Positions 1-64,000 of a stretch of 64,000 nt of DNA are shown one piece after another. The stretch lies in assembly GCA_030613245.1 (NCBI GenBank), contig JAUWMI010000008.1, positions 27,831 through 91,830 on the forward strand, in the 5' to 3' direction. The DNA comes from Candidatus Sumerlaeota bacterium (lineage in GTDB: Bacteria; Sumerlaeota; Sumerlaeia; MWCT01; JAUWMI01). The position numbers were made by a program, and so were the translations under genes. Numbering within the stretch: position 1 is the stretch's first letter; each line of letters begins with the position of its first letter. The notes beneath the pieces are model-generated. The model did not search any database and was not told the DNA's origin. It was given only the letters and a program-made list of their open reading frames with translations.

Positions 1-71
1 AACGCAACTTGGCCCAGATCTTTGAATCATCGTAAACCAAATTTGATGGAAGTTAATTTTCACCGTGCGCT

Positions 72-2156
72 TCAGTTCAGGTATCGCCAAAAGACTACCC
101 GTGTCGGCTGTTCATCCGTTGCCAGAATGGCCTTCAGCGCTATAGGATTGGCATTATCCGTAAGCAGACCCTTGGGAGGGGTACTTTTGGAGATGACTGA
201 ACATGATCGCGATTTCACTGTGATGAGTTTTGCCAGATTGATAAAGCTTGCAATTCGTTTGTTCTCGCCCTTGTCGGGCCAGAGGACGTTATTGTATAGC
301 AGGTCGCTGATGTTATTAAAGAAGCTTGGATGAGATGACGTTGATCGCTCAGCCTTAGCCGCTAATGTGCCCTCACGATAACGCATGATGCGTTCTGCGT
401 CTCGCTGGTCAATCCCGGGAAGCGCTTGAAGAACTTCCACTGGTGCGGTATTAATATTTACCTTGCCAAGTACTGGTGGCTTTTTCAGCCTCGGAGAAAT
501 GGACGAAACATTCCGTCTGTGTGTTTCATCGCGTTTTGCCTCAAGTGAGGGCGACTGGCCTGTAAAATTAATCAGAGTAAATAGGTCAATGATTCGGCAG
601 TCCAGCTCCGCATCTGTGCTATTTGAAATCATCGGATATACCCAGCACGTCCCTTGGTGTCCCCCTGCTGGTGCCCACCCGGAAGAGACATACATGACTT
701 CTGCAGGCGACGTGAACGCATGATCTTGCCATTCCTTGGCGAACCTTGTCTCATCCAGATTCTGCGGCGAATAATTTGCATTAAGTGCAAAAGGCATGCA
801 GGATAGTCTTTGCCAGAATCGAACGCGTGGATCATTGCGCTGCAAACTAATATTCGCTCCCCCAAAGACCCCTCCTAGATAATAGAAATAGTCAATTAAA
901 TCGCCTTGCGCATCGTGCAGATATATCGTGCCGCTGGCATTGGGAATGTTCAGTGCCGGCTGTTCAATGATACGTTTCGTTGTACCATTCGGCACTAAGC
1001 CAAAAATGTCGTAAAACGATCCATAGTTTACCATTTGGTCTTCCGGGGTTGGGTCATTCTCCTCATTATAATCATCCGTAACAATAACGAACCCTCTTGG
1101 TGCAATGTTCCCATTGAGATATGCAATAGATCCACCACAATTTAGCTGCCATCCCTCTATGCTGATGGGATGCGAGTACGGATTATACAGCTCAACGTAC
1201 TGCCCATCATCTCCGTCTTCCTCTAGCGTCGGCGAGTCTGGAAAAACCTCGTTGATAGAGGGAGTCTGCTCAATGCCGATTATAGGATGATTAGGATTGC
1301 TTCCTGGGTAGAGCGTAGGAACAGTATCGGGGTCTCGGAAGTCAACGATGTTTGCGGCAAATTGCTTGAGCAGGTCATCGTTTTTGCGTGGGAATCGAGC
1401 GCGAAGGGTAGAATAAATTTCCGATGGAATTGCATGGTTCATGCTACACTTACGCACAAGCTCGGAGCCGTTAAAGTAAGTCTCTTCCGATGCCGAGAAT
1501 ATGGTAAGGCACGGCTCCAGAGCAGCATAGATTTCCGGGGTGAAATTGGGCAGAAGCAGGAGCTCCTCCAAATTGTAAAATGGCTTGTCGTCTCCGTAAG
1601 GAGGGAGGCGCGGATCACCGACGTATTCATCCGGGATATCGGATTTCCCGGGCCTTCCGTCGGCCCCGAGGCGATGGCGAACAATTTCACGTGCCAGCGT
1701 TGAGGCAAGTCCCGAACGGAGGTCATTTTTGTGTAATAGTGATACAAACAGTGCTTCCAGTATCTGCTCATTTGCCGTATTTACGTTAATCTTTGCCGAT
1801 TCGTCAAAGATGTATATTTCTGATAGCGAGCTCTGAAATAGCTGCTTATGCTGCTCAGCAGGCCGAGCCAATTCGCCCGCCTGGGAGTACAAGAACCCGT
1901 TAGGGTGGGCCCATTCCTGTATCAGACTTGTATACTTGACCTCCTGGTTGAAGAGAGCTGCGGCGCGAGCGACACCGGTTGCCGCGCCCATGCGCGACTG
2001 AATGCCTTCAGAGAAATTGCTAGCCGCTATGATCTCCAGCCGTGAGGTGAACGACAGAGTGGTCGCAATGAGCACCAGAAGCGAGAGAATTGCAATCACG
2101 ATGATAAACGTTGACCCTCGATTTGGTCGTCCTCTATATAAGCAATGGTTCATCAT
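72..2156 (-). CDS. GspK/PilX-like minor pseudopilin carrying an inserted lamin-tail (LTD) domain
   Basis: 694-aa ORF. N-terminal NRG|STFIIVIAILSLLVLIATTL pilin-like hydrophobic segment without Glu5, as in GspK. Two helix-hairpin-helix-like motifs (INVNTANEQILEAL; VNINTAPVEVLQALPGIDQRDAERI) typical of GspK. Central DGDDGQYVELYNPYSHPISIEGWQL matches the LTD consensus. Last gene of an H-I-J-K series; ATGA 4-nt overlap with the upstream gene. Confidence 0.7.
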   Translation of the reverse strand: MMNHCLYRGRPNRGSTFIIVIAILSLLVLIATTLSFTSRLEIIAASNFSEGIQSRMGAATGVARAAALFNQEVKYTSLIQEWAHPNGFLYSQAGELARPAEQHKQLFQSSLSEIYIFDESAKINVNTANEQILEALFVSLLHKNDLRSGLASTLAREIVRHRLGADGRPGKSDIPDEYVGDPRLPPYGDDKPFYNLEELLLLPNFTPEIYAALEPCLTIFSASEETYFNGSELVRKCSMNHAIPSEIYSTLRARFPRKNDDLLKQFAANIVDFRDPDTVPTLYPGSNPNHPIIGIEQTPSINEVFPDSPTLEEDGDDGQYVELYNPYSHPISIEGWQLNCGGSIAYLNGNIAPRGFVIVTDDYNEENDPTPEDQMVNYGSFYDIFGLVPNGTTKRIIEQPALNIPNASGTIYLHDAQGDLIDYFYYLGGVFGGANISLQRNDPRVRFWQRLSCMPFALNANYSPQNLDETRFAKEWQDHAFTSPAEVMYVSSGWAPAGGHQGTCWVYPMISNSTDAELDCRIIDLFTLINFTGQSPSLEAKRDETHRRNVSSISPRLKKPPVLGKVNINTAPVEVLQALPGIDQRDAERIMRYREGTLAAKAERSTSSHPSFFNNISDLLYNNVLWPDKGENKRIASFINLAKLITVKSRSCSVISKSTPPKGLLTDNANPIALKAILATDEQPTRVVFWRYLN

Positions 2157-3085
2157 AGGTTCAACAAATGGGTCTGATAGCGCTGGTCTTTTAGCACCTG
2201 CTCAATGTTGACAACCGTCTGAAGCGTAATGGTCTGTACCGGATTGCCCGGTTTATACTGTTCGATCGGCTTCGGATCCGCATAAACCGACACTGCCAGA
2301 AAAACCGCAATAGGCAGCTCGATGCCAGGTTGCACGAAACGTGGCGCATCGAATGAGTTCCAGGTTGTGGTCCAATCTGGCGGAATGCGGTTCGGATCCC
2401 AATAGAGTAAATAGAGCGACATCACATTGAAGGCGAGGGGTGCTACCTCTACTGTCCTATTTGGGGATGATGGGTTGTGAACAATACGGCGTAAAAGGAC
2501 ATGCTGTTCGCCTTCAAATGTTCCGACCTCGAATGTAATCAGATCGTCACGCCTAAGGGGATTATTCGGATCAGGGAAAATCCGAAACGTCAGCCGATCA
2601 AGGTCGAATTTGCAGTCCTCGTCAACGTGACTATCTCCCAGGTCAGGAGTATTAACAAAGAATTGCCGCTCAAAGAGGCCGCCTACCACAGCATGGCGAT
2701 CATCACGTGTTGGATTCCAGTCTGGGCCAGTATAATCATCATCACGTCCGTTGAAGAGCTCTTCGTCAATCACTCCATCTCCGTCATCATCAAGCCCGTT
2801 GCCATAGGCCAAAATATAATCTTCACCCACGAAGTGCTGCAACGGCTGGCGTGGATCAATGCGGGCCGCCTTGATGTCAATAGCCATCATTTCCAGTGCC
2901 GCGCGGGCATTGTTGACAGCCTCCAATTTCGTCTCTGCAAGATTAGTAGCCCGCAAAATCTGAATAAACGCCGCTACCACGCCACCCATAAACGCCATCG
3001 CGACTGCCACAGCAACCAGGAGCTCCAGCAAGGTCATCCCTCTGGTTCTGGGATACTTTTGAGCCATGTGCACATTGCTTCTCAT
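2153..3085 (-). CDS. GspJ/PilW-like minor pseudopilin
   Basis: Class III prepilin signal KYPRTRG|MTLLELLVAVAVAMAF. The ORF track extends to 3232, but that would give a >50-aa leader. ATG at 3083-3085 (MRSNVHMAQ...) or 3065-3067 (MAQKYPRTRG) is more plausible. 4-nt overlap with the downstream gspK-like gene. Confidence 0.6.
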   Translation of the reverse strand: MRSNVHMAQKYPRTRGMTLLELLVAVAVAMAFMGGVVAAFIQILRATNLAETKLEAVNNARAALEMMAIDIKAARIDPRQPLQHFVGEDYILAYGNGLDDDGDGVIDEELFNGRDDDYTGPDWNPTRDDRHAVVGGLFERQFFVNTPDLGDSHVDEDCKFDLDRLTFRIFPDPNNPLRRDDLITFEVGTFEGEQHVLLRRIVHNPSSPNRTVEVAPLAFNVMSLYLLYWDPNRIPPDWTTTWNSFDAPRFVQPGIELPIAVFLAVSVYADPKPIEQYKPGNPVQTITLQTVVNIEQVLKDQRYQTHLLNL

Positions 3086-3231
3086 AGGCTGCAGGTTGTC
3101 TGTTTTTCGGGGCGTCGCCTTGCCCGTTAGATTATTTATGCCTAAAACATCAGGCCGAAAGCTACCATTGGATTTAAATTGCTGATTACTTTTACACAGT
3201 AACCGACAAACGGACAAATAGTAGTTCTGCA

Positions 3232-3687
3232 TTATTCATCAAAGCGCAGTTCATAAATGATATTCTGGCTGCTTTTAAAGCTTCTATGGTACCGAATGAT
3301 AATTCGTGCAACGCCGACGTCGTCCCGAGGGTCGCCAGGATCGTCCTCTGTATCAATCAACGACACGCCGCAGAATGAATAGGCCAGATGAGGGCTTTGT
3401 GGAAATTGAATGGGCTCGGTTGGTGTGCGTAGAATACGCAGCTGTTGAATGAAATTATGGCGTGGAGAATTATCACGCCGAATTTCCTCTGCTTTCTGGT
3501 GTGCTAACAGGGCAGCTTCCGACAATACCGCCGCATCATTATTGGCTTTCAGACTCAGAGGGAAGAAGTTGACGATGGCAATAATTCCCGCCAGCAGGAT
3601 AGCAAGGCTGACCAGCACTTCGAGGAGAGAGTATGCGCGCTGGATGGCCCGTCGGGGACTTCGACGCATTATCAAGCCCCCCTTCAT
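3232..3687 (-). CDS. GspI-like minor pseudopilin
   Basis: 151 aa. N-terminal RRAIQRA|YSLLEVLVSLAILLAGI prepilin-like motif with Glu5. Size and position (between H-like and J-like) fit GspI. Note Ala rather than Gly at position -1. Confidence 0.6.
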   Translation of the reverse strand: MKGGLIMRRSPRRAIQRAYSLLEVLVSLAILLAGIIAIVNFFPLSLKANNDAAVLSEAALLAHQKAEEIRRDNSPRHNFIQQLRILRTPTEPIQFPQSPHLAYSFCGVSLIDTEDDPGDPRDDVGVARIIIRYHRSFKSSQNIIYELRFDE

Positions 3688-4211
3688 CTACGGGCATCCG
3701 GATAGATACGAGATTTGGCTGTTGAGGAGTAGAGCCTTATGGTGTAGTAATTCTCCCCAACTGCAGTATCTTCGCTTTCGCGGATGAGATGCACTGTTGC
3801 GTAGTCCGAGGTTCCATTGGGACGAAACAGAATGTGCACAACCCCCGAAGTCTCGGTTTTTGAATTCACCGTGACATCGGTAATTCTGACAAAATCAGTT
3901 AACAGCTTAGGTGTGGTGATTTTTGGCTCGCTAATGTTAAAGAGGTAGTTAACCTTGTCAATCCAGATGCGTCGATTGGTGATATCAATTGTCGCCTGAA
4001 AGTAACCATTCTGCTCAATTGCCTTATTGCGAGCAGTAGAAAACAAAGTGTTTATCTCTCGTGCGGAGCTCTTCAGACGAAGGCTTTTGCGATAGGTACC
4101 GTATGACAGGATGGCAAGGGTGGAGAAGATGGAAAGAATAATAAGAACAACTAAAAGCTCAAGCAGGCTATACCCCTGCTGCTTTTTTGTAGGCAATCGT
4201 CGCACCCGCAC
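3684..4211 (-). CDS. GspH/FimU-like minor pseudopilin
   Basis: 175 aa. KKQQG|YSLLELLVVLIILSIF prepilin motif. 4-nt overlap with the downstream gspI-like gene. Confidence 0.65.
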   Translation of the reverse strand: MRVRRLPTKKQQGYSLLELLVVLIILSIFSTLAILSYGTYRKSLRLKSSAREINTLFSTARNKAIEQNGYFQATIDITNRRIWIDKVNYLFNISEPKITTPKLLTDFVRITDVTVNSKTETSGVVHILFRPNGTSDYATVHLIRESEDTAVGENYYTIRLYSSTAKSRIYPDARR

Positions 4212-4287
4212 AATTCAATCCCCATCAATAGACCGGACAGAACTATCGTTCCCTTGAACTAAAAACTGCCCATTTTCAGGAACTCTT

Positions 4288-4319
4288 AATTTATGTAACA
4301 TCCCGCCACGAATGTCAAC
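4288..4319 (-). promoter_or_regulatory. Putative sigma70-type internal promoter upstream of gspH-like (minus strand TTGACA-N19-TAAATT)
   Basis: Minus strand reads gtttaagggtttaagTTGACAttcgtggcgggatgttacaTAAATTaagag, about 70 nt upstream of the gspH-like start. It lies in the 177-bp gap after gspF. Same hexamers as the promoter of the LTD gene at 43249. Confidence 0.3.
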
Positions 4320-4388
4320 TTAAACCCTTAAACCCGAATAATCGGGCACCACGAGCGCATTTATACTGACTCAGGGGCCAATTCCTGA

Positions 4389-5624
4389 TTAGTCTCGACC
4401 CAGGATCTTCGGGATCGTAAACAGCGGGAGATAAAGCGCAACCACGATCACGCCGACAATTCCGCCAAGGCATACGATCATCAGCGGCTCAAGGATTGAG
4501 GTAAGGCCATTTATCGTATCATCAACTTCCCTCTCGTATGCCTCTGCAACCTTCGTGAGCATTTGGTCTATCGCACCGGTTTCTTCCCCAACAGCTACCA
4601 TATGGACAACCAGGGGAGGGAAGACTTTGCTATCGCGCAATGGCTCATGAATACTTTCGCCATCCTTCACGCTTGTGTAGACCTTCTCCATAGCCCGCGC
4701 AATGACCTCGTTTCCTGACGTATCGCGCACGATGTCAAGCGCCTGCAAGATAGGCACACCAGCCGTGATAAGCGTTGACAGAGTACCGGCAAAGCGGGTG
4801 ATTGCAATCTTGCGCAGCAGATCCCCGAACACCGGAAAGCGCAGCTTCATCCTGTCAAGCGCGTATTTGCCATTACGGTTTGCATTGATCTTCTTGTATA
4901 TGAAGACTATCGCAACAATGCCAAGGACCACAAGCCATGTCTTATGGACCAGGACATTGCTGGCATCCATCAGGAATTGCGTGAGTGCAGGTAGCTCCGC
5001 ACCCAGCTGGGCAAAGATATCTTCAAACTTTGGAATGATCGTGATCAAGATAAAGGCCACGATACACCCAGCCAAAACCATGACCGTTACAGGATACATC
5101 ATGGCCGAGCGGACCTTGCCGATAAGGGCCTGGCGTTTCTCTAGAAACTCGGCCACCTTGTTCAGGACTGCTTCCAGCACGCCGCCGATCTCACCGGCTC
5201 TCACCATGTTTACGTAGAGATTGTCAAATACTTTGGGGTGCTTCGCCAGCGCATCAGAGAGCGACGCGCCTGCTTCGATATCCTTTGCAATCTGGCCGAT
5301 CTTCTCTTTAAAGACAACGGATTCTACCTGTTCCTGGAGAATGTAGAGACTCCGCAGAATCGGCAACCCCGCGTCAATCAGTGTCGCTAGCTGCCGGGTA
5401 AATGTCATGACATGTTTTGTTTTGATGCGGTGAGCAATATTACGAATAAGGGGAAGCGAAAACAGGTCAATCTCACTGGCCTTCTTCCTATGAGGAACAA
5501 CCTTCAGAGGGTAGTACCCCATTCCGCGAAGTTTTTCGATAATGACGTCTTCGTTGCTGGCGTCAATTACGCCGCGGACTTGCTTGCCCCCCTTATCTAG
5601 GGCTTCATAAAAATATTCTGACAT
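4389..5624 (-). CDS. GspF/PilC-family inner-membrane platform protein
   Basis: 411 aa. Two T2SSF repeats (FTRQLATLIDAGLPILRSL ... FAGTLSTLITAGVPILQAL). Three predicted TM segments. Adjacent to the ATPase gene. Confidence 0.85.
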   Translation of the reverse strand: MSEYFYEALDKGGKQVRGVIDASNEDVIIEKLRGMGYYPLKVVPHRKKASEIDLFSLPLIRNIAHRIKTKHVMTFTRQLATLIDAGLPILRSLYILQEQVESVVFKEKIGQIAKDIEAGASLSDALAKHPKVFDNLYVNMVRAGEIGGVLEAVLNKVAEFLEKRQALIGKVRSAMMYPVTVMVLAGCIVAFILITIIPKFEDIFAQLGAELPALTQFLMDASNVLVHKTWLVVLGIVAIVFIYKKINANRNGKYALDRMKLRFPVFGDLLRKIAITRFAGTLSTLITAGVPILQALDIVRDTSGNEVIARAMEKVYTSVKDGESIHEPLRDSKVFPPLVVHMVAVGEETGAIDQMLTKVAEAYEREVDDTINGLTSILEPLMIVCLGGIVGVIVVALYLPLFTIPKILGRD

Positions 5625-5629
5625 GACCC

Positions 5630-7603
5630 TTACTCCTTCGAAGACCTCGGCGATTTTTGTCCGTCACCGATCTGGTGGGGGCTCGTAGCAGCCTCGTTGT
5701 CCCAGGGTTGCTTTGCAACTGGTTGAGATGGCGCGGGTACTTCTGCCTTGGGCGCTTCTGCGACCTTTTTACCAGACCGCGCCTCTCGGTCGCTCTTTAC
5801 CTTTTTGATGGTTTCTTGAATAATCTGTTCCATTTCCTGCGAGATCTGCTCCTTGGTCTCCCTAGGTGTTTGACGTGCAACTTCCTCGAAAGTTGTCGCC
5901 CCCAGGCAGATTTTCAACCACCCGTCGTTGCGCATCGTTTCCATGCCTTGGTGGACCGCCATCGCATGTATCTGGTCAGTGGTGGCTCTTTGCAGCACCA
6001 GTTCCCGAATCTCTTCGGTCATGATGAGTAGCTCAAAAATCCCCAGCCGGCCCTTATAGCCAGTATATGAGCACTCGTCACACCCATTTCCTTTGTAGAA
6101 CGTAATATCATGGACATCCTTGGATGTAGCGCCGAAGTCTTCAAGCTCTTCGGGCGTCGGTGTATAGGGACGCCTGCAGTTCTGGCAAAGCGTGCGAATA
6201 AGGCGCTGGCCCACAACCGCCTCAAGAGTTGAGGTGATAAGAAATGGCTCAACCCCCATGTCAATAAGCCGGGTGATTGTGGCTGCTCCGCTGTTGGTGT
6301 GCAGTGTACTAAAGACAAGGTGGCCGGTCAGAGAGGCCTGAATGGAGATCTGGGCGGTTTCCAGGTCACGCACTTCACCCACAAGAATGATATCAGGGTC
6401 CTGCCGCACGATATGGCGGAGGCAAATTGCGAAGTTCAATCCAACTTTAGGGTTAATGTTTACCTGGATGATGCCGGGCACTTCGTACTCCACTGGATCC
6501 TCTGTGGTGATGATTTTGCAGCTTGGATCGTTAATTTCGTTAATTGCAGCATAGAGGGTTGTTGTCTTTCCACAGCCCGTGGGACCGGTTACCAGAACTA
6601 TTCCGTTAGGCTTGCGAATCAGTTTCATGAATTTATCCAGTGTCTCTTTTGTCATCCCAAGCTGGGCAATCCCCAACATCATCATTGATTTATCCAATAT
6701 ACGGAACACGATGCTCTCGCCATGGACGGTAGGAATGCTCGAGACACGAAGGTCAATTTCCCGTTCAGAGACGGTCAGACGAATCCGGCCGTCTTGTGGC
6801 ATCCGAGTTTCCGCGATATTCATGTTCGCTAAGACCTTGAGGCGGGAACAGAGACCGAGCTGAAGTGATTTGGGGGGCGATGGAATCTCACGCAGGACTC
6901 CGTCTACCCGGTAGCGAATGCGCAGGATACCCCCGAACGGCTCTACATGAAGGTCGCTAGCACGATCCTTAATCGCCTGGAGTAGAATGAGGTTTACCAG
7001 TCGAATCACCGGTGGCTCATGCGCGATGCGCTCCAAATCACTCAAATCCATTTCGTCAACATCCCGGATCAGCAGCGCTTCTTCGTCTTCCTTATCAAAC
7101 TCCTCAACCATTTTTTCGATGGTTTCATCCCCAATTCCGTAATACCGTTCTACGTATTCCATAATATCATCTTCGCCAGCGACAACAGGCGAAACGTTCT
7201 TATCCAATAAAAGTCTAAGGTCATCAACAATTGTGATATTCAAAGGGTCTGAGATAGCCACGACGATGGTGCCGTCGGGCTCTTCCCTCAGGGGAAAGAC
7301 TTTGTAAGTGCGAGCAATCTCGGCCGGAATGTATTTTAAGATTTTCAAATCCTCAACGGGATACTCGGAAAGGTCAACGTACGGGAGTCCGGCCTGTTCT
7401 GATAGCATTTGCAACATGTCGGTCTTGGCCACGAATTCTGGCCCTGCTTTTTCAGAGGCAAGTCTTGAACCAGCCTCGCCTTTCTCCAAAACACTGCGCC
7501 CAACCGTCTGTTCATGCTTGGCGGCTTCCCCTTTTATGAGTTCTTCCATTTCCTTACGATAGCTTTTAAACCGGCTGTCAGGATTGCTATTAGCCATGAT
7601 CAC
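5630..7603 (-). CDS. GspE-like type II secretion / type IV pilus assembly ATPase with C-terminal low-complexity tail
   Basis: 657 aa. GspE_N-like N-domain. Walker A GPTGCGKTTT. Asp box and His box. Tetracysteine CQNCRRPY...CDEC. About 80-aa K/E/P/A-rich C-terminal tail after the zinc module. Confidence 0.85.
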   Translation of the reverse strand: MIMANSNPDSRFKSYRKEMEELIKGEAAKHEQTVGRSVLEKGEAGSRLASEKAGPEFVAKTDMLQMLSEQAGLPYVDLSEYPVEDLKILKYIPAEIARTYKVFPLREEPDGTIVVAISDPLNITIVDDLRLLLDKNVSPVVAGEDDIMEYVERYYGIGDETIEKMVEEFDKEDEEALLIRDVDEMDLSDLERIAHEPPVIRLVNLILLQAIKDRASDLHVEPFGGILRIRYRVDGVLREIPSPPKSLQLGLCSRLKVLANMNIAETRMPQDGRIRLTVSEREIDLRVSSIPTVHGESIVFRILDKSMMMLGIAQLGMTKETLDKFMKLIRKPNGIVLVTGPTGCGKTTTLYAAINEINDPSCKIITTEDPVEYEVPGIIQVNINPKVGLNFAICLRHIVRQDPDIILVGEVRDLETAQISIQASLTGHLVFSTLHTNSGAATITRLIDMGVEPFLITSTLEAVVGQRLIRTLCQNCRRPYTPTPEELEDFGATSKDVHDITFYKGNGCDECSYTGYKGRLGIFELLIMTEEIRELVLQRATTDQIHAMAVHQGMETMRNDGWLKICLGATTFEEVARQTPRETKEQISQEMEQIIQETIKKVKSDREARSGKKVAEAPKAEVPAPSQPVAKQPWDNEAATSPHQIGDGQKSPRSSKE

Positions 7604-7655
7604 TCACCCATTTCCAGATCTTGAAATCCTTAGTATCGAATTAAGCACCCTGCGT

Positions 7656-8741
7656 TTATGTCGTGACTGCCTCTTGGCGTGCGCCCATGAGTTTGACGCG
7701 CATTTCATCGGGATAATGGGCACGCTCGAGGACTAGCTCGCCCGTGATGTGCCCTTGGCGATAGAGGTTGAGCAAGTAGTCATCGAGCGTAATCATACCG
7801 AGTTTTGCCCCGGTTTGAATAGTAGATACGATGCGGTTCGTCTTGCGTTCCCGGATCAGGTTAGCCACCGCAGGAGTATTGTGCATGATTTCGAATGCCG
7901 CAATTCTACCTTTTCCAGAGGCCCGGGGGAGCAGCGTCTGAGAAATCACGGTTTTCAGGGCCACCGAGAGGATAGAACGAATCTGTTCCTGTTGGTTTAC
8001 AGGAAACGCGTCAATAATGCGGTCCACGGTTTGAGCAGCACCAATAGTATGCAGTGTCGCGAAGACCAGGTGGCCGGTCTCGGCTGCCACAAGCGCGGCT
8101 TCCATTGTTTCCAGGTCGCGCATCTCGCCCACGAGGATCACGTCCGGATCCATTCGCAGAGAACCCCGGAGAGCATATGCAAATGAGGGGGTGTCAATGT
8201 GCAATTCCCGATGTGTAACAATTGCCTTCTTATGGAGATGATAGTATTCAATCGGGTCTTCGACGCTGATGATGTGCACGTAGCGCTCGGCGTTAATGTG
8301 GTCAATCATTGTGGCCAGGGTAGTGGTTTTCCCACTCCCTGTTGGGCCAGTAACCAGCACCATTCCACGGTGAGAATGGAGAATCTCAACGATCGAGTCT
8401 TTGGGCAGTCCGAGTTCTTCCCAGGTGAGGATGCGCGACGGAATCAGCCGCATACTAATCCCGATATTGCCGCGGCTCCGGAACACAGCGCAGCGAAACC
8501 GCGCCAGGTCACTATAAGCATAAGCAAAGTCGGCACTCCCGTGTTCTTGCAACATTTGCTGGTAGCGCGGCGGTGTGATTTCCTTCATAAGGCGCTCGGT
8601 GTCTTCAGGCGTAAGGGTATCGGGATCAATGACATCCAGTATCCCGTGGAGTCGCATGACAGCGGCCTTGGCGACGTGCAGGTGAAGGTCTGAAGCATCG
8701 CGCTCCACGATAATCTTGAGCATCTGATTCATTTCAAGCAT
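7656..8741 (-). CDS. pilT: PilT-family twitching-motility (retraction) ATPase
   Basis: 361 aa. N-terminal ASDLHL motif. Walker A GPTGSGKTTT. Length and lack of a zinc module typical of PilT/PilU. Confidence 0.8.
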   Translation of the reverse strand: MLEMNQMLKIIVERDASDLHLHVAKAAVMRLHGILDVIDPDTLTPEDTERLMKEITPPRYQQMLQEHGSADFAYAYSDLARFRCAVFRSRGNIGISMRLIPSRILTWEELGLPKDSIVEILHSHRGMVLVTGPTGSGKTTTLATMIDHINAERYVHIISVEDPIEYYHLHKKAIVTHRELHIDTPSFAYALRGSLRMDPDVILVGEMRDLETMEAALVAAETGHLVFATLHTIGAAQTVDRIIDAFPVNQQEQIRSILSVALKTVISQTLLPRASGKGRIAAFEIMHNTPAVANLIRERKTNRIVSTIQTGAKLGMITLDDYLLNLYRQGHITGELVLERAHYPDEMRVKLMGARQEAVTT

Positions 8742-8816
8742 ATGCTCTCTCCCCTTACTTCTTTCACGATCGCATACTGGTAACCCGAATTTGATCGGTT
8801 ATCATCGCGTCCTATG

Positions 8817-10655
8817 CTACTCGATATCAGATTGCGTAATACGTAGGACTTCAGGAATCGTTGTAATCCCCAGGAGCACCTTCTGCCAGCCGTCCATCCG
8901 GAGAGTTTGCATTCCTTTGCCAACCGCGTAGGCCTTTATTTTTGTGGCAGACTCTGCCCGAATAACCATTTGCCGGGTTGCCGAATCCATAATGAATATT
9001 TCATGGATCGCAGTTCGGCCGCGGTAGCCGGTTCCGTTGCAGCGGTCGCAGCCACTGCCTTGAAAGAACTCGCGATCGCGATATTTCTCAGGATTATAGC
9101 CTATCTCTAGGATCTCTTCTGGGTGTGGGGTGTACGGCTTTTTGCAATGAGTACAAGTACGACGTATGAGGCGTTGGGCAATTACGGCCTGGATGCTAGA
9201 GGCTACCAGGAATGGCTTTATCCCCATATCCATGAGGCGGATCGTTGCACTCGCCGCATCATTCGTATGCAACGTGCTAAAGACCAGGTGGCCAGTCAAC
9301 GCTGCCCGGATGCCAATCTCAGCGGTTTCCAGGTCACGAATTTCGCCCACAAGGATAACGTCCGGCGATTGCCGCAGCATGCTGCGAAGCCCTTTGGTAA
9401 AGTCCAGCCCAATATCCTCGTTCACCTGCATCTGGTTGATGCCTTCAATCTGATACTCGACCGGATTCTCAATGGTTATGATTTTCGTCTCTGGATTGTT
9501 GATTGTACTCAGGGCCGAATACAGCGTAGTGGTTTTGCCGCTTCCAGTTGGACCAGTCATCAAAATAATACCGTTTGGCGTCTTGATCAACTCGCGAAAG
9601 ATCTTAATGTTATCCGGGAGAAACCCGACGTCCTCAAGGCCCATAATAACGGTGGTTTGATCCAAGATACGCATGACAATACTCTCACCATAGATCGCCG
9701 GGAGCGATGAGACACGCAGGTCTAACTTCTTATCCGGCATATTGAGCTTGATCCGGCCGTCTTGTGGGACACGCTTCTCCGCCAGATCGAGCCCGGCGAG
9801 CACCTTCAAGCGCGAGATAATGGCATTCTGCCAGCGCTTCGGAGGGGACGGAACTTCGTGTAGCATGCCGTCAACCCGGAACCGGATCACCACGCCATGG
9901 CGGGCAGGCTCAACGTGAATGTCACTGGCCCGGTCGTGCACCGCCTGCTTAAAAATCAAATCTACGAATTTAACCACTGGCGGCTGCTCAGCTTCCGAGA
10001 CATTCAGGTCAACCTCTTCATAGTCCTTATAGGGGCTCATCTCCTGATCAGCCTGATCGGTAAAACCTTCGTATAGCTCCGCCACCTCGTTGCCTTCATA
10101 GTAGCGCTTAATAGCCTTCTGGATATCTTCGTCTGACGCCACAACTCCGATGACCTTTTTGCCAAGAATCTTCTCCAGATCGTCCGTAGTCTGGATATTC
10201 AGAGGATCTGACAGAGCTACATGAATAGACTCATCGTCATAGCGAACGGGGAAAACCTGGTATTTCTGGGCGGTTTTTGAGTCAATCTGTTGTACTAGCT
10301 CCGGCGTAACCCGTAAATCCTGGAAGGAGATTTTCTCCATGCCCATCTCTTGCGCCAAGGCATCAAGAATATCAGATTCCCGGACAAGCCCCTGGGAGAT
10401 TAGACTTCGCTTCAAGCTCTGTGCACTCTCATCGCTATTGCGCACGACGTCGCTGATCATTTCTTCATTGATAAGACCTGCCTCTTCAAGAATAAGCCCT
10501 AGGGTGGGAGTGCTACTCTTGTACTTCTTGGCGAGTGTCCGCTTGTCGAAGAATGCTTTCTCTTCCTCGGTCGGTTTGCGAACCGGCTTCTTTGCTCTTT
10601 CCCGCTCGCCAATTTTAGGATTATCTTTTCTATCTGTTCCGGCCATGTCGCTCAC
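8817..10655 (-). CDS. pilB: PilB-like type IV pilus assembly ATPase with N-terminal MshEN-like domain
   Basis: 612 aa. Walker A GPTGSGKTTT. CTHCKKPY...CDRCNGTGY zinc module. N-terminus contains two 24-residue motifs (TLGLILEEAGLINEEMISDVVRNS; SLKRSLISQGLVRESDILDALAQE) separated by 5 residues, resembling the c-di-GMP-binding MshEN tandem motif. Confidence 0.85.
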   Translation of the reverse strand: MSDMAGTDRKDNPKIGERERAKKPVRKPTEEEKAFFDKRTLAKKYKSSTPTLGLILEEAGLINEEMISDVVRNSDESAQSLKRSLISQGLVRESDILDALAQEMGMEKISFQDLRVTPELVQQIDSKTAQKYQVFPVRYDDESIHVALSDPLNIQTTDDLEKILGKKVIGVVASDEDIQKAIKRYYEGNEVAELYEGFTDQADQEMSPYKDYEEVDLNVSEAEQPPVVKFVDLIFKQAVHDRASDIHVEPARHGVVIRFRVDGMLHEVPSPPKRWQNAIISRLKVLAGLDLAEKRVPQDGRIKLNMPDKKLDLRVSSLPAIYGESIVMRILDQTTVIMGLEDVGFLPDNIKIFRELIKTPNGIILMTGPTGSGKTTTLYSALSTINNPETKIITIENPVEYQIEGINQMQVNEDIGLDFTKGLRSMLRQSPDVILVGEIRDLETAEIGIRAALTGHLVFSTLHTNDAASATIRLMDMGIKPFLVASSIQAVIAQRLIRRTCTHCKKPYTPHPEEILEIGYNPEKYRDREFFQGSGCDRCNGTGYRGRTAIHEIFIMDSATRQMVIRAESATKIKAYAVGKGMQTLRMDGWQKVLLGITTIPEVLRITQSDIE

Positions 10656-11008
10656 ACTTCCTTGTCACTAAAATTTTTTCTGTTTGGTGACCTGGATTTA
10701 CGACACGATGCTGGCGTTACTGAGATCATTACGCAAATTTCAGAATCGTCCCTGGTTGCCATCAATAAATACTGGCAAACCACGCCAAGAGTTAAAAGCA
10801 TTTTTGCTTCTTTTTCTCTTACTATGAACTACTAATTAGAATATAACTTTGAGCGTGTCCATGTCAACTATAAACTGTGGGTAACAGATACCATAAATCA
10901 GGTATGGCCTATTGAATATGCAGGACTTATTTTCTGCACTCTTCTGTGCCGTTCTCCTGCTCATCGGGAATCTGAGAGGATTACTGCAAGGCCCACCATT
11001 TTTTCTGT

Positions 11009-12382
11009 TTACGAAGGGGAGCCGACCTTTGATATCTGTCGGTACGAGACCTGTTCGCGCCAGGCAAAGAACAACCCGATGAGGATAATGGGCACCATCT
11101 GGAGCGTATGGATAACAAGCGAGAAGCCGATTGCCGTAGACGGGTTCTCTTCAATATTCAGTACCCGCAGCGCGAACACACATCCAAACTCATACAGCCC
11201 CCAATAACCCGGGGCCGCCGGAATGAGTATTGCCACACAGATAATGATCGTAATGGCCATTGCCTGGGGAAATGTGATGCTCAACTCTTCGAATCCGTAC
11301 GCCATAATAACCAGAGAATACCCGACTATCCCCCAGACCACCAGCGAGTAGATGACAATGAATATGAGTGCCCGTATATTGCGCAGGGATGTTAGCCCTG
11401 TAGTGAACGAGTTAAAAATGTCCACCGTCTTTTCTTTGACTCTTGCGCTAACCAGTGGCAACCGCCGGATACCCACCTGAATGAGCTGGCGAATCGGATT
11501 AATCAGCAAAAGCAGGATAAGCACAAATGCAATGAGCATGATCATGGCGAATTGTTGGCTCAGGGTCTGCAAGGTCTCGCCATTGATGGTGTATACCTTG
11601 CCGATCGTATAGATTTTCTCGCTGCTAACCAGCGCTCCGCACCAGAGTGCAATCAATAATGCCAGGGTGATTAGACTTAGCCCTCCCAGGATTGCTGCCG
11701 GAATCATTGGACGCTGAGCCCGGCCACACGATTCCAACATCCGCAGCAGGCGACCTCTCACCCCCCGCTGGAATTCTGAATTCCGGCTCGTCAAGGTGGA
11801 TTGTAACCGCCTGCGAATAGGAGGGAAAAAACATCCCCCGCCCAGCACGAGAGTTAGAAAGAGGAGCCCAAGCACCACAGTCAACCCTAACTGTAGTGCC
11901 GAGCCTGAAATCATGTGCCGTGCATCCCACGGAGGGAGGTTGGCAGTTGAATCGAATATCGGTATAAACATCAAGATAACGGCAAACAGAAAGAGCATCG
12001 TCAGGCCATCAAAGATTCGTTCCAAAACAACCGTGGCAAATGCCGCGCTGAATGTCATCTTCTCTTTTTTACCGAGCACGTAGGCTCGGGCAAATTCGCC
12101 TGCGCGAGCCGGAAAGATACCGTTAAAGGCAAAACCAATCATTAGAGGGGAAAAGAGACGCGACGTCGGGATTTTATAGGATGGCAAGAGCAGGTAGTGC
12201 CAGCGCATGCTTCTAACATACATGCTGAGCAGCGTCACTACCACGAACGGGAGAGTCCACCAGTAGTTGATAGATGCAAGGGTGACCCACAGGGTTTTGA
12301 AATCAACGTTGCGAAATGCCAGCCAGAGAAAAAACGCGCTTATCAGGCAGCCGATAAAGAAATGAACCCATTGTTTTTTCAT
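11009..12382 (-). CDS. Multi-pass membrane protein, UPF0104 / lysylphosphatidylglycerol-synthase-TM-like (flippase-like) family
   Basis: 457 aa with about 8-10 hydrophobic segments. N-terminal MKKQWVHFFIGCLISAFFLWLAF. Resembles the TIGR00374-type flippase-like domain. Function not assignable. Confidence 0.5.
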   Translation of the reverse strand: MKKQWVHFFIGCLISAFFLWLAFRNVDFKTLWVTLASINYWWTLPFVVVTLLSMYVRSMRWHYLLLPSYKIPTSRLFSPLMIGFAFNGIFPARAGEFARAYVLGKKEKMTFSAAFATVVLERIFDGLTMLFLFAVILMFIPIFDSTANLPPWDARHMISGSALQLGLTVVLGLLFLTLVLGGGCFFPPIRRRLQSTLTSRNSEFQRGVRGRLLRMLESCGRAQRPMIPAAILGGLSLITLALLIALWCGALVSSEKIYTIGKVYTINGETLQTLSQQFAMIMLIAFVLILLLLINPIRQLIQVGIRRLPLVSARVKEKTVDIFNSFTTGLTSLRNIRALIFIVIYSLVVWGIVGYSLVIMAYGFEELSITFPQAMAITIIICVAILIPAAPGYWGLYEFGCVFALRVLNIEENPSTAIGFSLVIHTLQMVPIILIGLFFAWREQVSYRQISKVGSPS

Positions 12383-13638
12383 GATGCTTTCTTTCGCTGT
12401 TTCTTCTCTCGAAAATACGTGAGCTCAATCTCCTTTACCGCGCTGTTATAGATAATTAGGAGGGGAATCCCCGAGGAACGCGCCAGTGCTTCGCAGCTAC
12501 TATACTCCGGTGTGACGCGAATGAGCTCGTCGCCCCAGTACCCTTCTTTGACCTCGACTTTGCCGTGGTCAGTTCGAATCGAGGCCTGTTTCCTTCGGAG
12601 GCAATATCTATCCACCTCCCTCACCTTCACGCCGAATGTTGTCGTTTCGCGGATAATACAGTCAATCAGAGCGTGAAGGAGCTGGGCACTGCAGAGCACC
12701 TCCAGTGTGACACCCGGCCGATTTTTCTTCATCTGGATGGGCGTGAGATGCGCATCCAGACAACCCTTGGCAAAGAGCCGATCAAACAGGTAGGTGAAGA
12801 TCTCGGGATTACAATCGTCAATTTCCGTTGAGAGAATGTAGAGCCGCTCTTTCTGATACGCGTGATCCACTGGTGCGCCTTCTTCTTCTCCGATTATAAT
12901 GCGCAGGAAATTCGTCTTGCCTGGGAATTCCAGCGTGCCAGCCCCGTAGCCGATCCGAGTGCAGCGAAACTCAGGAAACGTACCGAATTGCTCGGCAAGG
13001 GTTGTGATGATCGCTGCGCCTGTAGGCGTCACCAGCTCAGCTTGGATGTCGCAGGGAACCAGGGGAACGTCTTTCAGCAATTCCATGGTCGCTGGTGCAG
13101 GCACCGGGTATTCGCCGTGATGAGATCTAGCTGTTCCTCCTCCTATTGGGAGGGCCGAGGCGTAAACGCGCTGAATCCCTAACATCTCAAGGCCAAGCAT
13201 GGTGCCTGTGATGTCCACAATGGCATCCGTACAACCCACTTCGTGAAAGGTGATGTTTTCAATGGACGACTGATGAACTTTTGCCTCGGCACGGGCAAGT
13301 TTCCGGAAGGCTTCCAAAGTGCGCTGTTTTGCTAACCGAGGGAGAGAGCTACGCTGGATCAGCTTAGTGATGTCGCGAAATTTTCGCTTCGGCTCACGCG
13401 CCTGGCGTACGACCACATCCACTTTAGTGGCAGAAACCCCGCAGCGTGTTATCCGCCGCGTCCGCAGGGTATATCCAGGAAGATGGAGAACCCCCAGGGC
13501 TTTCCTCAGTGCTGTGAGCTTTAGGCCTAGATCAACCAGAGCACCCAGCGTCATATCGCCACTTATGCCACTGTAACAATCGAAATATGCAATCGTCACG
13601 AATTTTTCATCCTCGGGACAATCTGGTTTCCAGACCAA
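12379..13638 (-). CDS. larC: LarC-family nickel-pincer cofactor biosynthesis (nickel insertion) protein
   Basis: 419 aa. N-terminal IAYFDCYSGISGDMTLGALVDLG is the hallmark of DUF111/LarC. Confidence 0.75.
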   Translation of the reverse strand: MVWKPDCPEDEKFVTIAYFDCYSGISGDMTLGALVDLGLKLTALRKALGVLHLPGYTLRTRRITRCGVSATKVDVVVRQAREPKRKFRDITKLIQRSSLPRLAKQRTLEAFRKLARAEAKVHQSSIENITFHEVGCTDAIVDITGTMLGLEMLGIQRVYASALPIGGGTARSHHGEYPVPAPATMELLKDVPLVPCDIQAELVTPTGAAIITTLAEQFGTFPEFRCTRIGYGAGTLEFPGKTNFLRIIIGEEEGAPVDHAYQKERLYILSTEIDDCNPEIFTYLFDRLFAKGCLDAHLTPIQMKKNRPGVTLEVLCSAQLLHALIDCIIRETTTFGVKVREVDRYCLRRKQASIRTDHGKVEVKEGYWGDELIRVTPEYSSCEALARSSGIPLLIIYNSAVKEIELTYFREKKQRKKAS

Positions 13639-13793
13639 AATACGTTGCGAGAAACGTATGCACCCTAGGGTTTTCCCCTCACGAAATCAACGAAATTATT
13701 CCAGCGGTTCAGGGCGAAAAATGACATCTGGTTTCTCAAGCGGACATTTGGCCTTATGAAGCGTGTGGCTTGAATTTCCCGCTCAGCTTTCGG

Positions 13794-14840
13794 CTAAGAA
13801 AAATGCTTGAATGTCTTATCACGAAGACGCCGCACTTTCCCTGATGCATCGAGAAAAACCACGCCTCGACCCTCAATGCTGCCGATCTGGCTGACAGGGG
13901 TTTTGATTCTATGGCGGCGAAAGAGCCGGGCGATTTTCTCCGGTGACGCACGTGTGGTGAACAGGAGCTCGTAATCTTCGCCACCAAACAGCACGTAGTT
14001 GAGGGCATCCTTGTTCACCGCATTGCAGAAGCGCCTCAACGTAGCAGAACAAGGCAATCGCTCTAGCTCTATTTGAATCCCCTTGCGACTCGCAGCAGCG
14101 AGCATATTGAGATCACTGTACACGCCGTCGCTTACGTCAATCATAGCAAGATCGTGAAAGTGCTGCGACAGAATCTCTCCTTCTCGAACACGCGGCGTTG
14201 GGCTGACGTGGCGCGCAATTAGCCGTGTAGCCGTGCGGCCAAGCCGTTTCCTAAGACGCCACGTTCCTCGGAGCAGCTCGAGCCCGGCTCCGGACTCCCC
14301 GGGAGATCCAGTGACATACACGTGTTGCCCCTTACGTGCCTTTGATCTGTAGGCTGGAGGCTGACCAGCTTTTAGCATTCCAACCACAATAACGTCCAGA
14401 ATCAGACATTTAGCTCTTACAGTGTCGCCGCCAATAATGCGGCAGCCGAATTTTTTCGCCTCTGCACGCAGGCCACGGTATATGGTCATAATGGTTTCTG
14501 TGCGGAAACCCAAGGGAAGCCCTACTGATACCAGCATGAACCGTGGTGCACCCCCTATTGCAGCAATGTCGCTAAAGTTAATTGCTGCTGCTTTTCGCCC
14601 CAAGGCAAACGGCGAGATGAAGGAAAGAGAGAAGTGAGTGTCTTCTATCATCATGTCCGCTGTAATGAGGATCCGTCGCGAAGATGTTCCTGTCAGTTTA
14701 ACCACAGCCGTATCGTCGCCAATGCCACATTCAACAGCCGCAGTGGTCTCGGGAAGCATTTGGCGAATCCGCCGGATGAGTCCAAATTCGCCAAGAGAAG
14801 CCATTGTTCCAGATAGGTGCCTGCTGCGCGTATTGCGCAT
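13794..14840 (-). CDS. thiL: Thiamine-monophosphate kinase
   Basis: LGEFGLIRRI near the N-terminus; AIR-synthase-related fold motifs (GDDTAV). AAGGAG Shine-Dalgarno 8 nt before the ATG at 14840. Confidence 0.8.
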   Translation of the reverse strand: MRNTRSRHLSGTMASLGEFGLIRRIRQMLPETTAAVECGIGDDTAVVKLTGTSSRRILITADMMIEDTHFSLSFISPFALGRKAAAINFSDIAAIGGAPRFMLVSVGLPLGFRTETIMTIYRGLRAEAKKFGCRIIGGDTVRAKCLILDVIVVGMLKAGQPPAYRSKARKGQHVYVTGSPGESGAGLELLRGTWRLRKRLGRTATRLIARHVSPTPRVREGEILSQHFHDLAMIDVSDGVYSDLNMLAAASRKGIQIELERLPCSATLRRFCNAVNKDALNYVLFGGEDYELLFTTRASPEKIARLFRRHRIKTPVSQIGSIEGRGVVFLDASGKVRRLRDKTFKHFS

Positions 14841-15042
14841 CCGTTAGTCTCCTTATAATCTACGTGTGGACGACTGTAGGGATATATGTATACACCAATG
14901 GGCTGAATGTAAATTCTTTTTCACCGGGAGGTCGGCACTGCCCAGCGACAATGGGGAATGCTCTGGGTAGTAGGCCAGGTATTGACAGTGAGGCAGACGC
15001 TTCACAACTGGGAGAAAAGTCTCTTGAGCAAAGCCATTGAGG

Positions 15043-16332
15043 CTAGTCGAGGAATTTCACTCCTGGCGACGCGGTTTTCATCGAACAGAGATCCCCACAC
15101 ATGGTACACACATCGCTGCTTTTGGGCAGACTTTCCGTGCGATACTGTTTCGGTCGCTTGGGATCCAGGGCGAGCGTAAACATCTTCTCCCAGTCGCGCT
15201 GTTCTCTCGCGCGCGACATGGCGTCGTCCCATTCGCGGGCACCAGGTAAATTCTTTTCAATATCGCCGATGTGGGCCGCAATCTTGCTGGTGATCACGCC
15301 CAGCCGAACGTCCTCAACTGTGGGCAGGCGCAAATGTTCTGATGGGGTCACAAAGCAGAGGAAATCTGCACCCTCGGCTGCCGCTATCGCCCCGCCAATT
15401 GCCGATACAATATGATCATAGCCAGGCGATACGTCGGTGACCAGGGGCCCCAGCACGTAGAACGGTGCACCTTTGCAAACCTTCTTCTCGATCTGAACGT
15501 TGGTTTTGATCTCACCAAGTGGAATGTGGCCTGGCCCTTCAATCATTACCTGCACACCAGCATCAATGGCGCGATCACGCAGCTCTCCCATAACGAGCAG
15601 CTCGTCAAGCTGAATATTGTCCGTGGCATCGTGGATACAACCCGGCCGCAGTCCGTCACCCAGGCTGAAGCTCACATCATACTCTCTAGCAATCTCTATA
15701 ATCTTGTCATAGGCAGTAAAAAAGGGATTTTCCTTTCTGTGTGTCTGCATCCAACGTACCAGGAACGAGCCGCCACGGCTAACGACGTTCATAATGCGAT
15801 CCCTGCGCTTCATTTTGCGCACCGCATTTAAGGTAAGTCCGCTATGAATGGTGATGAAATCAATCCCGTCCGCCGCGTGTTTCTCGATGGTAGCGAGAAT
15901 TATCCGCTCGGTCAGATCATCAATATTTTTTCCTGCGCGCAGAAGTTCCACCACCATCTGGTAAATTGGCACACTTCCTACCGGTACTGTTGAATGCTCA
16001 AGCATGATTTTTCGGATAGTATTAATTTCTCCGCCAGTGCTGAGATCCATCACCGTGTCGGCACCGGCTTCAATCGCCACACGCAGTTTTTCCAATTCCT
16101 CGTTCAGGTTGCACCGATCCTGCGACGTTCCGATATTCGCATTGACTTTGGTTCGGAGTGATGTGCCAATCCCAACGCAGCTGGATTTTTCATGGTTGCG
16201 ATTTCTCGGAATGATGACCTTTCCTTCTGCAATGAGATGGCGAAGCCGCTCGGAGTCAATCCCTTCTGCCTGACTCACGGCGCGCATCTCGTCTGTAATC
16301 TGTCCGCTTCGTGCCTTGTCGTATTGTGTCAT
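15043..16332 (-). CDS. thiC: Phosphomethylpyrimidine synthase
   Basis: 429 aa. Highly conserved ThiC blocks (NANIGTS, GADTVMDLSTGG, VPIYQ, C-terminal CTMCGDLCSMK). Overlaps thiE by 4 nt. Confidence 0.9.
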   Translation of the reverse strand: MTQYDKARSGQITDEMRAVSQAEGIDSERLRHLIAEGKVIIPRNRNHEKSSCVGIGTSLRTKVNANIGTSQDRCNLNEELEKLRVAIEAGADTVMDLSTGGEINTIRKIMLEHSTVPVGSVPIYQMVVELLRAGKNIDDLTERIILATIEKHAADGIDFITIHSGLTLNAVRKMKRRDRIMNVVSRGGSFLVRWMQTHRKENPFFTAYDKIIEIAREYDVSFSLGDGLRPGCIHDATDNIQLDELLVMGELRDRAIDAGVQVMIEGPGHIPLGEIKTNVQIEKKVCKGAPFYVLGPLVTDVSPGYDHIVSAIGGAIAAAEGADFLCFVTPSEHLRLPTVEDVRLGVITSKIAAHIGDIEKNLPGAREWDDAMSRAREQRDWEKMFTLALDPKRPKQYRTESLPKSSDVCTMCGDLCSMKTASPGVKFLD

Positions 16333-16976
16333 GCCTGTTCCTTTTTAACGCTTTCCATTTCTTCAATCAATTCGCGAGTTGCCAGAGTCAAGTCCTCAGC
16401 ACCCATCACAGCCGAAGCTATAGCCACGCACTCTGCGCCTGCCCTGACCACATCGCCAATATTATGTTTATCAATTCCCCCGATTGTCACGATTGGCAAC
16501 CGTGTCTGCGCCTCTGCCCAGCTAATCATCTCGGTTCCCAGGGGCTTATACGGAGACTTCTTTGTTTGCGTTGGGAAAATGGGGCCCAGTCCTATGTAGT
16601 CAACCGTCATGAACTGGGCACTCAAGACCTGCGTCTTGGTGTGCGTTGAAAGTCCAATAATCTTCTCCTCCCCAAGAATTTCACGAGCAATATCGGGCGG
16701 CATATCGGTCTGACCAAGATGTACACCGTCCGCATTGATTTCCTTGGCTAAATATGGATTATCGTTGACGATTAAAAGTGCACCGAATTCCGCAGCAATG
16801 CTTTTGAGTGTAGGCCCAACCTTTAGCAGATCCTCGAACGGCGTAGTTTTATCGCGCAGCTGAATGATTTTAGCCCCTCCAACCACTACGGCTTTGACAA
16901 TGTCAACGTATGAACGATTTCTGGCGAGCCGTTGATCAGTAATTACATAAAGCCCGCGCAGCTTATTCCGTACCAT
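16329..16976 (-). CDS. thiE: Thiamine-phosphate synthase
   Basis: LRGLYVITD start block. GAKIIQLRDK, DGVHLGQ motifs. ATG at 16974-16976 with GAGG 9 nt upstream; the ORF track's extension to 16991 uses a TTG. Confidence 0.85.
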   Translation of the reverse strand: MVRNKLRGLYVITDQRLARNRSYVDIVKAVVVGGAKIIQLRDKTTPFEDLLKVGPTLKSIAAEFGALLIVNDNPYLAKEINADGVHLGQTDMPPDIAREILGEEKIIGLSTHTKTQVLSAQFMTVDYIGLGPIFPTQTKKSPYKPLGTEMISWAEAQTRLPIVTIGGIDKHNIGDVVRAGAECVAIASAVMGAEDLTLATRELIEEMESVKKEQA

Positions 16977-17079
16977 GTTTACAATCCTCAATATAGCACA
17001 ATGGCATTGGCTTTGTGGGCAACAGCGCCACGCTCTGCGCTATACTTCTTGGCCTTGCTCAGGTGGTCCATCTCTGCTC

Positions 17080-17100
17080 CCATATGCACGACGCATATGG
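17080..17100. promoter_or_regulatory. Perfect 8-bp inverted repeat (CCATATGC-N5-GCATATGG) in the thiE upstream region
   Basis: Seen directly at 17080-17100, about 105 nt upstream of the thiE start. Not followed by a U-run, so an operator or processing hairpin is more likely than a terminator. Confidence 0.3.
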
Positions 17101-17120
17101 TGAGCTGGTAGCCGCCCGCA

Positions 17121-17609
17121 TCAATCCTCCAGATCGCGTGTCTCTATGTCGTAGCGTTGCAGCTCGTTAATTTCGCTTGTCAGCACAAGAATTTTCCCGT
17201 CAAGTTCCTTCTTGCGCTCATTAAGCTCATCCACGCGCCGCTGGGTTTCTGGGATCAACTCTGAGCGGATGCGCTCGCACTCAGTTTTGAGCTTATTCAG
17301 CGTTTTTTGCAACTCAACCGCCTGGCCGTCACGTACCCTGATCACTTGTTCTTTCAACTCACGAATCTTCTGACTCGTTTCGTTCCGCAGGTCGTTCATA
17401 GTTTGCTTGATCTGTTCGATTTCTGCTTCAGTTGCATTTAACTTGCGGAGCGAAAACGCATCAGTACTGTCGTGCGATACAAGGTTGAGATACTCATTCC
17501 GGCGTTCTTGCAGAGTGTCAAGTTGCCGTGTCAGCCCTTTCAACTCACTGTTTTTATCGAACTTATACTCATCAAGATTCCGCAGGATTTCCTCAATAGC
17601 CTGGTTCAT
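17121..17609 (-). CDS. Hypothetical coiled-coil protein
   Basis: 162 aa. Heptad-rich E/K/R/L/Q composition throughout. No recognisable enzymatic motif. Confidence 0.45.
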   Translation of the reverse strand: MNQAIEEILRNLDEYKFDKNSELKGLTRQLDTLQERRNEYLNLVSHDSTDAFSLRKLNATEAEIEQIKQTMNDLRNETSQKIRELKEQVIRVRDGQAVELQKTLNKLKTECERIRSELIPETQRRVDELNERKKELDGKILVLTSEINELQRYDIETRDLED

Positions 17610-17884
17610 TTGCAGGAGATTTCCGTTTCAGGATTAGAATGTGTCAGCAAGTTCTGAGATTCCTGGATTTTACCCGCGCGAAAAACGCTAAACATTTGCA
17701 AGTACGTTAATTATCAATGGTATAAAATAGGGTTGCCTCTAGTCCGAAGTCAAGGAATCTTTTGGCAACTTCCCCGCTTGGTGGGTAGATATGCTGCTCC
17801 GAAATGTAATAGCATGCTTTTCTGACAGAGAGATTGGAGATCTGGGTGCAGAAGATAGCAGAAAGGAGGATGACTGAACTGATT

Positions 17885-20800
17885 TCAGGGTACGTTGAGA
17901 GATTCGACAGCGACGGAATTGAGCATCAACGCGCCGTTTGAAGCATCCGCGGGGTCAAAGTTCAAGATGTCAAATGCCGCGAGAATGCTGTCTGCTTCTG
18001 TGCCGACCAGCGATTGTGGAGGATAGAAATAGAGGTCGTAGGTACGCCCCGAAGGGATCGGGCTCATCTCCGCGCTGGTAACAGAACTAACGACCTTCAC
18101 TATGCTTGACTGAAAATCTTCACTTGATGTGCGTAACCGAAGCTGTGGCACCTGTTCCTGAACCGTAACGTCCGTGCTCACGGTAAATCGCAGCCGATAG
18201 AGTTTGCCTGCCTCTGCCTGCACCAATTCCGAAGGCCCACTCCAGAAGCCAAAGGTGTTCGTATTGTTCTGCGCTGTGAGCCAAAGAGCGCCACTGGCAA
18301 TAGTGCTCGTGGGCGGAGTGAAAAAGATCGGCGCAGAGCCAAATTGCCAGCTCTCAGAATCCGTGTCGAAGATCCACGTCTTTAGCAAAGTCGGCGTGTC
18401 CAACGTTTCCAGAGGAATCGCATCCACAACCACTCTATCCAGCATCACTGAGCCATACGCAGCATCTGAAGGGTCAAAATTCAGAATATCAAATGACAGG
18501 ATCAAATCATCTTGATCCTCTGGCTTTCCCAACGCGCTCTCTGGCGGGATAAAATACATCTCGTACGTCCGTCCATCCGGAGTCGGCGAATATGAACCAT
18601 CCCCCGTACTACTCACCACCAAAATATCCGCCTGTTGAAGATTCTGGCTATTCACGCGCAGCTGCATATGTGGCACCGCAAGAAGATCCGTAACGTCTGT
18701 TACAACTGTCCAGCTCGCCCGATACAAGCAATCCGCTATCACCGGCACAGCATCCAGCTCGCTCGTCCAGAAGCCATACGTATTGGTATTATCCTGCGCA
18801 GTGAGTATAATGTGCCCTGGCAGATAATAACATTCTGGTGGTGTGAAGTACCTGGAAAGTGTAACCGAAGTCCATCCCTCCTCAGTCAGCTCAAAATCAT
18901 AATCCTGCACTGAGAACGGACCGAGAAATTCATCTGCACCAATGTCAAAGTCCGAGCCATCGCCACGCGGTTCACTGGTGCCATCCATAAGTCGCGGATC
19001 GCCTTCAAAGTCCTCAGTCAAGCCATCAATATAGCCCCCCGCATCTATACAGGGCGAGCTAGGCAACAAATGAAAATCGCCATTCAGTGGGTCAACGAAT
19101 TGTGGATCAGAGGAGATATTACCTTCGCCGCCCCCCGCCAAATCCTGAATGCAAGAATAAGAAGGTTTGACGCAATGGTAAAGTTGCGCTCCTGAAGGGG
19201 CAATATTTTGCCAGATAATACAGTTTCTTATGGCACGGCTGCAGAATTCAAGCCCGCCGCCATAATCACTGGCCAAGTTGCCGTGAATAGTATTATTCTG
19301 GATACTAGCGTAGCACCCATAAAGCCCACCCCCTGTTCGAGCTGAATTGGCCAAGATTAAGTTGTTCTGGATGGTACCGTCGCACTCATGGAGCCCACCG
19401 CCACGATAACCACAGGAGTTGCGAGAGATCACATTATATTGAATGATGCCGTCACAGTCCGTAAGCCCGCCGCCATAGTCCTGGGCTGAATTGTCCGAGA
19501 TTATATTATTCTGAATCGTGCCGTCACAACCGTAAAGCCCACCGGCACGATTATGAGCCGAATTGCCGTAGATAGTATTGTTCTGTATGGTTCCGCTGCA
19601 ATAGTAGAGTCCGCCGCCACTCCAGGAAGCCGAATTGCCCGAGATAACATTATTCTCAATCGTGCCATTGCAATTATAGAGCCCGCCGCCTTGAAGAGCC
19701 GTGTTGTTCAAAATTTTGTTATTCTCGATGCTAGTAAGCGCTCCATTGCCACATATTCCTCCACCAAGGTATCCTGAGCCATTGCGAATGGTGAACCCTT
19801 TAATCACGCTTGTCTTATTTTCCGTCCCGTGCAATAGGATAACCGTAAACACTGCACCCCCTTCAATTATAGTATTACTAACAACGCCATCATCGGAGGG
19901 ATTAGTACTTTGCAGAATTAGATTCTTTCCAAGAAAATTGAGGTTCTCATGATAGGTCCCAGGTGACACAGTTGCTACTTCTGAGGGGAAAGCCAGGAAT
20001 ATACCCTGTTGAATGGATGCATATTCAGCACCTACGGATATTCCTGAAGGTGTATTGTAGAGAGCGGGGTCAGTTCCGCGAAGTATTTCTACACCATCTT
20101 TTAGACCGTCCCGATCGCTGTCTGAATTGCTAGGATCGCTATTGTAAACAGCTTCTTCGATATCCGCCAATAGGTCGCCATCAAAATCCAGGGAGCTACC
20201 ATACTCATCACTTCCAATATCAACTGAGTTTCCTGCTAATCGGCATCCCCCATCTATATCTGCAATATACTCACCGAAGAAGTAATACGTATTCCCGGCA
20301 TCAATACAGGGAGAACCGGACTGAAGATGATAATCTCCATTCCACGGGTCAACAAATTTGGGGTCATCTGATATGTTGCCCCTGCCCCCCTGGGTCCAAT
20401 CTTGAATGCATGAATAAAAAGGGGTGCTTGAGTCATAGACCTGACTGCCATCAGGAGCAGAGTTTCCCCAGATGATGCAGTTAATGATAAATCCCTTGCA
20501 ACGATCCAGGCCTCCGCCTCCATCCCCAGCGGAGTTTTCTATAATGGTATTGTTTTGAATGGTGTCATTGCAGTCATAGAGGCCGCCACCATGATTTCTG
20601 GCCCAATTCCCAGAAATGGTATTATTCCGGATAGTGCCACCGCACTTAGCGAGTCCGCCACCTGCACTGAATTCTTGCCCAATAGCCGAGTTGCCCGAGA
20701 TGACATTGTTCTGTATAGTCCCATCGCAATAGGAGAGTCCACCACCATAACCATTATAGCGCCCGCCGTCTGCAATATTGCGCGAGATAATATTGTTCTG

Positions 20801-22693
20801 AATAATGCCATCGCACCCACGCAGCCCGCCACCATAGGCGGCAGTATTACCAATGATTATATTATTTCTTATGATACCTGCGCAGCCAGCTAGTCCGCCG
20901 GCCAAGTTACCTGACACAGTATTTTTCTCAATGATGCCGTTGCATCGCGATACCCCGACGCTCTGGTTGTCCAAGATTTGGCTATTCCTTATTGCTAGCA
21001 GTGCGCCGTTGCCATGAATTCCGGCCCCCTGCAGTCCACCTCCGTTACGAATAGTTAGACCCTCAACTTCGCAGCGTTCATCTTCCGTGCCTTCAAAAAA
21101 TATCACAGAGAAACATCCGGCCCCATCGATTGTCGTAGAACTCACCATATCATCATCCAGCGGATCGGTACTCTGCAGCGTCAGATTTTTTCCTAGGAAA
21201 CGGAGATTTTCATAATATGTACCTGGTGACACGGTGATTACTTCCAAAGGAAAGGCCATAAATATTCCCTGCTGAATGATAGCATAGTGAGCAGGGATAA
21301 AGATTCCTGAAGGCCCATTATAAACTGTAGGATCGGTGCCCCGAAGCACCTCCACACCATCCTTTAAACCATCTAAATCAGTGTCGGTATTATCGGGATC
21401 GCTCCCTTGATTGAACTCATCTTCATCTGATAAAAGGTCACCATCACTGTCCGAGGAACTGGCGTATTCATCACTTCCCATGTCTAGTGAACTTCCTTCT
21501 ACCCGGCATTCTCCGTCTATATCTACCAGGTAATCTCCACAAAGATAATACGTATTCCCGGCATCGATACAAGGAGAGTCAGGCTGCAGATGAAAATTGC
21601 CATTATCCGGATCAACAAATCTCGGATCAGCTGAGATATTGCCTCTACCACCACCGATCCAATCCTGAATGCAGCTATAGAGTGGGGTGCTGCAATCAAA
21701 AAGCTGGCTCGCCTCGAAGCCTGAGTTTCCCCAGATGATACAATTAATAATAAATCCCGTGCAAGAGTCCAGCCCTGCGCCACGCCCCCCTCTATTGCCG
21801 GCGATGGTATTGCTTTGAATGGTACCATCGCACCCATAAAGTCCACCTCCAAAAGCATAAGCCTCATTGGAGCAAATAGCATTGTTCTGAATGTTACCGC
21901 TGCAATAGTAGAGTCCTCCGCCGATACCATAGGCCGCTACATTGCCTGAGATGATATTGTTCCGAATTGTTCCATTGCAATTTGAGAGGCCACCCCCATC
22001 ACGGCCAGAATTATTACCTGAGATCGTATTATTGCAGATGGTGCCGTCGCAACCATGGAGTCCGCCGCCTCCGCCAGCACGGTTGCCCGAGATATTGTTG
22101 TTTTCGATTCTTCCATCACAATCGTAGAGTCCGCCGCCTTGAGAGCCAGCACTGTTCCCTGAGATGCTGTTGTTTTTGATTGTTCCATCACAATCGTGGA
22201 GTCCTCCGCCAGAACCAATACCGGATTTATACCAGTAATAAGCACTATTTGCCGTAATATTACTATTCTGGATAGTTGCTCTGGTACCATTGCCATAGAT
22301 ACCGCCGCCTTCGTAATAAACACGACCATTGGTAATGGTAAAGCCGGAGAGAATACAGCTTGGAGATTCCGTGCCGGCAAAAGTAACCACGGTGTCCGTG
22401 CTTCTCCCATCAATGATGGTGCTGGCGACTATGGTTGGACTAGTGGGATCAGTCGAGCGCAGGATGATGTTTTTGCCGCCAAAGTAGATGTTCTCATAAT
22501 AAGTGCCAGGCGAGACGATGATTTCGTCACCGTCATTGGCGGCATCAATCGCCCCCTGAATTGTAGAATAATCACCAGGAACGGTAATCACCGCGGCATG
22601 GGATAGTAGGCAAAACGGAGAAATGAGAAAAAATAAAAAGAAAGCCAAGACCTTTAATCTACAAGTCAGGCTATTGGCGCCAATCCTTTTCAT
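17885..22693 (-). CDS. Giant secreted right-handed parallel beta-helix (pectate-lyase-fold) repeat protein with Ca-binding linkers and duplicated C-terminal domains
   Basis: 1602 aa. Signal peptide MKRIGANSLTCRLKVLAFFLFFLISPFCLLSHA. Three about 400-aa modules each starting VSPGTYYENL/VSPGTYHENL. Many PbH1-type repeats (GGGLYDCDGTIQNN, ISGNSA). Each module ends CIIWGNS...SCIQDW..GGRGNIS.DP.FVDP.NG.FHLQ..SPCIDAGN. Modules are linked by D-rich EF-hand/TSP3-like loops (DTDLDGLKDGVEVL). Two about 200-aa C-terminal repeats (FTPP...LTAQ[DN]NTNT[YF]GFW). Confidence 0.85.
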   Translation of the reverse strand: MKRIGANSLTCRLKVLAFFLFFLISPFCLLSHAAVITVPGDYSTIQGAIDAANDGDEIIVSPGTYYENIYFGGKNIILRSTDPTSPTIVASTIIDGRSTDTVVTFAGTESPSCILSGFTITNGRVYYEGGGIYGNGTRATIQNSNITANSAYYWYKSGIGSGGGLHDCDGTIKNNSISGNSAGSQGGGLYDCDGRIENNNISGNRAGGGGGLHGCDGTICNNTISGNNSGRDGGGLSNCNGTIRNNIISGNVAAYGIGGGLYYCSGNIQNNAICSNEAYAFGGGLYGCDGTIQSNTIAGNRGGRGAGLDSCTGFIINCIIWGNSGFEASQLFDCSTPLYSCIQDWIGGGRGNISADPRFVDPDNGNFHLQPDSPCIDAGNTYYLCGDYLVDIDGECRVEGSSLDMGSDEYASSSDSDGDLLSDEDEFNQGSDPDNTDTDLDGLKDGVEVLRGTDPTVYNGPSGIFIPAHYAIIQQGIFMAFPLEVITVSPGTYYENLRFLGKNLTLQSTDPLDDDMVSSTTIDGAGCFSVIFFEGTEDERCEVEGLTIRNGGGLQGAGIHGNGALLAIRNSQILDNQSVGVSRCNGIIEKNTVSGNLAGGLAGCAGIIRNNIIIGNTAAYGGGLRGCDGIIQNNIISRNIADGGRYNGYGGGLSYCDGTIQNNVISGNSAIGQEFSAGGGLAKCGGTIRNNTISGNWARNHGGGLYDCNDTIQNNTIIENSAGDGGGGLDRCKGFIINCIIWGNSAPDGSQVYDSSTPFYSCIQDWTQGGRGNISDDPKFVDPWNGDYHLQSGSPCIDAGNTYYFFGEYIADIDGGCRLAGNSVDIGSDEYGSSLDFDGDLLADIEEAVYNSDPSNSDSDRDGLKDGVEILRGTDPALYNTPSGISVGAEYASIQQGIFLAFPSEVATVSPGTYHENLNFLGKNLILQSTNPSDDGVVSNTIIEGGAVFTVILLHGTENKTSVIKGFTIRNGSGYLGGGICGNGALTSIENNKILNNTALQGGGLYNCNGTIENNVISGNSASWSGGGLYYCSGTIQNNTIYGNSAHNRAGGLYGCDGTIQNNIISDNSAQDYGGGLTDCDGIIQYNVISRNSCGYRGGGLHECDGTIQNNLILANSARTGGGLYGCYASIQNNTIHGNLASDYGGGLEFCSRAIRNCIIWQNIAPSGAQLYHCVKPSYSCIQDLAGGGEGNISSDPQFVDPLNGDFHLLPSSPCIDAGGYIDGLTEDFEGDPRLMDGTSEPRGDGSDFDIGADEFLGPFSVQDYDFELTEEGWTSVTLSRYFTPPECYYLPGHIILTAQDNTNTYGFWTSELDAVPVIADCLYRASWTVVTDVTDLLAVPHMQLRVNSQNLQQADILVVSSTGDGSYSPTPDGRTYEMYFIPPESALGKPEDQDDLILSFDILNFDPSDAAYGSVMLDRVVVDAIPLETLDTPTLLKTWIFDTDSESWQFGSAPIFFTPPTSTIASGALWLTAQNNTNTFGFWSGPSELVQAEAGKLYRLRFTVSTDVTVQEQVPQLRLRTSSEDFQSSIVKVVSSVTSAEMSPIPSGRTYDLYFYPPQSLVGTEADSILAAFDILNFDPADASNGALMLNSVAVESLNVP

Positions 22694-23079
22694 AACCTAA
22701 TGCTCATAAAAAGATTTTGGGAAGGTGCTGATTACAAACATTACTGCCATTTTCGGTGATTTATTGCAATAGAAATTTGTTTGAATATGACTATGCGAAG
22801 AGTCTCCATGGCACGTGTATTAAGAGGGGCTATTAATGCATGCAACGCACCTTAACCACTACGACACAACGTACAGGATAGAACAATTAAACATAATCAT
22901 GGCACTGTATTACTTATTGAAGTCTCACGCAAAGCCGCAAAGTCGCAGAGAGAATAAAAAACTTTGCGTTCTTGGCGCCTTTGCGAGAGATTTAAAATGT
23001 GTAAGTTCTATAGCAGTCTTATTTTTTATGAATTGCAAACGTTGTGCGCGTTGTGTCGTTGTGGTTTGATATTTATTTC

Positions 23080-25437
23080 TTATTTGTTCTTAGTCTTGCG
23101 AAGCCATTTTTGAATACGGGTTGGGCTGGTTCCTCCCATCTGGACAATGTAAATGGCTGAGCCATCAGGAGCAAAACCGACTCCGCGCGGAGCCAAAAAT
23201 GGATGCTGTCTGTCGTACACATAGCCGAGAATTTGTTCGTCCGGGCTATAGATTTCGATTGCGCACAGACTTTCATTCGACAGGTAGAGATTCCCAGCAG
23301 CATCCACGTCCACGGCACCAATAACATCGCGCCGGAATGTCAGATCATCCACCTTCTGATATCTCGCAACGCCATTCTCGATGCTGCCAACATAGTGATG
23401 GGCAGCCTTATCAGCGCGACACGCAATGTAGACGTGCCGGCCATCCGGGCTAACGCCTAGTCCCCGGTTAATGTGCGATCCCTTTGCGCCGCCCACAAAT
23501 GGGCTGCCTATGAGCTCCTTACCATCCTTCGTGAAGACGTGCCAGCGATCACGGGTTACTTCCGTGATGAAGAGATGATCGTTCTGGTCAAAGTCAAGGT
23601 CCCCGTTTGCGAACGTCGTGTAGAAGCCGCCGAGGGGTTTGCCGTCTGAGGATGCGAACGCGCAAATTGTATAACTTGTGGCATTGGCAGCCACGTACAC
23701 CACACCGGTCGAGTCAATTGCTATACCTGACGGCCGGTAGATCTCCACCGTCTTTCCCTCGTTGTCGCGGCCGCTCGTGATAGGGGAGAAGGGACATTCT
23801 CTGCCGTCGGGGTAGAGCACCCGTACGTTGTCACCCCACCAGGAGCAAATCCAGAGCTTTCCCTCAGAGTCAACCTCCATATACTCGGGTGCATCTATGA
23901 GTGGCCCGATCTCGCTCTCAAACACATAGAGATCCTCAGGCGGATTGATAATGAATTCCGTGAGCTGGCTATAGCCCACTGCGCGATCCGTGCAATCGCC
24001 ATTATCACAGTCATCGTCCCAGGCATAAATGCGGCACACAAAATTCGACCGCAGCGGTTGGGGCGGAATTGCCGTAACCGTAATGTATTCATTTTGCGTC
24101 CCATCCTTCTTCGTCATGGCAAGCATTGTACCTCCTGCCAGATCACCATCATTGTCCCAGATAAGAAAGGGGCTCTGTCCAAGTTCAGGCGATTGCGCTA
24201 CGCCGGAGGGGTCGGTAATCCGGCACTGGATGTGGAACTGCTGGCCAGTGCGGGGTTTCTCGGGCATAGGGGAGAGGTGGGAGATATATGGGCCAGTGAC
24301 GTCGTCATCAACGGACGACTTCCAGGGCATTGATGGGGCCGTAGCGGGCTCCGTATACAGGATTTTCTTTAGCATTTTAACCTTGTCGCTCGGTTTATGC
24401 CGCGGGAACAGTCCTCGATAGGGGAAGAAGGTATTGCCGAGTCCGCCGAGCTGGCGCGTAATACGCACTTCGCCCAGTAGCGGTTCGAGTTCCGCTGTAC
24501 TGAGCCCCGGATAGATGTGACGGTTATGGTAGTTGGCAAACTGATCCTCCGCCAGGATGCGAAAGCCCTGCACATCGGTCGTGTAGCCGATCGGGCAGAT
24601 GAAATCAATAATGCCTCTGGCCAGCGATCCGTGTGCATCCTGGAGAAACTCATTGTAGCCTTCGCGAAAGTCCCACCACACTGCTGCCGATACTTTCACG
24701 TGGGGTTTCTTTTGTTGAATGGCATCGTACGTACGGGCAAGGAGTGCGGTGATCGCATCGCGCCGAAAATCAATCCACTCCGCTGGGTATTCGGACGGTG
24801 TACCTCCAGTGAGTTTCTTAAACTCTGCGAGCGAAATTGGATCATAGGAGTACCCAAATCCGGGGTAGCGTATATAGTCAAAATGCAGCCCATCTACATC
24901 ATAGTTTTCTATTACTTCCATGTATACCTGAAACAGGTGATCCTGCACCGCCGGGATAGTGGGGGAGAGCGAGCAATAGGCTCGTGTTGGATCCTCATAA
25001 TTCCCCTCCTCGTCAACAGAGAACCACTCGCGGCGGCTGTTCCAGAGCTGGCGGAGGTCGGGATGTGGCGTCTTGCCACGCCACGCAGGATAGACATTGA
25101 TCCAGGGGTGGAGTTCCAGCTGGTGCTTGTGCGCTTCTTCAACTGCAACTCGTAAGGGGTCCCAGCCCGGGTCCTTGCCATCAAAGGCCACAGCCCAGGG
25201 CTCTAGGCGCGATGGGTAATAGACTGTCCCATTGCCGCGAATCTGAAAGAGAATGATGTTAAAATTATAGTCCGCGGCATTTTGCATAATACGCTTTACA
25301 TCCTCAGGCGATTTATAGCTATCGCGGATAACCCAGAGCACGCGAGCTTCTTCCGTTTTCGCCACTGCTGCAAAGCAAAGCAAAAAAAGCAATCCTACGG
25401 CAACGGTGGAAACAAATCGGGCTTTACTGGCATACAT
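23080..25437 (-). CDS. Glycoside-hydrolase-like GHL10 (DUF187/YngK-like) lipoprotein fused to C-terminal NHL-repeat beta-propeller
   Basis: Signal peptide MYASKARFVSTVAVGLLFLLCFAAVA. GGAG 7 nt before the ATG at 25437. VIRDSY...NFNIILFQIRGNGTVYY TIM-barrel-like N-region. C-terminal repeats YVFESEIG / VYVAANATS / LYLSNES resemble NHL blades. Confidence 0.65.
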   Translation of the reverse strand: MYASKARFVSTVAVGLLFLLCFAAVAKTEEARVLWVIRDSYKSPEDVKRIMQNAADYNFNIILFQIRGNGTVYYPSRLEPWAVAFDGKDPGWDPLRVAVEEAHKHQLELHPWINVYPAWRGKTPHPDLRQLWNSRREWFSVDEEGNYEDPTRAYCSLSPTIPAVQDHLFQVYMEVIENYDVDGLHFDYIRYPGFGYSYDPISLAEFKKLTGGTPSEYPAEWIDFRRDAITALLARTYDAIQQKKPHVKVSAAVWWDFREGYNEFLQDAHGSLARGIIDFICPIGYTTDVQGFRILAEDQFANYHNRHIYPGLSTAELEPLLGEVRITRQLGGLGNTFFPYRGLFPRHKPSDKVKMLKKILYTEPATAPSMPWKSSVDDDVTGPYISHLSPMPEKPRTGQQFHIQCRITDPSGVAQSPELGQSPFLIWDNDGDLAGGTMLAMTKKDGTQNEYITVTAIPPQPLRSNFVCRIYAWDDDCDNGDCTDRAVGYSQLTEFIINPPEDLYVFESEIGPLIDAPEYMEVDSEGKLWICSWWGDNVRVLYPDGRECPFSPITSGRDNEGKTVEIYRPSGIAIDSTGVVYVAANATSYTICAFASSDGKPLGGFYTTFANGDLDFDQNDHLFITEVTRDRWHVFTKDGKELIGSPFVGGAKGSHINRGLGVSPDGRHVYIACRADKAAHHYVGSIENGVARYQKVDDLTFRRDVIGAVDVDAAGNLYLSNESLCAIEIYSPDEQILGYVYDRQHPFLAPRGVGFAPDGSAIYIVQMGGTSPTRIQKWLRKTKNK

Positions 25438-25544
25438 GATTTTCTCCTTTCCTGGACAAGGCGATTCAGTTCTTCCGTGGTATTGCATGCAAAAAGGTCA
25501 GAGAAAAATCAACACCTTTTCGATACCTATTCGATGTGCGCCGT

Positions 25545-28500
25545 TTACGTTACGTACTTGTCGAATAGCTCACGCACAGAGCGCGTGGTGCGGAGAAATG
25601 TGTCGGTGAGGGATTCGGAGGTAGCGAGCGCGTGGCGCAGCGACTTTTCCAAAGGTTCTAATCGGGCCGTGGATTTTGGAAAGATATCTTTTGGCGTCTC
25701 GAACATCAGTCGCACGCGGCCTTCTACGGCACGTAAGAATTGATAAGCACTGGTGAGAAAATCAGAATCGGTTTCGGATATTAGATCAAGATCCTTCAAT
25801 CTGTCCATCGCATCCAGTGTGTTCGCCACCCAGAGCTCAGGATGATTGGAACAGTGTTTGAGCTGAAGGTATTGAACCAAAAACTCAATGTCCACAAGTC
25901 CCCCTTTGCCGCGCTTAAAATCCGCAATACCCCAGGAAGGAACTCGCACACTCTCTTCCAGACGCCTGCGCATATTGCGAATTTCCGCGGCCAGATCAGT
26001 ATCACGAACAGCTCTCTGGATGTGCTGTTGGATGCCGCCAATGATATGTTGCGCCACTTTATGGTTTGCGCCGATAGGGCGGGATCTGAGAAATGATTGC
26101 CATTCCCAGACACGGGCTGTTTCGTGGTAGTAATCCATAAGCCGTTTGCGCGTGACCACCAATGGGGATCCAGCTCCTTCTGGCCGCAATTGTGTATCAA
26201 TTTTAAATAGCATCCCCTCAGGGGTAATGGCGGACATGGTTGAAACGAATTTCTCCACGATAGAAGTCATGCGGGCCACCGCATCTTTTGGAGCATTGTC
26301 GGGCTCATCGTAAACAAAGACCAGATCCAGATCAGAGAAGTAGGTAATTTCTTCGGCGCCGAATCCGCCCATAGCCATTATGCAAAGAGGTGCATTGGGA
26401 TCGAATGGCCTGATGAGGGCGTCGTTGTGCTGAGAATCCGTGAGGTGCGAAATAAGCAAGTTCCAGGTAGCGTTCACGCAAGCTTCTGCGAGGGCGGTAA
26501 TTTCGCGAGCCAGAGCGCGCTGCGAAGGTCTCTCAACGAGGTCTTTCGTCCCAATTCGCAGGAGCCAGAGCTCTTTTTCCCGGCGAAGTCTCTTCAGGTT
26601 CTCTTCAAGCGACTGATCCGTGTCAAGCCGCGAAAAAAACTGCTCTGTTGCCCTTTGCGCATTGAGTAGCAGTGTCGGATCTTCGGGAGAAAGCAGCGTA
26701 TCCAGATATTCCGGGTGCGCAATGAGGATACGCGCCAGATAATCGCTTGTGCCAAGTACGGTGAGCAGCAGCTCAAGGATTGTTGGTTGTTCAGCCAGAA
26801 GCTGGTAGTACCCGGTCATGTTTTTAGCTGCGCGCAGAAGGCTGTCGAGGTTTCGAACCGCAGAATCGGGGAAAGGTAGCGTCTGGCACAGAGCCAGAAG
26901 CCGAGGAAACAGCGCGGCAAAGAACTGCTGTCCTTCTGCCGTGACATACATATCTCTTGTTCCATACACCATCCTGCGGAGGCTGTTGAATGTAGAGTCT
27001 TCGTGAAAGCCAAATTGTCTCAGCAGCCGTCGCCCTTCCGATGTGAGAGAGTCGGCTTCCAGGTGTGTGAAAAGCCGTTCTTCATCTGTTCGTTCAGGAT
27101 CAGCGGCCTCGGCGTGAAGGTATTTCTGGAAGAGCGTGTGCACTTCGTTGGTGATTCGGCCGTACTTATGCCTGAATGAATCTGCGAGAGTCGCGGTACG
27201 TGTTTTTTTCATCGCAAGTCGCAGGGCCAAATTGCGAAGCTCATGGTCGGCTGTTGGAAGAAGATGCGTCTGGCGATCAGACATAATCTGAAGCCGGTGT
27301 TCCACGGTTCGAAGAAATCTATAGGCGCGGTCAAGAATCCTGTGTTCGCTCCGGGAAAGAATGTTCAGGCGTTGGAGCTCGTCCAGGGCGTCGCGGGTGG
27401 CTCTCGTACGCAGCGATGGTTTTTCGTGGCCGTACACGAGTTGAAGTGCCACCGTGAGAAATTCGATCTCCCTGATACCCCCATAGCCTCGCTTAACCTC
27501 GCGATGTCGGGTCGCCGGAACCAGCACTTCGTGATCAATACGCTCCTTCAGGCCGCGTACTTCGGCAACCAGAGACTGCGGGGAAACAAGCGGGTCGAAG
27601 GTGAACTGCTCGATCATCCGCTCAAGGCGTTGTCCCAGACCAGTGTCGCCTGCCACTACGCGCGCTTTCAGGTAGGCCAGTTTTTCCCACAACCTCGCCT
27701 GAGTCAGAAAGTACGTTTGGAAACTCTCAACCGACTGTGTGATCAGCCCTGTGACACCTTCGGGGCGAAGCCGCGTGTCTACCCGATACAGGCGACCTTC
27801 AGGCGTTGCCTCACTCAGGAATGCAATAAGCTGTTCACAGAGTTTGGTGAAAAACTTGTGATTTGAAATTACTCCCTTTGGCTGCTCGCCATTGGAAGCA
27901 ATGCCGGCGGTTTCTCCCTCATCCTCGTAAAAAAATATCAGATCAACGTCAGAGGAATAGTTCAGCTCTTGCCCGCCCAATTTCCCCATAGCTACCACGC
28001 AGAACTGACACTCGCGCTTGTCCTCTCCGGGTGAAGTAAGAAGCGGCGGGCCATGATGAGAAACTAGCGCCTCGTAGCAGATTGTAAGTGCGGTCTGAAT
28101 GACTGCGCTAGCCAGGTGGGAAAGTTCGCGCGTGACCTGATGAATATCTGCCAGCTCAAGCAGATCGCGTGTCCCGATGCGCAGCATCTCTTTTCGTCTC
28201 AGGCGGCACAGGGTATTTCGTTTAGCCTCAACAGAGCGGAAGATGCGGATTGCAGACGAGACGTCGCGCGCATACTCTGCTTCATCTCTGTCCTTCTCCA
28301 GCGTATCTTTTTGTAAGATCCATTCGAGATACTCTGGATTACGAATAAGCACGTCAGCAAGAAACTGGGAGAACGCGAAAATCTTAACAAGCAATTGTAC
28401 CGCCACAGGAGAGCCACGCAGGAGAATGAACAGGGAATATCGGTCAATCGTTGTGTTCGCAAGGCGCTCCAAGTTATTTAGAGCCATATCCGGATCGGCA

Positions 28501-28706
28501 CACCGCACAAGCTTTTTAAGGAGCAGAGGGAAGAGCTCGAGGAGAGACGGCCGCACGCGGTCGTCCTCTGCCAGACGATGCAGGTTGGCTGCTGCGCGTT
28601 CGGCCAGGCGAAATCCGTGGCTGGCCAGTAGCGCTTCGAGTGCCTTGCGATCACCGCTTTCAAAACTTTTGCGCAACACGGCCCGGACAGGTTTTCCGCG
28701 CATCAT
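25545..28706 (-). CDS. glnE: Bifunctional glutamine synthetase adenylyltransferase / adenylyl-removing enzyme
   Basis: 1053 aa with two nucleotidyltransferase cores (GGFGAEEITYFSDLDLVFVY and GKLGGQELNYSSDVDLIFFYE) and GlnE-type helical linker domains. Confidence 0.85.
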   Translation of the reverse strand: MMRGKPVRAVLRKSFESGDRKALEALLASHGFRLAERAAANLHRLAEDDRVRPSLLELFPLLLKKLVRCADPDMALNNLERLANTTIDRYSLFILLRGSPVAVQLLVKIFAFSQFLADVLIRNPEYLEWILQKDTLEKDRDEAEYARDVSSAIRIFRSVEAKRNTLCRLRRKEMLRIGTRDLLELADIHQVTRELSHLASAVIQTALTICYEALVSHHGPPLLTSPGEDKRECQFCVVAMGKLGGQELNYSSDVDLIFFYEDEGETAGIASNGEQPKGVISNHKFFTKLCEQLIAFLSEATPEGRLYRVDTRLRPEGVTGLITQSVESFQTYFLTQARLWEKLAYLKARVVAGDTGLGQRLERMIEQFTFDPLVSPQSLVAEVRGLKERIDHEVLVPATRHREVKRGYGGIREIEFLTVALQLVYGHEKPSLRTRATRDALDELQRLNILSRSEHRILDRAYRFLRTVEHRLQIMSDRQTHLLPTADHELRNLALRLAMKKTRTATLADSFRHKYGRITNEVHTLFQKYLHAEAADPERTDEERLFTHLEADSLTSEGRRLLRQFGFHEDSTFNSLRRMVYGTRDMYVTAEGQQFFAALFPRLLALCQTLPFPDSAVRNLDSLLRAAKNMTGYYQLLAEQPTILELLLTVLGTSDYLARILIAHPEYLDTLLSPEDPTLLLNAQRATEQFFSRLDTDQSLEENLKRLRREKELWLLRIGTKDLVERPSQRALAREITALAEACVNATWNLLISHLTDSQHNDALIRPFDPNAPLCIMAMGGFGAEEITYFSDLDLVFVYDEPDNAPKDAVARMTSIVEKFVSTMSAITPEGMLFKIDTQLRPEGAGSPLVVTRKRLMDYYHETARVWEWQSFLRSRPIGANHKVAQHIIGGIQQHIQRAVRDTDLAAEIRNMRRRLEESVRVPSWGIADFKRGKGGLVDIEFLVQYLQLKHCSNHPELWVANTLDAMDRLKDLDLISETDSDFLTSAYQFLRAVEGRVRLMFETPKDIFPKSTARLEPLEKSLRHALATSESLTDTFLRTTRSVRELFDKYVT

Positions 28707-28812
28707 GCCTCCCGGTTTTCAAGGCTGCACTTATCCAGATGGCAGAGTTGGTGCATGAAAACGAGTGGATGCATTAGTATATCCATGCGAGATTCCAGCT
28801 CAAATGTGGGGC

Positions 28813-29721
28813 CTAAACAACCAGTGTCCGCCATCGCCAACTGCCGTAAATCTTTCCCGTAATCAGTCCGAGGTTACTCACCAGATCGCACACGGGCACC
28901 GCGCGCTCAAAGCGATCCCGGGTTACCACGTATGCATATGGAATTTTCAGCAAGGCCTTGAGTGCCCAGATGTACGGATGCAAATCAATCAGGCACCATT
29001 TTCCAAATCGTGCTCTATGTCTGGCGAATAGAGCGGCATTGCCAAATCCATAACGGAAGCATTGATTAAAAAGGCGGCGGATTGTTTTTCCGTGGCGGTG
29101 GTACACGATGGCATCGGGCTCATAGTCCAGGCTCAGCCCAGCCCATTGTATGCGCCAGCACAGGTCAGCATCTTCACCATGAGCGACACCAGCGACATCG
29201 AGAGTCTTGTCAAAATAGCCTACCTTGTCGAATACGTGTTTACGAAACGCGGCATTTGCCGTCACAATAAATGGAAGTCCGAATGCTCTGCTCGATTCGA
29301 GCATTTTTTCTTGATCCAGAATTCTCCGCAGGACGATGTAACGTTCAACAATTGACGTAGGATGCCATGCCTCAACGCGGCCACCGCACACATTAACGTC
29401 TGGCGATTCAAAGCGACTCATGAGCTTTTGGAGCCAATGTGGATCAACCACGCAGTCGCTGTCTATAAAGGCGATGACCTCGCCGCCGGCTTCGCGCACC
29501 CCCCGATTGCGAGCGCTGGCAGCGCCTTGCCGCGACTCTGTGACCAGTTTCACCGGATACGCTTTGGCAAGCTCCGGTGTCCGGTCAGTTGATCCATTAT
29601 CAACAACAATCACCTCATAGCGGTCTCGCGGATAAACTAGCTGACCAAGGCTCTCCAGGCAGTCTGGCAACGTGCTTTCGGCATTATACGCGGGTACGAC
29701 AACTGATGCGGAAAGGGTCAT
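28813..29721 (-). CDS. Family 2 glycosyltransferase
   Basis: SVVVPAYNAE...EVIVVDNGSTD GT-A fold motifs; DxD (DSDC). ATG at 29719-29721 with AGGAG 8 nt upstream; the ORF track's extension to 29787 is unlikely. Confidence 0.8.
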   Translation of the reverse strand: MTLSASVVVPAYNAESTLPDCLESLGQLVYPRDRYEVIVVDNGSTDRTPELAKAYPVKLVTESRQGAASARNRGVREAGGEVIAFIDSDCVVDPHWLQKLMSRFESPDVNVCGGRVEAWHPTSIVERYIVLRRILDQEKMLESSRAFGLPFIVTANAAFRKHVFDKVGYFDKTLDVAGVAHGEDADLCWRIQWAGLSLDYEPDAIVYHRHGKTIRRLFNQCFRYGFGNAALFARHRARFGKWCLIDLHPYIWALKALLKIPYAYVVTRDRFERAVPVCDLVSNLGLITGKIYGSWRWRTLVV

Positions 29722-29725
29722 TGCG

Positions 29726-30574
29726 TTACTCCTGGGCGTTTGAACGCTCCTCTTGGGCGTTATGCACGTGCGTTGGCGCATCAGCACCTGATGCGGGGGC
29801 TTTCGTAACTTCTATCACGCAGAACCAGCAGAGGTGTTTTAAAAAAGGGAGCACAGAGAGCAGCACATAATCAATTGAATTGAGCACTCGCAGGATGGAG
29901 TAAAAGGTTCGGACGTTTCGCCGGACGTACTGCCAGAAGAACGCGGGGAATGCAAGCAGGTAAAAGTATTTCTTGGAATGCCGTGCGAACGGGCGCGTAA
30001 GCTGCGCCAGACGCTTACCATCGAAATACGTCGTAATCTCCTTCCAGATTTTTGGGCCGAATAGTGCCCGATAGCATCGTGCGAAGGGATTATACTTCAG
30101 CGGCTCGACGAAGATACCTTTCCCTCCCGGCACAAGCACGCGCTTGATTTCACCCACGCTCTCCTCCAGCGGCGTATGGATCAGCACTGATTTGGTGTAG
30201 ATGCAGTCTGCTATCGCGCGTTGTAGGCCGACTGCCTCAGCCGCTGAACAGATCGGCACGATTCGGTGGTCTAGCCCTTCCTGGCGACTGAGCTCGAGCA
30301 GGAACTTGAGACGCGCAAGTGACAGATCTACAACAATTACCCGTGCCCCTTTGCGTGCGAGAATGATAGCATTGATACCGAGGCCACCGCCTAGCTCAAC
30401 TACTGTCTTTCCCTCCAGAGGCCCCATCAGCGCATAGGCATGCTGTTGCTCAGGAGTCTGGTAGAATGCGATCTCCTCCTCTAGATTGAAACGGCTGCGC
30501 CACTGCGGATCGCCAAGATTCCTGGCGTCAATGTTACTATCCCAGTAGGTACGCTGCAAATTTTGGTTTGACAT
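29726..30574 (-). CDS. Class I SAM-dependent methyltransferase
   Basis: VVELGGGLGINAIILARKGARVIVVDLS (motif I GxGxG plus acidic residue). 282 aa. Immediately upstream of the GT2 gene on the same strand. Confidence 0.75.
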   Translation of the reverse strand: MSNQNLQRTYWDSNIDARNLGDPQWRSRFNLEEEIAFYQTPEQQHAYALMGPLEGKTVVELGGGLGINAIILARKGARVIVVDLSLARLKFLLELSRQEGLDHRIVPICSAAEAVGLQRAIADCIYTKSVLIHTPLEESVGEIKRVLVPGGKGIFVEPLKYNPFARCYRALFGPKIWKEITTYFDGKRLAQLTRPFARHSKKYFYLLAFPAFFWQYVRRNVRTFYSILRVLNSIDYVLLSVLPFLKHLCWFCVIEVTKAPASGADAPTHVHNAQEERSNAQE

Positions 30575-30702
30575 TTTGGCGCCGCCTGTTCAGGTGTGAA
30601 GCTGTTCTAGCGCACTACGGGTGCGTCGTTGTTGCAGAGCGGATTTTTTTAAGAGGCAGCTGCTCGGAACTGCAGTACTCTATGGAGAAAGGAAAAGCAC
30701 AA

Positions 30703-30908
30703 TGGCTGGTGAATGTCAAAACTTTCAAGAAAATCTCAAGTCTTGTAACTGTACCTATGCCTCCTGTACACACCGAGGCATCTGTTGCGAGTGTATAAGC
30801 TATCATTTGCGCATGAAAGAATTGCCCGCCTGTTGCTTCACGCCGGAGGTTGAAAAAACCTACGACCGCTCCTTCAAGCGGTTCGTCGAGATGTGCAAGG
30901 GACAATGA
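30703..30908 (+). CDS. Small cysteine-rich protein (about 68 aa), unknown function
   Basis: GGAGAAAGGAAAAG Shine-Dalgarno 6 nt before the ATG at 30703. 10 Cys in 68 aa (CNCTYASCTHRGICCECISYH...ACCF). The longer ORF-track start at 30621 lacks an RBS. Confidence 0.5.
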
Positions 30909-31003
30909 GCCAGGAAACCCTTGTCATGGTGCGCGGCACCAGCCGTCACTGTGTATCAGAGAGCGTTTGGGAAGATTTCTGAATAAACGATTAAGAGAGT
31001 TGC

Positions 31004-31405
31004 TTAATCCTCAGGTGGCTGATCCGTACCCCGGGCTTGTTTAAGCTGCTCGACCTCCTTTTGCAGATCAGCAATGAGCCGCAGCTGAATCTCGCTCAGA
31101 CGTCGCAATGCCTTGATCTTTAAAATCAGTAATTCAGTACTGGCAATCAAGGTGAGCAGCAGAAGGACAAACCAGAAGAATATAAAGAATTGCTCGGGAT
31201 CTTTGGTGTGGACAATTCGAGTGACTGTGAGGATAAATCCAAATCCAGATACAAAAAGCAAAAAAATCACCGCCGGTTCCCACCATTTCACCGACAGGCG
31301 ATCCTTGAGCCGATAAATTTCCTTTATATCTTTGATCTTTATTGTGGCCGTTACTTCTTTCGCCAGCATCTCGGGATCCTGTGGTAACGGCCGTTGACTA
31401 CTCAC
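31004..31405 (-). CDS. Small membrane protein with two TM helices and C-terminal coiled coil
   Basis: 133 aa. Hydrophobic segments AVIFLLFVSGFGFILTV and FIFFWFVLLLLTLIAST. C-terminal heptad region. Confidence 0.45.
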   Translation of the reverse strand: MSSQRPLPQDPEMLAKEVTATIKIKDIKEIYRLKDRLSVKWWEPAVIFLLFVSGFGFILTVTRIVHTKDPEQFFIFFWFVLLLLTLIASTELLILKIKALRRLSEIQLRLIADLQKEVEQLKQARGTDQPPED

Positions 31406-31471
31406 ACCGCCCTCCTCTTTTACTCTTGCTCAATGCTGGCATAATTTATCCGGCACCCGGAAGGCGGGAGA

Positions 31472-32530
31472 TCAGGCTAATTTATTGCCACAATTGCTAC
31501 AGAATTTAGACCCGCTTGGATTTGGTGTATTGCATTTTGGACACGGGGCTCCCCCAATTGCCTCTCCACAATTGGGGCAAAAGTTAGCATTCAGCGGAAC
31601 CGGGCCATTGCATTTCTTACACAACATTGGCGGCGTAGGCACGCCTGCAGCAGGTGGTTGCCCTGCCGGGGTCATGGCCTGTTTGATCATCCCCGGAAGC
31701 ATCATCCCAAAGCCAGCGCCCAATCCCAGTCCCATGCCGGCTGAAGCCGTGCCTGCAGCAGCACCATCTCCAGCGGCTTCAGACGCCTTCTCTATCGCGC
31801 GCGCCGCTTTGAATTGCATGTAGCGGTTTATATCCCCGACCGCGCCCATTCCCGAGCGCTCGTCAATGACCTTCATTACCTCTTCTGGCGGCGTAATCGA
31901 ATTGATCACAAAATCCAGCAGCTCAATGCCGTTCTTCTGGAAGTCCTCGAGTACGCGTGCCTTGGTCCCTCCAGCCAGCTCGTCGTAGTACTTGGGCAGA
32001 TCGAGAATCGTCTTCATTGTTTCACCCAGAAGGTCGTTGAGCCGTGCTACAATGATATCACGCAGAAAGTCCTGGATCATGTCGGTGGTGTACAAGCTTT
32101 GCGTACCGACGATTTTATTGACGAACAGGGCTGGATCCACAACCCGTAGCGCATATACGCCAAAAGCCCGCAGGCGGATCATCTTGAACTCGGAATCCCG
32201 AAATGCCACGGGTTGCTTCGTACCCCACTTCAAATTAATAAATGCCTTGGCGTTGACGAAAATTACCTCCACCTTAAAGGGACTTTCAAACCCGAAGGGC
32301 AGACTGATCAACTTCGTGAGAAGTGGTAGGTTTAGTGTGGAAAGAGTGTAGCGGCCCGGGCCAAAGGTGTCTAATGATCGGCCGTCACGAAAGAAAAGGG
32401 CGTATTGACTTTCGCGCACTATAAGCTGGGCGCCGAGCTTAAATGTGCCCGAGCCTTCGCGCGGGATGCGACAAACCATTTGCTGGCCGGTTGCGTCGAA
32501 CCACTCAATGATTTCTAACGCTACTGCCAT
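31472..32530 (-). CDS. SPFH/band-7 domain protein with C-terminal double zinc ribbon
   Basis: 352 aa. SPFH-like N-domain (B. subtilis YdjI-like 'virion core protein' type). Gly/Ala-rich linker. Two CxxC...CxxC ribbons (CKKCNGP...CPNCGE; CPKCNTP...CSNCGNK). Confidence 0.7.
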   Translation of the reverse strand: MAVALEIIEWFDATGQQMVCRIPREGSGTFKLGAQLIVRESQYALFFRDGRSLDTFGPGRYTLSTLNLPLLTKLISLPFGFESPFKVEVIFVNAKAFINLKWGTKQPVAFRDSEFKMIRLRAFGVYALRVVDPALFVNKIVGTQSLYTTDMIQDFLRDIIVARLNDLLGETMKTILDLPKYYDELAGGTKARVLEDFQKNGIELLDFVINSITPPEEVMKVIDERSGMGAVGDINRYMQFKAARAIEKASEAAGDGAAAGTASAGMGLGLGAGFGMMLPGMIKQAMTPAGQPPAAGVPTPPMLCKKCNGPVPLNANFCPNCGEAIGGAPCPKCNTPNPSGSKFCSNCGNKLA

Positions 32531-32549
32531 GATCTTCTCCTTTGTGCTA

Positions 32550-33167
32550 TTAGAGGCCTTTGTATTTCAAAATCAGCGACTCGCGTTCTTCCACCAATGC
32601 TTTCAACGCCTTACCATCGGCGGTAAGAGAGCGAAGGCTATCGGCGGTTAGCGTGGTATCAGGTGCTGCTGCCTTTGCATCGAGTGTTTTCTTCATTGCC
32701 TCAACCTTCTCCATAATGCGCCGATCCTGCTGGTAGAGAATATCCAGCTCGGTTTGCTTGATCTTTATGGCATCAAAAAATCCTGAGTAGCCGTATGACG
32801 CAAAGCGCAGCTTATCGGCCAGACCTTCGAATCGAAGATTCAGCCGATCCACATCATCCAACAGAGAGAGTTCACCCTTGTCGGTCAGGCGAAGACAGGC
32901 TTCCCGCAGGGTGGTGATAAATTGCTTGATCATGTTGCTTACGTATGTTCGAAGCTCCTTGTCCGCTTCGCGTCGAATGTCCCGGTCGCGGTATCCGCGG
33001 TAACCTGGAATCCAACGTGCAATCTTATCCAGAACGTTCTGTTCGTCGAAAATCTTTTCGCGAAACTTGTCCATATCTGTCCTGTCCTTTTGAAGGTTAT
33101 ACTTATAGTGACATTGCAGATCACGAGAATCAACAAAAAAATCCGCCTTTCGTGCCGATTCAAGCAA
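32550..33167 (-). CDS. Hypothetical coiled-coil protein
   Basis: 205 aa, charged heptad-rich. Directly downstream of pilC2 and upstream of the SPFH gene on the same strand. Confidence 0.45.
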   Translation of the reverse strand: MLESARKADFFVDSRDLQCHYKYNLQKDRTDMDKFREKIFDEQNVLDKIARWIPGYRGYRDRDIRREADKELRTYVSNMIKQFITTLREACLRLTDKGELSLLDDVDRLNLRFEGLADKLRFASYGYSGFFDAIKIKQTELDILYQQDRRIMEKVEAMKKTLDAKAAAPDTTLTADSLRSLTADGKALKALVEERESLILKYKGL

Positions 33168-33276
33168 TTCTTTTCGAGCCTACTAGCACGCATCAGCGGT
33201 AAATAAAAAACGGTGCAGGCATTTTATACTAAATACCAACACCGCAAAATATATTCATACTTGCAGCGGAGATTCT

Positions 33277-34491
33277 TTACCGGATCACTTTTACCAGGTT
33301 AAAATAGGGGAGCATTATCGCCATCGCAACAAAGGCTACTACAAAGCCCATTAGGATGATTAACATAGGCTCGAGAATAGAAGTAAGTCCCTTCAGACTT
33401 ACGTCCACATCATTATCATACGTATCAGCGATCTTGATCAGCATGGTGTCCAAAGCCCCTGCTTCGTCACCAATCGAAACCATGTCGACAACAATCGGGG
33501 GAAAGACACCGCCTGTACGCATGGGCTCTTCCATTTTGCCGCCATGCTCGACGTTCATATAAACTTTTGTCAAATTACTTGCTACCAGAACGTTTTCCGA
33601 GGTCTTTGCCGTGACGGAGAGTCCCTCAAGCAGTGGAATTCCAGCAGTCACCAAGTTCCCCAGGGTTCGGCTAAAGCGGGCCACGTTAATCTTTGTGTTG
33701 ATAGGGCCGACAATTGGAAGCCGAATCTTTAGCCAATCTAGCAAGTAACGACCTGAGCTTGTTCGGGCGAATCCGATAAGCAGAAAAATGGCGATGACAA
33801 TAACTGGAACATAAATCAAGGTATAGTGGCGTATGATGTGTGATACAAACAGGATGACTTTCGTCGGACCAGGTAATTCAGCCTCGTGACTGGCGTATAC
33901 GGCTTCGAACGTCGGAATGGCAACGGTCAGAATCACCACAATCACTGCCAGACAAGTCAGAAGGGATACTACCGGGTAGAGCAACGCCGAGCGCACCTTT
34001 TTCTTAATTTCCGCCTTCTTCTCCAAAATATCGGCAAGGCGCTTCATAGAGCTCTCCAGAATGCCTCCGACCTCGCCTACCCTGGCCACGCTGACGAACA
34101 GGTGCGAGAAGATACGCGGATGCTCAGCCAGAGCGCTTGACAATGTCTGGCCTTCCTCGACCCGTTGGGCAACCTGCTTTACCACGGCCTTCAGGCGCGG
34201 ATGCTGAGTCCGCTTGCTTAGTATCTTCAGGCTTCGGAGCAGCGGAATCCCCACGTCAAGCAACGTGGCAAGCTGGCGGCAGAAGGTCGCCATGTCGGTG
34301 ATATTTGGAGGGAAAATGCGGAGCGGCTGTTGGAAGCGGCCTGTACCTTCTCCCACAGGCTCACCAGCTCTGGGCTGGCGCGTCCTCGATACAGCTTCAG
34401 CCTCTACCGCATGGGTTTTGATTTTGCTTTCCAGTGCATCTTTTACAGAATCTGCCTCCGGTTTTTTCTTTTCGAACTTTTTGGACGCCAT
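33277..34491 (-). CDS. GspF/PilC-family platform protein (second copy)
   Basis: 404 aa. Two T2SSF repeats (FCRQLATLLDVGIPLLRSL; FSRTLGNLVTAGIPLLEGL). 3 TM segments. Confidence 0.85.
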   Translation of the reverse strand: MASKKFEKKKPEADSVKDALESKIKTHAVEAEAVSRTRQPRAGEPVGEGTGRFQQPLRIFPPNITDMATFCRQLATLLDVGIPLLRSLKILSKRTQHPRLKAVVKQVAQRVEEGQTLSSALAEHPRIFSHLFVSVARVGEVGGILESSMKRLADILEKKAEIKKKVRSALLYPVVSLLTCLAVIVVILTVAIPTFEAVYASHEAELPGPTKVILFVSHIIRHYTLIYVPVIVIAIFLLIGFARTSSGRYLLDWLKIRLPIVGPINTKINVARFSRTLGNLVTAGIPLLEGLSVTAKTSENVLVASNLTKVYMNVEHGGKMEEPMRTGGVFPPIVVDMVSIGDEAGALDTMLIKIADTYDNDVDVSLKGLTSILEPMLIILMGFVVAFVAMAIMLPYFNLVKVIR

Positions 34492-34603
34492 GCTTTAGAT
34501 CCTCCTTTGTGGGCCCTGTCTCCGGCACGGAGTCTCTTCCTTGGCGGGCATCAAAATTCGCAAGACCAGAAGTGTAGCTCTGGCGCCGTAGCCCGACTAT
34601 GCC

Positions 34604-36763
34604 TCACAAGAGAAAAATCGTCTCCATCACCTCTTCGGCCGTGGTTATGCCGTCGTATATCTTCTTTATGCCGCTCTGCGCCAGGGTGGTCATTTTGTTA
34701 GCCATGGCCGCCTTCATCAGGGCCTCTTCCGATGCATTCTCCATCACCAGCCGTTTGATTGTTTCGTCCACGACAAGGATTTCAAAAATTCCTGTGCGAC
34801 CCCAATACCCGGTATTTAGACAGTGGTCGCACCCGCGACCACGATACATGCGTTTCTTTGAACGATCAGAGATGCCCAGGTCCTTAAGGATGCCTTTCGG
34901 CGGCGCGTATGAAATTTTGCACTTCGGGCAAGTCTTCTTAACCAGCCGCTGTGCTATGATAGCGATAAGTGCGCTGGACAGCATGTAGGCCTGAACGCCC
35001 ATATGAATCAGCGCCGGAATGGCACCAACCGAAGTGTTTGTGTGGAGAGTACTGAAGACCAGATGTCCGGTCAGTGCCGCGCGTATCGCAATATGCGCAG
35101 TCTCCTGATCGCGAATTTCTCCAACAAGTATGATGTCTGGATCCTGTCGCAGTGTCGAGCGCAGCAGCGTTGCAAAAGTGAGGTCAATATTGTAATCTAC
35201 CTGAACCTGATTAATACCCTCCAGCTCATACTCAACAGGATCTTCAATCGTCACGATGTTGCGTTTCTCGTCGTTTACAGCATTAAGAGCTGAATAAAGC
35301 GTTGACGTCTTGCCACTCCCTGTTGGTCCGCTCACCAGGATCATGCCGTAAGGTTTGCGAATGATCTGCTCTATCAGTGCCTGCTGATCTTTGTCTAATC
35401 CCAATTCAGACAGTCCCGTCAGCACCGTTGCCTCACTCAAAATACGAATCACAACCTTCTCGCCTAAATGCGTGGGGAGTGTGGAGACCCGAAAGTCGTA
35501 GTTCTTCTTGCCCACTTGCAAGAAGAAATGCCCGTCCTGTGGGCGCCGGCGTTCAGTGACGTTCATGTTCGCCAGCACTTTAATCCGCGAAATTACGGGG
35601 AGCTGCATCTCGAGTGGGATCGGCATGATGTTATGCAGGCTGCCGTCAATACGATATCGCACGCGCAAGGCTGATTCTTGTGGCTCGATGTGGATGTCGG
35701 TGGATCGCGTGGCAATGGCGTGCTCGATAACCGAGCTCACGAGCTGGACAGTCGAGCGATTGTCCACAAGGGTGTCAATTCCCTCGACTTTGATTTCGCG
35801 TGGCGTGGCAGGGGTCGCCGCTTCAGGCGCTTTTGGTGCACCCACTGCTCTGGCTTCTGCTTCTTTAAGGGAAGGTAATAGTATATTGATCTTCCGAATG
35901 ATTTCACTCTGAGGGGCAAAAATTGGATAGATGTTGTAACCGGTCAGCAACGAAAGGACATTAATGAGCGCCAGATTCAGCGGATCAGCTGTCACAATAG
36001 AGAGACTATTCTGTTTCTTGCTTATCGGCAGAATGAGCTGTTGGCGAATGAATTCTGTCGGTAAGAGCTCCAGCAGCTCCTCCCTCACAGTAATCTCACC
36101 CAGCTCAATGGAGGCGAAATAGAGTCCTTCGTCAACGGCCTTCAGCAGTGCATTCTGCTCAAGCAGGCCGTTGGCATTCAGGACATTCCGGAGTTGTTTC
36201 CCCTTGTCCTCGCTTTGCTCAACTGCAGCGTCCCAGTCAGTCCTGCTCACCAGGTTGTTGAATACCAGGATGTCCCTTGTCACACACAGGCGGTTCTTAC
36301 ACGATAATTGGCTGATCGGATTGGTAACAAGTTTGCTAAGGATTTCTGGTGTCAATAGCCCCTCGGCCACAAAGAGCTCATAGTCAGACGCGGTAATTTT
36401 CGGCCGGTCGCTGAAAAATGCTTTGATCCGTTCTGCTGGCCCCAGATGCTCATCAAGCAGCAGGGAACCAAGATCTTTCAGTTTGGTCTTGTTGGCCTTC
36501 AGGATATGGATGATCTGTCTGGTCGAAATATGGACAGCCTCGCTGAGTACTTTTTCAATTTCTTGGTCTTGCTTCCTGGCGAACGGTAACTTCGTTAAGA
36601 GGTCGCGATATGTCTGGAGCGATAGGGCGTCGGATTTCAGAATGGCACCCAGCTGTTTACCTTCACCGGGTCGTTTCTTGGCGACGTAGGTCTTCCACTG
36701 CGTCTCGTCTATGAGGCCGGCTTCTCGGAAGAGCAGAGCCAGTCGGGCAGAGGTGGTCTTCAT
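34604..36763 (-). CDS. PilB/GspE-family assembly ATPase with extended N-terminal region (second PilB-like)
   Basis: 719 aa. Walker A GPTGSGKTST. CPKCKISY...CDHCLNTGY zinc module. About 370-aa N-terminal region with a GspE_N-like domain and a degenerate MshEN-like tandem motif (RLALLFREAGLIDETQ ... QLGAILKSDALSLQTYRDLL). ATGA overlap with the upstream gene. Confidence 0.85.
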   Translation of the reverse strand: MKTTSARLALLFREAGLIDETQWKTYVAKKRPGEGKQLGAILKSDALSLQTYRDLLTKLPFARKQDQEIEKVLSEAVHISTRQIIHILKANKTKLKDLGSLLLDEHLGPAERIKAFFSDRPKITASDYELFVAEGLLTPEILSKLVTNPISQLSCKNRLCVTRDILVFNNLVSRTDWDAAVEQSEDKGKQLRNVLNANGLLEQNALLKAVDEGLYFASIELGEITVREELLELLPTEFIRQQLILPISKKQNSLSIVTADPLNLALINVLSLLTGYNIYPIFAPQSEIIRKINILLPSLKEAEARAVGAPKAPEAATPATPREIKVEGIDTLVDNRSTVQLVSSVIEHAIATRSTDIHIEPQESALRVRYRIDGSLHNIMPIPLEMQLPVISRIKVLANMNVTERRRPQDGHFFLQVGKKNYDFRVSTLPTHLGEKVVIRILSEATVLTGLSELGLDKDQQALIEQIIRKPYGMILVSGPTGSGKTSTLYSALNAVNDEKRNIVTIEDPVEYELEGINQVQVDYNIDLTFATLLRSTLRQDPDIILVGEIRDQETAHIAIRAALTGHLVFSTLHTNTSVGAIPALIHMGVQAYMLSSALIAIIAQRLVKKTCPKCKISYAPPKGILKDLGISDRSKKRMYRGRGCDHCLNTGYWGRTGIFEILVVDETIKRLVMENASEEALMKAAMANKMTTLAQSGIKKIYDGITTAEEVMETIFLL

Positions 36764-37275
36764 TTCTCTTCTTGCTGCTCCTCAATGATGGAGTATCTAG
36801 TTTCTTTCAGCACGATTGCCACTTTGCGGTTACCGCCACGATTTGCCAGCACGTGGCGCTCTTTGGCCAGGTGCTCTCCCAGGTACGGAACTTCGGCATG
36901 CAGCCTCAGCACAATATCGCCTTCCGCAAAATTGAGCGCCCCTTGGCGGTAGAGCTCTGCATCGGTATGCAGCGGTTCGATGACACCTGTACCTGTTCCG
37001 TATGGAAAGGTAATAGAAAATTGGGTTAGCACGCCTGTAGATTCTCCGGTCGAGTTGCGGAGCATTTGACTTTGAAGGGAATTCAATAAAGTGTCCAGCC
37101 GCGCTTCGGCTTCCTGAAGCGCCACAGCGCTGATTCCTGTGTTTGCGAGCGTGGCAACTCCTACCACCATTATGAAGAGCGTTGCCAGCACGCCCAGCGC
37201 AGCAACCAGGGCGAACCCGTGTTTCTTCAAAGTAAACGTAGCACCGATTTTGATTTTAGTTGCTCGGATTTGCAT
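36760..37275 (-). CDS. PilX/GspK-like pseudopilin-type protein (no Glu5)
   Basis: 171 aa. KKHG|FALVAALGVLATLFIMVV class-III-signal-like N-terminus lacking Glu5. Sits between the pilW-like and ATPase genes. Confidence 0.45.
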   Translation of the reverse strand: MQIRATKIKIGATFTLKKHGFALVAALGVLATLFIMVVGVATLANTGISAVALQEAEARLDTLLNSLQSQMLRNSTGESTGVLTQFSITFPYGTGTGVIEPLHTDAELYRQGALNFAEGDIVLRLHAEVPYLGEHLAKERHVLANRGGNRKVAIVLKETRYSIIEEQQEEK

Positions 37276-37284
37276 TGTCTTGTT

Positions 37285-37950
37285 CTAGAGTTGTTCCTTG
37301 CTCGATGGGAGAGCAAGAGATGTTGTAATTGTCACAGGTTCTACCCGGTCCGTAGCATCGCGAATAATGACCGTAATTTCGACCACTCGCGGAACTGCGC
37401 CCGGTTTGAGAGCAACGACCCATTGGGGATTCAGCATCTCAAAAGCGCTCGCGTATCGAAAGCGCACTTCGCTTTCTACGTCTCCCACGCCAAGACCAAG
37501 AACACCAAGAGCCTGCTGGCTAGTTTCGGTCTCTGGGGAGGGAGAAGCCACACTCTGCCCAAGTAGTGTGCTCTCCATCATCACACGGTTCAGTTGCGTC
37601 TTCGCATCCCGCCGGTTGGTAATCAGATACTGCAAGGGCTGGCTCTCCTTTGCCATATGCAGAGAACGAAATTGCATCTGGTTTTCAGCAAAGTGCGTAG
37701 CGCCAGTGGGCGCCGCTTGTGCCAGCTCACCACTAGGGAAAAACTGTTTAAGCGACTTCGCTATAGTGTTGGTGATGAGGCGTCCTTCTTGCCGCATGGT
37801 CGCTTTCAGAATGTTGGCATCAGTAGCGGCGGTGGTGCGTATCAATATTCCAAGGATCAGGCCAAAAATAATCAGCCCACCCGCAATTGCCACAATTAGC
37901 TCAATCAGCGTTATCCCGTTTTGTTGGCGTCTCGAGAGGTACTTGATCAT
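37285..37950 (-). CDS. PilW/GspJ-like minor pilin
   Basis: 221 aa. RRQQNG|ITLIELIVAIAGGLIIFGL canonical prepilin cleavage/methylation motif. Confidence 0.65.
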   Translation of the reverse strand: MIKYLSRRQQNGITLIELIVAIAGGLIIFGLILGILIRTTAATDANILKATMRQEGRLITNTIAKSLKQFFPSGELAQAAPTGATHFAENQMQFRSLHMAKESQPLQYLITNRRDAKTQLNRVMMESTLLGQSVASPSPETETSQQALGVLGLGVGDVESEVRFRYASAFEMLNPQWVVALKPGAVPRVVEITVIIRDATDRVEPVTITTSLALPSSKEQL

Positions 37951-37983
37951 CCGCTTGGTTCCGCTTGTAGCGCTCTCTATTTG

Positions 37984-38104
37984 TCTGGTAGCACAAGCAT
38001 CCTTTTATCTGGTAGCACAGGCATCCTTGCCTGTGCATAGCTGTAACAGGCTGGAAGCCTGTTCTACCATTAGCTGTAACAAGCAAGAAGCCTGTTCTAC
38101 CATT
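37984..38104. repeat. Intergenic tandem repeats (2 x 24 bp, 2 x 33 bp) with two perfect 8-bp-stem hairpins between pilV-like and pilW-like genes
   Basis: Seen directly. 37984-38007 and 38008-38031 (tctggtagcacaRgcatcctt..). 38039-38071 and 38072-38104 (agctgtaacaRgcWRgaagcctgttctaccatt). Hairpins CACAGGCA-tcct-TGCCTGTG (38016-38035) and AACAGGCT-gga-AGCCTGTT (38045-38063). The last repeat unit abuts the pilV-like stop codon. The motif CCAGATAA from the pilV 3' end recurs in the repeats. Confidence 0.85.
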
Positions 38105-38596
38105 TTATCTGGCCACGTTCTCAATCAGGACAATTTTATTCCCTATCGGCAACTCGCTAATGTGAGAATATTTATTCCGCCCGGTCGGAAGCCACCCGGC
38201 AGTCACTGTCATTTTGATTATGTTTTCATTTTGTGGATTCAGGGCAAGGTCCGCCTGCCACACTATTCGTGAGAAGAGACGCGTTGAGGGGTAAATATCA
38301 GGCAGGTATTGTGTGACGAAAGCAATGCTCTCAGGGTAGGAAACTGACTGGTCGGTCCTCTGCATCTGACGCAAGCGAATGTAGGAGGCCAGGTTTTCGT
38401 ACCCCGCGGCTTTTAACTCCTCGAGCTTCCCTTTGGCCACGTACATGGCAAGGGACTTGTAATCATTGCGTTCAGACTGTTTTTGTGCGTTGAGATAGAG
38501 GTCCAGAACCCCATAGATTCCAAACACCAGGACAACGAGGGCAATCATGACTTCAACTAGAGTAAAACCACGGGTACCGGAAAGTCGCAGATTCAT
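38105..38596 (-). CDS. PilV/GspI-like minor pilin
   Basis: 163 aa. SGTRG|FTLVEVMIALVVLVFGI canonical prepilin motif. Confidence 0.65.
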   Translation of the reverse strand: MNLRLSGTRGFTLVEVMIALVVLVFGIYGVLDLYLNAQKQSERNDYKSLAMYVAKGKLEELKAAGYENLASYIRLRQMQRTDQSVSYPESIAFVTQYLPDIYPSTRLFSRIVWQADLALNPQNENIIKMTVTAGWLPTGRNKYSHISELPIGNKIVLIENVAR

Positions 38597-38797
38597 CAGG
38601 ATTCCAGGAGGTATTTAGATTATGAGTAGAAATACATTGGCTCGATCAGCCGTGTCAATACTTTATTTTTTCAATTTCCCGCTGAATTTACTCTGGATCG
38701 ATAGGGATGATCAGTGAAGTACAAAGTGGCACGGGCATCTTGCCCGTGAGAAATCGGAAAAGAACCACCTGGCCTGCATGTTGGCAGACAGGCCAGT

Positions 38798-39817
38798 CTA
38801 TCTTGCTTTCACTAGGCCGCGCTTAAGCATCTCTTCAGCGATCTGGATTGCATTCAGCGCAGCGCCCTTTCGCAGATTGTCGCTTACAATCCACAGGTCA
38901 ATGCCGTTTTCACACGATATGTCCTCGCGGATTCTTCCAACGTAGGTCTCGTCGCGATTCTCCCCATGGATCGCCATGGGATATTCATTCTGCTGCGGAT
39001 TATCCACGACTACAACACCCGGCGCTTTGCCCAGCAGCGTGCGAATCTCCTTGGCCGCAATTTTCTTCTTCGTCTCAATGTTCACGGCTTCGCTGTGGCA
39101 CCTGATTACCGGCACCCGAACCGTAGTTGCGGTAATTGCGATGGTGTCGTCTTCAAGAATCTTGCGCGTTTCATTTACCATCTTCATTTCTTCTTTACTG
39201 TAGCCGTTATCGAAAAAGACATCAATGTGCGGCAGACAGTTGAAGGCAATCTGGTGTGGATAGACCTTGACGGCAATATCGCGCCGGCCGGCAAGCAGCG
39301 CGCGGCTTTGCTCGAGCAACTCCTCAATCGCCTCAGTCCCCGTCCCCGACACTGATTGGTACGTGGCTATTACCAGACGCTTAATCCCAACTGCTTTGTG
39401 GATCGGATTGAGTACCACCACCATCTGAATTGTCGAGCAGTTCGGATTGGCGATGATCCCTTTATGATCGGCAAGGGCATGGGCGTTAACCTCGGGGACA
39501 ACCAGCGGCACGTCTTTCTCCATTCGATATGCACTGGTATTATCTACCACCACGGCCCCGGCATTCACTGCTGCTGGGGCAAACTCTTTCGACACGCTGG
39601 CCCCTGCCGAGGAAAGCACCAGATCAATGTCTTTGAATGATTCTTTCGTGAGTATCTGAACTTCGTGCAGATTCCCCCGAAACGGTAATTTCTTACCTGC
39701 TGAACGCTCCGAGGCTAGTAGCTTCAGAATCGAACAGGGAAACTCGCGCTGTTCAAGAATTTTTATCATCTCCTGTCCTACAGCTCCAGTAGCGCCCATG
39801 ATTGCTGTGCGTACCAT
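38798..39817 (-). CDS. asd: Aspartate-semialdehyde dehydrogenase
   Basis: MVRTAIMGATGAVGQEMIKIL Rossmann N-terminus. Catalytic Cys region IANPNCSTIQMV. 339 aa. Confidence 0.9.
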   Translation of the reverse strand: MVRTAIMGATGAVGQEMIKILEQREFPCSILKLLASERSAGKKLPFRGNLHEVQILTKESFKDIDLVLSSAGASVSKEFAPAAVNAGAVVVDNTSAYRMEKDVPLVVPEVNAHALADHKGIIANPNCSTIQMVVVLNPIHKAVGIKRLVIATYQSVSGTGTEAIEELLEQSRALLAGRRDIAVKVYPHQIAFNCLPHIDVFFDNGYSKEEMKMVNETRKILEDDTIAITATTVRVPVIRCHSEAVNIETKKKIAAKEIRTLLGKAPGVVVVDNPQQNEYPMAIHGENRDETYVGRIREDISCENGIDLWIVSDNLRKGAALNAIQIAEEMLKRGLVKAR

Positions 39818-40006
39818 GGTAAACCATTACCTCCCTGAAAAGTTCTAATTGCCCTCTTTGTCGCGCAAAAATTTAGTGGGGAATTCTGCTGTGTCTTTAT
39901 CAATATTGCAAGGATTTTTTAGTGTTTTGTCATCTTGCTCGACAGAGGCGACCGTGATGCTTCTCGAGATGGATCTTTATAGGTAGGAACAGATTACAAT
40001 CTGTCC

Positions 40007-42907
40007 CTACTCCAGGCCCTTTTCCTTCCGGGCTTTCTTCCGTGCCTTAAGCAGGCGATCCGTGTACGACTGTTCCCTCGCCTTCTCCTCCCGTTTGTCT
40101 TCAGGCTTCGGAGCCGATGGCTCCCTGGCCTGGAAAGCGGGCTCAGCAAATGGCGTCACTTCTCCAGGCGGTGTTTCGGACTTGCGTTTTGCTTCAGCCT
40201 GCGCCCTTAGCGCATCGAGGTCAATGGTCAGACCCTTTGGCTCATGCGAAATACGCTGCTTGCGCTCCTTGAGCGTTCCCACAACCGTATCTGCGGGCAC
40301 AGGTTGTTTTTTGGGGATCGGAAGCGTTACTACCCGTGCTAAAGCCTGAAGAGCTGTCTCGATCTGGTGCCGATCAAAAACCACACGTCGAAACGCAATA
40401 TCAAGCGGCAAGAGCAGCAACGCTACGAGCAAAAGCTCATGCCAGAGAGGTCGTGGCTTTCGCACCGTTGTGCCGAGGTGTGCAAACATTTCTTCCGGGC
40501 GAGGATTGAGCCGGCCGTGTGAGACCGAGGCAATCTGGTTCAAGAGAAAGTAATTTGGCGTAAATGTGTTGAATTCGGGCGGATATGATATAACGTGCCC
40601 GGTTGTTGCCGTTTCCAACTCTTCTCCCCATGTGCTGACCAGATATGGCCCAATTTCAATTGCCGTAAATTCGCCCTGATACCTGCCTGGAGCTACCTGT
40701 TTCATGCCGAGCGAAAATGCGTTCTTCTCCGGTGTCACGATCCGTGCTTCCAGCGCAAGGAAATTGATAAATTTGCCTGCTTCGTCAATAGCGTCAACTG
40801 TAAGTGTGCCTTTGCCCTGCTCGATCTTCAAATGCGGATGCAGCGCGCCCTCTTTCTGCTGGCGCACAACCCAGCGCACGAGCTGTTGCCAGAATTTCCC
40901 AAATCCCTGCCACTCCAGCCACTCTCCAGCCCACCGATTCTTTGCATCCGACGTGAATGCCACGGATTTGCCCAAGCCATACCGCCATACTGCCAGCAAA
41001 GGGTCGTCTTTATGTGTGCTCAGGAGAACCTCCGCCCGCTCTTTAGGCTGCGTTGCAACATAGCCATGCAGCTGCGGGATGCCCATATCTGTCAGGCCCT
41101 GAAGAATTTCATGGCTCTGCACTATTGCCGGAACAAAAGGTTCCTCGATTACGTACGAGCGCTGAACCAGCTGGGTTTCTTTCGTGAAGATGCGCGGAAT
41201 GCTATACGGGTCGTCTGTAAAGTAATAACGCCCCTGCGCCATTTCTGCCAGATATCCCATCAGTTCCTGATCCGCATCTGAGCCGATGGCAACGGTGGAC
41301 AAAGTTATTTTCTCGTCCGCAATATTTTCCACCAGCGTGTCAAAGTTTGCCGGTTGTGTCCGTCCATCAGAAAGGAGGATGATATGCTTCACCTGGACGT
41401 CTGCCTCCTGCAGGGCGCTGAAGGCGTTTTTTAGGGCCGGATAAATATCTGTTCCACCGCCAGATCGGATCGAACGGATGGTGTCAATAATGAGGTATTT
41501 TTCCGTGGCTGGAGTCAGCTGCTGAACCCACTGGGCCGCTGAGTCGAACGCAATAACGCCCACCTGATCGCGCGGCGTGAGAATCTCTACTGCTGCAACT
41601 GCCGCTTCATTGGCGAGCTCCATTTTCGTGGCACCATGCATTTCGCCCGACATGCTCCCCGACTTGTCAATAACCATGATCAGGGCCAGACTCGGGAAAC
41701 GTTTCTTATCCCTCAATTCCATGTAAACTGGCAGCGCCTCTTCCACCGGCGTGTTGTGATAACCGCCCACCCCAAATGAATCTTCACCGCCAATCATGGT
41801 CAGTCCGCCACCGAGGTCGTGCACATAGGTCTTGACCAGCTTGAGTTGATCTTTCGAAAATGTTTCCGCTGAGACGTTAGCCAGAAAAAGGGCGTCATAG
41901 CTTTGCATCTCTGCAGGGCTCGTGGGCATGTGCAGGGTCTGATCGCTCAGAATCTCTTCTTGCTCCAGAACTTCCCGGACAAATTGGACGTTTTTCTCTG
42001 TCCCAACCAGGAGCACCTTAGGTTCACCATATACCATGGTGAATGCAGACGCGGTATTATTATCCGGTATCGTATCACGCAGCGATTCGGCGACAACACG
42101 GTAGGTATGAAAACCCGGGTCAGCTTCTGCCTGCGGAAGCAGAAAGACGTTCTTGCCAGCAGTCAGCTGAATAGACTGCGCGCCAATGAAGTTTGTGTCT
42201 TTAAAGAGCTGCACCATGGCAACCGTATCAACATTGGCCTCAATGATGATCTTCACATCAAAGGGCTTTCCCCGATCTACCTGTTCAGGCACAATGAGTT
42301 TGCTGACCAGTACCTCTTCGGGGATAGCAGGCTGTAGCGCAACAATATCAATCGGCACGTCGTTTGCCGCAGCCACCATGGCCTCAGAAAGCGCATTGCC
42401 AAGATTCTCGTTTCCGTCAGTAAAGAGAATCAGGCGCTTTTGCTTATCCTCGGGAAAGAGACCCAGTGTCAGACGAAGTGCCTTCGCAATATTCGTGTGA
42501 TAGGGCGAGGGAGCAGACTCGATCTTAGCGAAGTCAGGCGCACGCGCAGGAGCCGAGTCAACCGAGACGTCTTCTCCAAACACTACAAGGCCGGCAACAT
42601 CATCAGGGCTCATCGCGGCGACGGCCTCACGGATTGTCTCCAGGGCGCGCTCCGATTCAGTCGCGGGAATACTCAGTGACCTGTCAAGTGCGAACAGCAC
42701 ACAGAGCTGGTCAGTGGCGCTGAAAAACGTCATCCCTGACAGAGCGAAAATGAGCAGCAAGATAATGACTAACCGCATTACCAGGGCTGTGCGTTTTCGC
42801 CATAGCGGCAAGGCCACCAGTGTTTTTCGCTCAATCAGAAATAGCACAGGCACCGCAAGCAGCAGCACGAGAAAAAATGGTTTGGAAAAGCCCACAGGCC
42901 ACAGCAT
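40007..42907 (-). CDS. Membrane-anchored von Willebrand factor A domain protein (BatA/BatB-like, double vWA)
   Basis: 966 aa. N-terminal double TM. Two vWA MIDAS-type blocks (VLFALDRSLSI; LIMVIDKSGSMSG). Basic/acidic C-terminal tail. Resembles the N-terminal double-TM plus vWA architecture of aerotolerance BatA-type proteins. Confidence 0.65.
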   Translation of the reverse strand: MLWPVGFSKPFFLVLLLAVPVLFLIERKTLVALPLWRKRTALVMRLVIILLLIFALSGMTFFSATDQLCVLFALDRSLSIPATESERALETIREAVAAMSPDDVAGLVVFGEDVSVDSAPARAPDFAKIESAPSPYHTNIAKALRLTLGLFPEDKQKRLILFTDGNENLGNALSEAMVAAANDVPIDIVALQPAIPEEVLVSKLIVPEQVDRGKPFDVKIIIEANVDTVAMVQLFKDTNFIGAQSIQLTAGKNVFLLPQAEADPGFHTYRVVAESLRDTIPDNNTASAFTMVYGEPKVLLVGTEKNVQFVREVLEQEEILSDQTLHMPTSPAEMQSYDALFLANVSAETFSKDQLKLVKTYVHDLGGGLTMIGGEDSFGVGGYHNTPVEEALPVYMELRDKKRFPSLALIMVIDKSGSMSGEMHGATKMELANEAAVAAVEILTPRDQVGVIAFDSAAQWVQQLTPATEKYLIIDTIRSIRSGGGTDIYPALKNAFSALQEADVQVKHIILLSDGRTQPANFDTLVENIADEKITLSTVAIGSDADQELMGYLAEMAQGRYYFTDDPYSIPRIFTKETQLVQRSYVIEEPFVPAIVQSHEILQGLTDMGIPQLHGYVATQPKERAEVLLSTHKDDPLLAVWRYGLGKSVAFTSDAKNRWAGEWLEWQGFGKFWQQLVRWVVRQQKEGALHPHLKIEQGKGTLTVDAIDEAGKFINFLALEARIVTPEKNAFSLGMKQVAPGRYQGEFTAIEIGPYLVSTWGEELETATTGHVISYPPEFNTFTPNYFLLNQIASVSHGRLNPRPEEMFAHLGTTVRKPRPLWHELLLVALLLLPLDIAFRRVVFDRHQIETALQALARVVTLPIPKKQPVPADTVVGTLKERKQRISHEPKGLTIDLDALRAQAEAKRKSETPPGEVTPFAEPAFQAREPSAPKPEDKREEKAREQSYTDRLLKARKKARKEKGLE

Positions 42908-43248
42908 TCTCAGACATCCTTAAGGCTTTATGGTTTATGTTTAAGCGACTTGAGGTTAGCATTGCAATTGATTTCTTGCCAGGTCCAACAAACGATTAGT
43001 AGAGCCGATGTCATGTTTTTCGCAGTGGTGCCAATCGAGAGTAGGGGCAGTTCGTGAACTGCCCTTAATTATTGACATTTCGTCAGAGCCATTGCTCAAG
43101 CCACGCTTTTTCAGGCCTTTATCCGCCACTGGCGGATTTATGCGTCCGTCTGGGCGGGCAAGCCTTAGGCGCGTTAATAGGCCGAGAAACTGGACAGGTA
43201 GCAGGGCCAAAAAAATCACTTTTGGGCAAAAAAAATACTTGACAGGCC

Positions 43249-43277
43249 ACGGCCCCTCAGGTAAATTCCAATTTCGA
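43249..43277 (+). promoter_or_regulatory. Sigma70-type promoter for the LTD secreted-protein gene (TTGACA-N17-TAAATT)
   Basis: Seen directly: TTGACAggccacggcccctcaggTAAATT at 43249-43277. A TATACT lies shortly downstream. Followed by an about 115-nt leader with two GGAGG motifs. Confidence 0.5.
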
Positions 43278-43401
43278 ATGCTGGAGTAGTATACTATCAT
43301 TCCAGCAAATAGGGATATAGCCTAAAAAAAAGGAGGTGAATCAGGAAGGAGTTTATCGTAACTCATTTTACCATTCTAAAAGTCTAAAAGGAGGTATTTA
43401 A

Positions 43402-45621
43402 ATGAGGCGAATAACGCTTATTGTGTTGGCGTTGATGGTTTGCTCAATTGCCTCGGCAGTTCCCATCAATCCCACGGTAGACTGGTATACGTCATACACT
43501 CCCTACCGTCACTACAACACGGCGTACAATCCAGCCACCGGCCACCTCATCACGAATAACAGATATTACAGCGCTTCCGAACAGGCATTAGGCTACGTCC
43601 CGGAACTCAGTATTTGGGATTCCACTGACGGCTCGTACATCAAAGGCCTTGCCTTTGCTGAAGGTAGCAGCCCATTCAGCCTCACATGCACGACTGACGG
43701 TGTAATCATGGGGGCCGATCTGAGCCTTGGTGAGGTTGTTTCGTGGTGGGCTGATGAGAACACCAGTCCGGGTGTGCTTAAGCCTGCTCCAGACCTTGAT
43801 TTCAGCCGTGGTTGTAATGTGCGTGGCACCAGCAGCAGTCCTACACTGTACATGGCTTGTGGTAGCAGTGACCTTGACAAGGCCCAGGTACTGCAGCTAG
43901 ACGCCACATTGACCACCTGGAGCGTGGTGAGTGTGATTCCCGCACCTTTCTGCAAGTCGGCGGTCGCTGTTAAAGATCAGAACACAGTCTTCGGCGGCGG
44001 GCCGTGGATGGAAGACGGCGACGCCAGTCCGACTCTGGGATTCCCGGATGTCCGTAGGAATATGAATCCTGGTAGCTGGGCGTACGCGAACTGGGTGCGT
44101 GATGACACGTTCAACCCGGAAGATGCTACAACAGGTGGATGGTCTTACACTCTATCTGCTGACTATGCTGACGGACTCTACTGGGCTCTCTTGTACTGGG
44201 ATGCACGAATTGTCGCCTACGAGGCAGTGCATGGTACGATCCTAGCCAGCATGCCCGTTGATACATGGGGGTACCTGTCATGGGGTAAGCCCGCAATTCT
44301 CTATTACGGCGGTCTTATTACCGAGGAAGGCGGAGCACCCAACAACACCGTTTTCTGGGGTTCCCGGCTGTATAATGCTGGCTATAATGGCGCGCTGGGC
44401 AAGATGACCTACACTGCGCCCCTGCCGGTGATCAACGAGGTCGACTACGACAATGCCGGCACGGACCTCACAGAATTCGTCGAGCTCTGGGGCGTGCCTG
44501 GCACCGACATTTCAGGCTACCAGCTGATAGGCCACACTGCTTCTAGTGGAGACGAATATGCCACTTACACGGTCCCTGCGAGCACGGTGATTCCTGCTGA
44601 CGGGTTCTACGTGATGGGTGCTGCCACTGTGGCTAATGTTGACCAGGTGATCGGCGTCACGAATCTCATTCAGAATGGTACGCCGGATGCCCTCGTGCTG
44701 AGGAACGCAGGTGGTACGATCATTGATGCGCTCGGCTACGAGATGGAGAATACTCCTGGCGCGTTGCCTTCATTCTCGTATGAAGGCACTGGTATGCGTG
44801 GTGGTGCCAACTTCGGTGCGCAGGTCTCTGTTGGAAGAAAGGCTGATGGCCGTGACTCCGATGATAACCAGGCAGACTTCGACATCATGAAGCCGTCACC
44901 TGGCGCAAAGAACCGGGGTTCGCTCTGGTCTGATGACATGCCGTACGTAGATCGCTTCCCGGGTGCGGGTCCTGAGCTGGCATGGTATGGCACCTTCGTT
45001 ACTCCAACCACGCTGGATCCAGCATCAGTTGGTGCACCTGATTCGCCTGAGGCTGCTATTACTGGCCTGATTCCGACTGCATCACCTGATTCAGTTGGTC
45101 GGGTAGACGATCCGTCTGGTGGTGGCAACGCGGTCATTCTCGGTGATCACAGCGTTGGCAGTGCTAACATCAACATCCAGGGCTGGGCCTATATCGGTGT
45201 TGATGGCGAGTCGATTGCCTTGTTCGTCCGTGGTCTTGGCGATGCCGCATGGCAGAGCAGCAGTTCAGACTATGAGAATTGCTATGCCATTCAGTACTTC
45301 GATGATGAAACCACAAATGTTGTGCAGGCGATTAAGCTGCAGGCTGGGACCAAGACTGTCTTTGCACAGTCAGACTACGTTGGCTCGCCGGCATGGCATC
45401 ATCTGCGCATCTGGGCCAACGGCTCGACCGTGGCGACGTATCTAGACAGTGCCAAGTTGTCTGAGGACACTGATAGCGACATCGCTAGCGGGCCTGTCGG
45501 TTTTGGCTACAGAGAGGTACACACTGGAGCTCCTATTAACGGCATGATAGTAGACAGCGTTATCATTGATAAGAACTTCGGTGATGCTGTGACCACTGTC
45601 GCAGATTGGAACCTCTTCTGA
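43402..45621 (+). CDS. Secreted protein with lamin-tail (LTD) domain and C-terminal LamG/concanavalin-like region
   Basis: Signal peptide MRRITLIVLALMVCSIASA. Strong RBS AAAGGAGGtatttaaATG. LTD motif INEVDYDNAGTDLTEFVELWGVPGTDISGYQL. 739 aa. Confidence 0.75.
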   Translation: MRRITLIVLALMVCSIASAVPINPTVDWYTSYTPYRHYNTAYNPATGHLITNNRYYSASEQALGYVPELSIWDSTDGSYIKGLAFAEGSSPFSLTCTTDGVIMGADLSLGEVVSWWADENTSPGVLKPAPDLDFSRGCNVRGTSSSPTLYMACGSSDLDKAQVLQLDATLTTWSVVSVIPAPFCKSAVAVKDQNTVFGGGPWMEDGDASPTLGFPDVRRNMNPGSWAYANWVRDDTFNPEDATTGGWSYTLSADYADGLYWALLYWDARIVAYEAVHGTILASMPVDTWGYLSWGKPAILYYGGLITEEGGAPNNTVFWGSRLYNAGYNGALGKMTYTAPLPVINEVDYDNAGTDLTEFVELWGVPGTDISGYQLIGHTASSGDEYATYTVPASTVIPADGFYVMGAATVANVDQVIGVTNLIQNGTPDALVLRNAGGTIIDALGYEMENTPGALPSFSYEGTGMRGGANFGAQVSVGRKADGRDSDDNQADFDIMKPSPGAKNRGSLWSDDMPYVDRFPGAGPELAWYGTFVTPTTLDPASVGAPDSPEAAITGLIPTASPDSVGRVDDPSGGGNAVILGDHSVGSANINIQGWAYIGVDGESIALFVRGLGDAAWQSSSSDYENCYAIQYFDDETTNVVQAIKLQAGTKTVFAQSDYVGSPAWHHLRIWANGSTVATYLDSAKLSEDTDSDIASGPVGFGYREVHTGAPINGMIVDSVIIDKNFGDAVTTVADWNLF

Positions 45622-45649
45622 CGCTCACTGCCTAGCAGAGTGATTCTGA

Positions 45650-45687
45650 GGGGTAAATAAGGTAACCTTATTTACCCCTTTTTTTTT
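45650..45687 (+). terminator. Rho-independent terminator (13-bp perfect stem, 3-nt loop, T9)
   Basis: GGGGTAAATAAGG-taa-CCTTATTTACCCC followed by TTTTTTTTT, 29 nt after the LTD gene stop. Confidence 0.8.
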
Positions 45688-45700
45688 GACTCCATCATCT

Positions 45701-45788
45701 TAAACTGCTAAACTGCTAAACTGCTAAACTGCTGAATTGCTCCATTGCTAAACTGCTAAACTGTTAAACTGCTAAATTGCCCCACTGC
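45701..45788. repeat. Left array of 11 degenerate 8-bp tandem repeats (unit TAAACTGC)
   Basis: Seen directly: taaactgc x4, tgaattgc, tccattgc, taaactgc, taaactgt, taaactgc, taaattgc, cccactgc. Ends 2 nt before the ATG of the four-helix-bundle gene. Confidence 0.9.
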
Positions 45789-45790
45789 TA

Positions 45791-46165
45791 ATGAAGAAAT
45801 ACCTTGAATTGAAAGATCTTAGTGCTTATAGAATAGCCTTTGATCTGTCAAATTATATATGGGCTATTGTAATTAAGTGGAACTATTTTGCAAAGGATAC
45901 CGTAGGAAGGCAATTAGTGAGAGCGGTGGATTCCATTTCTGCCAATATTGCAGAAGGCTTTGGCCGGTACTTTAAAAAAGACAAGATTAACTTCTATCGT
46001 TACAGCTATGGTTCAATTGAAGAATCAATTGATTGGATTGAGAAGGCGTATAAAAGAGGTTTATTGAAGGAAGGAGAGTACAGACATATTTCCAGCGAAT
46101 TAAATAAACTGCCAAAGGAAATACACTCTTTAATCAAATTTACCAATAGTCGTTTAACAAAATAG
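45791..46165 (+). CDS. Four-helix-bundle protein of the 23S rRNA intervening-sequence protein family (TIGR02436/PF05635-like)
   Basis: 124 aa. Motif RAVDSISANIAEGFGRY matches the family signature (..SIpANIAEGfgR). Conspicuously AT-rich (about 35% GC) relative to its neighbours. Confidence 0.75.
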   Translation: MKKYLELKDLSAYRIAFDLSNYIWAIVIKWNYFAKDTVGRQLVRAVDSISANIAEGFGRYFKKDKINFYRYSYGSIEESIDWIEKAYKRGLLKEGEYRHISSELNKLPKEIHSLIKFTNSRLTK

Positions 46166-46277
46166 CCATGTAGCAATTTAGCAGTTTGGCAGTTTGGCAG
46201 TTTAGCAGTTTAGCCGTTTAGCCGTTTAGCAATTTAGCCATGTAGCAATTTAACAATTTAACAATGTATCAATTTAA
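46166..46277. repeat. Right array of 14 degenerate 8-bp tandem repeats (unit CAGTTTAG, reverse complement of the left-array unit)
   Basis: Seen directly: ccatgtag, caatttag, cagtttgg x2, cagtttag x2, ccgtttag x2, caatttag, ccatgtag, caatttaa x2, caatgtat, caatttaa. Begins at the nucleotide after the stop codon. Ends 13 nt before the ATG of the surA-like gene. Confidence 0.9.
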
Positions 46278-46290
46278 TGGAGGTTTGTTT

Positions 46291-47982
46291 ATGACAACGC
46301 GGATAAGGTGTATCTTGATCATCGCTATAATCTGTACGATGGTAAGTGTCGGGGTTGCGTTCGGTGGGGCACCAATGGCTACATACTCTGGCGGGGTCGT
46401 TACTGCCGACGACCTGCGCTACTATGATAGCTTGCACAGGATGCAGACCCGCCAGTACGATGCCCGGACTGATCCACGCAGCGTGCTCGATGATATTGTC
46501 GCCGAGCGACTGCTTGCTGGGAAGGCTCGCAAACTGCATTTAGAGCAGGAGCCAGAATTTCAGGCAGAGGCAAAGAAAATTGAGGAAGACTCGCTGGCAA
46601 TGAGCTTGCGAGCCCAGGTCTACGAACCTGTGAGCGTATCAAAGGAAGAGATCGAAAAAGTACACTGGGAGAGGTCCATAGATGATTATTTTCGTGAGCC
46701 CACGCGTAAGGTGCGCTACATCTTTGTGGAATGCGGACAAAATCCCACGGAAGCAAAAAAGGCTGAAGCGAAGAAGAAGGCCGATGAGCTGCGCGTGCGT
46801 GCCCAGCGCGGGGAAGACTTTGCTGAGCTTGCACGCAAGTACTCTGATGCTAATAGTGCTGTAAGAGGAGGCGACATCGGATATATTGAACGCGGGAAAT
46901 TCCAGTGGGAATTCCGACGGGTCGTCTGGTCGATCCCGCTCTGGGAGATCAGCGAGCCAGTACTCACAAAGTATGGCTATTGCATCATTCGCGTGGAGGA
47001 TGAAACAGGCCCTTCAGCCATGCCATTGGAGGAAGTTGAGGATAGCATTCGGTCTTCTCTCAAGAGTAAGAAGCGAGGCGATGCCATGTTTCATTTCCGG
47101 AGTGGGGTTTACAGTGAAGGTATATACAAGCAGCATCTGGAGCCTTTACAGAAAGAGAATCCCTCTGCATCTGATGTGCTGGTTACCATTGGGGATTTTC
47201 AGTATACCTATGGCGATTTTAAGAAGAGGCTGGAAGAGGAGAATCAGGATATTACGCAAATGCTTCCGGAGGACCGGGAGGAATGGCTCAATAATGTGAT
47301 GGATGAGTTTTACTTTACCCAGGTAGCAGCGGCAAAGGGGGTTCAGGCTACGCCGCGCTATAAGGCGTTTATCGAGTTCCAGAAAGATGCTAAACTTACC
47401 ACCCGGTATCTGGAAAAGAAGCTGGAAGATGCAACACCGTCGAATCGCGAGTTAAAAAGGTTCTATGATAGTAACCCGAAGATGTTTGAATACCTGATCC
47501 GGCGCCATCTGAAACTAATCTTAGTTAAAGCCGATCTGCCAGAGAAAGCCAACCGTGCGCAACGCCATTATGCATTCCAGGCTGCGAAGAAGAAGATCCA
47601 GACTGTGGTTGACAAGCTCAAGCAGGGTGAATCGTTCGAGACGCTGGCTGACCGCTATGATGAAACGGCAAACCACAAGCCAGGCGGCGATATCGGATGG
47701 GTTCAGGAGCCCACAGCGCCGTATGTTGATGTGACGGCTCGCAAGATAGCTGAGGGAGATGTGAGTGACCCTGTTGAGTTCAGCCGGGGCTACGTTATGG
47801 TCAAGGTGGAGAAGATCAAGATACCAAAGTTTGGTGAGGTACGTGATAAAGTGCTGAAGCAATGGACAAAGTCGAAGCGTCGCGAGCTCAACGCCCGACT
47901 GCGCCAGGAGGCGCTACGCGAGGCAAAGTTTAAAATCAACGAAAAGGGTTTGGCAGCTTATCTCAAGACGCACAAGGAGTAG
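46291..47982 (+). CDS. Periplasmic SurA/PrsA-like chaperone with two parvulin-type peptidyl-prolyl isomerase domains
   Basis: Start MTTRIRCILIIAIICTMVSVGVAFG (signal) with GGAGG 7 nt upstream. Two PpiC blocks (ARKYSDANSAVRGGDIGYIERG; ADRYDETANHKPGGDIGWVQE). Confidence 0.75.
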   Translation: MTTRIRCILIIAIICTMVSVGVAFGGAPMATYSGGVVTADDLRYYDSLHRMQTRQYDARTDPRSVLDDIVAERLLAGKARKLHLEQEPEFQAEAKKIEEDSLAMSLRAQVYEPVSVSKEEIEKVHWERSIDDYFREPTRKVRYIFVECGQNPTEAKKAEAKKKADELRVRAQRGEDFAELARKYSDANSAVRGGDIGYIERGKFQWEFRRVVWSIPLWEISEPVLTKYGYCIIRVEDETGPSAMPLEEVEDSIRSSLKSKKRGDAMFHFRSGVYSEGIYKQHLEPLQKENPSASDVLVTIGDFQYTYGDFKKRLEEENQDITQMLPEDREEWLNNVMDEFYFTQVAAAKGVQATPRYKAFIEFQKDAKLTTRYLEKKLEDATPSNRELKRFYDSNPKMFEYLIRRHLKLILVKADLPEKANRAQRHYAFQAAKKKIQTVVDKLKQGESFETLADRYDETANHKPGGDIGWVQEPTAPYVDVTARKIAEGDVSDPVEFSRGYVMVKVEKIKIPKFGEVRDKVLKQWTKSKRRELNARLRQEALREAKFKINEKGLAAYLKTHKE

Positions 47983-48045
47983 CATTGCGAAGTTTCTTCC
48001 AACCTTTGTTTCTCGCGTAAGACTAATCGAAATTTTTGCCGATGG

Positions 48046-48086
48046 GTCTCCCCGTTGTTTTTCGTGTAGACGGGGAGATTATTTTT
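48046..48086 (+). terminator. Rho-independent terminator downstream of the surA-like gene
   Basis: GTCTCCCCGT-(14-nt loop)-ACGGGGAGAT followed by TATTTTTT. Confidence 0.6.
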
Positions 48087-48279
48087 TAGGAGTAGAGCCA
48101 CCGAGACACAGAGCATCGAATTTGCCAATAGGGTGACCGAAAGGATCATCGGCTGTGGGTCCAAGATTCATCGGAAAGAGATTTATCATTTGACAATCTC
48201 TGTGTCTCTGTGCCTCTGTGGCATTCTTTATTCAAAATGCACTACAAAGGCCTACTACTCTAGCTGCGGGAGAGGATAG

Positions 48280-50532
48280 ATGAACGTCCTGCCAACTTCA
48301 CCAGACACCGCCAACTCGGCACAAGCCATTGACCGCTATTTTCGCGACATGCAGCGCTGGAATTATGATGTGGCCTATAGCGCCTTCTATGCCTTTTCCA
48401 TGAAGAAGGTGCAAGAGGAGTATGGCGACCTGTATCGCGCATTTACAAGGCGTGCTCATGAGCTGGGAATAAAGGCGTGCGTCCAGATACAATCCACAGT
48501 GGCGTTTTCTGACGATCTCCCGCTGGAAGAAGGCCAGTACTACGCTGATAATAGCACGCTCACCTACGAGCATTTCGCAGGCACTGGCAAGAAGAATTTC
48601 TTCGCCTCCTTTGCTTCGGAGGCATGGCTGTCGTTTCTCAGGAATCTCACGCAGCTTTTTCGCGACTATGGATTCGATTGGGTAGTCTACGAGGAGCCGA
48701 TGTATCGCGTAGACGTTCCTGGCACAAAGGATCGCTTCTATCAACGGTTTCGAACCGCCTATCCTGATTTGCCCTATCCCACGCGGCAGTGGGATTCCCT
48801 GGCGTACGTGCGGATGCAGGAGCTGAAGCGGCGCATCTTGCTGGAGTTCTATGATGAGCTCACACGAGCGGCAAAGAATTTTGGCTACGAGAAATGTGGC
48901 ATCATGCCCTGGTTCTTTTCTCCTACGTTTGAAAATACGCCAATGGAGAGCTGGAATTCCTGCTGCGACACGGGGCGAGTTACGTTTTTGCCGGGTGTGG
49001 ATTTTATCGTGGTTCGCATGCAGCCGGATAATATTTATGGCGAGGCGATGATGGCCAGCTCCGGCGAATCGCTACCTCGCCTTGGGTATCTTGAGGTGTT
49101 GGCCCATTCACTGGGCAAGCCCATTATTGCGGTGAACAATCCAACGAACGAACACCTGCCGCCTCGCTACGAAGGCAAAACGCTCTTTCCCTACGACTAT
49201 TTTGCGCGCTACACGCTCGCCGCCACGGCGGCTGCACCAGGCGGCATGACTCGCCACTGGTACGGTAAGGACTACGACCGCGATACCCAGCACATGTCGC
49301 TGCTGAGCGAGGTCAATCGCTACCTACCGCGGCTCGGAACTGCTTCCTCGCCCATTGCATTTGTATTCTCCTACCATGGAATCGCACGTCCGTTGCCACG
49401 GAGCTGGCGCGAGATCTGGAAGACCTACTGGAATTTTGCGCGGCCGCTTCTCTATTGCGACGCGCTACCGTTTTTGACATTTTACGCCGACAGTTTGAAA
49501 CAATGTCTCGAGCATCATCCTGAAGTGCGCGTGATCGTATTGTCAGAATACTTTCCGGTTGGGCCTGAGGAGCGTGAGCTGCTGCGCCAATGGGTGCAAG
49601 GTCATCCATCTCGGCGTCTCGTATATTTCGGTGGCCGCAATGGCTATCGCTACGACTCTCAGGGCCTCTATAGCGATTTTACGCCGCGCCCTCCCGAAGT
49701 CCTTTCTCTGTTTGGCATTGATTCTGAGCAGCAGATCGAGACGATTGCCCTGGATGATTCGATTGAGATCGAGTTCATTGGCTCAAATCCACAGGACGCT
49801 ATGCTTGGCACCCGACCGGCATTTACCTGCTACGGCTATGGCCGCCCCGTGTTTGAGCCTCAGGTTCAAAGCGAGGTTCTGTACCGCTCGACGTACGATC
49901 AGACGCCGATAATCACGCGGGTGCAGTATGGAGGCCAGGGAGGGTATGCTCTATACATTGGATGCAGCCTGGACGGTGATAACCTGGGCCTGGATTTCGC
50001 GAAAATCCTGGTGCATCTGCTTCAAGATGGCCAGGCCAAAGATGAACCACAATCTCCGTTTCCTGTTGTCACTGACTGCTCGCATGGTCTTCTCTGGAAT
50101 CAGACGCAAACAGGCTACCTCATTGTGTCAAATTGCAGCGGCAGGCAGGGCAAGTATAGGATTACAGAGCAAATCCCGGCGCTTTGGGACGTCAAGCAGA
50201 AGTGCCTGCTCTCTCCGCCATATGAGTTCGCACTTGTATCGTTAAGCTTTCACCTATATAAGATACTTACTTCACAATCGAAACTGCTGGACGTTGAGGG
50301 AATGGTCTATCTCACACGAATTGAAGAGGGCAATGAGTGTATTCAGCTTGATGCGTACTGGCAGGGCCAGGCCGCGCTGACATTGCGATGCCTTCCCGAT
50401 CGTGTCTGCTGGGACGAACAACAACTATCGGTTGAGGTAAAAGAACATGATGGCGTTTGCAGCGTGACTACGCACGTTCCCCGTGCAGGTGACGCACGTA
50501 TCAGCGTGACATTCAAACAGGAGCATCAATGA
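48280..50532 (+). CDS. Large hypothetical cytoplasmic protein (750 aa), possible glycoside-hydrolase-like fold
   Basis: Long intact ORF with no signal peptide and no motif I can assign confidently. 4-nt overlap (ATGA) with the downstream amidohydrolase gene. Confidence 0.55.
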   Translation: MNVLPTSPDTANSAQAIDRYFRDMQRWNYDVAYSAFYAFSMKKVQEEYGDLYRAFTRRAHELGIKACVQIQSTVAFSDDLPLEEGQYYADNSTLTYEHFAGTGKKNFFASFASEAWLSFLRNLTQLFRDYGFDWVVYEEPMYRVDVPGTKDRFYQRFRTAYPDLPYPTRQWDSLAYVRMQELKRRILLEFYDELTRAAKNFGYEKCGIMPWFFSPTFENTPMESWNSCCDTGRVTFLPGVDFIVVRMQPDNIYGEAMMASSGESLPRLGYLEVLAHSLGKPIIAVNNPTNEHLPPRYEGKTLFPYDYFARYTLAATAAAPGGMTRHWYGKDYDRDTQHMSLLSEVNRYLPRLGTASSPIAFVFSYHGIARPLPRSWREIWKTYWNFARPLLYCDALPFLTFYADSLKQCLEHHPEVRVIVLSEYFPVGPEERELLRQWVQGHPSRRLVYFGGRNGYRYDSQGLYSDFTPRPPEVLSLFGIDSEQQIETIALDDSIEIEFIGSNPQDAMLGTRPAFTCYGYGRPVFEPQVQSEVLYRSTYDQTPIITRVQYGGQGGYALYIGCSLDGDNLGLDFAKILVHLLQDGQAKDEPQSPFPVVTDCSHGLLWNQTQTGYLIVSNCSGRQGKYRITEQIPALWDVKQKCLLSPPYEFALVSLSFHLYKILTSQSKLLDVEGMVYLTRIEEGNECIQLDAYWQGQAALTLRCLPDRVCWDEQQLSVEVKEHDGVCSVTTHVPRAGDARISVTFKQEHQ

Positions 50533-51929
50533 TGAGCTCAATCCTCATTCGCAATGCTATGCTGATTGCCACGTTTGACGATGAGTCGCGCATCGAGCGC
50601 AACGCGGATCTCTACATCGAAGGGCAGGAAATCAAGGCCATTGGGCCGCAGCTACAGGTCAAGGCGGATGAAATTATTGATGCCAGCCGTATGATTGTGC
50701 TGCCTGGCCTCATCAATACGCACCATCATCTGTTTCAAACCCTCACCCGCAACATCCCACGCGTGCAGAATGCGACCCTCTTCGAGTGGCTCACCACGCT
50801 TTATCCTATCTGGCAGGAGCTCACGCCTGAGGCGGTTTACTGGAGTGCCCTGGCGGGTATGGGCGAGTTGCTGCTGACCGGGTGCACCACAACCACGGAT
50901 CACCTCTACATCTTTCCGCGCGGCACGTCAGCAGAGCTGCTGGATGAAACCATTCGCGCGGCGCGCGACATCGGCATGCGCTTTTACCCCACGCGGGGCA
51001 GCATGTGCCGCGGTAAATCACAGGGTGGACTGCCGCCTGATGACATTGTGCAGCAGCCCGACGAAATTATCCGCGATAGCGAGCGCTTGATCCAGACCTA
51101 TCACGACTCCAAGCGCTTCTCCATGTGTCAGATTGCTCTATCGCCCTGTTCACCCTTCTCTGTAGATGAAGGGGTTTTGCGCGAGATCGCACAGCTCGCT
51201 CGCCAGCACGGAGTGCGTCTGCATACTCATATCGCGGAAACGCGCGATGAAGAAACCTACTGCCAGCAGGTCTACGGCAAACGCCCACTGGCGTTTCTTG
51301 AATCCGTTGGCTGGCTGGGTAGCGATGTGTGGCTTGCGCATGCGATTCATCTCGACGATGGTGAGCTTAGCCAGCTGGCTCAAACGCAGACTGGCGTGGC
51401 TCATTGCCCGGTTTCCAACATGCGGCTGGCCTCAGGGGTTGCGCGTGTGCCTCGTATGCTGGAGCTCGACGTGCCAGTGGGATTGGCCATTGATGGCAGC
51501 GCGAGCAACGACAGCTCAGACATGCTCGGCGAAGTACGCCAGTGTTTGCTCGTGCACCGCCTGAGCTCAGGTGTGGGTGCGATGTCTGCCGAGCAGGCAT
51601 TGCGGCTTGCCACGCGCGGAGGGGCGCGGCTCTTCGGCCGTGACGACATCGGAAGCCTCGAGCTCGGCAAAGCGGGTGACTGCATTCTGATTGACCTAAA
51701 CCAGATTGGCTTTGCAGGCGCACTTCACGATCCACTTGCCGCTGTGGTCTTTTGCGGTAGCTCCCACATTGTCCACACCGCTATTGTGAATGGAGAAATC
51801 GTGGTTCGTAGCGGCCGATTGACCGGAGTAGACGAACAAAGCATTGTGGAGAAAGTCAACAGCCTGGGCGGCGAGATGGTACGTCGTGCTACCAGGCGGA
51901 CCGGCATAGATGTTTTGAAACATCGGTAG
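50529..51929 (+). CDS. Amidohydrolase-superfamily deaminase (8-oxoguanine / guanine-cytosine deaminase-like)
   Basis: LINTHHHLFQTLTRN metal-binding HxH block. HIAET and DxS...D downstream motifs. 466 aa. Confidence 0.7.
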   Translation: MMSSILIRNAMLIATFDDESRIERNADLYIEGQEIKAIGPQLQVKADEIIDASRMIVLPGLINTHHHLFQTLTRNIPRVQNATLFEWLTTLYPIWQELTPEAVYWSALAGMGELLLTGCTTTTDHLYIFPRGTSAELLDETIRAARDIGMRFYPTRGSMCRGKSQGGLPPDDIVQQPDEIIRDSERLIQTYHDSKRFSMCQIALSPCSPFSVDEGVLREIAQLARQHGVRLHTHIAETRDEETYCQQVYGKRPLAFLESVGWLGSDVWLAHAIHLDDGELSQLAQTQTGVAHCPVSNMRLASGVARVPRMLELDVPVGLAIDGSASNDSSDMLGEVRQCLLVHRLSSGVGAMSAEQALRLATRGGARLFGRDDIGSLELGKAGDCILIDLNQIGFAGALHDPLAAVVFCGSSHIVHTAIVNGEIVVRSGRLTGVDEQSIVEKVNSLGGEMVRRATRRTGIDVLKHR

Positions 51930-52144
51930 CCTCTATGTTACTTTAATCTGCTTTGTTGGCTTCTCTTACGTAAATAATCCTTGCATTTGGAAGCGCCATT
52001 ATTTTATAAACCCGTATAAGAGAAAGTTTGATAGGTTCCGGTGGGGAATTTTAAGGAATCTGCATTAAGCCACACGTAGTTCGGATACTGCTCTGCAAAT
52101 AGTAGCCACAAGACTCTTGCATAGAGACGATACGGAATGGGACC

Positions 52145-52924
52145 ATGGCGATGTGGGCATCTGACAGAAGTAAAGGATATATGCGGTTCTGGACTCTGGG
52201 AGGAATCATGGTGCTTTCGTTTCTTCTTTCGCTATTTTCACGCTGCACCGGGCAACCACCGCCACCTAAAAAGGAAAAGCCAGGTGAGGAGTGGCTCATG
52301 ACTAGTAGACAGGAGATGGTGGAGCGGCAGATTAAGGCCCGTGGCGTCTCGAACGAGGGCGTGCTCAAGGCAATGCTCAAGGTCGAGCGCCATAAATACG
52401 TGCCGGAGGAGTATCTGACATACTCCTATTACGACGACCCGCTACCGATTGGCGAGGGTCAGACCATCTCGCAGCCTTACATCGTTGCCCTGATGACTGA
52501 ACTTCTCGATGTCCAACCAGGGCATCGTGTGCTCGAAATCGGCACGGGCTCCGGGTATCAAGCCGCTATTCTGGCAGAGCTCACTGACCAGGTCTATAGC
52601 ATTGAGATTGTCCCGAAACTTGCTGAGGATGCAGCCGAGCGCTTGCGTAATCTGGGATACGATAAAGTTGTGGTGAAATGCGGGGATGGGTATCAGGGAT
52701 GGGAGGAACATGCACCATTTGACGGCATCATTGTGACTGCCGCGCCTGACCACATACCCCAGCCCCTGATTGACCAGCTTAAGGTGGGTGGCCGCCTGGT
52801 TATCCCTGTGGGCGAGCACTATCAGGAACTGGTGTTAATCATAAAAACAGACAAGGGAATCAAGCGCAAGACAGTTATTCCCGTGCGCTTCGTGCCAATG
52901 ACCGGCGAAGCACAGGAACGCTGA
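52145..52924 (+). CDS. pcm: Protein-L-isoaspartate O-methyltransferase with N-terminal hydrophobic/signal segment
   Basis: ISQPYIVALMTELLDVQPGHRVLEIGTGSGYQAAILAEL. Start may be the internal ATG at 52181 (MRFWTLGGIMVLSFLL). Confidence 0.8.
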   Translation: MAMWASDRSKGYMRFWTLGGIMVLSFLLSLFSRCTGQPPPPKKEKPGEEWLMTSRQEMVERQIKARGVSNEGVLKAMLKVERHKYVPEEYLTYSYYDDPLPIGEGQTISQPYIVALMTELLDVQPGHRVLEIGTGSGYQAAILAELTDQVYSIEIVPKLAEDAAERLRNLGYDKVVVKCGDGYQGWEEHAPFDGIIVTAAPDHIPQPLIDQLKVGGRLVIPVGEHYQELVLIIKTDKGIKRKTVIPVRFVPMTGEAQER

Positions 52925-53014
52925 GTTTCCCAGCACTTGCAGCACGGAGATATCTGCTTGGTGATTTGAAAATCTTTTTTATAAGCCTCTGGCTCATTGG
53001 TAGGAATAAATATT

Positions 53015-53055
53015 AAAGAGCGCTTGGGCAAAATACCTCAAGCGCTCTTTTATAT
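53015..53055. terminator. Bidirectional hairpin terminator between pcm and tRNA-Gly
   Basis: AAAGAGCGCTTG-(12-nt loop)-CAAGCGCTCTTT with T/A-rich flanks on both sides. Confidence 0.5.
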
Positions 53056-53082
53056 GCAGCAGTGTTTCGGATCTTTTTGAAA

Positions 53083-53159
53083 TGGAGCGGGAGACGGGAT
53101 TCGAACCCGCGATCTTCAGCTTGGAAGGCTGATGTTCTAGCCAACTGAACTACTCCCGC
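53083..53159 (-). tRNA. tRNA-Gly (anticodon UCC)
   Basis: Reverse complement folds as a cloverleaf. Acceptor GCGGGAG/CTCCCGC. D-stem GTTC/GAAC. Anticodon stem TCAGC/GCTGA with loop CTTCCAA. T-arm GCGGG-TTCGAAT-CCCGT. 3' CCA encoded. Confidence 0.9.
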
Positions 53160-53546
53160 GCGAGGAAACGAGACAGAAATTTTCACACCGAAAATTCAAT
53201 TTAAGTTTGCCAGAGCAGTCTTCGCATTGTCAACGGAAATACATCTGCGTCAATACTTGGCTAAAATGCTCAACACCTGAATACAGGACAGTGCAGTTGC
53301 CCTCTAGAGATGCTATTTGGATTTTACACAGCCGTAGAGCCTTGCTGGTGCGGAATCAGACGTCCGGTTGCCTGGGCGAGTGGTCGAAAAAGATATTGAA
53401 AGTCCTCCTGGACGTTAGCATAATTCCGCTCACTGGTTGAGAAAAAACGTGTGAGTAGCCAAGCGTACCCGGTGGGCAGGTGGGTGTTTGAAGGATTCCA
53501 TCCGGTCGTTGCCGTCGGCATCTGTTCAAGGTCAAGGAGGGAAAAG

Positions 53547-54542
53547 ATGATACCGAGAGTTTTGATAAGTGCTACATTGCTTAGTCTGGTGGCACTATTT
53601 GCAGGCTGTGCGACCTACTTTCATTCGTTCGATCAGATTGCGGTCGAGCAATCTCGCTGGGCTATGCGCAGGGCGCAGCCTTCGCCTGATCTGGATCAGC
53701 TAGTCACGCGCTACGTAACCGACAGCGTACATGAAATTGGCGAGGGTCACGTGACAACCGATACTGTTTGGGTCACGCTGATTGACCTGCGCGACCCACA
53801 TTATATGAAGCTTGGCCACTACCGCGGGGATGAACCCGTGTATCCCGCGAGTGTAATAAAAGTGGGTTACATGACGGCGGTTTTTCATCAGGCACGCACC
53901 GGCATGCTACCAATGTCACGTGCGGTAAAAAAGGATCTCAAATTGATGATCGGCATCAGCGATAACGAGGCCACAAATCGCCTGCTGGATCGCCTGACTG
54001 GTACCGAGTCAGGTCCTGAGCTCTCGCGTGAGGAATTCGCCAGATTTCGCCATAAACGCTACACCGTAGATCGCTACCTCAAGCACCTCGGTCTTCCCGG
54101 TATTTTCGCGATTCAGAAAACCTGGTCAAAGGCACCGTTCGGACGTGATATCCAGCTTCTGGGGCGCTACACTGGAGATCACTACCAGTATAGCAACAAG
54201 ATGACGATGAACGACACCGCACGGTTGCTCTACCTTATTGCTGAAGAGCAGGTGGTGGATCGGCGGTCGTGCCGAAGAATGCTGAACCTGATGCAGCGCA
54301 AACCGCAGCGTGCCAAGCAGTGGCGGGTCAAACGCATTGCCGCAGGAGCGCCCAATTCCGCCAGAGTATGGAGCAAGGCGGGATGGACAGGCCTCGAGAA
54401 TCACGACGCTGCAATTGTTGAACTGGCCGACGGAAGTCGGTTTATCCTTGTCGTCTTTACGCTTTATAAAGAGAAGGAGACAGATATTATCCAGCGAATC
54501 ACCGAGAAAGTAGTCGCCGCCCTTTCCAGCTGCTCGGGATGA
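53547..54542 (+). CDS. Serine hydrolase, class A beta-lactamase-related lipoprotein
   Basis: AAGGAGG 6 nt before the ATG at 53547. Lipoprotein signal MIPRVLISATLLSLVALFAGC. SxxK motif (ASVIK); SDN-like ISDNEATN. Confidence 0.7.
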   Translation: MIPRVLISATLLSLVALFAGCATYFHSFDQIAVEQSRWAMRRAQPSPDLDQLVTRYVTDSVHEIGEGHVTTDTVWVTLIDLRDPHYMKLGHYRGDEPVYPASVIKVGYMTAVFHQARTGMLPMSRAVKKDLKLMIGISDNEATNRLLDRLTGTESGPELSREEFARFRHKRYTVDRYLKHLGLPGIFAIQKTWSKAPFGRDIQLLGRYTGDHYQYSNKMTMNDTARLLYLIAEEQVVDRRSCRRMLNLMQRKPQRAKQWRVKRIAAGAPNSARVWSKAGWTGLENHDAAIVELADGSRFILVVFTLYKEKETDIIQRITEKVVAALSSCSG

Positions 54543-54701
54543 CACACGGCTCCTTTTGTACACGGCCCAGAACTGGCGCCTTAGCCCTTATGATGCCGCT
54601 TACAATTTATATTTTCTTCCGTATTTTCTCGGTTGATTTTTCTTCCACGCCCCTGTATGAAACAAAACCTTTCTCACTGAAAAAACCCAGGAGACAAAAA
54701 A

Positions 54702-56000
54702 ATGAACGACTCTCTTACTGAGGAACTGCGCCAGCTGAATGCGGAACTCGACGGACTCTGGCTGCTACGGAAAATGGGTTTCACTGACGAAGCAATGTAT
54801 CAGGAGGAAAATATCATCCGCGTGTTTTGTCCGATTCACAAAGATCTAGTCCGCAAGTCGCTGATCGTTGACCTGGAGAAGAAGGAATTCAGCTGTCAGT
54901 ATGCGCAGTGCGATGCCCACGCCGGTGGGTTACTGGTGGAGTTGTACGCCCGGTTTATGGATATTGAGCTGGGCCAGGTGAGAGAGCATCTCTTTGGAGA
55001 GGAAGCGCCGGATAAAGAGCTAATACAGAAAGCCGACGCGTTGATTCAGGAAGGGAAATTGTACGAGGCGCTCCCGTTGTTGGAAAAGGCCCTGAAAATT
55101 AGTCCGCGAAACTGTATCACACGATGCAAACTGGCGGCGCTCTATCTGGAGCTCGGGAAGAGGCAACAGGGAATTCAAGAATACTTTAGAGCAGCAGAAG
55201 ACTATGGCGTTCTGGGAGAACTCCAAAAGACGCTAGGCATCTATAATATTCTCATCATTCTTTCACCTGTGGATATTAAGGTGCACAAGCGTCTGGCGTA
55301 TCTCTATTCACGGCTCGGTGAGTGCCATGAGGCCGTTGAACAGCTCAAGTGGGTCGTGAACAAGTTGCTCCAGGATAACCAGTTGAAAAAAGCCATGGAG
55401 GAATGCCAGGAAATGATTGCACTCGATCCCACTGAGCCTTCCAGTCATCAAATCCTGGCCCGTGTTCTTATTAAGAGCGGCCAGATGGTCGAAGGTGTAG
55501 CAGCACTGGAGCTGTCGGGTAATTTATATTTGAAGCGCCGCGAAAAGACGGAAGCAGAAAAGGTCGCACGCGAGGCGTTACGCTATGTCCCGAATAGTCC
55601 TACTTTGCAGGATCTGCTGGCCCGGGCTCGAGCCAGCGAAGAGAGCGAGATTGCTAAGGACTCCGCTGAGATGGCCAAAGAAGCGGAGTTTGCCGATTGG
55701 GTGAAGGATCTGGAAGAATCTATTAGCGTTGCCGCCCCAGTCCAAAAGCCTGACACTACTGAAATCTCAGCCACGGATCGTCGGGTGCTCTTATGCAAGA
55801 AGAGTTTGAAAGGTATTGATAAGGAGCATCTTGTCTCGCTCCACAAGCACCTGGTCAATATGTTTTCTGAAGTGAAACAGACATACGAGGGAGGGTTGCT
55901 GGAGAAGTGGGAACTAAAGATCGTCAAGGAGTTTTATAAGGCATTTTGTATTGCACTGGAGCAGTACAAAAAGGAACAAGGCATCACCACGAATTTCTAA
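54702..56000 (+). CDS. TPR-repeat protein with N-terminal CHC2 (primase-type) zinc-finger-like segment
   Basis: 432 aa. Multiple 34-residue TPR-like repeats. N-terminal CPIHKD...KKEFSCQYAQCDAHAG resembles the DnaG CHC2 finger CPFHNE...[13 protein letters not shown]. Confidence 0.65.
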   Translation: MNDSLTEELRQLNAELDGLWLLRKMGFTDEAMYQEENIIRVFCPIHKDLVRKSLIVDLEKKEFSCQYAQCDAHAGGLLVELYARFMDIELGQVREHLFGEEAPDKELIQKADALIQEGKLYEALPLLEKALKISPRNCITRCKLAALYLELGKRQQGIQEYFRAAEDYGVLGELQKTLGIYNILIILSPVDIKVHKRLAYLYSRLGECHEAVEQLKWVVNKLLQDNQLKKAMEECQEMIALDPTEPSSHQILARVLIKSGQMVEGVAALELSGNLYLKRREKTEAEKVAREALRYVPNSPTLQDLLARARASEESEIAKDSAEMAKEAEFADWVKDLEESISVAAPVQKPDTTEISATDRRVLLCKKSLKGIDKEHLVSLHKHLVNMFSEVKQTYEGGLLEKWELKIVKEFYKAFCIALEQYKKEQGITTNF

Positions 56001-56142
56001 TGCGCCATCTTGTTATTCCCGCCCCATGTGATTTTCTCACAAGCATGCGCCGTTTCAAAAGGGAAAACCCCAAGCCGGTCCCGATCCAATTAACATTGAA
56101 TTGAAAGAAGCATTGTTGAACAACCTGGAGCCAATGGCCGAC

Positions 56143-57681
56143 TCAGCTATTCTTCAGGCTCTGGCTCAGGTCCAGCCACGTAGATTTGCTATCTCGGGTC
56201 TTCTCGCGTAATGCTGTTCTCCAGCTCCCATTGTGACGAAGCGCGGCGAGGAGGAATTCCGATACAATGGGGCCGCCAAGCGAGAGCAGAGTTTGTGCAG
56301 CTGCCTGATGTGCACTTGGCATACTCAGCGTCACGTTGCTCAATCTACTCAGTTCGCGATGCAGCAGGCGTATGCGCTCTCGCAACGCCCGTATCCCCAT
56401 CATTCCATCCTTACTCAGCGGGGTACCAGATTTCGGGACAAAGATACCGACGTTAATAGACATCGTACCAATAGTTGTCTTTCTCCTGCTGGCGGCTGTA
56501 AAATGTTGGTGTAGCTGCTTAACCAGGGAGATAATGGAAAGGCACTGCTCGAGGCTTTCATTCGGAAGGCCAATGAGGAAGTAGAGCTTGACCGACGGGA
56601 TTCCCTGCTCAATGGCTTTTCTGATGAGCTGGATGATTTGTTCGTCGGCAACGGGTTTGCCAAGCGATCGGCGAAGCGCCTCATCGCCACTCTCCGGTGC
56701 AATGGTCAGAGTGCGCTGCTTACTCATGGCGAGAGCACGGAGGATGGTCGGCCCGATGTCTGCTACGTGGAGTGAAGAGAACGACAGGCGCACGCCTTTG
56801 CTCAAAGCGTAATCACACAGTGCTTCAATCTGTGGGTGTCGGCCAACCGCTGAGGATACAAGCCCAAATCGGTCTGTATATTGGCGATTCTGGTCAATGA
56901 TTGCCTGAATCTGCGCAAGCTCGTGGACGCGATAGGGGAGAGGAGAGTTTCCCGTGTAGCAGAACGTACATTTGTGCGGACAGCCACGCGCGATTTCGAT
57001 CAAGCACATGCTGGCAAATTCAGTATGCGGCGTAAAAATTACTGTCCTGCATGGTGGAGGAGTGAGGGGCGCAACGATATTGGGCTTCAGCGGGCAAGCG
57101 GTGTCCGGCCCGGGCCGTTGGGTTAGCGCCTGTGCGACGACAACTCCCGGAATCTTGGCGATCTCGGCCAAAAACTTTGATTTTTCTCCCTCCGACGATT
57201 GATACGCATCAATAAGCTGATCAATAACTCCTTCGCCATCGCCCAGCACCACCGCATCCACAAAGGGGACAATCGGATACGGATTCATGGTCACACTGAT
57301 TCCACCCGCAATGATAATCGGATAGCGGCCGCCGATGCGCTCGCTTGCAAACAGGGGAATACGGGCACGCTCGAGAACTTGCAGGAGATGCAGATAGTCA
57401 AGCTCAAAAGAGACGGAGAAAGCGATAAGATTAAAGTCAGTCAGCGGGCGCTGACTTTCCACGCTGACCAGCGGATCGAGATTCCAGAACACGCGCTCAC
57501 AAAGGCAATCTGATCGCCGATTCAGGCGCTCATAGATGAAGTGCACTCCTAGATTAGACATGCCGACAGCGTAGGTGTGGGGATAGACAAGCGCTACTGC
57601 ACATCCAATCCCGAACTGCTTGCGAATAGTGCCCAGCTCTGTTCTGAGTAAATGAGAAGGGTGTTGTGGGTTGAAAGGCAT
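56143..57681 (-). CDS. B12-binding-domain radical SAM protein
   Basis: 512 aa. CPHKCTFC (CxxxCxxC) cluster motif. N-terminal cobalamin-binding-like domain. Confidence 0.75.
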   Translation of the reverse strand: MPFNPQHPSHLLRTELGTIRKQFGIGCAVALVYPHTYAVGMSNLGVHFIYERLNRRSDCLCERVFWNLDPLVSVESQRPLTDFNLIAFSVSFELDYLHLLQVLERARIPLFASERIGGRYPIIIAGGISVTMNPYPIVPFVDAVVLGDGEGVIDQLIDAYQSSEGEKSKFLAEIAKIPGVVVAQALTQRPGPDTACPLKPNIVAPLTPPPCRTVIFTPHTEFASMCLIEIARGCPHKCTFCYTGNSPLPYRVHELAQIQAIIDQNRQYTDRFGLVSSAVGRHPQIEALCDYALSKGVRLSFSSLHVADIGPTILRALAMSKQRTLTIAPESGDEALRRSLGKPVADEQIIQLIRKAIEQGIPSVKLYFLIGLPNESLEQCLSIISLVKQLHQHFTAASRRKTTIGTMSINVGIFVPKSGTPLSKDGMMGIRALRERIRLLHRELSRLSNVTLSMPSAHQAAAQTLLSLGGPIVSEFLLAALRHNGSWRTALREKTRDSKSTWLDLSQSLKNS

Positions 57682-57746
57682 AGCTCACAGGGATCGTATA
57701 GAAAACAGCGAACAATCGGGAGAGCCGGCGTATGGCGGAGCTTCGG

Positions 57747-59063
57747 CTAACGGCTTGAGGCAATCTGGATTGTCAGCTCGCCTGACTGTTTGGTCCGTGT
57801 ATGAGAGGAATCAAGTACAGTTTCGCCCAGATAGGTAATATCAGTCGTTGGAAGGCGATTCCATTCGTTCTGAGCAAATGCTATGTCTGTCAGGTGAGCC
57901 GCAGCCTTCGCTCTGAATTTGATCTGTGCCAGAATTCCTGAAGGAAGCGTTAGATTTTCGGAGAGCCCCATGCGGTAGTCAATAGTTCCTAGTTGATTGT
58001 CAACCGTGTTCTTTATGTGATAATCAAACGGGTAAATACGATGTGCGATGTGGTCGTTAATATTCACGCCACGGCGAATCCAGTTGCTCCGATCCCAATC
58101 AATGACTTCCAGTTTTGTAGGGTCAAATTTGATTAAGAGGCGCACATTGTCAAACAAGATGGAGCTGGGATTGCCCAATCGTACATTAACGATAAATTCT
58201 TCGCCTATATTCACTTGCCTTTTCTCGCTGGACAGGCGCAGATGGAGGACTCCCTCGAACTGTTCGATCTGCCCAGCCGACAGCCCATAATAGTTACTGA
58301 CACGCGGGATCTTCGCGAGCTGAGAACGTTCTTTCACAATCATCACGCTGGCGGGAATGACTCCGTCGCTTGGATCGTAGGAAGCGCCGAGATGGTCTTT
58401 GTTCTTGTACGAGAGGACGGTGCTTGGCTCATCGAACAAAAAGCTGATCGGCGAGTAGCTTACTTCCTCCAAAGCGCGCCAAACAATTGTAAGCAGGGGA
58501 CGAGCGCCCAGTGGCTGCGCGGTTACTAATTGTCCGCCATAGATCAGCATGCCTGTGTCTTCTTCCACAAGAAATGTCGGCGGGGATGCCAGCAGGGGCC
58601 GAAGGAAGGTGTCATACACTGTAATCGGCTCGACGTACTTGGTATCGTAGCGAATCGTCATCCGAACATAATCAATCGGCTGCTCGCCCTTGTTAATGAT
58701 GTGCAAGTCTGTCACGAACTGCTCGCCGACCTTAACGAGCGTATCATACGGGTCGAAATAGAGAATAGTTTCAGTGGCCTTTGTAGGCAGTGTGACCATT
58801 GGAGCCGGGGCTCTTGCCACAGGTCGAGATTCCGCAGCGGTGCGCCGTCGCGACTGTTCCGATTCACGCCGGCGTTCCTCTTCTTGCTTTTGCCGCCGTT
58901 CCTCAATTATTTTTCTCAGGCGCTCCTCTTGCCGCTTGATGCGCTCTTCCCGCGACATCCGTGATAGCTCTTCCGCCGTAATCGCATGCGCCGGACAGAT
59001 TCCAAAGTGCCAAACCAGGAGCACTATTAATCCGCTTACAATAATGGACCACACCTGTTTCAT
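57747..59063 (-). CDS. Secreted protein with E/R-rich low-complexity region and two cohesin-like beta-sandwich domains
   Basis: Signal/anchor MKQVWSIIVSGLIVLLVWHFGICPAHA. ERRQKQEEERRRESEQSRRR charged segment. Two about 130-aa repeats (VKVGEQFVTDLHIINKGEQPIDYVRMTIRYD ; VNIGEEFIVNVRLGNPSSILFDNVRLLIKFD) resembling cohesin domains. Confidence 0.5.
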   Translation of the reverse strand: MKQVWSIIVSGLIVLLVWHFGICPAHAITAEELSRMSREERIKRQEERLRKIIEERRQKQEEERRRESEQSRRRTAAESRPVARAPAPMVTLPTKATETILYFDPYDTLVKVGEQFVTDLHIINKGEQPIDYVRMTIRYDTKYVEPITVYDTFLRPLLASPPTFLVEEDTGMLIYGGQLVTAQPLGARPLLTIVWRALEEVSYSPISFLFDEPSTVLSYKNKDHLGASYDPSDGVIPASVMIVKERSQLAKIPRVSNYYGLSAGQIEQFEGVLHLRLSSEKRQVNIGEEFIVNVRLGNPSSILFDNVRLLIKFDPTKLEVIDWDRSNWIRRGVNINDHIAHRIYPFDYHIKNTVDNQLGTIDYRMGLSENLTLPSGILAQIKFRAKAAAHLTDIAFAQNEWNRLPTTDITYLGETVLDSSHTRTKQSGELTIQIASSR

Positions 59064-59377
59064 ACTATCTCTATCTTCCTTCGCTGTCTGTATTTTTGTT
59101 GCTTTTCTGTTTTCTATGCCTTAACTTCTATATGATACTCCGAGTCGCTCGCCAGTCAAGCGAAATGCTACGTATCTGAGAAGACATACCATAGCCGATC
59201 TCGGATTTTCGCCAGAGAGGGCGAATGACGTCAATTATCAAAGGTACCGCTTGCACGAATCGCAATATTATTAGAATCCCTCAATTTAGACCTCTAATGT
59301 CAGACAAAGGTAAGATTTCTCACGCCGGGAATTGCACCGAAGGGCAGGTGCTCTTTCGGTTTAGTGCCTGTGAAGTG

Positions 59378-59764
59378 CTAGGGTACGGCGTTTACCGGAA
59401 TTACGGGAGTAATCTTCCTTTTTTGCCCGGCATACGAAATTGATTCGATATAGTAAAAATAGGTCTTCCCCAGCTCAAGGGGCTTGTCAACATATCGGTA
59501 ATACTCTTTGTCTTTACTTGTGGCTGCAGGGATTATATCTGCGTTAACGTGTGTGAATGGCCCTTGGGCACTCTCACCACGATAAATATTAAATCCGTAA
59601 ACATTGACGCCATGCTCGATTGGCCACTGAATGACCACCTGGCCCATTTTTGGTGGGCGAGGCAAAGCCGCTTGTTCTGTGCTGGGGGTGTGGCAAGCGC
59701 ACACAATGCTTGCCAATATTCCTACGAGGTAGAGCACTCTCGCGCCGGACGTTGTCACTTTCAC
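59378..59764 (-). CDS. Small secreted fibronectin-type-III-like protein (start uncertain, possibly GTG)
   Basis: Hydrophobic signal LYLVGILASIVCAC then FN3-like YGFNIYRGES...YYRYVD...YFYYIESISYAGQ. No ATG precedes the signal peptide and the upstream ORF-track extension is implausible, so boundaries are low confidence. Confidence 0.3.
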   Translation of the reverse strand: MKVTTSGARVLYLVGILASIVCACHTPSTEQAALPRPPKMGQVVIQWPIEHGVNVYGFNIYRGESAQGPFTHVNADIIPAATSKDKEYYRYVDKPLELGKTYFYYIESISYAGQKRKITPVIPVNAVP

Positions 59765-59870
59765 CCTGGACAAAGCACATGGACTTCGGCGCGAAATGAG
59801 CTCACGGCCACACGCGAATCGTTTGCCTCGTTTCCCGCTATATGTCTCAGCACTCATGCTCATCTTGTGG

Positions 59871-60359
59871 CTATTGTTCATCCGGCATTCCTTGCGTCCT
59901 GGCAAGAGCGGCGTTAATGTCGCCAAGCAACGCACGAATGTCTTTTGCTTCCTCAGGATCCTTGTTTATGGCGTTCTGCGCCAGTGCTTTTCCGCAAACC
60001 GTCTTGGCGTTAATGAGCTCGCCTCGGTCATAATATACTTTGGCCAGCCTCCGGTAGAGTTTAAAATATGTTGGCACAGCTTTGATGCCCTGCCGATAGG
60101 TCTGAATCGTTGCCGTTGTATTTCCTGAGTCGGCGTAGGCGTCTGCCAATCGCACGTACGCGCGGCGATACTGGGGATCGAGCTGAATAGTATTTTTGAA
60201 CGCCTTAATTGCCTCCGGGTATTCTCCCTCATACAGATATTGCTTACCCTGGCGGTGGGCTTTCTCCGCCGGACTCTTACATCCAGTCATCCATACAGAG
60301 CCAATACTGATCATAGCAAGCACTGCAATTATATATCGTCTTTTCCTCAGCCAGTTCAT
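59871..60359 (-). CDS. TPR-repeat lipoprotein
   Basis: ATG at 60357-60359 with AGGAGG upstream. Lipobox in MNWLRKRRYIIAVLAMISIGSVWMTGC. TPR-like repeats (YEGEYPEAIKAFKNTIQLDPQY...). Confidence 0.7.
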   Translation of the reverse strand: MNWLRKRRYIIAVLAMISIGSVWMTGCKSPAEKAHRQGKQYLYEGEYPEAIKAFKNTIQLDPQYRRAYVRLADAYADSGNTTATIQTYRQGIKAVPTYFKLYRRLAKVYYDRGELINAKTVCGKALAQNAINKDPEEAKDIRALLGDINAALARTQGMPDEQ

Positions 60360-60478
60360 TTGTTCCTCCTCTGGATTGCTGACATTGCTTTCGCCATCAC
60401 ATTTTTCTTTGCTGCAAAACCGAGCAAGCACCAGCACACTTTAGTATTGTCAAGACACTAAAGAGAGGCCGGGGCGCG

Positions 60479-63895
<3,417 letters not shown>

Positions 63896-64000
63896 ACTCG
63901 CGTCCGGTTAGCTTTTTTAGCATTTTAGCGGCTTGCTTACGGATTACAGCACTCTTGTTCTGCAGAGCTTTTTCCCACATGCGAATCTCCTCCGTATCCA

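Follow-up and report, generated by a model that had tools for sequence, protein, structure and literature searches.

The 64-kb stretch of DNA analysed here (the window) carries on its minus strand a type IV filament operon in which the genes run PilB-PilT-PilB-PilC-H-I-J-K and are followed, just past the window edge, by five GspG-like pilin genes. The K gene, termed K-LTD for the lamin-tail domain (LTD) encoded within it, had been described preliminarily as the last of its series, which these five further genes contradict. The components within the window are:

8817..10655, minus strand: extension ATPase PilB/GspE with an MshEN domain, copy 1 (profile matches)
7656..8741, minus strand: retraction ATPase of the PilT/PilU family (TIGR01420, 435.5 bits, cut-off 319.1)
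5630..7603, minus strand: extension ATPase PilB/GspE with an MshEN domain, copy 2 (profile matches)
4389..5624, minus strand: platform protein PilC/GspF (Pfam T2SSF; NCBIfam GspF 422 bits, cut-off 424, and PilC 424 bits)
3684..4211, minus strand: GspH-like prepilin (family matches)
3232..3687, minus strand: GspI/PilV-like prepilin (family matches)
2153..3232, minus strand: GspJ-like prepilin, about 294 residues when mature, with acidic loops (DDDGDGVIDEE) and a gene stop overlapping the start of K
72..2156, minus strand: K-LTD, product of 694 residues

The GspH-, GspI- and GspJ-like prepilin genes thus precede K with overlapping stop and start codons. Given the PilT in the operon, retraction of the filament is probable. 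Across about 74 kb (the window and 10 kb downstream) no gene for a secretin, PilMNOPQ or GspC/L/M was found. This region does not show the hallmarks of a type II secretion system (T2SS), namely GspC/D/L/M and a secretin with no retraction ATPase; PilMNOPQ and a secretin may be encoded elsewhere in the genome. The K cluster showed no PilY1 homologue.

A GspK-type minor pilin

The K gene is not an artefact of gene calling, since public assemblies have the identical protein among their calls and its family is large. Sequence, predicted fold and gene order all identify the 694-residue product as a GspK-type minor pilin, as the preliminary description had proposed. Its N-terminus, RG|STFII, has Gly-1, as do 38 of the 39 relatives aligned; position +5 is isoleucine or leucine in nearly all of 44 family members and glutamate in none, extending to the whole family the earlier claim of a pilin-like N-terminus without Glu5. 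Pfam searches judged against the curated gathering cut-offs place T2SSK_1st (PF21687) at residues 123-220 (30.1 bits, cut-off 26.2), HHH_3 at 565-595 (51.4 bits, cut-off 27) and T2SSK (PF03934) at 566-596 (36.9 bits, cut-off 24.2); together with the LTD, all four matches exceed their thresholds. The NCBIfam GspK equivalog NF037980 scores 74.2 bits, below its cut-off of 130, and aligns to residues 13-224 only, and the N_methyl signature gave no Pfam match at E<=1. Verru_Chthon cassette protein A (TIGR02600) was rejected as an identity, its match covering just 14 residues at 17.5 bits.

The AF2 model of K (pLDDT 81.8, pTM 0.80) has the GspK fold, a predicted pilin fold into which a two-lobed α-domain is inserted. 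Searched against the PDB with phmmer, K gave marginal ComEA matches only; the family profile matched ComEA and XcpX in the second SAM/HhH half of the protein, and XcpX aligns with the first half as well. K retains the complete GspK body, with the α-1 helix lacking Glu5, the pilin β-sheet and the two-lobed SAM/HhH α-domain.

A lamin-tail domain nested in the GspK α-domain

K departs from this body in an insertion of about 345 residues, which sits precisely at the boundary between the two SAM/HhH halves of the α-domain and contains an additional HhH hairpin, the LTD and a linker. Along the coding strand the protein is organised as follows:

1944..2156, minus strand: α-1 region (residues 1-71), a short leader, Gly-1 and a hydrophobic helix without Glu5 (helix 13-71 in the model)
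1491..1823, minus strand: first SAM/HhH half (SAM1) of the GspK α-domain, T2SSK_1st (residues 112-222; PF21687 at 123-220, XcpX alignment)
1269..1490, minus strand: third, extra HhH-type hairpin (HhH3), start of the insertion (residues 223-296; hhalign)
792..1268, minus strand: lamin-tail domain, an acidic Ig-like β-sandwich (residues 297-455; net charge -15, pI 4.06)
471..791, minus strand: linker ending the insertion, weakly conserved and partly disordered (residues 456-562)
222..470, minus strand: second SAM/HhH half (SAM2) of the α-domain, T2SSK/ComEA-like HHH_3 (residues 563-645; Pfam and PDB profile matches)
75..221, minus strand: C-terminal β-strands completing the pilin fold (residues 646-694)

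Three HhH-type hairpins are therefore present where two motifs had been counted; the extra one aligns by hhalign with the start of SAM1 (probability 90%, E 1.5e-6) and with SAM2 (85%). The LTD (PF00932) is matched at residues 300-426 with 36.4 bits (E 7e-9), a small margin over the cut-off of 34.3. Foldseek on the AF2 model retrieved lamin A/C Ig folds (E about 2e-4), a second fold search also gave lamin Ig-fold matches, and the modelled domain is an Ig-like β-sandwich superposable on the lamin tail. A word-indexed sequence search with the LTD segment alone returned no matches. The linker falls below pLDDT 50 at 536-556 and has a mean pairwise identity of 24%. The embedded LTD noticed at the outset is thus real: the LTD HMM detects it, the model, with its similarity to GspK domains, places it within the α-domain insertion, and domain HMMs run on K and on the second LTD protein of the window find an LTD above cut-off in each and the GspK domains in K.

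This architecture is widespread. At least 375 clusters (50% identity) match K-LTD at E<=1e-30; they belong to Sumerlaeota, Aerophobetes, Omnitrophota, Ratteibacteria, TA06 and UBP4, and prepilin genes are always their neighbours. Scored by local HMM search with an LTD sub-profile among the collected family proteins (n=190), the LTD is present in all 190; the order SAM1, LTD, SAM2 holds in all 173 scorable proteins, and eight distant homologues show the identical domain order. About 40 Sumerlaeota species keep the gene order H-I-J-K-G1..G5, and prepilin genes lie upstream of K in Aerophobetes, Omnitrophota, Ratteibacteria and UBP4. Mean pairwise identity is 48.8% for the LTD and 52.2% for the α-1 helix, against 26-30% for GspK's own C-terminal parts, making the LTD the best-conserved globular region of K. 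The fusion of LTD into GspK is ancient, has never been lost and is conserved above the GspK scaffold. Databases already annotate such proteins as GspK with an LTD match; our literature search found no relevant paper on a lamin-tail domain in GspK, pili or type II secretion, nor on Sumerlaeota type IV pili.

The separate 739-residue protein

The second LTD protein of the window, of 739 residues, had been put forward as a partner of K, and its locus is organised as follows:

43239..43267, plus strand: promoter-like site TTGACA-17-TAAATT (pattern match only)
43402..45621, plus strand: secreted 739-residue protein with a signal peptide, six-bladed NHL-like β-propeller, LTD, disordered linker and ConA/LamG-like sandwich
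45648..45680, plus strand: intrinsic-terminator-like hairpin (15-bp stem and T run)

Much of what was said of this protein holds. It has its own LTD (Pfam, residues 343-446, 36.9 bits), and a strong ribosome-binding site, AAAGGAGGT, precedes the gene. The near-consensus promoter exists as a site, but the number of such matches in the region is not above that in shuffled controls; the LamG-like region is not significant in the protein itself (E 0.61), but Laminin_G_3 is detected in four of 11 family members (best E 2e-5). The family is hypervariable and confined to close relatives, with full-length relatives in about 11 clusters. The neighbouring gene, for a PF05635/Avd-like protein, raises the idea of a diversity-generating (DGR-type) mechanism, which is not favoured: no reverse transcriptase lies nearby, and the divergence extends across the whole protein.

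We consider it very improbable that this free LTD protein serves the tip pilin and its LTD as a secreted ligand, as cargo or as a partner. The idea draws on the above-threshold Pfam LTD in both proteins of one 64-kb window, and on the signal peptide, promoter-like site and strong ribosome-binding site of the 739-residue protein. Yet 41 kb separate the two genes, which are on opposite strands, and housekeeping genes (thiamine, GlnE, asd and others) lie in the interval; the 739-residue gene, with its promoter-like site and strong terminator-like hairpin, forms its own transcription unit. BLASTP finds no similarity between the proteins, and a K-type LTD profile fails to detect the LTD of the 739-residue protein even at E<=10; it is this LTD, rather than that of K, which most resembles those of nucleases. 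The distributions differ likewise, about 11 clusters against at least 375, and of 80 K-LTD loci none has a relative of the 739-residue protein within 10 kb. Comparison with a sister MAG gives 95% identity for K-LTD and only 51% for the syntenic 739-residue gene, indicating that the two do not evolve together. Distance, separate transcription, dissimilarity, distribution and divergence all speak against the pairing, and these sequence comparisons do not support a functional link.

Proposed role and relation to known systems

How type IV filaments gain specific functions is an active question, to which the current answer is that binding modules are grafted onto pilins. The present case differs in its carrier, which is the GspK cap itself, in the site of the module, nested in the cap's α-domain, and in the module's identity as a lamin-tail domain. 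To our knowledge no function has been established for this domain in bacteria, and we know of no ligand for any bacterial LTD. With an effector module nested in GspK rather than appended to a pilin, K would be a modular tip pilin. Because the fusion is ancient, never lost and conserved above the GspK scaffold, the nested LTD is likely to be central to filament function in these poorly understood, mostly uncultured phyla.

We put at about even the chance that K takes the place of GspK as the tip subunit of a type IV filament, with its nested LTD binding a ligand at the apex and PilT driving retraction. The placement would follow, by analogy, from what is established about the GspK-I-J tip complex; a location at the tip is described for GspK, and the display of adhesive modules by modular pilins is an established principle (PMC8179133). 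On the precedent of T2SS and T4aP, K would prime the filament together with I and J (and H) and remain at its distal end, and since the GspK α-domain would cap that end, the nested LTD would be displayed at the apex. There it would most likely bind one invariant extracellular ligand, probably a polymer or surface component, a polysaccharide or cation-bridged ligand being favoured over naked DNA by the very acidic LTD surface. PilT-driven retraction would then draw in the ligand, or the cell. The overlapping H-I-J-K genes, bona fide PilT, conserved synteny and family-wide LTD all favour such a tip module. Against it, no ligand is known to us for a bacterial LTD, that of ExeM is dispensable for the nuclease's DNA degradation in vivo (PMC6085458), the high conservation of the LTD is equally consistent with a purely structural role and the NCBIfam GspK equivalog falls below its cut-off. 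With no secretin, PilMNOPQ or GspC/L/M found across the 74 kb, surface exposure of the filament is only a prediction.

A structural or assembly role, in which the LTD and its flanks enlarge and stiffen the GspK cap and engage no external ligand, we regard as rather unlikely, even though several observations point to it. The LTD is about as conserved as the assembly helix α-1, none of the 190 relatives has lost it, and the pTM of 0.80 predicted for a multidomain chain of 694 residues suggests that its parts pack rigidly and that the LTD is no tethered module; moreover, the function of GspK's own α-domain is still called unclear (PMC8179133). Domain and flanks might then serve as a plug or the head of a piston, or offer a surface that an outer-membrane conduit or neighbouring minor pilins would contact. 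Canonical GspK and XcpX, however, function without such an insertion, the operon's PilT suggests a pulling function needing grip, and Ig-like LTDs elsewhere in bacteria accompany secreted hydrolases and sugar-binding domains, pointing to ligand contact (PMC6085458, citing Mans 2004).

The strong conservation and acidity of the LTD are compatible with a structural role or with a ligand that does not vary, and speak against simple DNA binding. It is unlikely, more so than the structural role, that K is a DNA receptor, catching extracellular DNA for competence or nutrition with ComEA-like HhH motifs and the LTD as an auxiliary nucleic-acid-binding fold. The 51-bit HHH_3 match, the retraction ATPase and the frequency of LTDs among extracellular nucleases of the ExeM/NucH type would suit such a receptor, and tip-located DNA-receptor pilins are known, ComZ being one example (cited in PMC8179133). 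But HhH motifs are generic to every GspK α-domain and therefore carry no signal of DNA binding, and the net charge of -15 (family median -13), with acidic SAM1 (net -8) and HhH3 regions besides, weakens the nucleic-acid binding first suggested for the K LTD. The ExeM LTD, its role unresolved, is dispensable for extracellular DNA degradation in vivo (PMC6085458), and ComEC, DprA and nuclease genes are absent from the conserved K neighbourhood.

Extending the tip-module reading, we think it possible, though doubtful, that Sumerlaeota, Aerophobetes, Omnitrophota, Ratteibacteria, TA06 and UBP4 share an ancient class of retractile type IV filament, in which the lamin-type Ig domain of the tip cap serves specifically to capture one conserved ligand from the environment (e.g. 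a polysaccharide, eDNA bridged by cations, or a component of a host or prey surface). If true, a bacterial lamin-tail domain would for the first time have a defined cellular role, and this would be a new way of arming a pilus tip. At about 160 residues the K LTD is a concrete, easily expressed domain for ligand screening; the value of the finding is limited by the existing GspK-plus-LTD annotation in databases and by a ligand that is only a predicted class.

Among known systems K is closest in body to GspK/XcpX, the T2SS tip minor pseudopilin (PDB 3CI0 chain K, 5VTM chain X), sharing its pilin helix with Gly-1 and no Glu5, its pilin β-sheet broken by a two-lobed SAM/HhH α-domain, and a gene following gspH-I-J. 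K is, however, about twice as large, through the insertion between the α-domain lobes, and its operon has the PilT retraction ATPase and five long GspG-like pilins, with no GspC/D/L/M in the sequence examined. The modular type IV pilins (Streptococcus sanguinis PilB-vWA and PilC-lectin, Thermus ComZ) likewise are filament subunits carrying a generic binding domain, presumed tip-exposed, and pilin-LTD architectures (IPR012902-IPR001322, 6 proteins, Dataset S1) are already catalogued among them (Raynaud et al. 2021, PMC8179133). In K, by contrast, the carrier is a GspK without the IPR012902/N_methyl signature used by that survey, and the module is nested in the carrier's own inserted α-domain rather than appended C-terminally; K therefore fits the modular-pilin concept but not its operational definition. 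With the nucleases ExeM, NucH and Xds (PMC6085458) K would have in common a secreted or surface-exposed bacterial LTD, of a kind that the K-LTD profile detects, but it lacks nuclease and OB-fold domains, and its LTD is strongly acidic and lies in a filament subunit. Finally, as in the T4aP core minor pilins FimU-PilV-PilW-PilX with PilY1, four minor pilins would prime a PilT-retractable filament with an adhesive module at its tip, the candidate adhesin here being built into the K/PilX-equivalent subunit itself rather than supplied as a separate PilY1 protein.

A lamin tail domain nested in a GspK-type minor pilin

Gene K encodes a 694-aa protein in which a lamin tail domain (LTD) lies between the two SAM/HhH lobes of a GspK alpha-domain. 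Its four Pfam matches all pass the gathering scores, and its parts are arranged as follows.

Parts of K (residues)
112-222: lobe 1; Pfam T2SSK_1st at 123-220 (30.1 bits, cut-off 26.2)
223-296: third HhH-type hairpin, from hhalign to lobe 1 and lobe 2
~297-455: LTD beta-sandwich; Pfam LTD at 300-426 (36.4 bits, cut-off 34.3)
456-562: linker, weakly conserved and partly disordered
563-645: lobe 2; Pfam HHH_3 at 565-595 (51.4 bits, cut-off 27) and T2SSK at 566-596 (36.9 bits, cut-off 24.2)

The N-terminus reads RG|STFII. Across the family alignment of 44 sequences (A1), 38 of the 39 relatives aligned at this point retain Gly-1; at +5 almost every sequence has Ile or Leu and none has Glu, a combination that is the GspK hallmark. 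The N_methyl motif is absent from K. The AlphaFold2 model built on A1 is confident (mean pLDDT 81.8, pTM 0.80), and Foldseek matches it to the Ig folds of lamins A/C and B1 (E 2-4e-4) and, independently of these, to XcpX/GspK. The preliminary description had proposed a GspK-like pseudopilin with an embedded LTD, and both elements are borne out: profiles detect the LTD, and the N-terminus is that of a pilin without Glu5 joined to recognisable GspK domains, not an ordinary signal peptide.

In XcpX the two lobes are contiguous, and they align to family-profile positions 112-180 and 647-680, ~355 profile positions apart; in K ~345 residues separate them. By hhalign, the third hairpin shares homology with both lobes: with the beginning of lobe 1 at 90% probability (E 1.5e-6) and with lobe 2 at 85%. 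Korotkov and Hol (2008) reportedly placed the alpha-domain of GspK at the tip of the pseudopilus. We infer the direction in which the LTD would point from the tip position given for this domain in PMC8179133.

Operon context and distribution of the family

K is the fourth of a compact series of prepilin genes, preceded by ATPase and platform genes; the window contains another type IV filament locus, distinct from this one, at 33277-38614 (-).

Filament genes in the window
72..2156 (-): K, GspK-like with LTD, ORF of 694 aa
2153..3232 (-): J-like prepilin, 359 aa
upstream of the H-I-J-K prepilin genes: PilC/GspF platform protein
5630-7603 (-): PilB/GspE ATPase with MshEN domain
between the two PilB/GspE genes: PilT/PilU-family ATPase (TIGR01420, 435.5 bits, cut-off 319.1)
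8817-10655 (-): second PilB/GspE ATPase with MshEN domain
33277-34491 (-): GspF/PilC-like, second filament locus
34604-36763 (-): 719-aa PilB/GspE-like ATPase, second filament locus
37288-38004 and 38108-38614 (-): two prepilin genes, second filament locus

The ATG of K overlaps the stop codon of the 359-aa gene. The start of that gene and the end of the 151-aa gene before it have one base (3232) in common, and the 151-aa gene has a 4-nt overlap with one of 175 aa. All three upstream genes have prepilin N-termini (G|YSLLE, A|YSLLE and G|MTLLE) and match N_methyl, with GspH, GspI/PilV and GspJ models matched below family cut-offs. K had been taken for the last gene of the series, yet five GspG-like prepilin genes (G1 to G5; 286, 246, 230, 255 and 209 aa) come next, just beyond the window edge on the same contig in a public assembly (L001). 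The paralogous extension ATPases flanking PilT both carry MshEN, a c-di-GMP-binding domain, at the N-terminus, and UBP4-type loci (L038 and L042) keep the PilB-PilT-PilB order.

Neither a secretin nor PilMNOPQ or GspC/L/M turned up in the ~74 kb covered, so that the system is not classifiable as a T2SS and surface exposure of the filament is hypothetical. By most tests K is a GspK-type minor pilin, presumably located at the tip, but it has no T2SS context in that stretch and scores below the NCBIfam GspK equivalog cut-off (74 against 130, aligning residues 13-224 only). It is better regarded as the counterpart of GspK in a type IV filament system that includes PilT.

The family is large and old. 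A word-indexed search returned 56 clusters (90% identity); precomputed LTD and HHH_3 matches accompany almost all of them, and NCBI calls some 'GspK [Candidatus Sumerlaeota bacterium]'. When 1.84 billion representatives were searched exhaustively with a profile, 375 clusters defined at 50% identity reached E<=1e-30, and the best 150 of these match mostly at full length. When each GTDB species was scanned through a single genome, 118 relatives were confirmed among the stretches that matched; 80 loci were retained and represent ~40 Sumerlaeota species together with Aerophobetes, Omnitrophota, Ratteibacteria, TA06, UBP4 and some MAGs labelled Clostridia. The closest relative is 95% identical (sister MAG GCA_964454265.1), which assigns the window to a Sumerlaeota bacterium. 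Eight distant homologues keep the order T2SSK_1st - LTD - HHH_3/T2SSK, their LTD often under the Pfam cut-off; with sub-profiles cut from A1 the LTD is present in 190/190 family proteins and lies between lobe 1 and lobe 2 in all 173 with three scorable parts. Across Sumerlaeota the H-I-J-K-G1..G5 synteny is kept, with PilB-PilT-PilB-PilC upstream wherever the contig extends far enough; in other phyla two to seven prepilin genes precede K.

The separate secreted LTD protein

43402-45621 (+): ORF of the 739-aa secreted LTD protein

This protein comprises a signal peptide, propeller, LTD, disordered linker and C-terminal ConA/LamG-like sandwich. Its previously described LTD stands (Pfam 36.9 bits, and present in 11/11 family members), whereas the LamG-like region falls short of significance in the window's own protein (Pfam, E 0.61), Laminin_G_3 matching 4/11 relatives (best E 2e-5). 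The gene has its own TTGACA-17-TAAATT site, a AAAGGAGGT ribosome-binding site and a terminator with a 15-bp stem, indicating that it is monocistronic. Only about 11 clusters of full-length relatives exist, and the syntenic copy in the sister MAG (L082 5128-7329) is 51% identical in amino acids between flanking genes at 91-97%. The propeller-LTD-lectin gene is a hypervariable locus encoding a secreted protein in its own right.

Several neighbouring features were also seen. The rotamase-like gene two positions further on (46264-47982) is 76% identical to that of the sister MAG. A 124-aa ORF (45791-46165) lies between two arrays of an 8-bp tandem repeat (45703-45790 and 46165-46262) that are inverted relative to each other, with ~11 copies of CTGCTAAA upstream and ~12 of TTTAGCAG downstream; a homologue of this ORF matches PF05635 (23S rRNA intervening-sequence / Avd-like protein), and the sister MAG has longer arrays (L082 7404-7759 and 8146-8628). 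Elsewhere, two more proteins are probably secreted or surface-located: one of 1602 aa (17885-22693, -), which matches right-handed beta-helix, DUF5123 and bacterial TSP3 repeat models, and one of 438 aa (57747-59063, -), which has a cohesin domain.

The suggestion that the 739-aa protein is a ligand or cargo of the LTD of K finds no footing. The two genes are on opposite strands, separated by 41 kb that include housekeeping genes; BLASTP shows no similarity between the proteins, and the K-LTD profile misses the LTD of the 739-aa protein at E<=10 while detecting those of several nuclease-type proteins. No relative of the 739-aa protein occurs near any of the 80 K-LTD loci, and in the sister MAG K-LTD is 95% identical as against 51%. 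Nothing ties the two together, and the 739-aa protein was dropped as a conserved partner.

Possible function and comparison with known systems

Among sequences of the Sumerlaeota type, no other globular part of K is as well conserved as the LTD: mean pairwise identity is 52.2% for the alpha-1 helix, 48.8% for the LTD, 30.1% for lobe 2, 26.4% for the C-terminal sheet and 23.7% for the linker. This counts against a diversifying adhesin, and would fit one invariant ligand or a structural role. Nor is simple DNA binding favoured in the window protein, as its LTD is strongly acidic (net charge -15, pI 4.06; family median -13), lobe 1 and the extra hairpin being acidic as well, and the HhH motifs, common to every GspK alpha-domain, do not rescue this reading. 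A longer, basic LTD region is confined to the Aerophobetes-type branch (A1 rows P0049-P0056), where it spans ~225 aa compared with 159 aa and is net basic in 6/7 sequences (+4 to +11; P0053 is -3), the Sumerlaeota type being acidic; the ligand may differ between the branches. Most relatives carry one to four calcium-loop-like DGxDNDxDGxxDE repeats in lobe 1 (around residues 165-195 in A1), which the window protein lacks; with the acidic DDDGDGVIDEE / RDDD loops of the J-like pilin they make cation-mediated contacts plausible. Given the PilT gene inside the conserved operon, the most economical reading would be a retractile, gripping filament.

The LTD of K is real and ancient, though automated domain searches already detect it. 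The only experimental work found on a bacterial LTD concerns ExeM, where removing the domain reduced nuclease activity in vitro yet did not do so in vivo, its role being left open (PMC6085458); the LTD of the 739-aa protein resembles those of ExeM/NucH-type nucleases. Our literature search found no paper linking an LTD to GspK, pili or T2SS. Conceptually K is of the modular-pilin kind described by Raynaud et al. (2021), whose Dataset S1 already lists six pilin+LTD proteins. Those pilins are defined by the N_methyl motif that K lacks, and their modules are appended, whereas in K the module is nested.

Follow-up and report, generated by a model that had tools for sequence, protein, structure and literature searches.

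What fills the 154-nt gap (positions 37951-38104) between two neighbouring prepilin-type ORFs in the window, by which we mean the whole 64-kb stretch of DNA analysed, and where did it come from? The original prediction held that the element had been built on the spot from duplicated 3'-end sequence of the upstream, pilV-like gene. We find instead that the element has at its core two REPs (repetitive extragenic palindromes) tagged with GTAG, from a family that is dispersed in unrelated genomes and flanks genes for RAYTs (REP-associated tyrosine transposases) there. REPs are a familiar class of palindromic repeat, scattered through bacterial genomes and multiplied by a transposase of their own. 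Our reading, to which we assign a probability of roughly 0.7, is that the gap holds a BIME-like cluster of GTAG-tagged REPs which is of RAYT-mobilised origin and would alter expression of the operon.

The gene upstream of the gap (38105-38596, minus strand) encodes a 163-aa protein with a PilV/GspI-like N-terminus, ends in a TAA stop codon at 38105-38107 and is gene 1 of a pseudopilin / GspE / GspF operon. An upstream block with TTGACA, ahead of this gene, is conserved in all orthologous loci. Directly downstream of the cluster lies a 221-aa gene (37285-37950, minus strand), whose product has only eight homologues among 5.8 billion proteins, all eight from syntenic loci. The names pilV and pilW that had been proposed for the two genes find loose support: an N-terminal methylation motif is present in both proteins (Pfam N_methyl, 26.2 bits for the 163-aa protein), but the best NCBIfam matches of the 163-aa protein, PilV and GspI, are both below cutoff and confined to the N-terminus.

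In two relatives, L120 and L133, the gap keeps to the reading frame of the 221-aa gene, and a database protein of 249 aa (P0005) reads across it. We rejected the gap as coding sequence and treat it as non-coding, because the gaps of the window (154 nt), L124 (95 nt) and L130 (88 nt) do not keep to that frame, because L126 has an in-frame stop, and because a prepilin leader must be short. The repeat-free 3' part of the gap (37951-37979, minus strand), GAGAGCGCTACAAGCGGAACCAAGCGG-ATG, is the leader of the 221-aa gene and is conserved among close orthologs. A search of 37700-38400 against Rfam, at E values up to 10, found no known RNA family, the sole match (ssnA, 13 bits) being a chance one.

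The repeats and hairpins that had been described for the gap were recovered. A tandem repeat of period 24 occupies 37980-38027 (2.0 copies, 92% match) and one of period 33 occupies 38038-38104 (2.0 copies, 91% match); the outer 33-nt copy runs up to 38103/38104 and so adjoins the stop codon, as had been stated. The two hairpins are indeed perfect, with 9-nt arms and a 4-nt loop in GCACAGGCA/TGCCTGTGC (38015-38036), and 8-nt arms and a 3-nt loop in AACAGGCT/AGCCTGTT (38045-38063). The motif at the 3' end of the pilV-like gene, CCAGATAA, is likewise found again on the coding strand. A 10-nt direct repeat, TTTTATCTGG, stands at 38003-38012 and again at 38103-38112, where it overlaps the last codons and stop of the 163-aa gene, and the other 24-nt unit has a copy of it with one mismatch. 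The repeats of the gap are not a product of chance; in shuffled sequences the expectation for either repeat unit is zero, and the window has four occurrences of the 12-mer GGTAGNACAGGC, all four inside 115 nt, where 0.72 would be expected. Folded as RNA, the whole gap reaches -59.1 kcal/mol (z = -3.1), the core pair alone -33.6 kcal/mol (z = -5.6), and the two perfect hairpins, with stems of 8-9 bp and loops of 3-4 nt, -10.8 and -16.6 kcal/mol.

Behind these repeats stands one building block, a stem-loop with a GTAG tag: (G)GTAG-[A/C]ACAGGC-loop-GCCTGT[T/G]. R1, a covariance model trained solely on units from other genomes, has four matches in the 64-kb window (E 5e-11 to 3e-5), and no further R1 matches were found there. 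Unit B (38042-38069, minus strand; GGTAG-AACAGGCT-TCC-AGCCTGTT; 41.8 bits, E 5e-11), with the perfect 8-bp hairpin, is the canonical left half of an ancestral inverted pair. Unit C (38010-38038, plus strand; GGTAG-CACAGGCA-TCCT-TGCCTGTG; 40.8 bits, E 1e-10), whose perfect 9-bp hairpin is the one that folds at -16.6 kcal/mol and has orthologous copies, is the right half of that pair, inverted relative to B. Together they form a head-to-head heterodimer with the GTAG tags facing outward and a 9-nt linker. Unit A (38075-38102, minus strand; GGTAG-AACAGGC-TTCTT-GCTTGTT; 23.9 bits, E 3e-5; fold -8.3 kcal/mol) sits in the extra, stop-proximal 33-nt copy (38071-38103) and has one G.U stem pair on the sense strand and an altered loop. 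Unit D (37980-38003, plus strand; TTTGTC-TGGTAG-CACAAGC-ATCCT), inside the extra 24-nt copy, is truncated, with tag, 5' arm and loop present and the 3' arm missing; its 12-mer has one mismatch, and the unit occurs in none of the orthologous loci, the 98%-identical L131 included.

A solitary unit E (38724-38751, plus strand; GTGG-CACGGGCA-TCT-TGCCCGTG; 31.4 bits, E 1e-7) lies within the intergenic space between asd and the 163-aa gene. Its stem differs from those of B and C by compensatory changes, and L120 and L124 have a degraded version of the unit, whereas L126 and L130 lack it. GGTAG opens units A, B, C and D, and the known variant GTGG opens E. All units are extragenic, in two intergenic spaces; the cluster begins 2 nt past the 163-aa gene's stop codon, and units C, B and A lie between the two TTTTATCTGG copies. 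The check for other copies that had been suggested for the genome was made within the 64-kb window, with exact and mismatch patterns, a hairpin scan and the covariance model, and it gained only 38724-38751. The window thus holds 4-5 units, all within 750 nt and confined to two spaces beside one gene, and the REP family is otherwise absent from it. A tblastn search of the window and the orthologous loci detected no RAYT gene.

In other genomes the family is dispersed. A genome-contig pattern with the left arm fixed has at least 125 matches, which give no basis for a copy number per genome, and among the matches listed the full hairpin is present in 77 of 125; they come from MAGs labelled as many phyla, the labels being those of the MAG record titles, with misbinned contigs possible. 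The REP type is nearly unchanged in MAGs labelled as more than 10 phyla. The loop is polar with respect to the tag (TTCA 52, its complement TGAA 0, among the matches listed), and in the family alignment the loop-closing pair, which was not imposed by the selection of units, covaries (U-A 22, A-U 17). Several 8-kb loci in other genomes carry 3-7 units each, and the same B/C-type pair stands in unrelated contexts in L027, L134 and L135. Between the window and the Sumerlaeota-labelled contigs that carry a 92%-identical pair, tblastx found no genes in common. By rough gene calling, which makes the counts qualitative only, family units elsewhere lie in 45 unidirectional, 10 convergent and 12 divergent ORF contexts, and 12 of 55 are at most 15 nt from a gene 3' end.

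The link to RAYT comes from four independent loci. An ORF in L037, found with an approximate E. coli RayT query as a lead and verified by Pfam and NCBIfam, matches NCBIfam REP_Tyr_transpos (NF047646) at 80.5 bits (cutoff 80) and Pfam Y1_Tnp (PF01797) at 24.6 bits (cutoff 23). This RAYT ORF is flanked by inverted R1 units, and three further RAYT homologues, in L137, L138 and L140, likewise lie between inverted R1 units. The REP/BIME-like assignment of the gap rests on this evidence, because the family is dispersed in other genomes and flanks RAYT genes in four loci. Derivation from a duplicated pilV 3' end does not hold for the core; since the core REP pair belongs to a dispersed, RAYT-flanking family, the element is, at family level, a common dispersed repeat unrelated to pilin genes, an outcome that the original prediction had itself named as counting against it. 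The family may be an undescribed one, because the stem ACAGGC/GCCTGT did not turn up in the text and supplementary files searched for Di Nocera et al. 2013 (PMC3733652); a full-text literature search with the hairpin sequences gave no relevant match.

The local history of the element can be followed in syntenic relatives. L120, L124, L133 and L130 have a single pair, which starts 0-2 nt past the stop codon; L131, the closest relative (98% identical), has 2x33 + 1x24, and the window, alone among the loci compared, has 2x33 + 2x24. Because of this series, the tandem repeats are best read as lineage-specific partial reiterations, which are typical of BIMEs. The idea of local amplification is thereby borne out, with single pairs in relatives against extra 33-nt and 24-nt copies here, and so is that of a variable copy number, which is 1+1, 2+1 or 2+2 units in related lineages. 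The most distant ortholog, L126, has one hairpin with a compensatory stem, AGCAGGC/GCCTGCT, and in every ortholog a stable stem-loop begins no more than ~10 nt from the stop codon. With R1, the unit B orthologs in L120, L124, L131 and L133 score 41.8 bits.

Synonymous divergence between the lineages is near-saturated. Both stem substitutions among the orthologs pair as G.U when read on the sense strand and as A.C on the antisense one, which, like the stem-loop near the stop codon in every ortholog, hints at a constraint at the RNA level; in L124, the outer GTAG/CTAC pairing has an A.C mismatch on the sense strand, which misfits an RNA-only constraint. The stems of the orthologous pairs are almost invariant, and because they hardly vary their covariation gives no verdict: it cannot separate RNA selection from transposase recognition, gene conversion or slow decay, and it does not distinguish a single long hairpin from two local ones.

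We propose that the ancestral state was one head-to-head pair of slightly different REP stem-loops right after the stop codon of gene 1. Each half would then have been partly reiterated in tandem in the lineage of the window, with a 33-nt duplication common to the window and its closest relative and a 24-nt duplication confined to the window, and the outcome would be the four units, full or partial, arranged 2 + 2 in inverted orientation. That the family brackets RAYT genes in other genomes suggests that the repeat originated as a RAYT-mobilised element and not from the pilin gene. Transcribed within the operon mRNA, the cluster would fold into stem-loops directly past the stop of gene 1 and would shift the balance of expression between gene 1 and the pseudopilin / GspE / GspF genes that follow it, possibly by blocking 3'-to-5' decay or through processing, as in E. 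coli REPs. We infer that the likeliest role is that of mRNA stem-loops altering the stability or translation of gene 1 versus the downstream genes. Such an RNA-level role in the operon seems reasonable and in line with documented roles of REPs; REPs that lie nearer than 16 nt to a stop codon reduce translation, according to a passage in PMC12306157 that cites Liang et al. 2015. Rather more speculative, and in our judgement unlikely in either form, is the proposal that domestication has turned an old REP heterodimer into a fixed cis-regulatory RNA module, its reiterations tuning the ratio of the first pseudopilin to the assembly genes downstream, or that the REP sequence type is a marker of a horizontally spreading RAYT/REP system.

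A role in expression has to be weighed against readings that do without one or that place it elsewhere. The same REP cluster might be a selfish or neutral relic, kept by vertical inheritance or gene conversion and playing no part in expression, which we take seriously as a rival though it is not what we expect. REP/REPIN systems are long-persisting and mostly vertically inherited, as stated in a passage of 10.1101/2022.05.22.493013, and the position in the gap is not special, because REPs generally have the 3' end of an upstream ORF nearby (PMC3733652). Decay is visible in the extra copies (unit A 23.9 bits, the extra copy of L131 9.9 bits) and in the L130 units (21 and 18.7 bits), and relatives have either lost the neighbouring unit E or keep it in degraded form. 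Yet the hairpin bases of the window and L130 are identical at 37 of 39 positions despite 55-67% identity at 4-fold sites (~3e-5 under a binomial with p = 0.67), even L126 retains the post-stop stem-loop with its compensatory stem change, and the absence of the family from the rest of the 64 kb argues against frequent re-seeding. An intra-operon attenuator or terminator, stopping part of the RNA polymerases past gene 1, would have stable, GC-containing hairpins right behind the operon's first gene to work with, and Espeli et al. 2001 reportedly tied E. coli BIMEs to attenuation of transcription. We think it improbable, since a sense-strand U-tract follows neither hairpin (the sequences that follow are ACAGCUA and CUACCAGAUAAAAGG), and a terminator scan found no intrinsic terminator in the gap; a canonical one, with a 14-bp stem and then TTTTTTT, is used elsewhere in the window (45649-45686). 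Substantial read-through is moreover needed, because no promoter of their own is evident for the downstream genes. The class of canonical intrinsic terminators, defined by a hairpin plus a U-tract, was rejected for the gap.

A locally born repeat of the pilV 3' end, acting as a slipped-strand, phase-variable copy-number switch, would account for the recurrence of the gene-end CCAGATAA(A) past the element and for copy numbers that vary among close relatives. We find it scarcely credible: the units fit a model from unrelated genomes at E ~1e-10, relatives carry the un-duplicated pair, and there are just two copies each of the 24- and 33-nt units, 91-92% identical and non-coding, unlike contingency loci. 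The flanking CCAGA(T/C)AAA predates the tandem copies, because it is already present in the single-pair relative L120, there in a version with one mismatch (CCAGATAAA / CCAGACAAA). The slipped-strand phase variation that had been offered as one function is thus made unlikely by two imperfect, long (24/33-nt) copies in non-coding DNA. The phase-variable contingency repeat was also considered as a class and set aside; the gap has two imperfect copies per unit, is intergenic and lies downstream of the operon promoter region. At the level of DNA, the GGTAG[A/C]ACAGGC 12-mers could be an operator or nucleoid-protein array, bound by a regulator, gyrase or an IHF-like protein, and REP/BIMEs do bind several proteins, as reported in passages of PMC2817692 and PMC8266576. 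Four near-identical 12-mers, packed into 115 nt and arranged symmetrically as 2 + 2 inverted copies, would suit such an array, but it is not a pilin-specific operator, because the motif occurs in unrelated gene contexts across many genomes; the site is downstream of gene 1, away from the operon promoter, and a candidate partner protein cannot be named, all of which leaves this reading very doubtful.

With a BIME-like REP cluster as the preferred reading, the main value of the analysis is one of correction: what looked like a local invention specific to pilin genes is a copy of a widespread family of mobile palindromes, and the proper annotation is REP/BIME rather than novel regulatory element. 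The element is of an ordinary kind, yet all the relatives found have kept it at one and the same nucleotide position past gene 1. The resulting position-retained natural series (1 hairpin, 1+1, 2+1, 2+2) suits tests of whether REPs set operon ratios outside Proteobacteria, and a REP type with its RAYT in many uncultured lineages widens the known range of REP-RAYT systems.

The cluster resembles the Neisseria Correia elements and other MITEs in being a small, presumably transcribed palindrome beside genes, a kind of element that can alter mRNA stability or processing (PMC3733652). Unlike the window element, MITEs are ~100-400 bp long and have terminal inverted repeats, along with target-site duplications that DDE transposases create. 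The enzyme tied to the family of the window is a Y1 HUH transposase, and the Y1 enzyme family makes no target-site duplication. The ends of the pair are inverted (TGGTAG / CTACCA), and a flanking direct repeat of 9-10 nt is present here and in L120; other copies of the pair have no flanking duplication. Of the REPINs of Pseudomonas fluorescens SBW25 it can be said that, like the B/C pair, they consist of two inverted REPs able to form one long hairpin; they persist over long times, pass on by vertical inheritance and go with a RAYT gene that is present in one copy and has REPs on its flanks. The spacers of many REPINs are longer than the 9-nt linker seen here, and the halves here form a heterodimer with different loops.

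The REP and BIME definitions, including a 5' tetranucleotide that is usually GTAG, are given in PMC8266576, and like the E. coli BIMEs with their y and z REPs, the cluster has two inverse REP subtypes, a short linker and variable tandem reiteration (PMC8266576). E. coli REPs are longer (29-37 nt) than the window units, imperfect and equipped with a conserved bulge, and the sequences are unrelated except for GTAG. The placement between genes of one operon is that of the malE-malF REPs. Newbury et al. (1987) reportedly found that these intercistronic REPs make the mRNA segment upstream of them more stable and shift protein ratios. In E. coli the effect on expression is experimental, whereas here we infer it. 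The nearest likeness is to the GTAG families (REPSm/SMAG; Di Nocera et al. 2013), for which dimers, heterodimers and tandem reiteration together with flanking DNA, as well as G-T stem pairs and proximity to ORF 3' ends, have been described (PMC3733652). Unlike these families, the REPs here form one cluster and one solitary unit in 64 kb of the source lineage. REPSm/SMAG of Stenotrophomonas maltophilia is a 16-nt perfect palindrome with a 3-nt loop and GTAG directly before it; in the same way, the window units have GTAG directly 5' of an 8-bp perfect stem and pyrimidine-rich loops of 2-4 nt (here TC, TCC, TCT and TCCT). They share with the GTAG families the head-to-head dimers or heterodimers with different loops, the tandem clusters that include flanking DNA, the G-T stem pairs, the location a few nt away from the stop codon upstream and the repeat-flanked RAYT genes.

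By sequence, the element that fills the 154-nt gap at 37951-38104 is a REP/BIME/REPIN of the well-known kind that goes with a REP-associated tyrosine transposase (RAYT). The gap separates two minus-strand ORFs with prepilin-type N-termini, one of 163 aa (38105-38596) and one of 221 aa (37285-37950). In NCBIfam, the 163-aa protein comes closest to PilV and GspI, both below cutoff and over the N-terminus only, and the names pilV and pilW are only loosely justified. The gap contains the repeats and hairpins of the original prediction: a 24-nt unit in 2.0 copies (37980-38027, 92% match) and a 33-nt unit in 2.0 copies (38038-38104, 91% match), both reported by Tandem Repeats Finder and a repeat finder, with zero matches expected in shuffled sequence, and the perfect hairpins GCACAGGCA-TCCT-TGCCTGTGC (38015-38036) and AACAGGCT-GGA-AGCCTGTT (38045-38063). 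The outer 33-nt copy does directly adjoin the stop codon of the 163-aa gene, and the terminal motif of that gene, CCAGATAA, is indeed found again beyond the repeat element.

The 12-mer GGTAG[A/C]ACAGGC occurs four times within 115 nt, two copies per strand, and nowhere else in the window. From this tag, each unit reads GTAG, then directly an 8-bp stem with a 2-4 nt loop. Units A (38075-38102; GGTAG-AACAGGC-TTCTT-GCTTGTT) and B (38042-38069; GGTAG-AACAGGCT-TCC-AGCCTGTT) are on the minus strand, and units C (38010-38038; GGTAG-CACAGGCA-TCCT-TGCCTGTG) and D (about 37986-38003; truncated to tag, 5' arm and loop) are on the plus strand. B and C make up an inverted pair whose linker is 9 nt and whose tags face outwards; the 33-nt repeat is the B side partly reiterated and the 24-nt repeat the C side partly reiterated. 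Predicted folding gives -33.6 kcal/mol (z = -5.6) for the B-C pair alone and -59.1 kcal/mol (z = -3.1) for the whole gap. The cluster begins 2 nt past the stop codon of the 163-aa gene. A direct repeat of 9-10 nt, which reads CCAGATAAA on the coding strand, flanks the REP pair at 38003-38012 and 38103-38112, the latter copy taking in that stop codon; it also brackets the single pair of the relative L120, with one mismatch, and no such flanking duplication was found at other copies of the B-C pair elsewhere. In the intergenic space that separates asd from the 163-aa gene lies the solitary unit E (38724-38751, plus strand; GTGG-CACGGGCA-TCT-TGCCCGTG), whose tag is GTGG and whose CACGGGC/GCCCGTG stem is compensatory, and the 163-aa gene is flanked on both sides by REP units whose tags point toward it.

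A scan of 596 Gb, one genome per species, with the pattern TGGTAGMACAGGCWTC, which biases which units appear, returned at least 119 loci, chance being expected to account for most 16-mer matches at this scale; the full hairpin ACAGGC-loop-GCCTGT is present in 77 of 125 among the matches listed. Loci hold units beyond the search pattern, for example seven in one 8-kb locus (L005) and others on several contigs of a Schekmanbacteria-labelled MAG. Record titles name Acidobacteriota, Cyanobacteriota, Verrucomicrobiota, Planctomycetota, Desulfobacterota-type 'Deltaproteobacteria', Lentisphaeria, Sumerlaeota and others, all of them MAG labels that may include misbinned contigs. Stem variants are compensatory, with CACAGGC, AACAGGC, GACAGGC, CACGGGC, CGCAGGC and CGCCGGC each accompanied by the matching 3' arm, and tag-to-loop polarity is fixed (TTCA loop 52 times, TGAA never, among the matches listed). 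The loop-closing pair, independent of the criteria used for picking the aligned units, covaries in a 42-unit alignment (U-A 22, A-U 17, G-C 1). R1, a covariance model built solely from foreign units and applied without filters to the whole window, recovers units B (41.8 bits, E 5e-11), C (40.8 bits, E 1e-10), A (23.9 bits, E 3e-5) and E (31.4 bits), with no further significant match anywhere in the 64 kb. Another GTAG...CTAC-bounded palindrome, GGTAGGAACAGATT-ACA-ATCTGTCCCTAC at 39981-40012, directly after the stop codon of the 966-aa VWA gene, is without an R1 match; it is conserved in L120, and unrelated hairpins take its place in L126 and L130. No REP units lie near a second set of prepilin-type genes (2153-4211, minus strand; N-terminal motifs RGMTLLELLVAV and QGYSLLELLVVL).

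The link to RAYTs comes from locus L037, where an ORF situated between two inverted R1 units passes NCBIfam NF047646 'REP-associated tyrosine transposase' (80.5 bits, cutoff 80) and Pfam Y1_Tnp (24.6 bits, cutoff 23). Among its hundreds of homologues, several carry the name RayT or REP-associated tyrosine transposase in their sources. L137, L138 and L140, three more independent loci, likewise have a RAYT gene bracketed by inverted R1 units (19-44 bits), and all four are REPtron arrangements. R1 units lie within the annotated RAYT 5' ends of L138 (3045-3072) and L137 (3030-3057), so the true starts are probably further downstream than annotated.

The history of the element can be read from its relatives. 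A database of 5.8 billion proteins yields only eight homologues of the 221-aa protein, at 65-98% identity, and every locus recovered shares one gene order (VWA protein, asd, 163 aa, gap, 221 aa, 171 aa, GspE/PilB-type ATPase, GspF/PilC-type platform). One B-C pair occupies the gap in L120-L123 (221-aa identity to the window 86%, gap 99 nt), L124 and L125 (87%, 95 nt), L133 (71%, about 84 nt) and, with two substitutions, L130 (65%, 88 nt); L126-L129 (68%, 60 nt) have one tag-less hairpin, AGCAGGC-GTCCG-GCCTGCT, with a compensatory stem change. L131 (98%, 130 nt) has 2x33 + 1x24, and the window 2x33 + 2x24. The B-C pair is therefore ancestral and orthologous. By this comparison, the 24-nt reiteration arose on the window's own line, and the 33-nt reiteration probably goes back to an ancestor that the window shares with L131, unless it has two independent origins. 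The stop-proximal extra 33-nt copies (window 38071-38103, L131 35-67) differ at 6 of 33 positions next to 221-aa genes that are about 98% identical, with three private changes each relative to their own canonical copy, reflecting either unusually fast decay or independent reiterations. L131 and L132, short metagenome contigs of close relatives, start in or beside the cluster, as contigs typically do where assembly breaks at a repeat. The database protein P0005 (249 aa; cf. L133) is an over-long gene call, which starts at the ATG of ATGGTAG and runs through the REP pair. In a Sumerlaeota-labelled MAG (L027 6539-7105, the same as L136 708-1176), three copies of a B-C pair with 92% identity to the window's lie ~195-310 nt apart, and the flanking sequence repeats along with the pair, making a larger tandem array around the pair.

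Derivation of the repeats from the pilV 3' end is thus not borne out, since a single pair is ancestral in the relatives and the units match a model made from foreign genomes. Local amplification and copy-number differences between lineages hold; it is the pilV origin that falls. At the family level, the units prove to be a common dispersed repeat found in many genomes, which the original prediction had named as counting against it. Of use is the natural allelic series at a fixed operon position in an uncultured lineage: 1 hairpin, 1+1, 2+1 and 2+2.

Upstream of the 163-aa gene, a ~60-nt minus-strand block containing TTGACA (AAATTGAAAAAATAAAGTATTGACACGGCTGATCGAGCCAATGTATTTCT, 38610-38680) is conserved in all orthologous loci, the intergenic sequence around it diverges, and the block probably serves as promoter or regulatory region of the operon; a simple sigma-70 scan made no call there. 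The coding strand of the gap has no promoter-like site, and from these two features we infer that the operon's first cistron is the 163-aa gene and that the gap is transcribed. The REP cluster sits inside the operon and forms stable predicted stem-loops, an arrangement kept in every relative found (as one tag-less hairpin in L126-L129). These would act in the mRNA, shielding the upstream segment from 3'-to-5' decay or processing and raising the 163-aa product relative to those of the downstream genes; malE-malF is the paradigm for such REP protection. Alternatively, a REP so close to the stop codon may lower the 163-aa product: REPs less than 16 nt from a stop codon are reported to lower translation (PMC12306157, citing Liang et al. 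2015). Roles of REPs in mRNA turnover are described (PMC3733652, PMC12306157). A canonical intrinsic terminator was rejected, as no U-tract follows the gap hairpins. The textbook intrinsic terminator after the 739-aa gene (45649-45686, plus strand; 14-bp stem, 3-nt loop, TTTTTTT) indicates that the organism uses canonical ones.

A serious rival is that the cluster is a neutral or selfish relic, as the visible decay of the extra copies and the loss of neighbouring unit E in relatives would suggest (L120 and L124 have E in rearranged form, and L126 and L130 lack it). Yet the window and L130 share 37 of 39 hairpin bases although their identity at 4-fold synonymous sites is 55-67%; by our own arithmetic, a binomial model with p = 0.67 puts the probability of this at about 3e-5. 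Stems among orthologous pairs are nearly invariant, too much so for a covariation test. The two stem substitutions observed, in the window's unit A and in unit C of L130, both change C to T on the sense strand, giving G.U in the mRNA but A.C on the other strand, a weak hint of RNA-level constraint. An A.C mismatch in the outer GTAG/CTAC pairing of L124 counts against an RNA-only view. An RNA role inside the operon seems plausible.

The REP-RAYT type to which the element belongs appears to be spread across many phylum-level groups, going by MAG labels that may include misbinned contigs. It is possibly a new sequence family of REP: no Rfam family matches it, and its stem sequence was found neither in the text of Di Nocera et al. 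(PMC3733652) nor in the supplements searched. A BIME is a REP with an inverted REP and a linker, often in consecutive tandem copies, and the window's cluster matches this description point by point (PMC8266576). The GTAG REPs of Di Nocera et al., which occur in several phyla, are likewise similar to those here in their 6-9 bp stems with very short TY-type loops, their G-T pairs within stems, their head-to-head dimers, including heterodimers with different loops, and their position within about 20 bp of the 3' end of the upstream ORF (PMC3733652).

Follow-up and report, generated by a model that had tools for sequence, protein, structure and literature searches.

In the stretch of DNA analyzed here (64,000 nucleotides, referred to as the window), a gene for a four-helix-bundle protein of the family found in 23S rRNA intervening sequences (IVSs) lies between two inverted arrays of an 8-nt tandem repeat, in a spacer between two protein genes. 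The same architecture recurs across phyla. The arms are predicted to pair and they gain and lose repeat units, and at this locus the protein is under purifying selection and the cassette has been resident vertically. Our preferred reading, to which we assign a probability of roughly 55%, is that the locus represents a widespread, compact PF05635 cassette placed between inverted arrays of 7- to 8-nt units, whose arms would form an RNA stem processed by RNase III with the ORF in the loop. By analogy with the IVSs, such a stem with RNase III processing is the most likely mechanism. The preliminary description of this DNA had proposed an IVS-family gene in the loop of a potential inverted-array stem outside rRNA, and the profile matches, the fold, the pairing and the copy numbers agree with that core.

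The cassette and its boundaries

The upstream arm consists of 11 tandem 8-nt units on the forward strand (positions 45701 to 45788), and its 3' end lies 2 nt from the ATG of the ORF (45791), as first described. TRF placed this array at 45701-45791, with period 8, 11.4 copies, consensus TAAACTGC and 79% matches, and also called a period-40 higher-order repeat within it. A census of the units found exact TAAACTGC in 6 of 11; the variants were TGAATTGC, TCCATTGC, TAAACTGT, TAAATTGC and CCCACTGC. The downstream arm, on the same strand, comprises 14 tandem 8-nt units of the reverse-complement type (46166 to 46277) and begins at the stop codon; depending on the delimitation, the array starts with the TAG (46163-46165) or overlaps it. 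The TRF call spans 46163-46276, with period 8, 14.2 copies and consensus TAGCAATT, i.e., CAATTTAG. The count and type of the downstream units stand as first given, but their description as an exact reverse complement was slightly generous, because the downstream consensus is 1 base off the exact form. In the census, 2 of the 14 units were exact CAGTTTAG and the remainder were 1 to 3 bases off (CAGTTTGG, CAATTTAG, CCGTTTAG and CCATGTAG twice each, CAATTTAA three times, and CAATGTAT once).

A double-unit search allowing up to 3 mismatches gave 17 matches in the 64-kb window, against a chance expectation of 0.4, and 16 of the 17 were in the two arrays. Within the window, the octamers are not a ubiquitous simple repeat. 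Tandem arrays do break assemblies: the related contigs L095, L096 and L097 stop inside a cassette remnant or a short way upstream of it, and a run of N lies inside the L081 array. The idea that the arrays are chance simple-sequence repeats or an assembly artifact unrelated to the gene is nevertheless ruled out, to near certainty, by this excess of matches together with the occurrence of the same architecture in separate assemblies that cover many phyla and sources, isolate genomes included.

On the left, the cassette is preceded by an LTD-domain gene (43402-45621) and by the intrinsic terminator of that gene (45648 to 45680, forward strand), which has a 15-bp stem, a 3-nt loop and a T-run. On the right follow the GGAGG ribosome-binding site (46279-46283) and the ATG (46291) of the next gene (together 46279 to 46293, forward strand), which encodes a double-parvulin, SurA/PrsA-like protein (Pfam Rotamase, 126 bits). 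The strong terminator just before the cassette and the ribosome-binding site of a surA-like gene just after it, both part of the preliminary description, were confirmed. The terminator is kept in the orthologous loci L081, L088 and L093, where the array starts about 10 to 20 nt beyond it, and the junction caatttaaYggaggtttgtttATG is common to the window, L081, L088 and L097. The terminator is the fixed left boundary and the ribosome-binding site/ATG junction the fixed right boundary; both belong to the host flank and lie outside the cassette. Since a strong terminator precedes the cassette in the window, its co-transcription with the upstream gene is doubtful. No convincing conserved promoter for the cassette was found in the window or the orthologous loci.

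The flanks are protein genes; by Rfam, the 64-kb window contains no rRNA and one tRNA. Among the larger ORFs from about 37 to 54 kb, a Pfam scan identified LTD, rotamase, VWA, amidohydrolase, PCMT, beta-lactamase-family and semialdehyde dehydrogenase domains, a pilin-type N-terminal methylation motif and two ORFs without a Pfam match, and it detected no reverse transcriptase or recombinase.

The encoded protein

The gene between the arms (45791 to 46165, forward strand) encodes a 124-aa PF05635/TIGR02436 four-helix-bundle protein with an Avd-like fold. It scored 82.6 bits against PF05635 (cutoff, 33.8; profile positions 1-105 of 106) and 86.2 bits against TIGR02436 (cutoff, 24), which establishes the family membership originally proposed from the signature RAVDSISANIAEGFGRY; this signature is present in the ORF. 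The protein does not match the bAvd model, and weak, subthreshold PF22296 matches were seen in some relatives only (L030 and L031). The published family motif is GxxRxxxSxxxNxxE (PMC3936711). In the ORF, it takes the form R44-AVD-S48-ISA-N52-IA-E55, with the leading G five residues, not three, before the R; D47, S48, N52 and E55 are invariant among 26 homologues.

An AlphaFold2 model of the monomer (pLDDT 77.5) contains four helices (residues 11-27, 37-58, 76-88 and 94-122). Foldseek matched this model to 2gsc (TM 0.72-0.82), 2rld (TM 0.65-0.80) and bAvd 4dwl (probability 0.99; TM 0.65/0.74), and phmmer against PDB sequences retrieved 2rld_A (E = 0.0025). The four-helix-bundle structures 2gsc and 2rld are those of Xcc0516 and BT_0352, respectively, and a homopentamer is known from the crystal structures 2gsc, 2rld and 4dwl.

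Given the structural likeness to 4dwl, the gene might be the Avd accessory protein of a diversity-generating retroelement (DGR), and PF05635 is the commonest Avd-like family beside DGR reverse transcriptases (PMC10053308). However, no reverse transcriptase occurs among the Pfam-scanned ORFs of about 37-54 kb, and there is no template/variable-repeat pair, since between 36000 and 56000 only the two arrays contain direct repeats of 40 nt or longer; moreover, the neighbors differ completely between loci. DGR membership at this locus is effectively refuted. Defense-system and phage-family membership were likewise rejected: PADLOC reported no defense system, with only a spurious 12.8-bit Cas12k match, and the protein had no match in the PHROGs phage families.

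The dN/dS of the ORF against its orthologues is 0.05-0.15, and the protein is under purifying selection. This is so although the ATG abuts the predicted stem and a Shine-Dalgarno sequence is absent between the upstream array and the ATG.

Pairing of the arms

The two arms are 79% complementary over 91 nt. When 45640-46300 was folded as RNA (-206.5 kcal/mol, z = -7.2), arm paired with arm in both the MFE and the centroid structures, so that the long stem anticipated in the preliminary description does form in silico. Across loci, where arms usually have about 3 to 5 AT-rich units, a gene's own arms share 8.8 reverse-complement 6-mers, compared with 2.7 direct 6-mers and 5.1 in cross-locus pairings (p about 1e-9). 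Similarly, the duplex energy is -37.0 kcal/mol for own arms and -29.6 kcal/mol for cross-locus arms (p = 3.6e-6). For the loci of 57-70% identity, the arm duplex (-37.0 kcal/mol) is modestly better than random pairs of GC-richer coding segments (-31.2 kcal/mol).

No sense-strand G-U bias was detected (sense, -37.0 kcal/mol; antisense, -37.7 kcal/mol; p = 0.45). With sense and antisense strands folding about equally well, there is no G-U signature of selection on RNA, and the complementarity of the arms could equally be maintained at the DNA level. Such strand symmetry fits an alternative in which the cassette is a mobile DNA hairpin. The arrays would then be terminal inverted repeats or iterated DNA binding sites (in a cruciform or single-strand hairpin), the pentamer would be a nucleic-acid-binding mobility factor acting with a host or trans enzyme (recombinase or reverse transcriptase), array pairs without an ORF would be nonautonomous derivatives, and array-bearing spacers would be landing sites. 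That Avd is the obligatory cofactor of a reverse transcriptase also speaks for it. Against it, the protein lacks a catalytic domain, and neither a recombinase nor a reverse transcriptase is linked to the cassette, whether among the Pfam-scanned ORFs of the window or among the called genes beside the cassettes in L081-L088 and L093-L101, with the exception of a Y1 transposase in L093. We regard a mobile DNA hairpin as possible but rather unlikely.

Inheritance and copy-number change at the locus

The GC content of the ORF is 34.1%, compared with 52.5% in the flanks. The preliminary description was right about this difference, but the foreign origin that it drew from it is weak. The ORF is AT-richer than the host flanks in 98% of 83 loci, and the cassette or its remnants occupy six related-genome loci (L081, L088, L093, L095/L096 and L097); low GC is therefore characteristic of the family and does not point to recent import. 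The dS of the cassette (0.13-0.26) is comparable to that of its neighbors (0.23-0.98). These orthologous loci and dS values lead us to reject a recent foreign origin; the cassette is an old resident, vertically inherited at this locus. In the orthologue comparison, the protein is 97% identical and the rotamase 76%, but this gap is due to dN, not dS, and does not support recent lateral replacement. Vertical inheritance with no sign of recent replacement also argues against the mobile DNA hairpin.

The upstream and downstream arms carry 11 and 14 units here, about 19 and 18 in L088, and about 46 and at least 60 in L081, whose arms are about 370 to at least 500 nt long. The slippage-prone copy number expected at the outset is evident from this comparison of alleles. 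Elsewhere, L083 differs from L082/L084 by exactly 16 nt.

No empty site for the locus emerged from a metagenome scan with the rotamase as the query or from a scan for the terminator DNA pattern, which again weighs against a mobile hairpin. L094 has no array upstream of the rotamase, and its contig ends before the LTD gene. With no naive empty site, the insertion junction and a target duplication are not definable.

Recurrence of the design

The subfamily was compared at 84 loci, spread over about ten phyla. In 97% of these loci upstream and in 81% downstream, the gene is flanked by an array of 24 nt or more, compared with 5% at control positions; the search for further arrays in other genomes, suggested earlier, thus returned the same design. 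ATTGT occurs upstream in 68 of the 84 loci and downstream in 10, and ACAAT upstream in 8 and downstream in 63. Arrays of period 8, 16 or 24 numbered 139 in the 24 kb adjoining the gene, versus 75 in 480 kb elsewhere. The neighboring genes are wholly different from locus to locus. The cassettes sit in operons in the sense orientation, co-directional with both neighbors in 65 of 78 loci; the medians of the two spacers are 54 and 46 nt. A match of one repeat unit to each pentamer subunit (5 x 8 = 40 nt) was considered but was not supported, as arrays most often hold 3-4 in-phase units and not 5.

Beyond the subfamily, the comparison covered eight distant examples. Six of the eight have the array design, with PF05635 membership confirmed at 72-132 bits, and it is built from unrelated 7-nt units that are complementary between the arms: GGGAAAA/TTTTCCC in L090 and L091, RARACGA/TCGTYTT in L030, ATGGAAR/TCCATYT in L018, GCGAGAGGC/GCCTCTCGC in L031, and CAGTAAA/CTGTTTA in L098. 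L089 and L092 have no arrays.

Genes of the PF05635 family have been published inside cas operons (PMC3936711) and in CPR 16S and 23S rRNA (PMC11270868). Full-text literature searches found no published description of the array architecture. To that extent the cassette is, as had been supposed, undescribed outside rRNA operons; it is not unique, however, since it recurs across the family and phyla.

The arrays could instead regulate in cis the ORF or the gene downstream of it, with slippage causing phase-variable expression. The subfamily upstream unit TGnTAAAYT resembles an extended -10 element, purine-rich units elsewhere resemble Shine-Dalgarno sequences, and in the window a promoter-like TTGACT-17-TAAACT with TG upstream uses the first array units. 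Also consistent with such a role are the strongly variable copy number between close alleles and the stop codons within the units, which close 2 to 3 reading frames on either side of the ORF. L081, L088 and L093, however, do not retain the putative -35 element, and the -10 likeness is inapplicable to the GGGAAAA, GAAACGA and ATGGAAG units. Nor does a regulatory spacer account for the constant reverse complementarity of the two arrays, which holds even where the units themselves are unrelated. We consider this explanation improbable.

Several features of the wider family bear on mobility. Inverted array pairs without an ORF occupy intergenic spacers, and four of them have significant folds (L040, z = -6.6; L006, z = -4.3; L023, z = -4.1; L046, z = -3.1). 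At the lptB-GH3 junction of Pontibacter, two PF05635 cassettes are found in different species, each with its own arms; BLASTP detected no similarity between their proteins, and the "empty" allele of the junction consists of about 3.5 arm-type octamers. The protein has 3087 homologues, the nearest named ones from Omnitrophota MAGs (79-80% identity), and it is 70-97% identical across matches named as different phyla, which implies horizontal spread. These observations favor a DNA-level element. Set against them is the near absence of the gene from mobile replicons: 3 of 72,556 plasmid records match, no phage records do, and viral contigs gave one distant match, so that plasmid or phage carriage is essentially nil. 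In a broader version of the hairpin alternative, PF05635 cassettes would be a phylum-spanning class of mobile hairpins with autonomous (ORF-bearing) and arms-only forms, the protein binding the duplex of the arms and, in the manner of Avd, recruiting a reverse transcriptase or host enzyme in trans. The element would be copied or inserted into transcribed spacers with matching arrays, and the ORF-bearing 23S rRNA IVSs would be a special case, cassettes that landed in rRNA. We think it unlikely that this class exists in that form.

Comparison with known systems

The ORF-bearing IVSs of 23S rRNA (Leptospira; Coxiella burnetii S23p) share the protein family PF05635 with the cassette and likewise hold the ORF between complementary, stem-forming termini. 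They sit in the rRNA gene, at helix 25 or 45, whereas the cassette lies between LTD-domain and parvulin genes. In the Coxiella IVS, three to four tandem heptamers (GACAGAT), variable in number between strains, lie directly 5' of the S23p ATG, which has a poor Shine-Dalgarno sequence or none; the stem is cleaved by RNase III at the first repeat (PMC4990558). These heptamers have the same position relative to the gene as the upstream octamers here. The Coxiella stem measures 28 bp, whereas here both arms consist of tandem octamers throughout and span 91-114 nt. The Coxiella ORF is reported to be decaying, in contrast to the protein described here. RNase III excision is a feature of the rRNA IVSs and may extend to the cassette by analogy.

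Avd of the DGRs has a four-helix-bundle fold in common with the window protein (4dwl). Its pentamer is positively charged and has an RNA stem-loop as its ligand, and distal upstream and downstream sequences form a duplex that brackets the DGR template RNA (bioRxiv 10.1101/2023.10.23.563531). Template RNA and cassette are formally alike as "cargo between paired flanks," but a DGR has a reverse transcriptase, a template/variable repeat and a target gene, whereas the cassette has none of these and stands alone in unrelated operons.

REP/RAYT and IS/MITE pairs resemble the cassettes in being intergenic, palindromic, located between co-directional genes and present with or without an ORF, a likeness that includes the evidence for repeated occupancy of one spacer by cassettes. 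Unlike these elements, the cassettes have no Y1 or DDE transposase, and instead of one unique palindrome their arms are arrays of 7- to 8-nt tandem units. Neither transposition nor a target-site duplication has been observed. In L093, a REP-flanked Y1 transposase element has inserted into the cassette and destroyed it, which shows that REP elements and cassettes are distinct.

In phage T7 early mRNA and in rRNA operons, RNase III cuts duplexes in polycistronic transcripts to yield RNAs with defined ends. The cassette arms may share this function by analogy. The duplexes in these systems are local hairpins or long-range stems around 16S and 23S rRNA, whereas the cassette has repeat arrays that enclose their own protein gene.

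Proposed mechanism and significance

According to our preferred reading, the cassette would be transcribed with or next to host genes, and its arms would pair over a long distance, tolerating shifts in register, so as to leave the ORF in a loop like that of the ORF-bearing 23S rRNA IVSs. This duplex would be a substrate for RNase III, and its cleavage would release the cassette mRNA and split it from the flanking host messages; we propose that such release allows insertion inside transcription units to be tolerated. Owing to the tandem-repeat build of the arms, slippage could regenerate or resize them while complementarity is kept. The pentameric protein probably binds the arm duplex, because the homologous Avd binds RNA stem-loops; it may serve the spread or the maintenance of the cassette, or benefit the host.

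rRNA IVSs, with their conserved ORF, go back in the literature to the early 1990s, and we know of no accepted origin or function for them. Members of the PF05635 family occur commonly in genomes, and in the form of Avd the family is essential to reverse transcription in DGRs. If the family is generally packaged in arrays, the genomic "four helix bundle protein" genes and the rRNA IVSs would be one kind of element, and the repeat-arm duplex would be a specific candidate for the nucleic-acid ligand of the protein. Such packaging would also explain the presence of these genes amid conserved operons and the metagenomic contig breaks beside them. The cultured carriers Pontibacter, Mucilaginibacter and Solitalea offer experimental systems for processing, binding and mobility, and the recurrent design across phyla provides a concrete handle on the nature of these long-unexplained elements.

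A four-helix-bundle gene is bracketed by inverted tandem arrays

The sequence at 45650-46300 proved to be organized as the preliminary description had claimed, with an open reading frame (ORF) of 124 aa (45791-46165, plus strand) bracketed by inverted 8-bp arrays; the sequence itself, TRF, and a unit-by-unit census agreed on this. The upstream array has period 8 and spans 45701-45791 in 11.4 copies (TRF consensus TAAACTGC), and the downstream array, also of period 8, spans 46163-46276 in 14.2 copies (TRF consensus TAGCAATT, i.e., CAATTTAG). The ORF starts 2 nt past the end of the upstream array's last unit, and the downstream array opens with the ORF's TAG stop codon. In the census, 6 of 11 upstream units were exactly TAAACTGC, and only 2 of 14 downstream units were exactly CAGTTTAG, the rest being 1 to 3 bases off. 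Because of this census, the relation described earlier as an "exact reverse-complement unit" holds between the two consensus units, which are one base off, and fails unit by unit. The arrays are not simple repeats spread through the window: a double-unit pattern, searched with up to 3 mismatches, gave 17 matches in the 64-kb window (chance expectation, 0.4), and 16 of the 17 lay inside the two arrays. ORF and arrays (here termed the cassette and its arms) fill the space between an intrinsic terminator (45648-45680, plus strand), which is the left limit, and the GGAGG and start codon (ATG) of the following gene (46279-46293, plus strand), which is the right limit, as had been noted before.

The arms, of 91 nt, are 79% complementary. 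When the RNA of 45640-46300 was folded, the anticipated arm-arm pairing was present in both the MFE and the centroid structures (-206.5 kcal/mol, z = -7.2). No Rfam family matched in the cassette region.

Profile searches confirmed the proposed family of the protein, with scores of 82.6 bits for PF05635 (23S_rRNA_IVP) and 86.2 bits for TIGR02436 (four helix bundle protein), both well over the cut-offs. The AlphaFold2 model has four helices, and its closest structural matches were Xcc0516 (2gsc), BT_0352 of the "S23 ribosomal protein family" (2rld), and bAvd (4dwl). PF05635 is regarded as a family resembling Avd (PMC10053308), the accessory protein of diversity-generating retroelements (DGR). 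Pfam-scanned ORFs in approximately 37-54 kb of the window included no reverse transcriptase near the cassette, and a search for direct repeats in 36-56 kb revealed no template/variable-repeat pair near it. Since neither adjoins the gene, a DGR identity was ruled out for the window locus. The protein matched no family in PADLOC or PHROGs.

The inverted-array architecture recurs across the family

Homologues of the window protein number 3087 in the database; the top 120 are 68-100% identical to it, with source names ranging from Omnitrophota through Curtissbacteria and other Patescibacteria. A scan of species-representative genomes yielded 80 loci at 57-70% identity, hosted by CPR lineages, Bacteroidota, Ignavibacteria/Melioribacteraceae, Chlorobiota, Planctomycetota, Gammaproteobacteria, and Bdellovibrionales. 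Running TRF on the flanks detected period-8 arrays beside the gene at most loci. Arrays of period 8, 16, or 24 numbered 139 in the 24 kb lying within 150 nt of the gene, compared to 75 in the remaining 480 kb, and lag-8 self-identity in the 100-nt flanks was 0.44, compared to 0.27 in controls. By a TRF-independent measure, arrays of at least 24 nt were found upstream of 97% and downstream of 81% of genes and at 5% of control positions (median lengths, 40 nt upstream and 32 nt downstream). As to polarity, ATTGT occurred upstream at 68/84 loci and downstream at 10/84, and ACAAT upstream at 8/84 and downstream at 63/84. The two arms of one locus had 8.8 reverse-complement 6-mers in common, compared to 2.7 direct and 5.1 cross-locus (both p ~1e-9), and the duplex energy of own arms was -37.0 kcal/mol versus -29.6 kcal/mol for cross-locus arms (p = 3.6e-6). 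Inverted arrays are therefore general in the window protein's subfamily.

Outside this subfamily, a small sample of eight distant PF05635 genes was inspected, and 6 of the 8 (family assignment at 72-132 bits) share the array design but build it from unrelated units, most with period 7. The upstream and downstream units are GGGAAAA and TTTTCCC in L090 and L091 (Nostoc and Geminocystis plasmids), RARACGA and TCGTYTT in L030, ATGGAAR and TCCATYT in L018, GCGAGAGGC and GCCTCTCGC in L031, and CAGTAAA and CTGTTTA in L098, whose arms pair in the MFE fold. No arrays were found in the flanks of L089 and L092. The ORF-bearing 23S rRNA intervening sequence (IVS) of Coxiella carries tandem heptamers at the matching position, directly 5' of its ORF; their number differs among strains, and RNase III cuts at the first repeat (PMC4990558). 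To judge from the units themselves, conservation lies not in their sequence but in the layout, with one tandem unit on the upstream side and its complement on the downstream side; this is covariation on the scale of the whole arm.

The cassette is an old resident of the window locus

Orthologues of the double-parvulin rotamase gene that follows the cassette (ATG at 46291) are few, so the lineage is rare. Two relatives, L081 and L088, have the order of the window: LTD-domain gene, terminator, array, ORF, array, ribosome binding site, and rotamase gene; in L097, the downstream junction is identical in type to these three. The upstream and downstream arrays comprise ~46 and at least 60 units in L081, ~19 and 18 in L088, and 11 and 14 in the window, in agreement with the slipped-strand copy-number change predicted earlier. 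In a separate lineage, a difference of exactly two units sets L083 apart from L082 and L084. L093 retains a 5' remnant (terminator, upstream array, and ~33 codons), the remainder having been replaced by a Y1 transposase gene (L093:690-1380; 189 aa, IS200-like, RAYT-type; PF01797, 32.1 bits) flanked by three copies of a REP-like palindrome, GTAGGGGCAGGTTTnAAACCTGCCC. In L095 and L096, 3' remnants are left, in which the ORF persists as its 3' half, followed by the downstream array. Compared among the window, L081, and L088, dN of the cassette ORF is 0.013-0.020 and its dS 0.13-0.26 (dN/dS ~0.05-0.15), and dS of the neighbor genes is 0.23-0.98. Given these values and the orthologous intact copies and remnants, the cassette has resided here for a long time and been passed on vertically. 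Purifying selection acts on its protein; its arrays change length fast, and the cassette is lost now and then.

The low GC content of the ORF noted earlier is real (34% versus 52% in the surroundings), but the foreign origin deduced from it did not hold: ORF GC is below that of the flanks in 98% of loci (means, 31% versus 40.5%). Low GC is a family property and no marker of recent import, which was rejected on this ground and because the cassette is old at its locus.

Several further features of these loci were recorded. Similar REP-like palindromes lie 5' of the rotamase gene in L094, whose contig stops 277 nt 5' of that gene, with no array there. The contigs of L095, L096, and L097 stop within or just 5' of the array or cassette remnant that adjoins the rotamase gene, and a run of N lies inside a long array at L081:6535-6633. 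Arrays probably fragment assemblies, so cassettes in metagenome data may be underrepresented or cut short. Between the window and L081, the LTD protein (43402-45621) has 54% amino acid identity (dN 0.41), the rotamase (46291-47982) 76.5% (dN 0.135), and the product of the next gene downstream 93%; such fast flanking genes suggest proteins of the surface or periplasm on which selection is diversifying or relaxed.

Elsewhere in the window, 72-10655 and 34604-38596 contain three T2SSE-type ATPase genes, a T2SSF gene, a T2SSK-like protein that carries a Lamin Tail Domain of its own, and a pseudopilin-like gene; such a concentration of type II secretion/type IV pilus-like machinery together with LTD-domain proteins is unusual. 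At 37980-38104, in the gap separating two minus-strand ORFs, a stretch of 24 nt and one of 33 nt are each duplicated in tandem (x2), side by side; the ORF at 38105-38596 is one of the two and has a pilin-type N-terminal methylation motif. Tandem 72-nt repeats (19488-19690 and 22073-22210, minus strand, 70-86% matches) within a 1602-aa ORF (17885-22693) presumably encode a repeated 24-residue protein module.

Junctions with differing cassettes and array pairs without an ORF

The lptB-GH3 junction of Pontibacter exists in four states in different species. P. humidus carries a cassette of the window's subfamily (L074:3947-4442), and in Pontibacter sp. 13R65 (L100/L101; L100:3233-3718) this same cassette is interrupted by an internal stop codon. 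In P. ruber (L098:3233-3764), a PF05635 cassette has different arms and no detectable BLASTP similarity to that of P. humidus. At this junction in Pontibacter sp. 172403-2, there is no gene but only a 28-nt spacer (L099:3233-3260) consisting of ~3.5 octamers of the downstream-arm type (CAAATTAA CCATTTAG CCATCCAT CAATT); this state would reflect either loss of the gene together with one arm or an attraction of cassettes to array-like spacers.

Within the set of loci, pairs of inverted 7-8-nt tandem arrays without an ORF also fill intergenic spacers between co-directional genes. The folds were significant in 4 of the 6 tested, L040:4621-4727 (z = -6.6), L006:668-774 (z = -4.3), L023:641-734 (z = -4.1), and L046:1-90 (z = -3.1), and not significant for L085:54-167 (z = -1.0) and L004:2370-2469 (z = -1.9). 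These pairs may be gene-less derivatives of cassettes. Their existence, the reoccupied Pontibacter junction, and the distribution across phyla favor the main rival explanation, a mobile hairpin element acting at the DNA level with the protein as a mobility cofactor. However, no catalytic protein is linked to the cassette and no insertion event was observed, and we regard this explanation as rather unlikely.

Genomic setting and a possible RNA-level role

The gene has the same direction as its upstream neighbor at 75/83 loci, as its downstream neighbor at 74/81, and as both at 65/78, and the median spacers of 54 and 46 nt are essentially occupied by the arrays. Relatives of the window protein with 84-86% identity lie inside a radical-SAM/ScmC cluster and a type II secretion/pilus cluster and keep TTAAAYTG-unit arms as in the window; the arms therefore travel with the gene. 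PF05635 genes have been reported between cmr3 and cmr2 and within other cas operons (PMC3936711), as well as at several sites in CPR 16S and 23S rRNA genes (PMC11270868). On plasmids, the gene was present in just 3 of 72,556 records; phage records gave 0 matches, and viral contigs gave one, which was distant. Cultured bacteria that carry a cassette include P. humidus BT310 (L074), P. ruber (L098), Mucilaginibacter phenanthrenivorans (L058), and Solitalea longa (L062).

The protein family, rRNA IVSs with their RNase III-cleaved stems, and scattered genomic "four helix bundle protein" genes are already known. Full-text searches of a collection with few subscription-journal papers turned up no account of inverted tandem-repeat arms as a family-wide feature, nor of arm-bracketed cassettes outside rRNA, which accords with the novelty suggested in the preliminary description.

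Some observations count against a solely RNA-level reading. As a rule, arms are short and AT-rich, and the stability predicted for them is modest; no sense-strand bias was found in the arm duplexes. At the window locus, a strong terminator precedes the cassette, and the ORF has no Shine-Dalgarno sequence (…TTGCCCCACTGCTAATG, window 45775-45793), its start codon abutting the predicted stem, whereas the gene after the cassette has a canonical GGAGG-N7-ATG. Purifying selection acts on the ORF despite this absence.

We nevertheless favor, with a probability of roughly 0.55, an IVS-type cassette. The arms would pair in the transcript, leaving the ORF in the loop, and RNase III would cut the duplex, as is established for the stems of rRNA IVSs (PMC4990558), from which we infer this step. 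The sense orientation, tight packing, and arm covariation fit such processing. RNA stem-loops are ligands of Avd, and a distal duplex encloses the DGR template (bioRxiv 10.1101/2023.10.23.563531); by this precedent, the cassette protein plausibly binds its own arm duplex. Arms built from tandem repeats would allow many pairing registers and could be rebuilt by slippage, and processing would make insertion inside transcription units tolerable.
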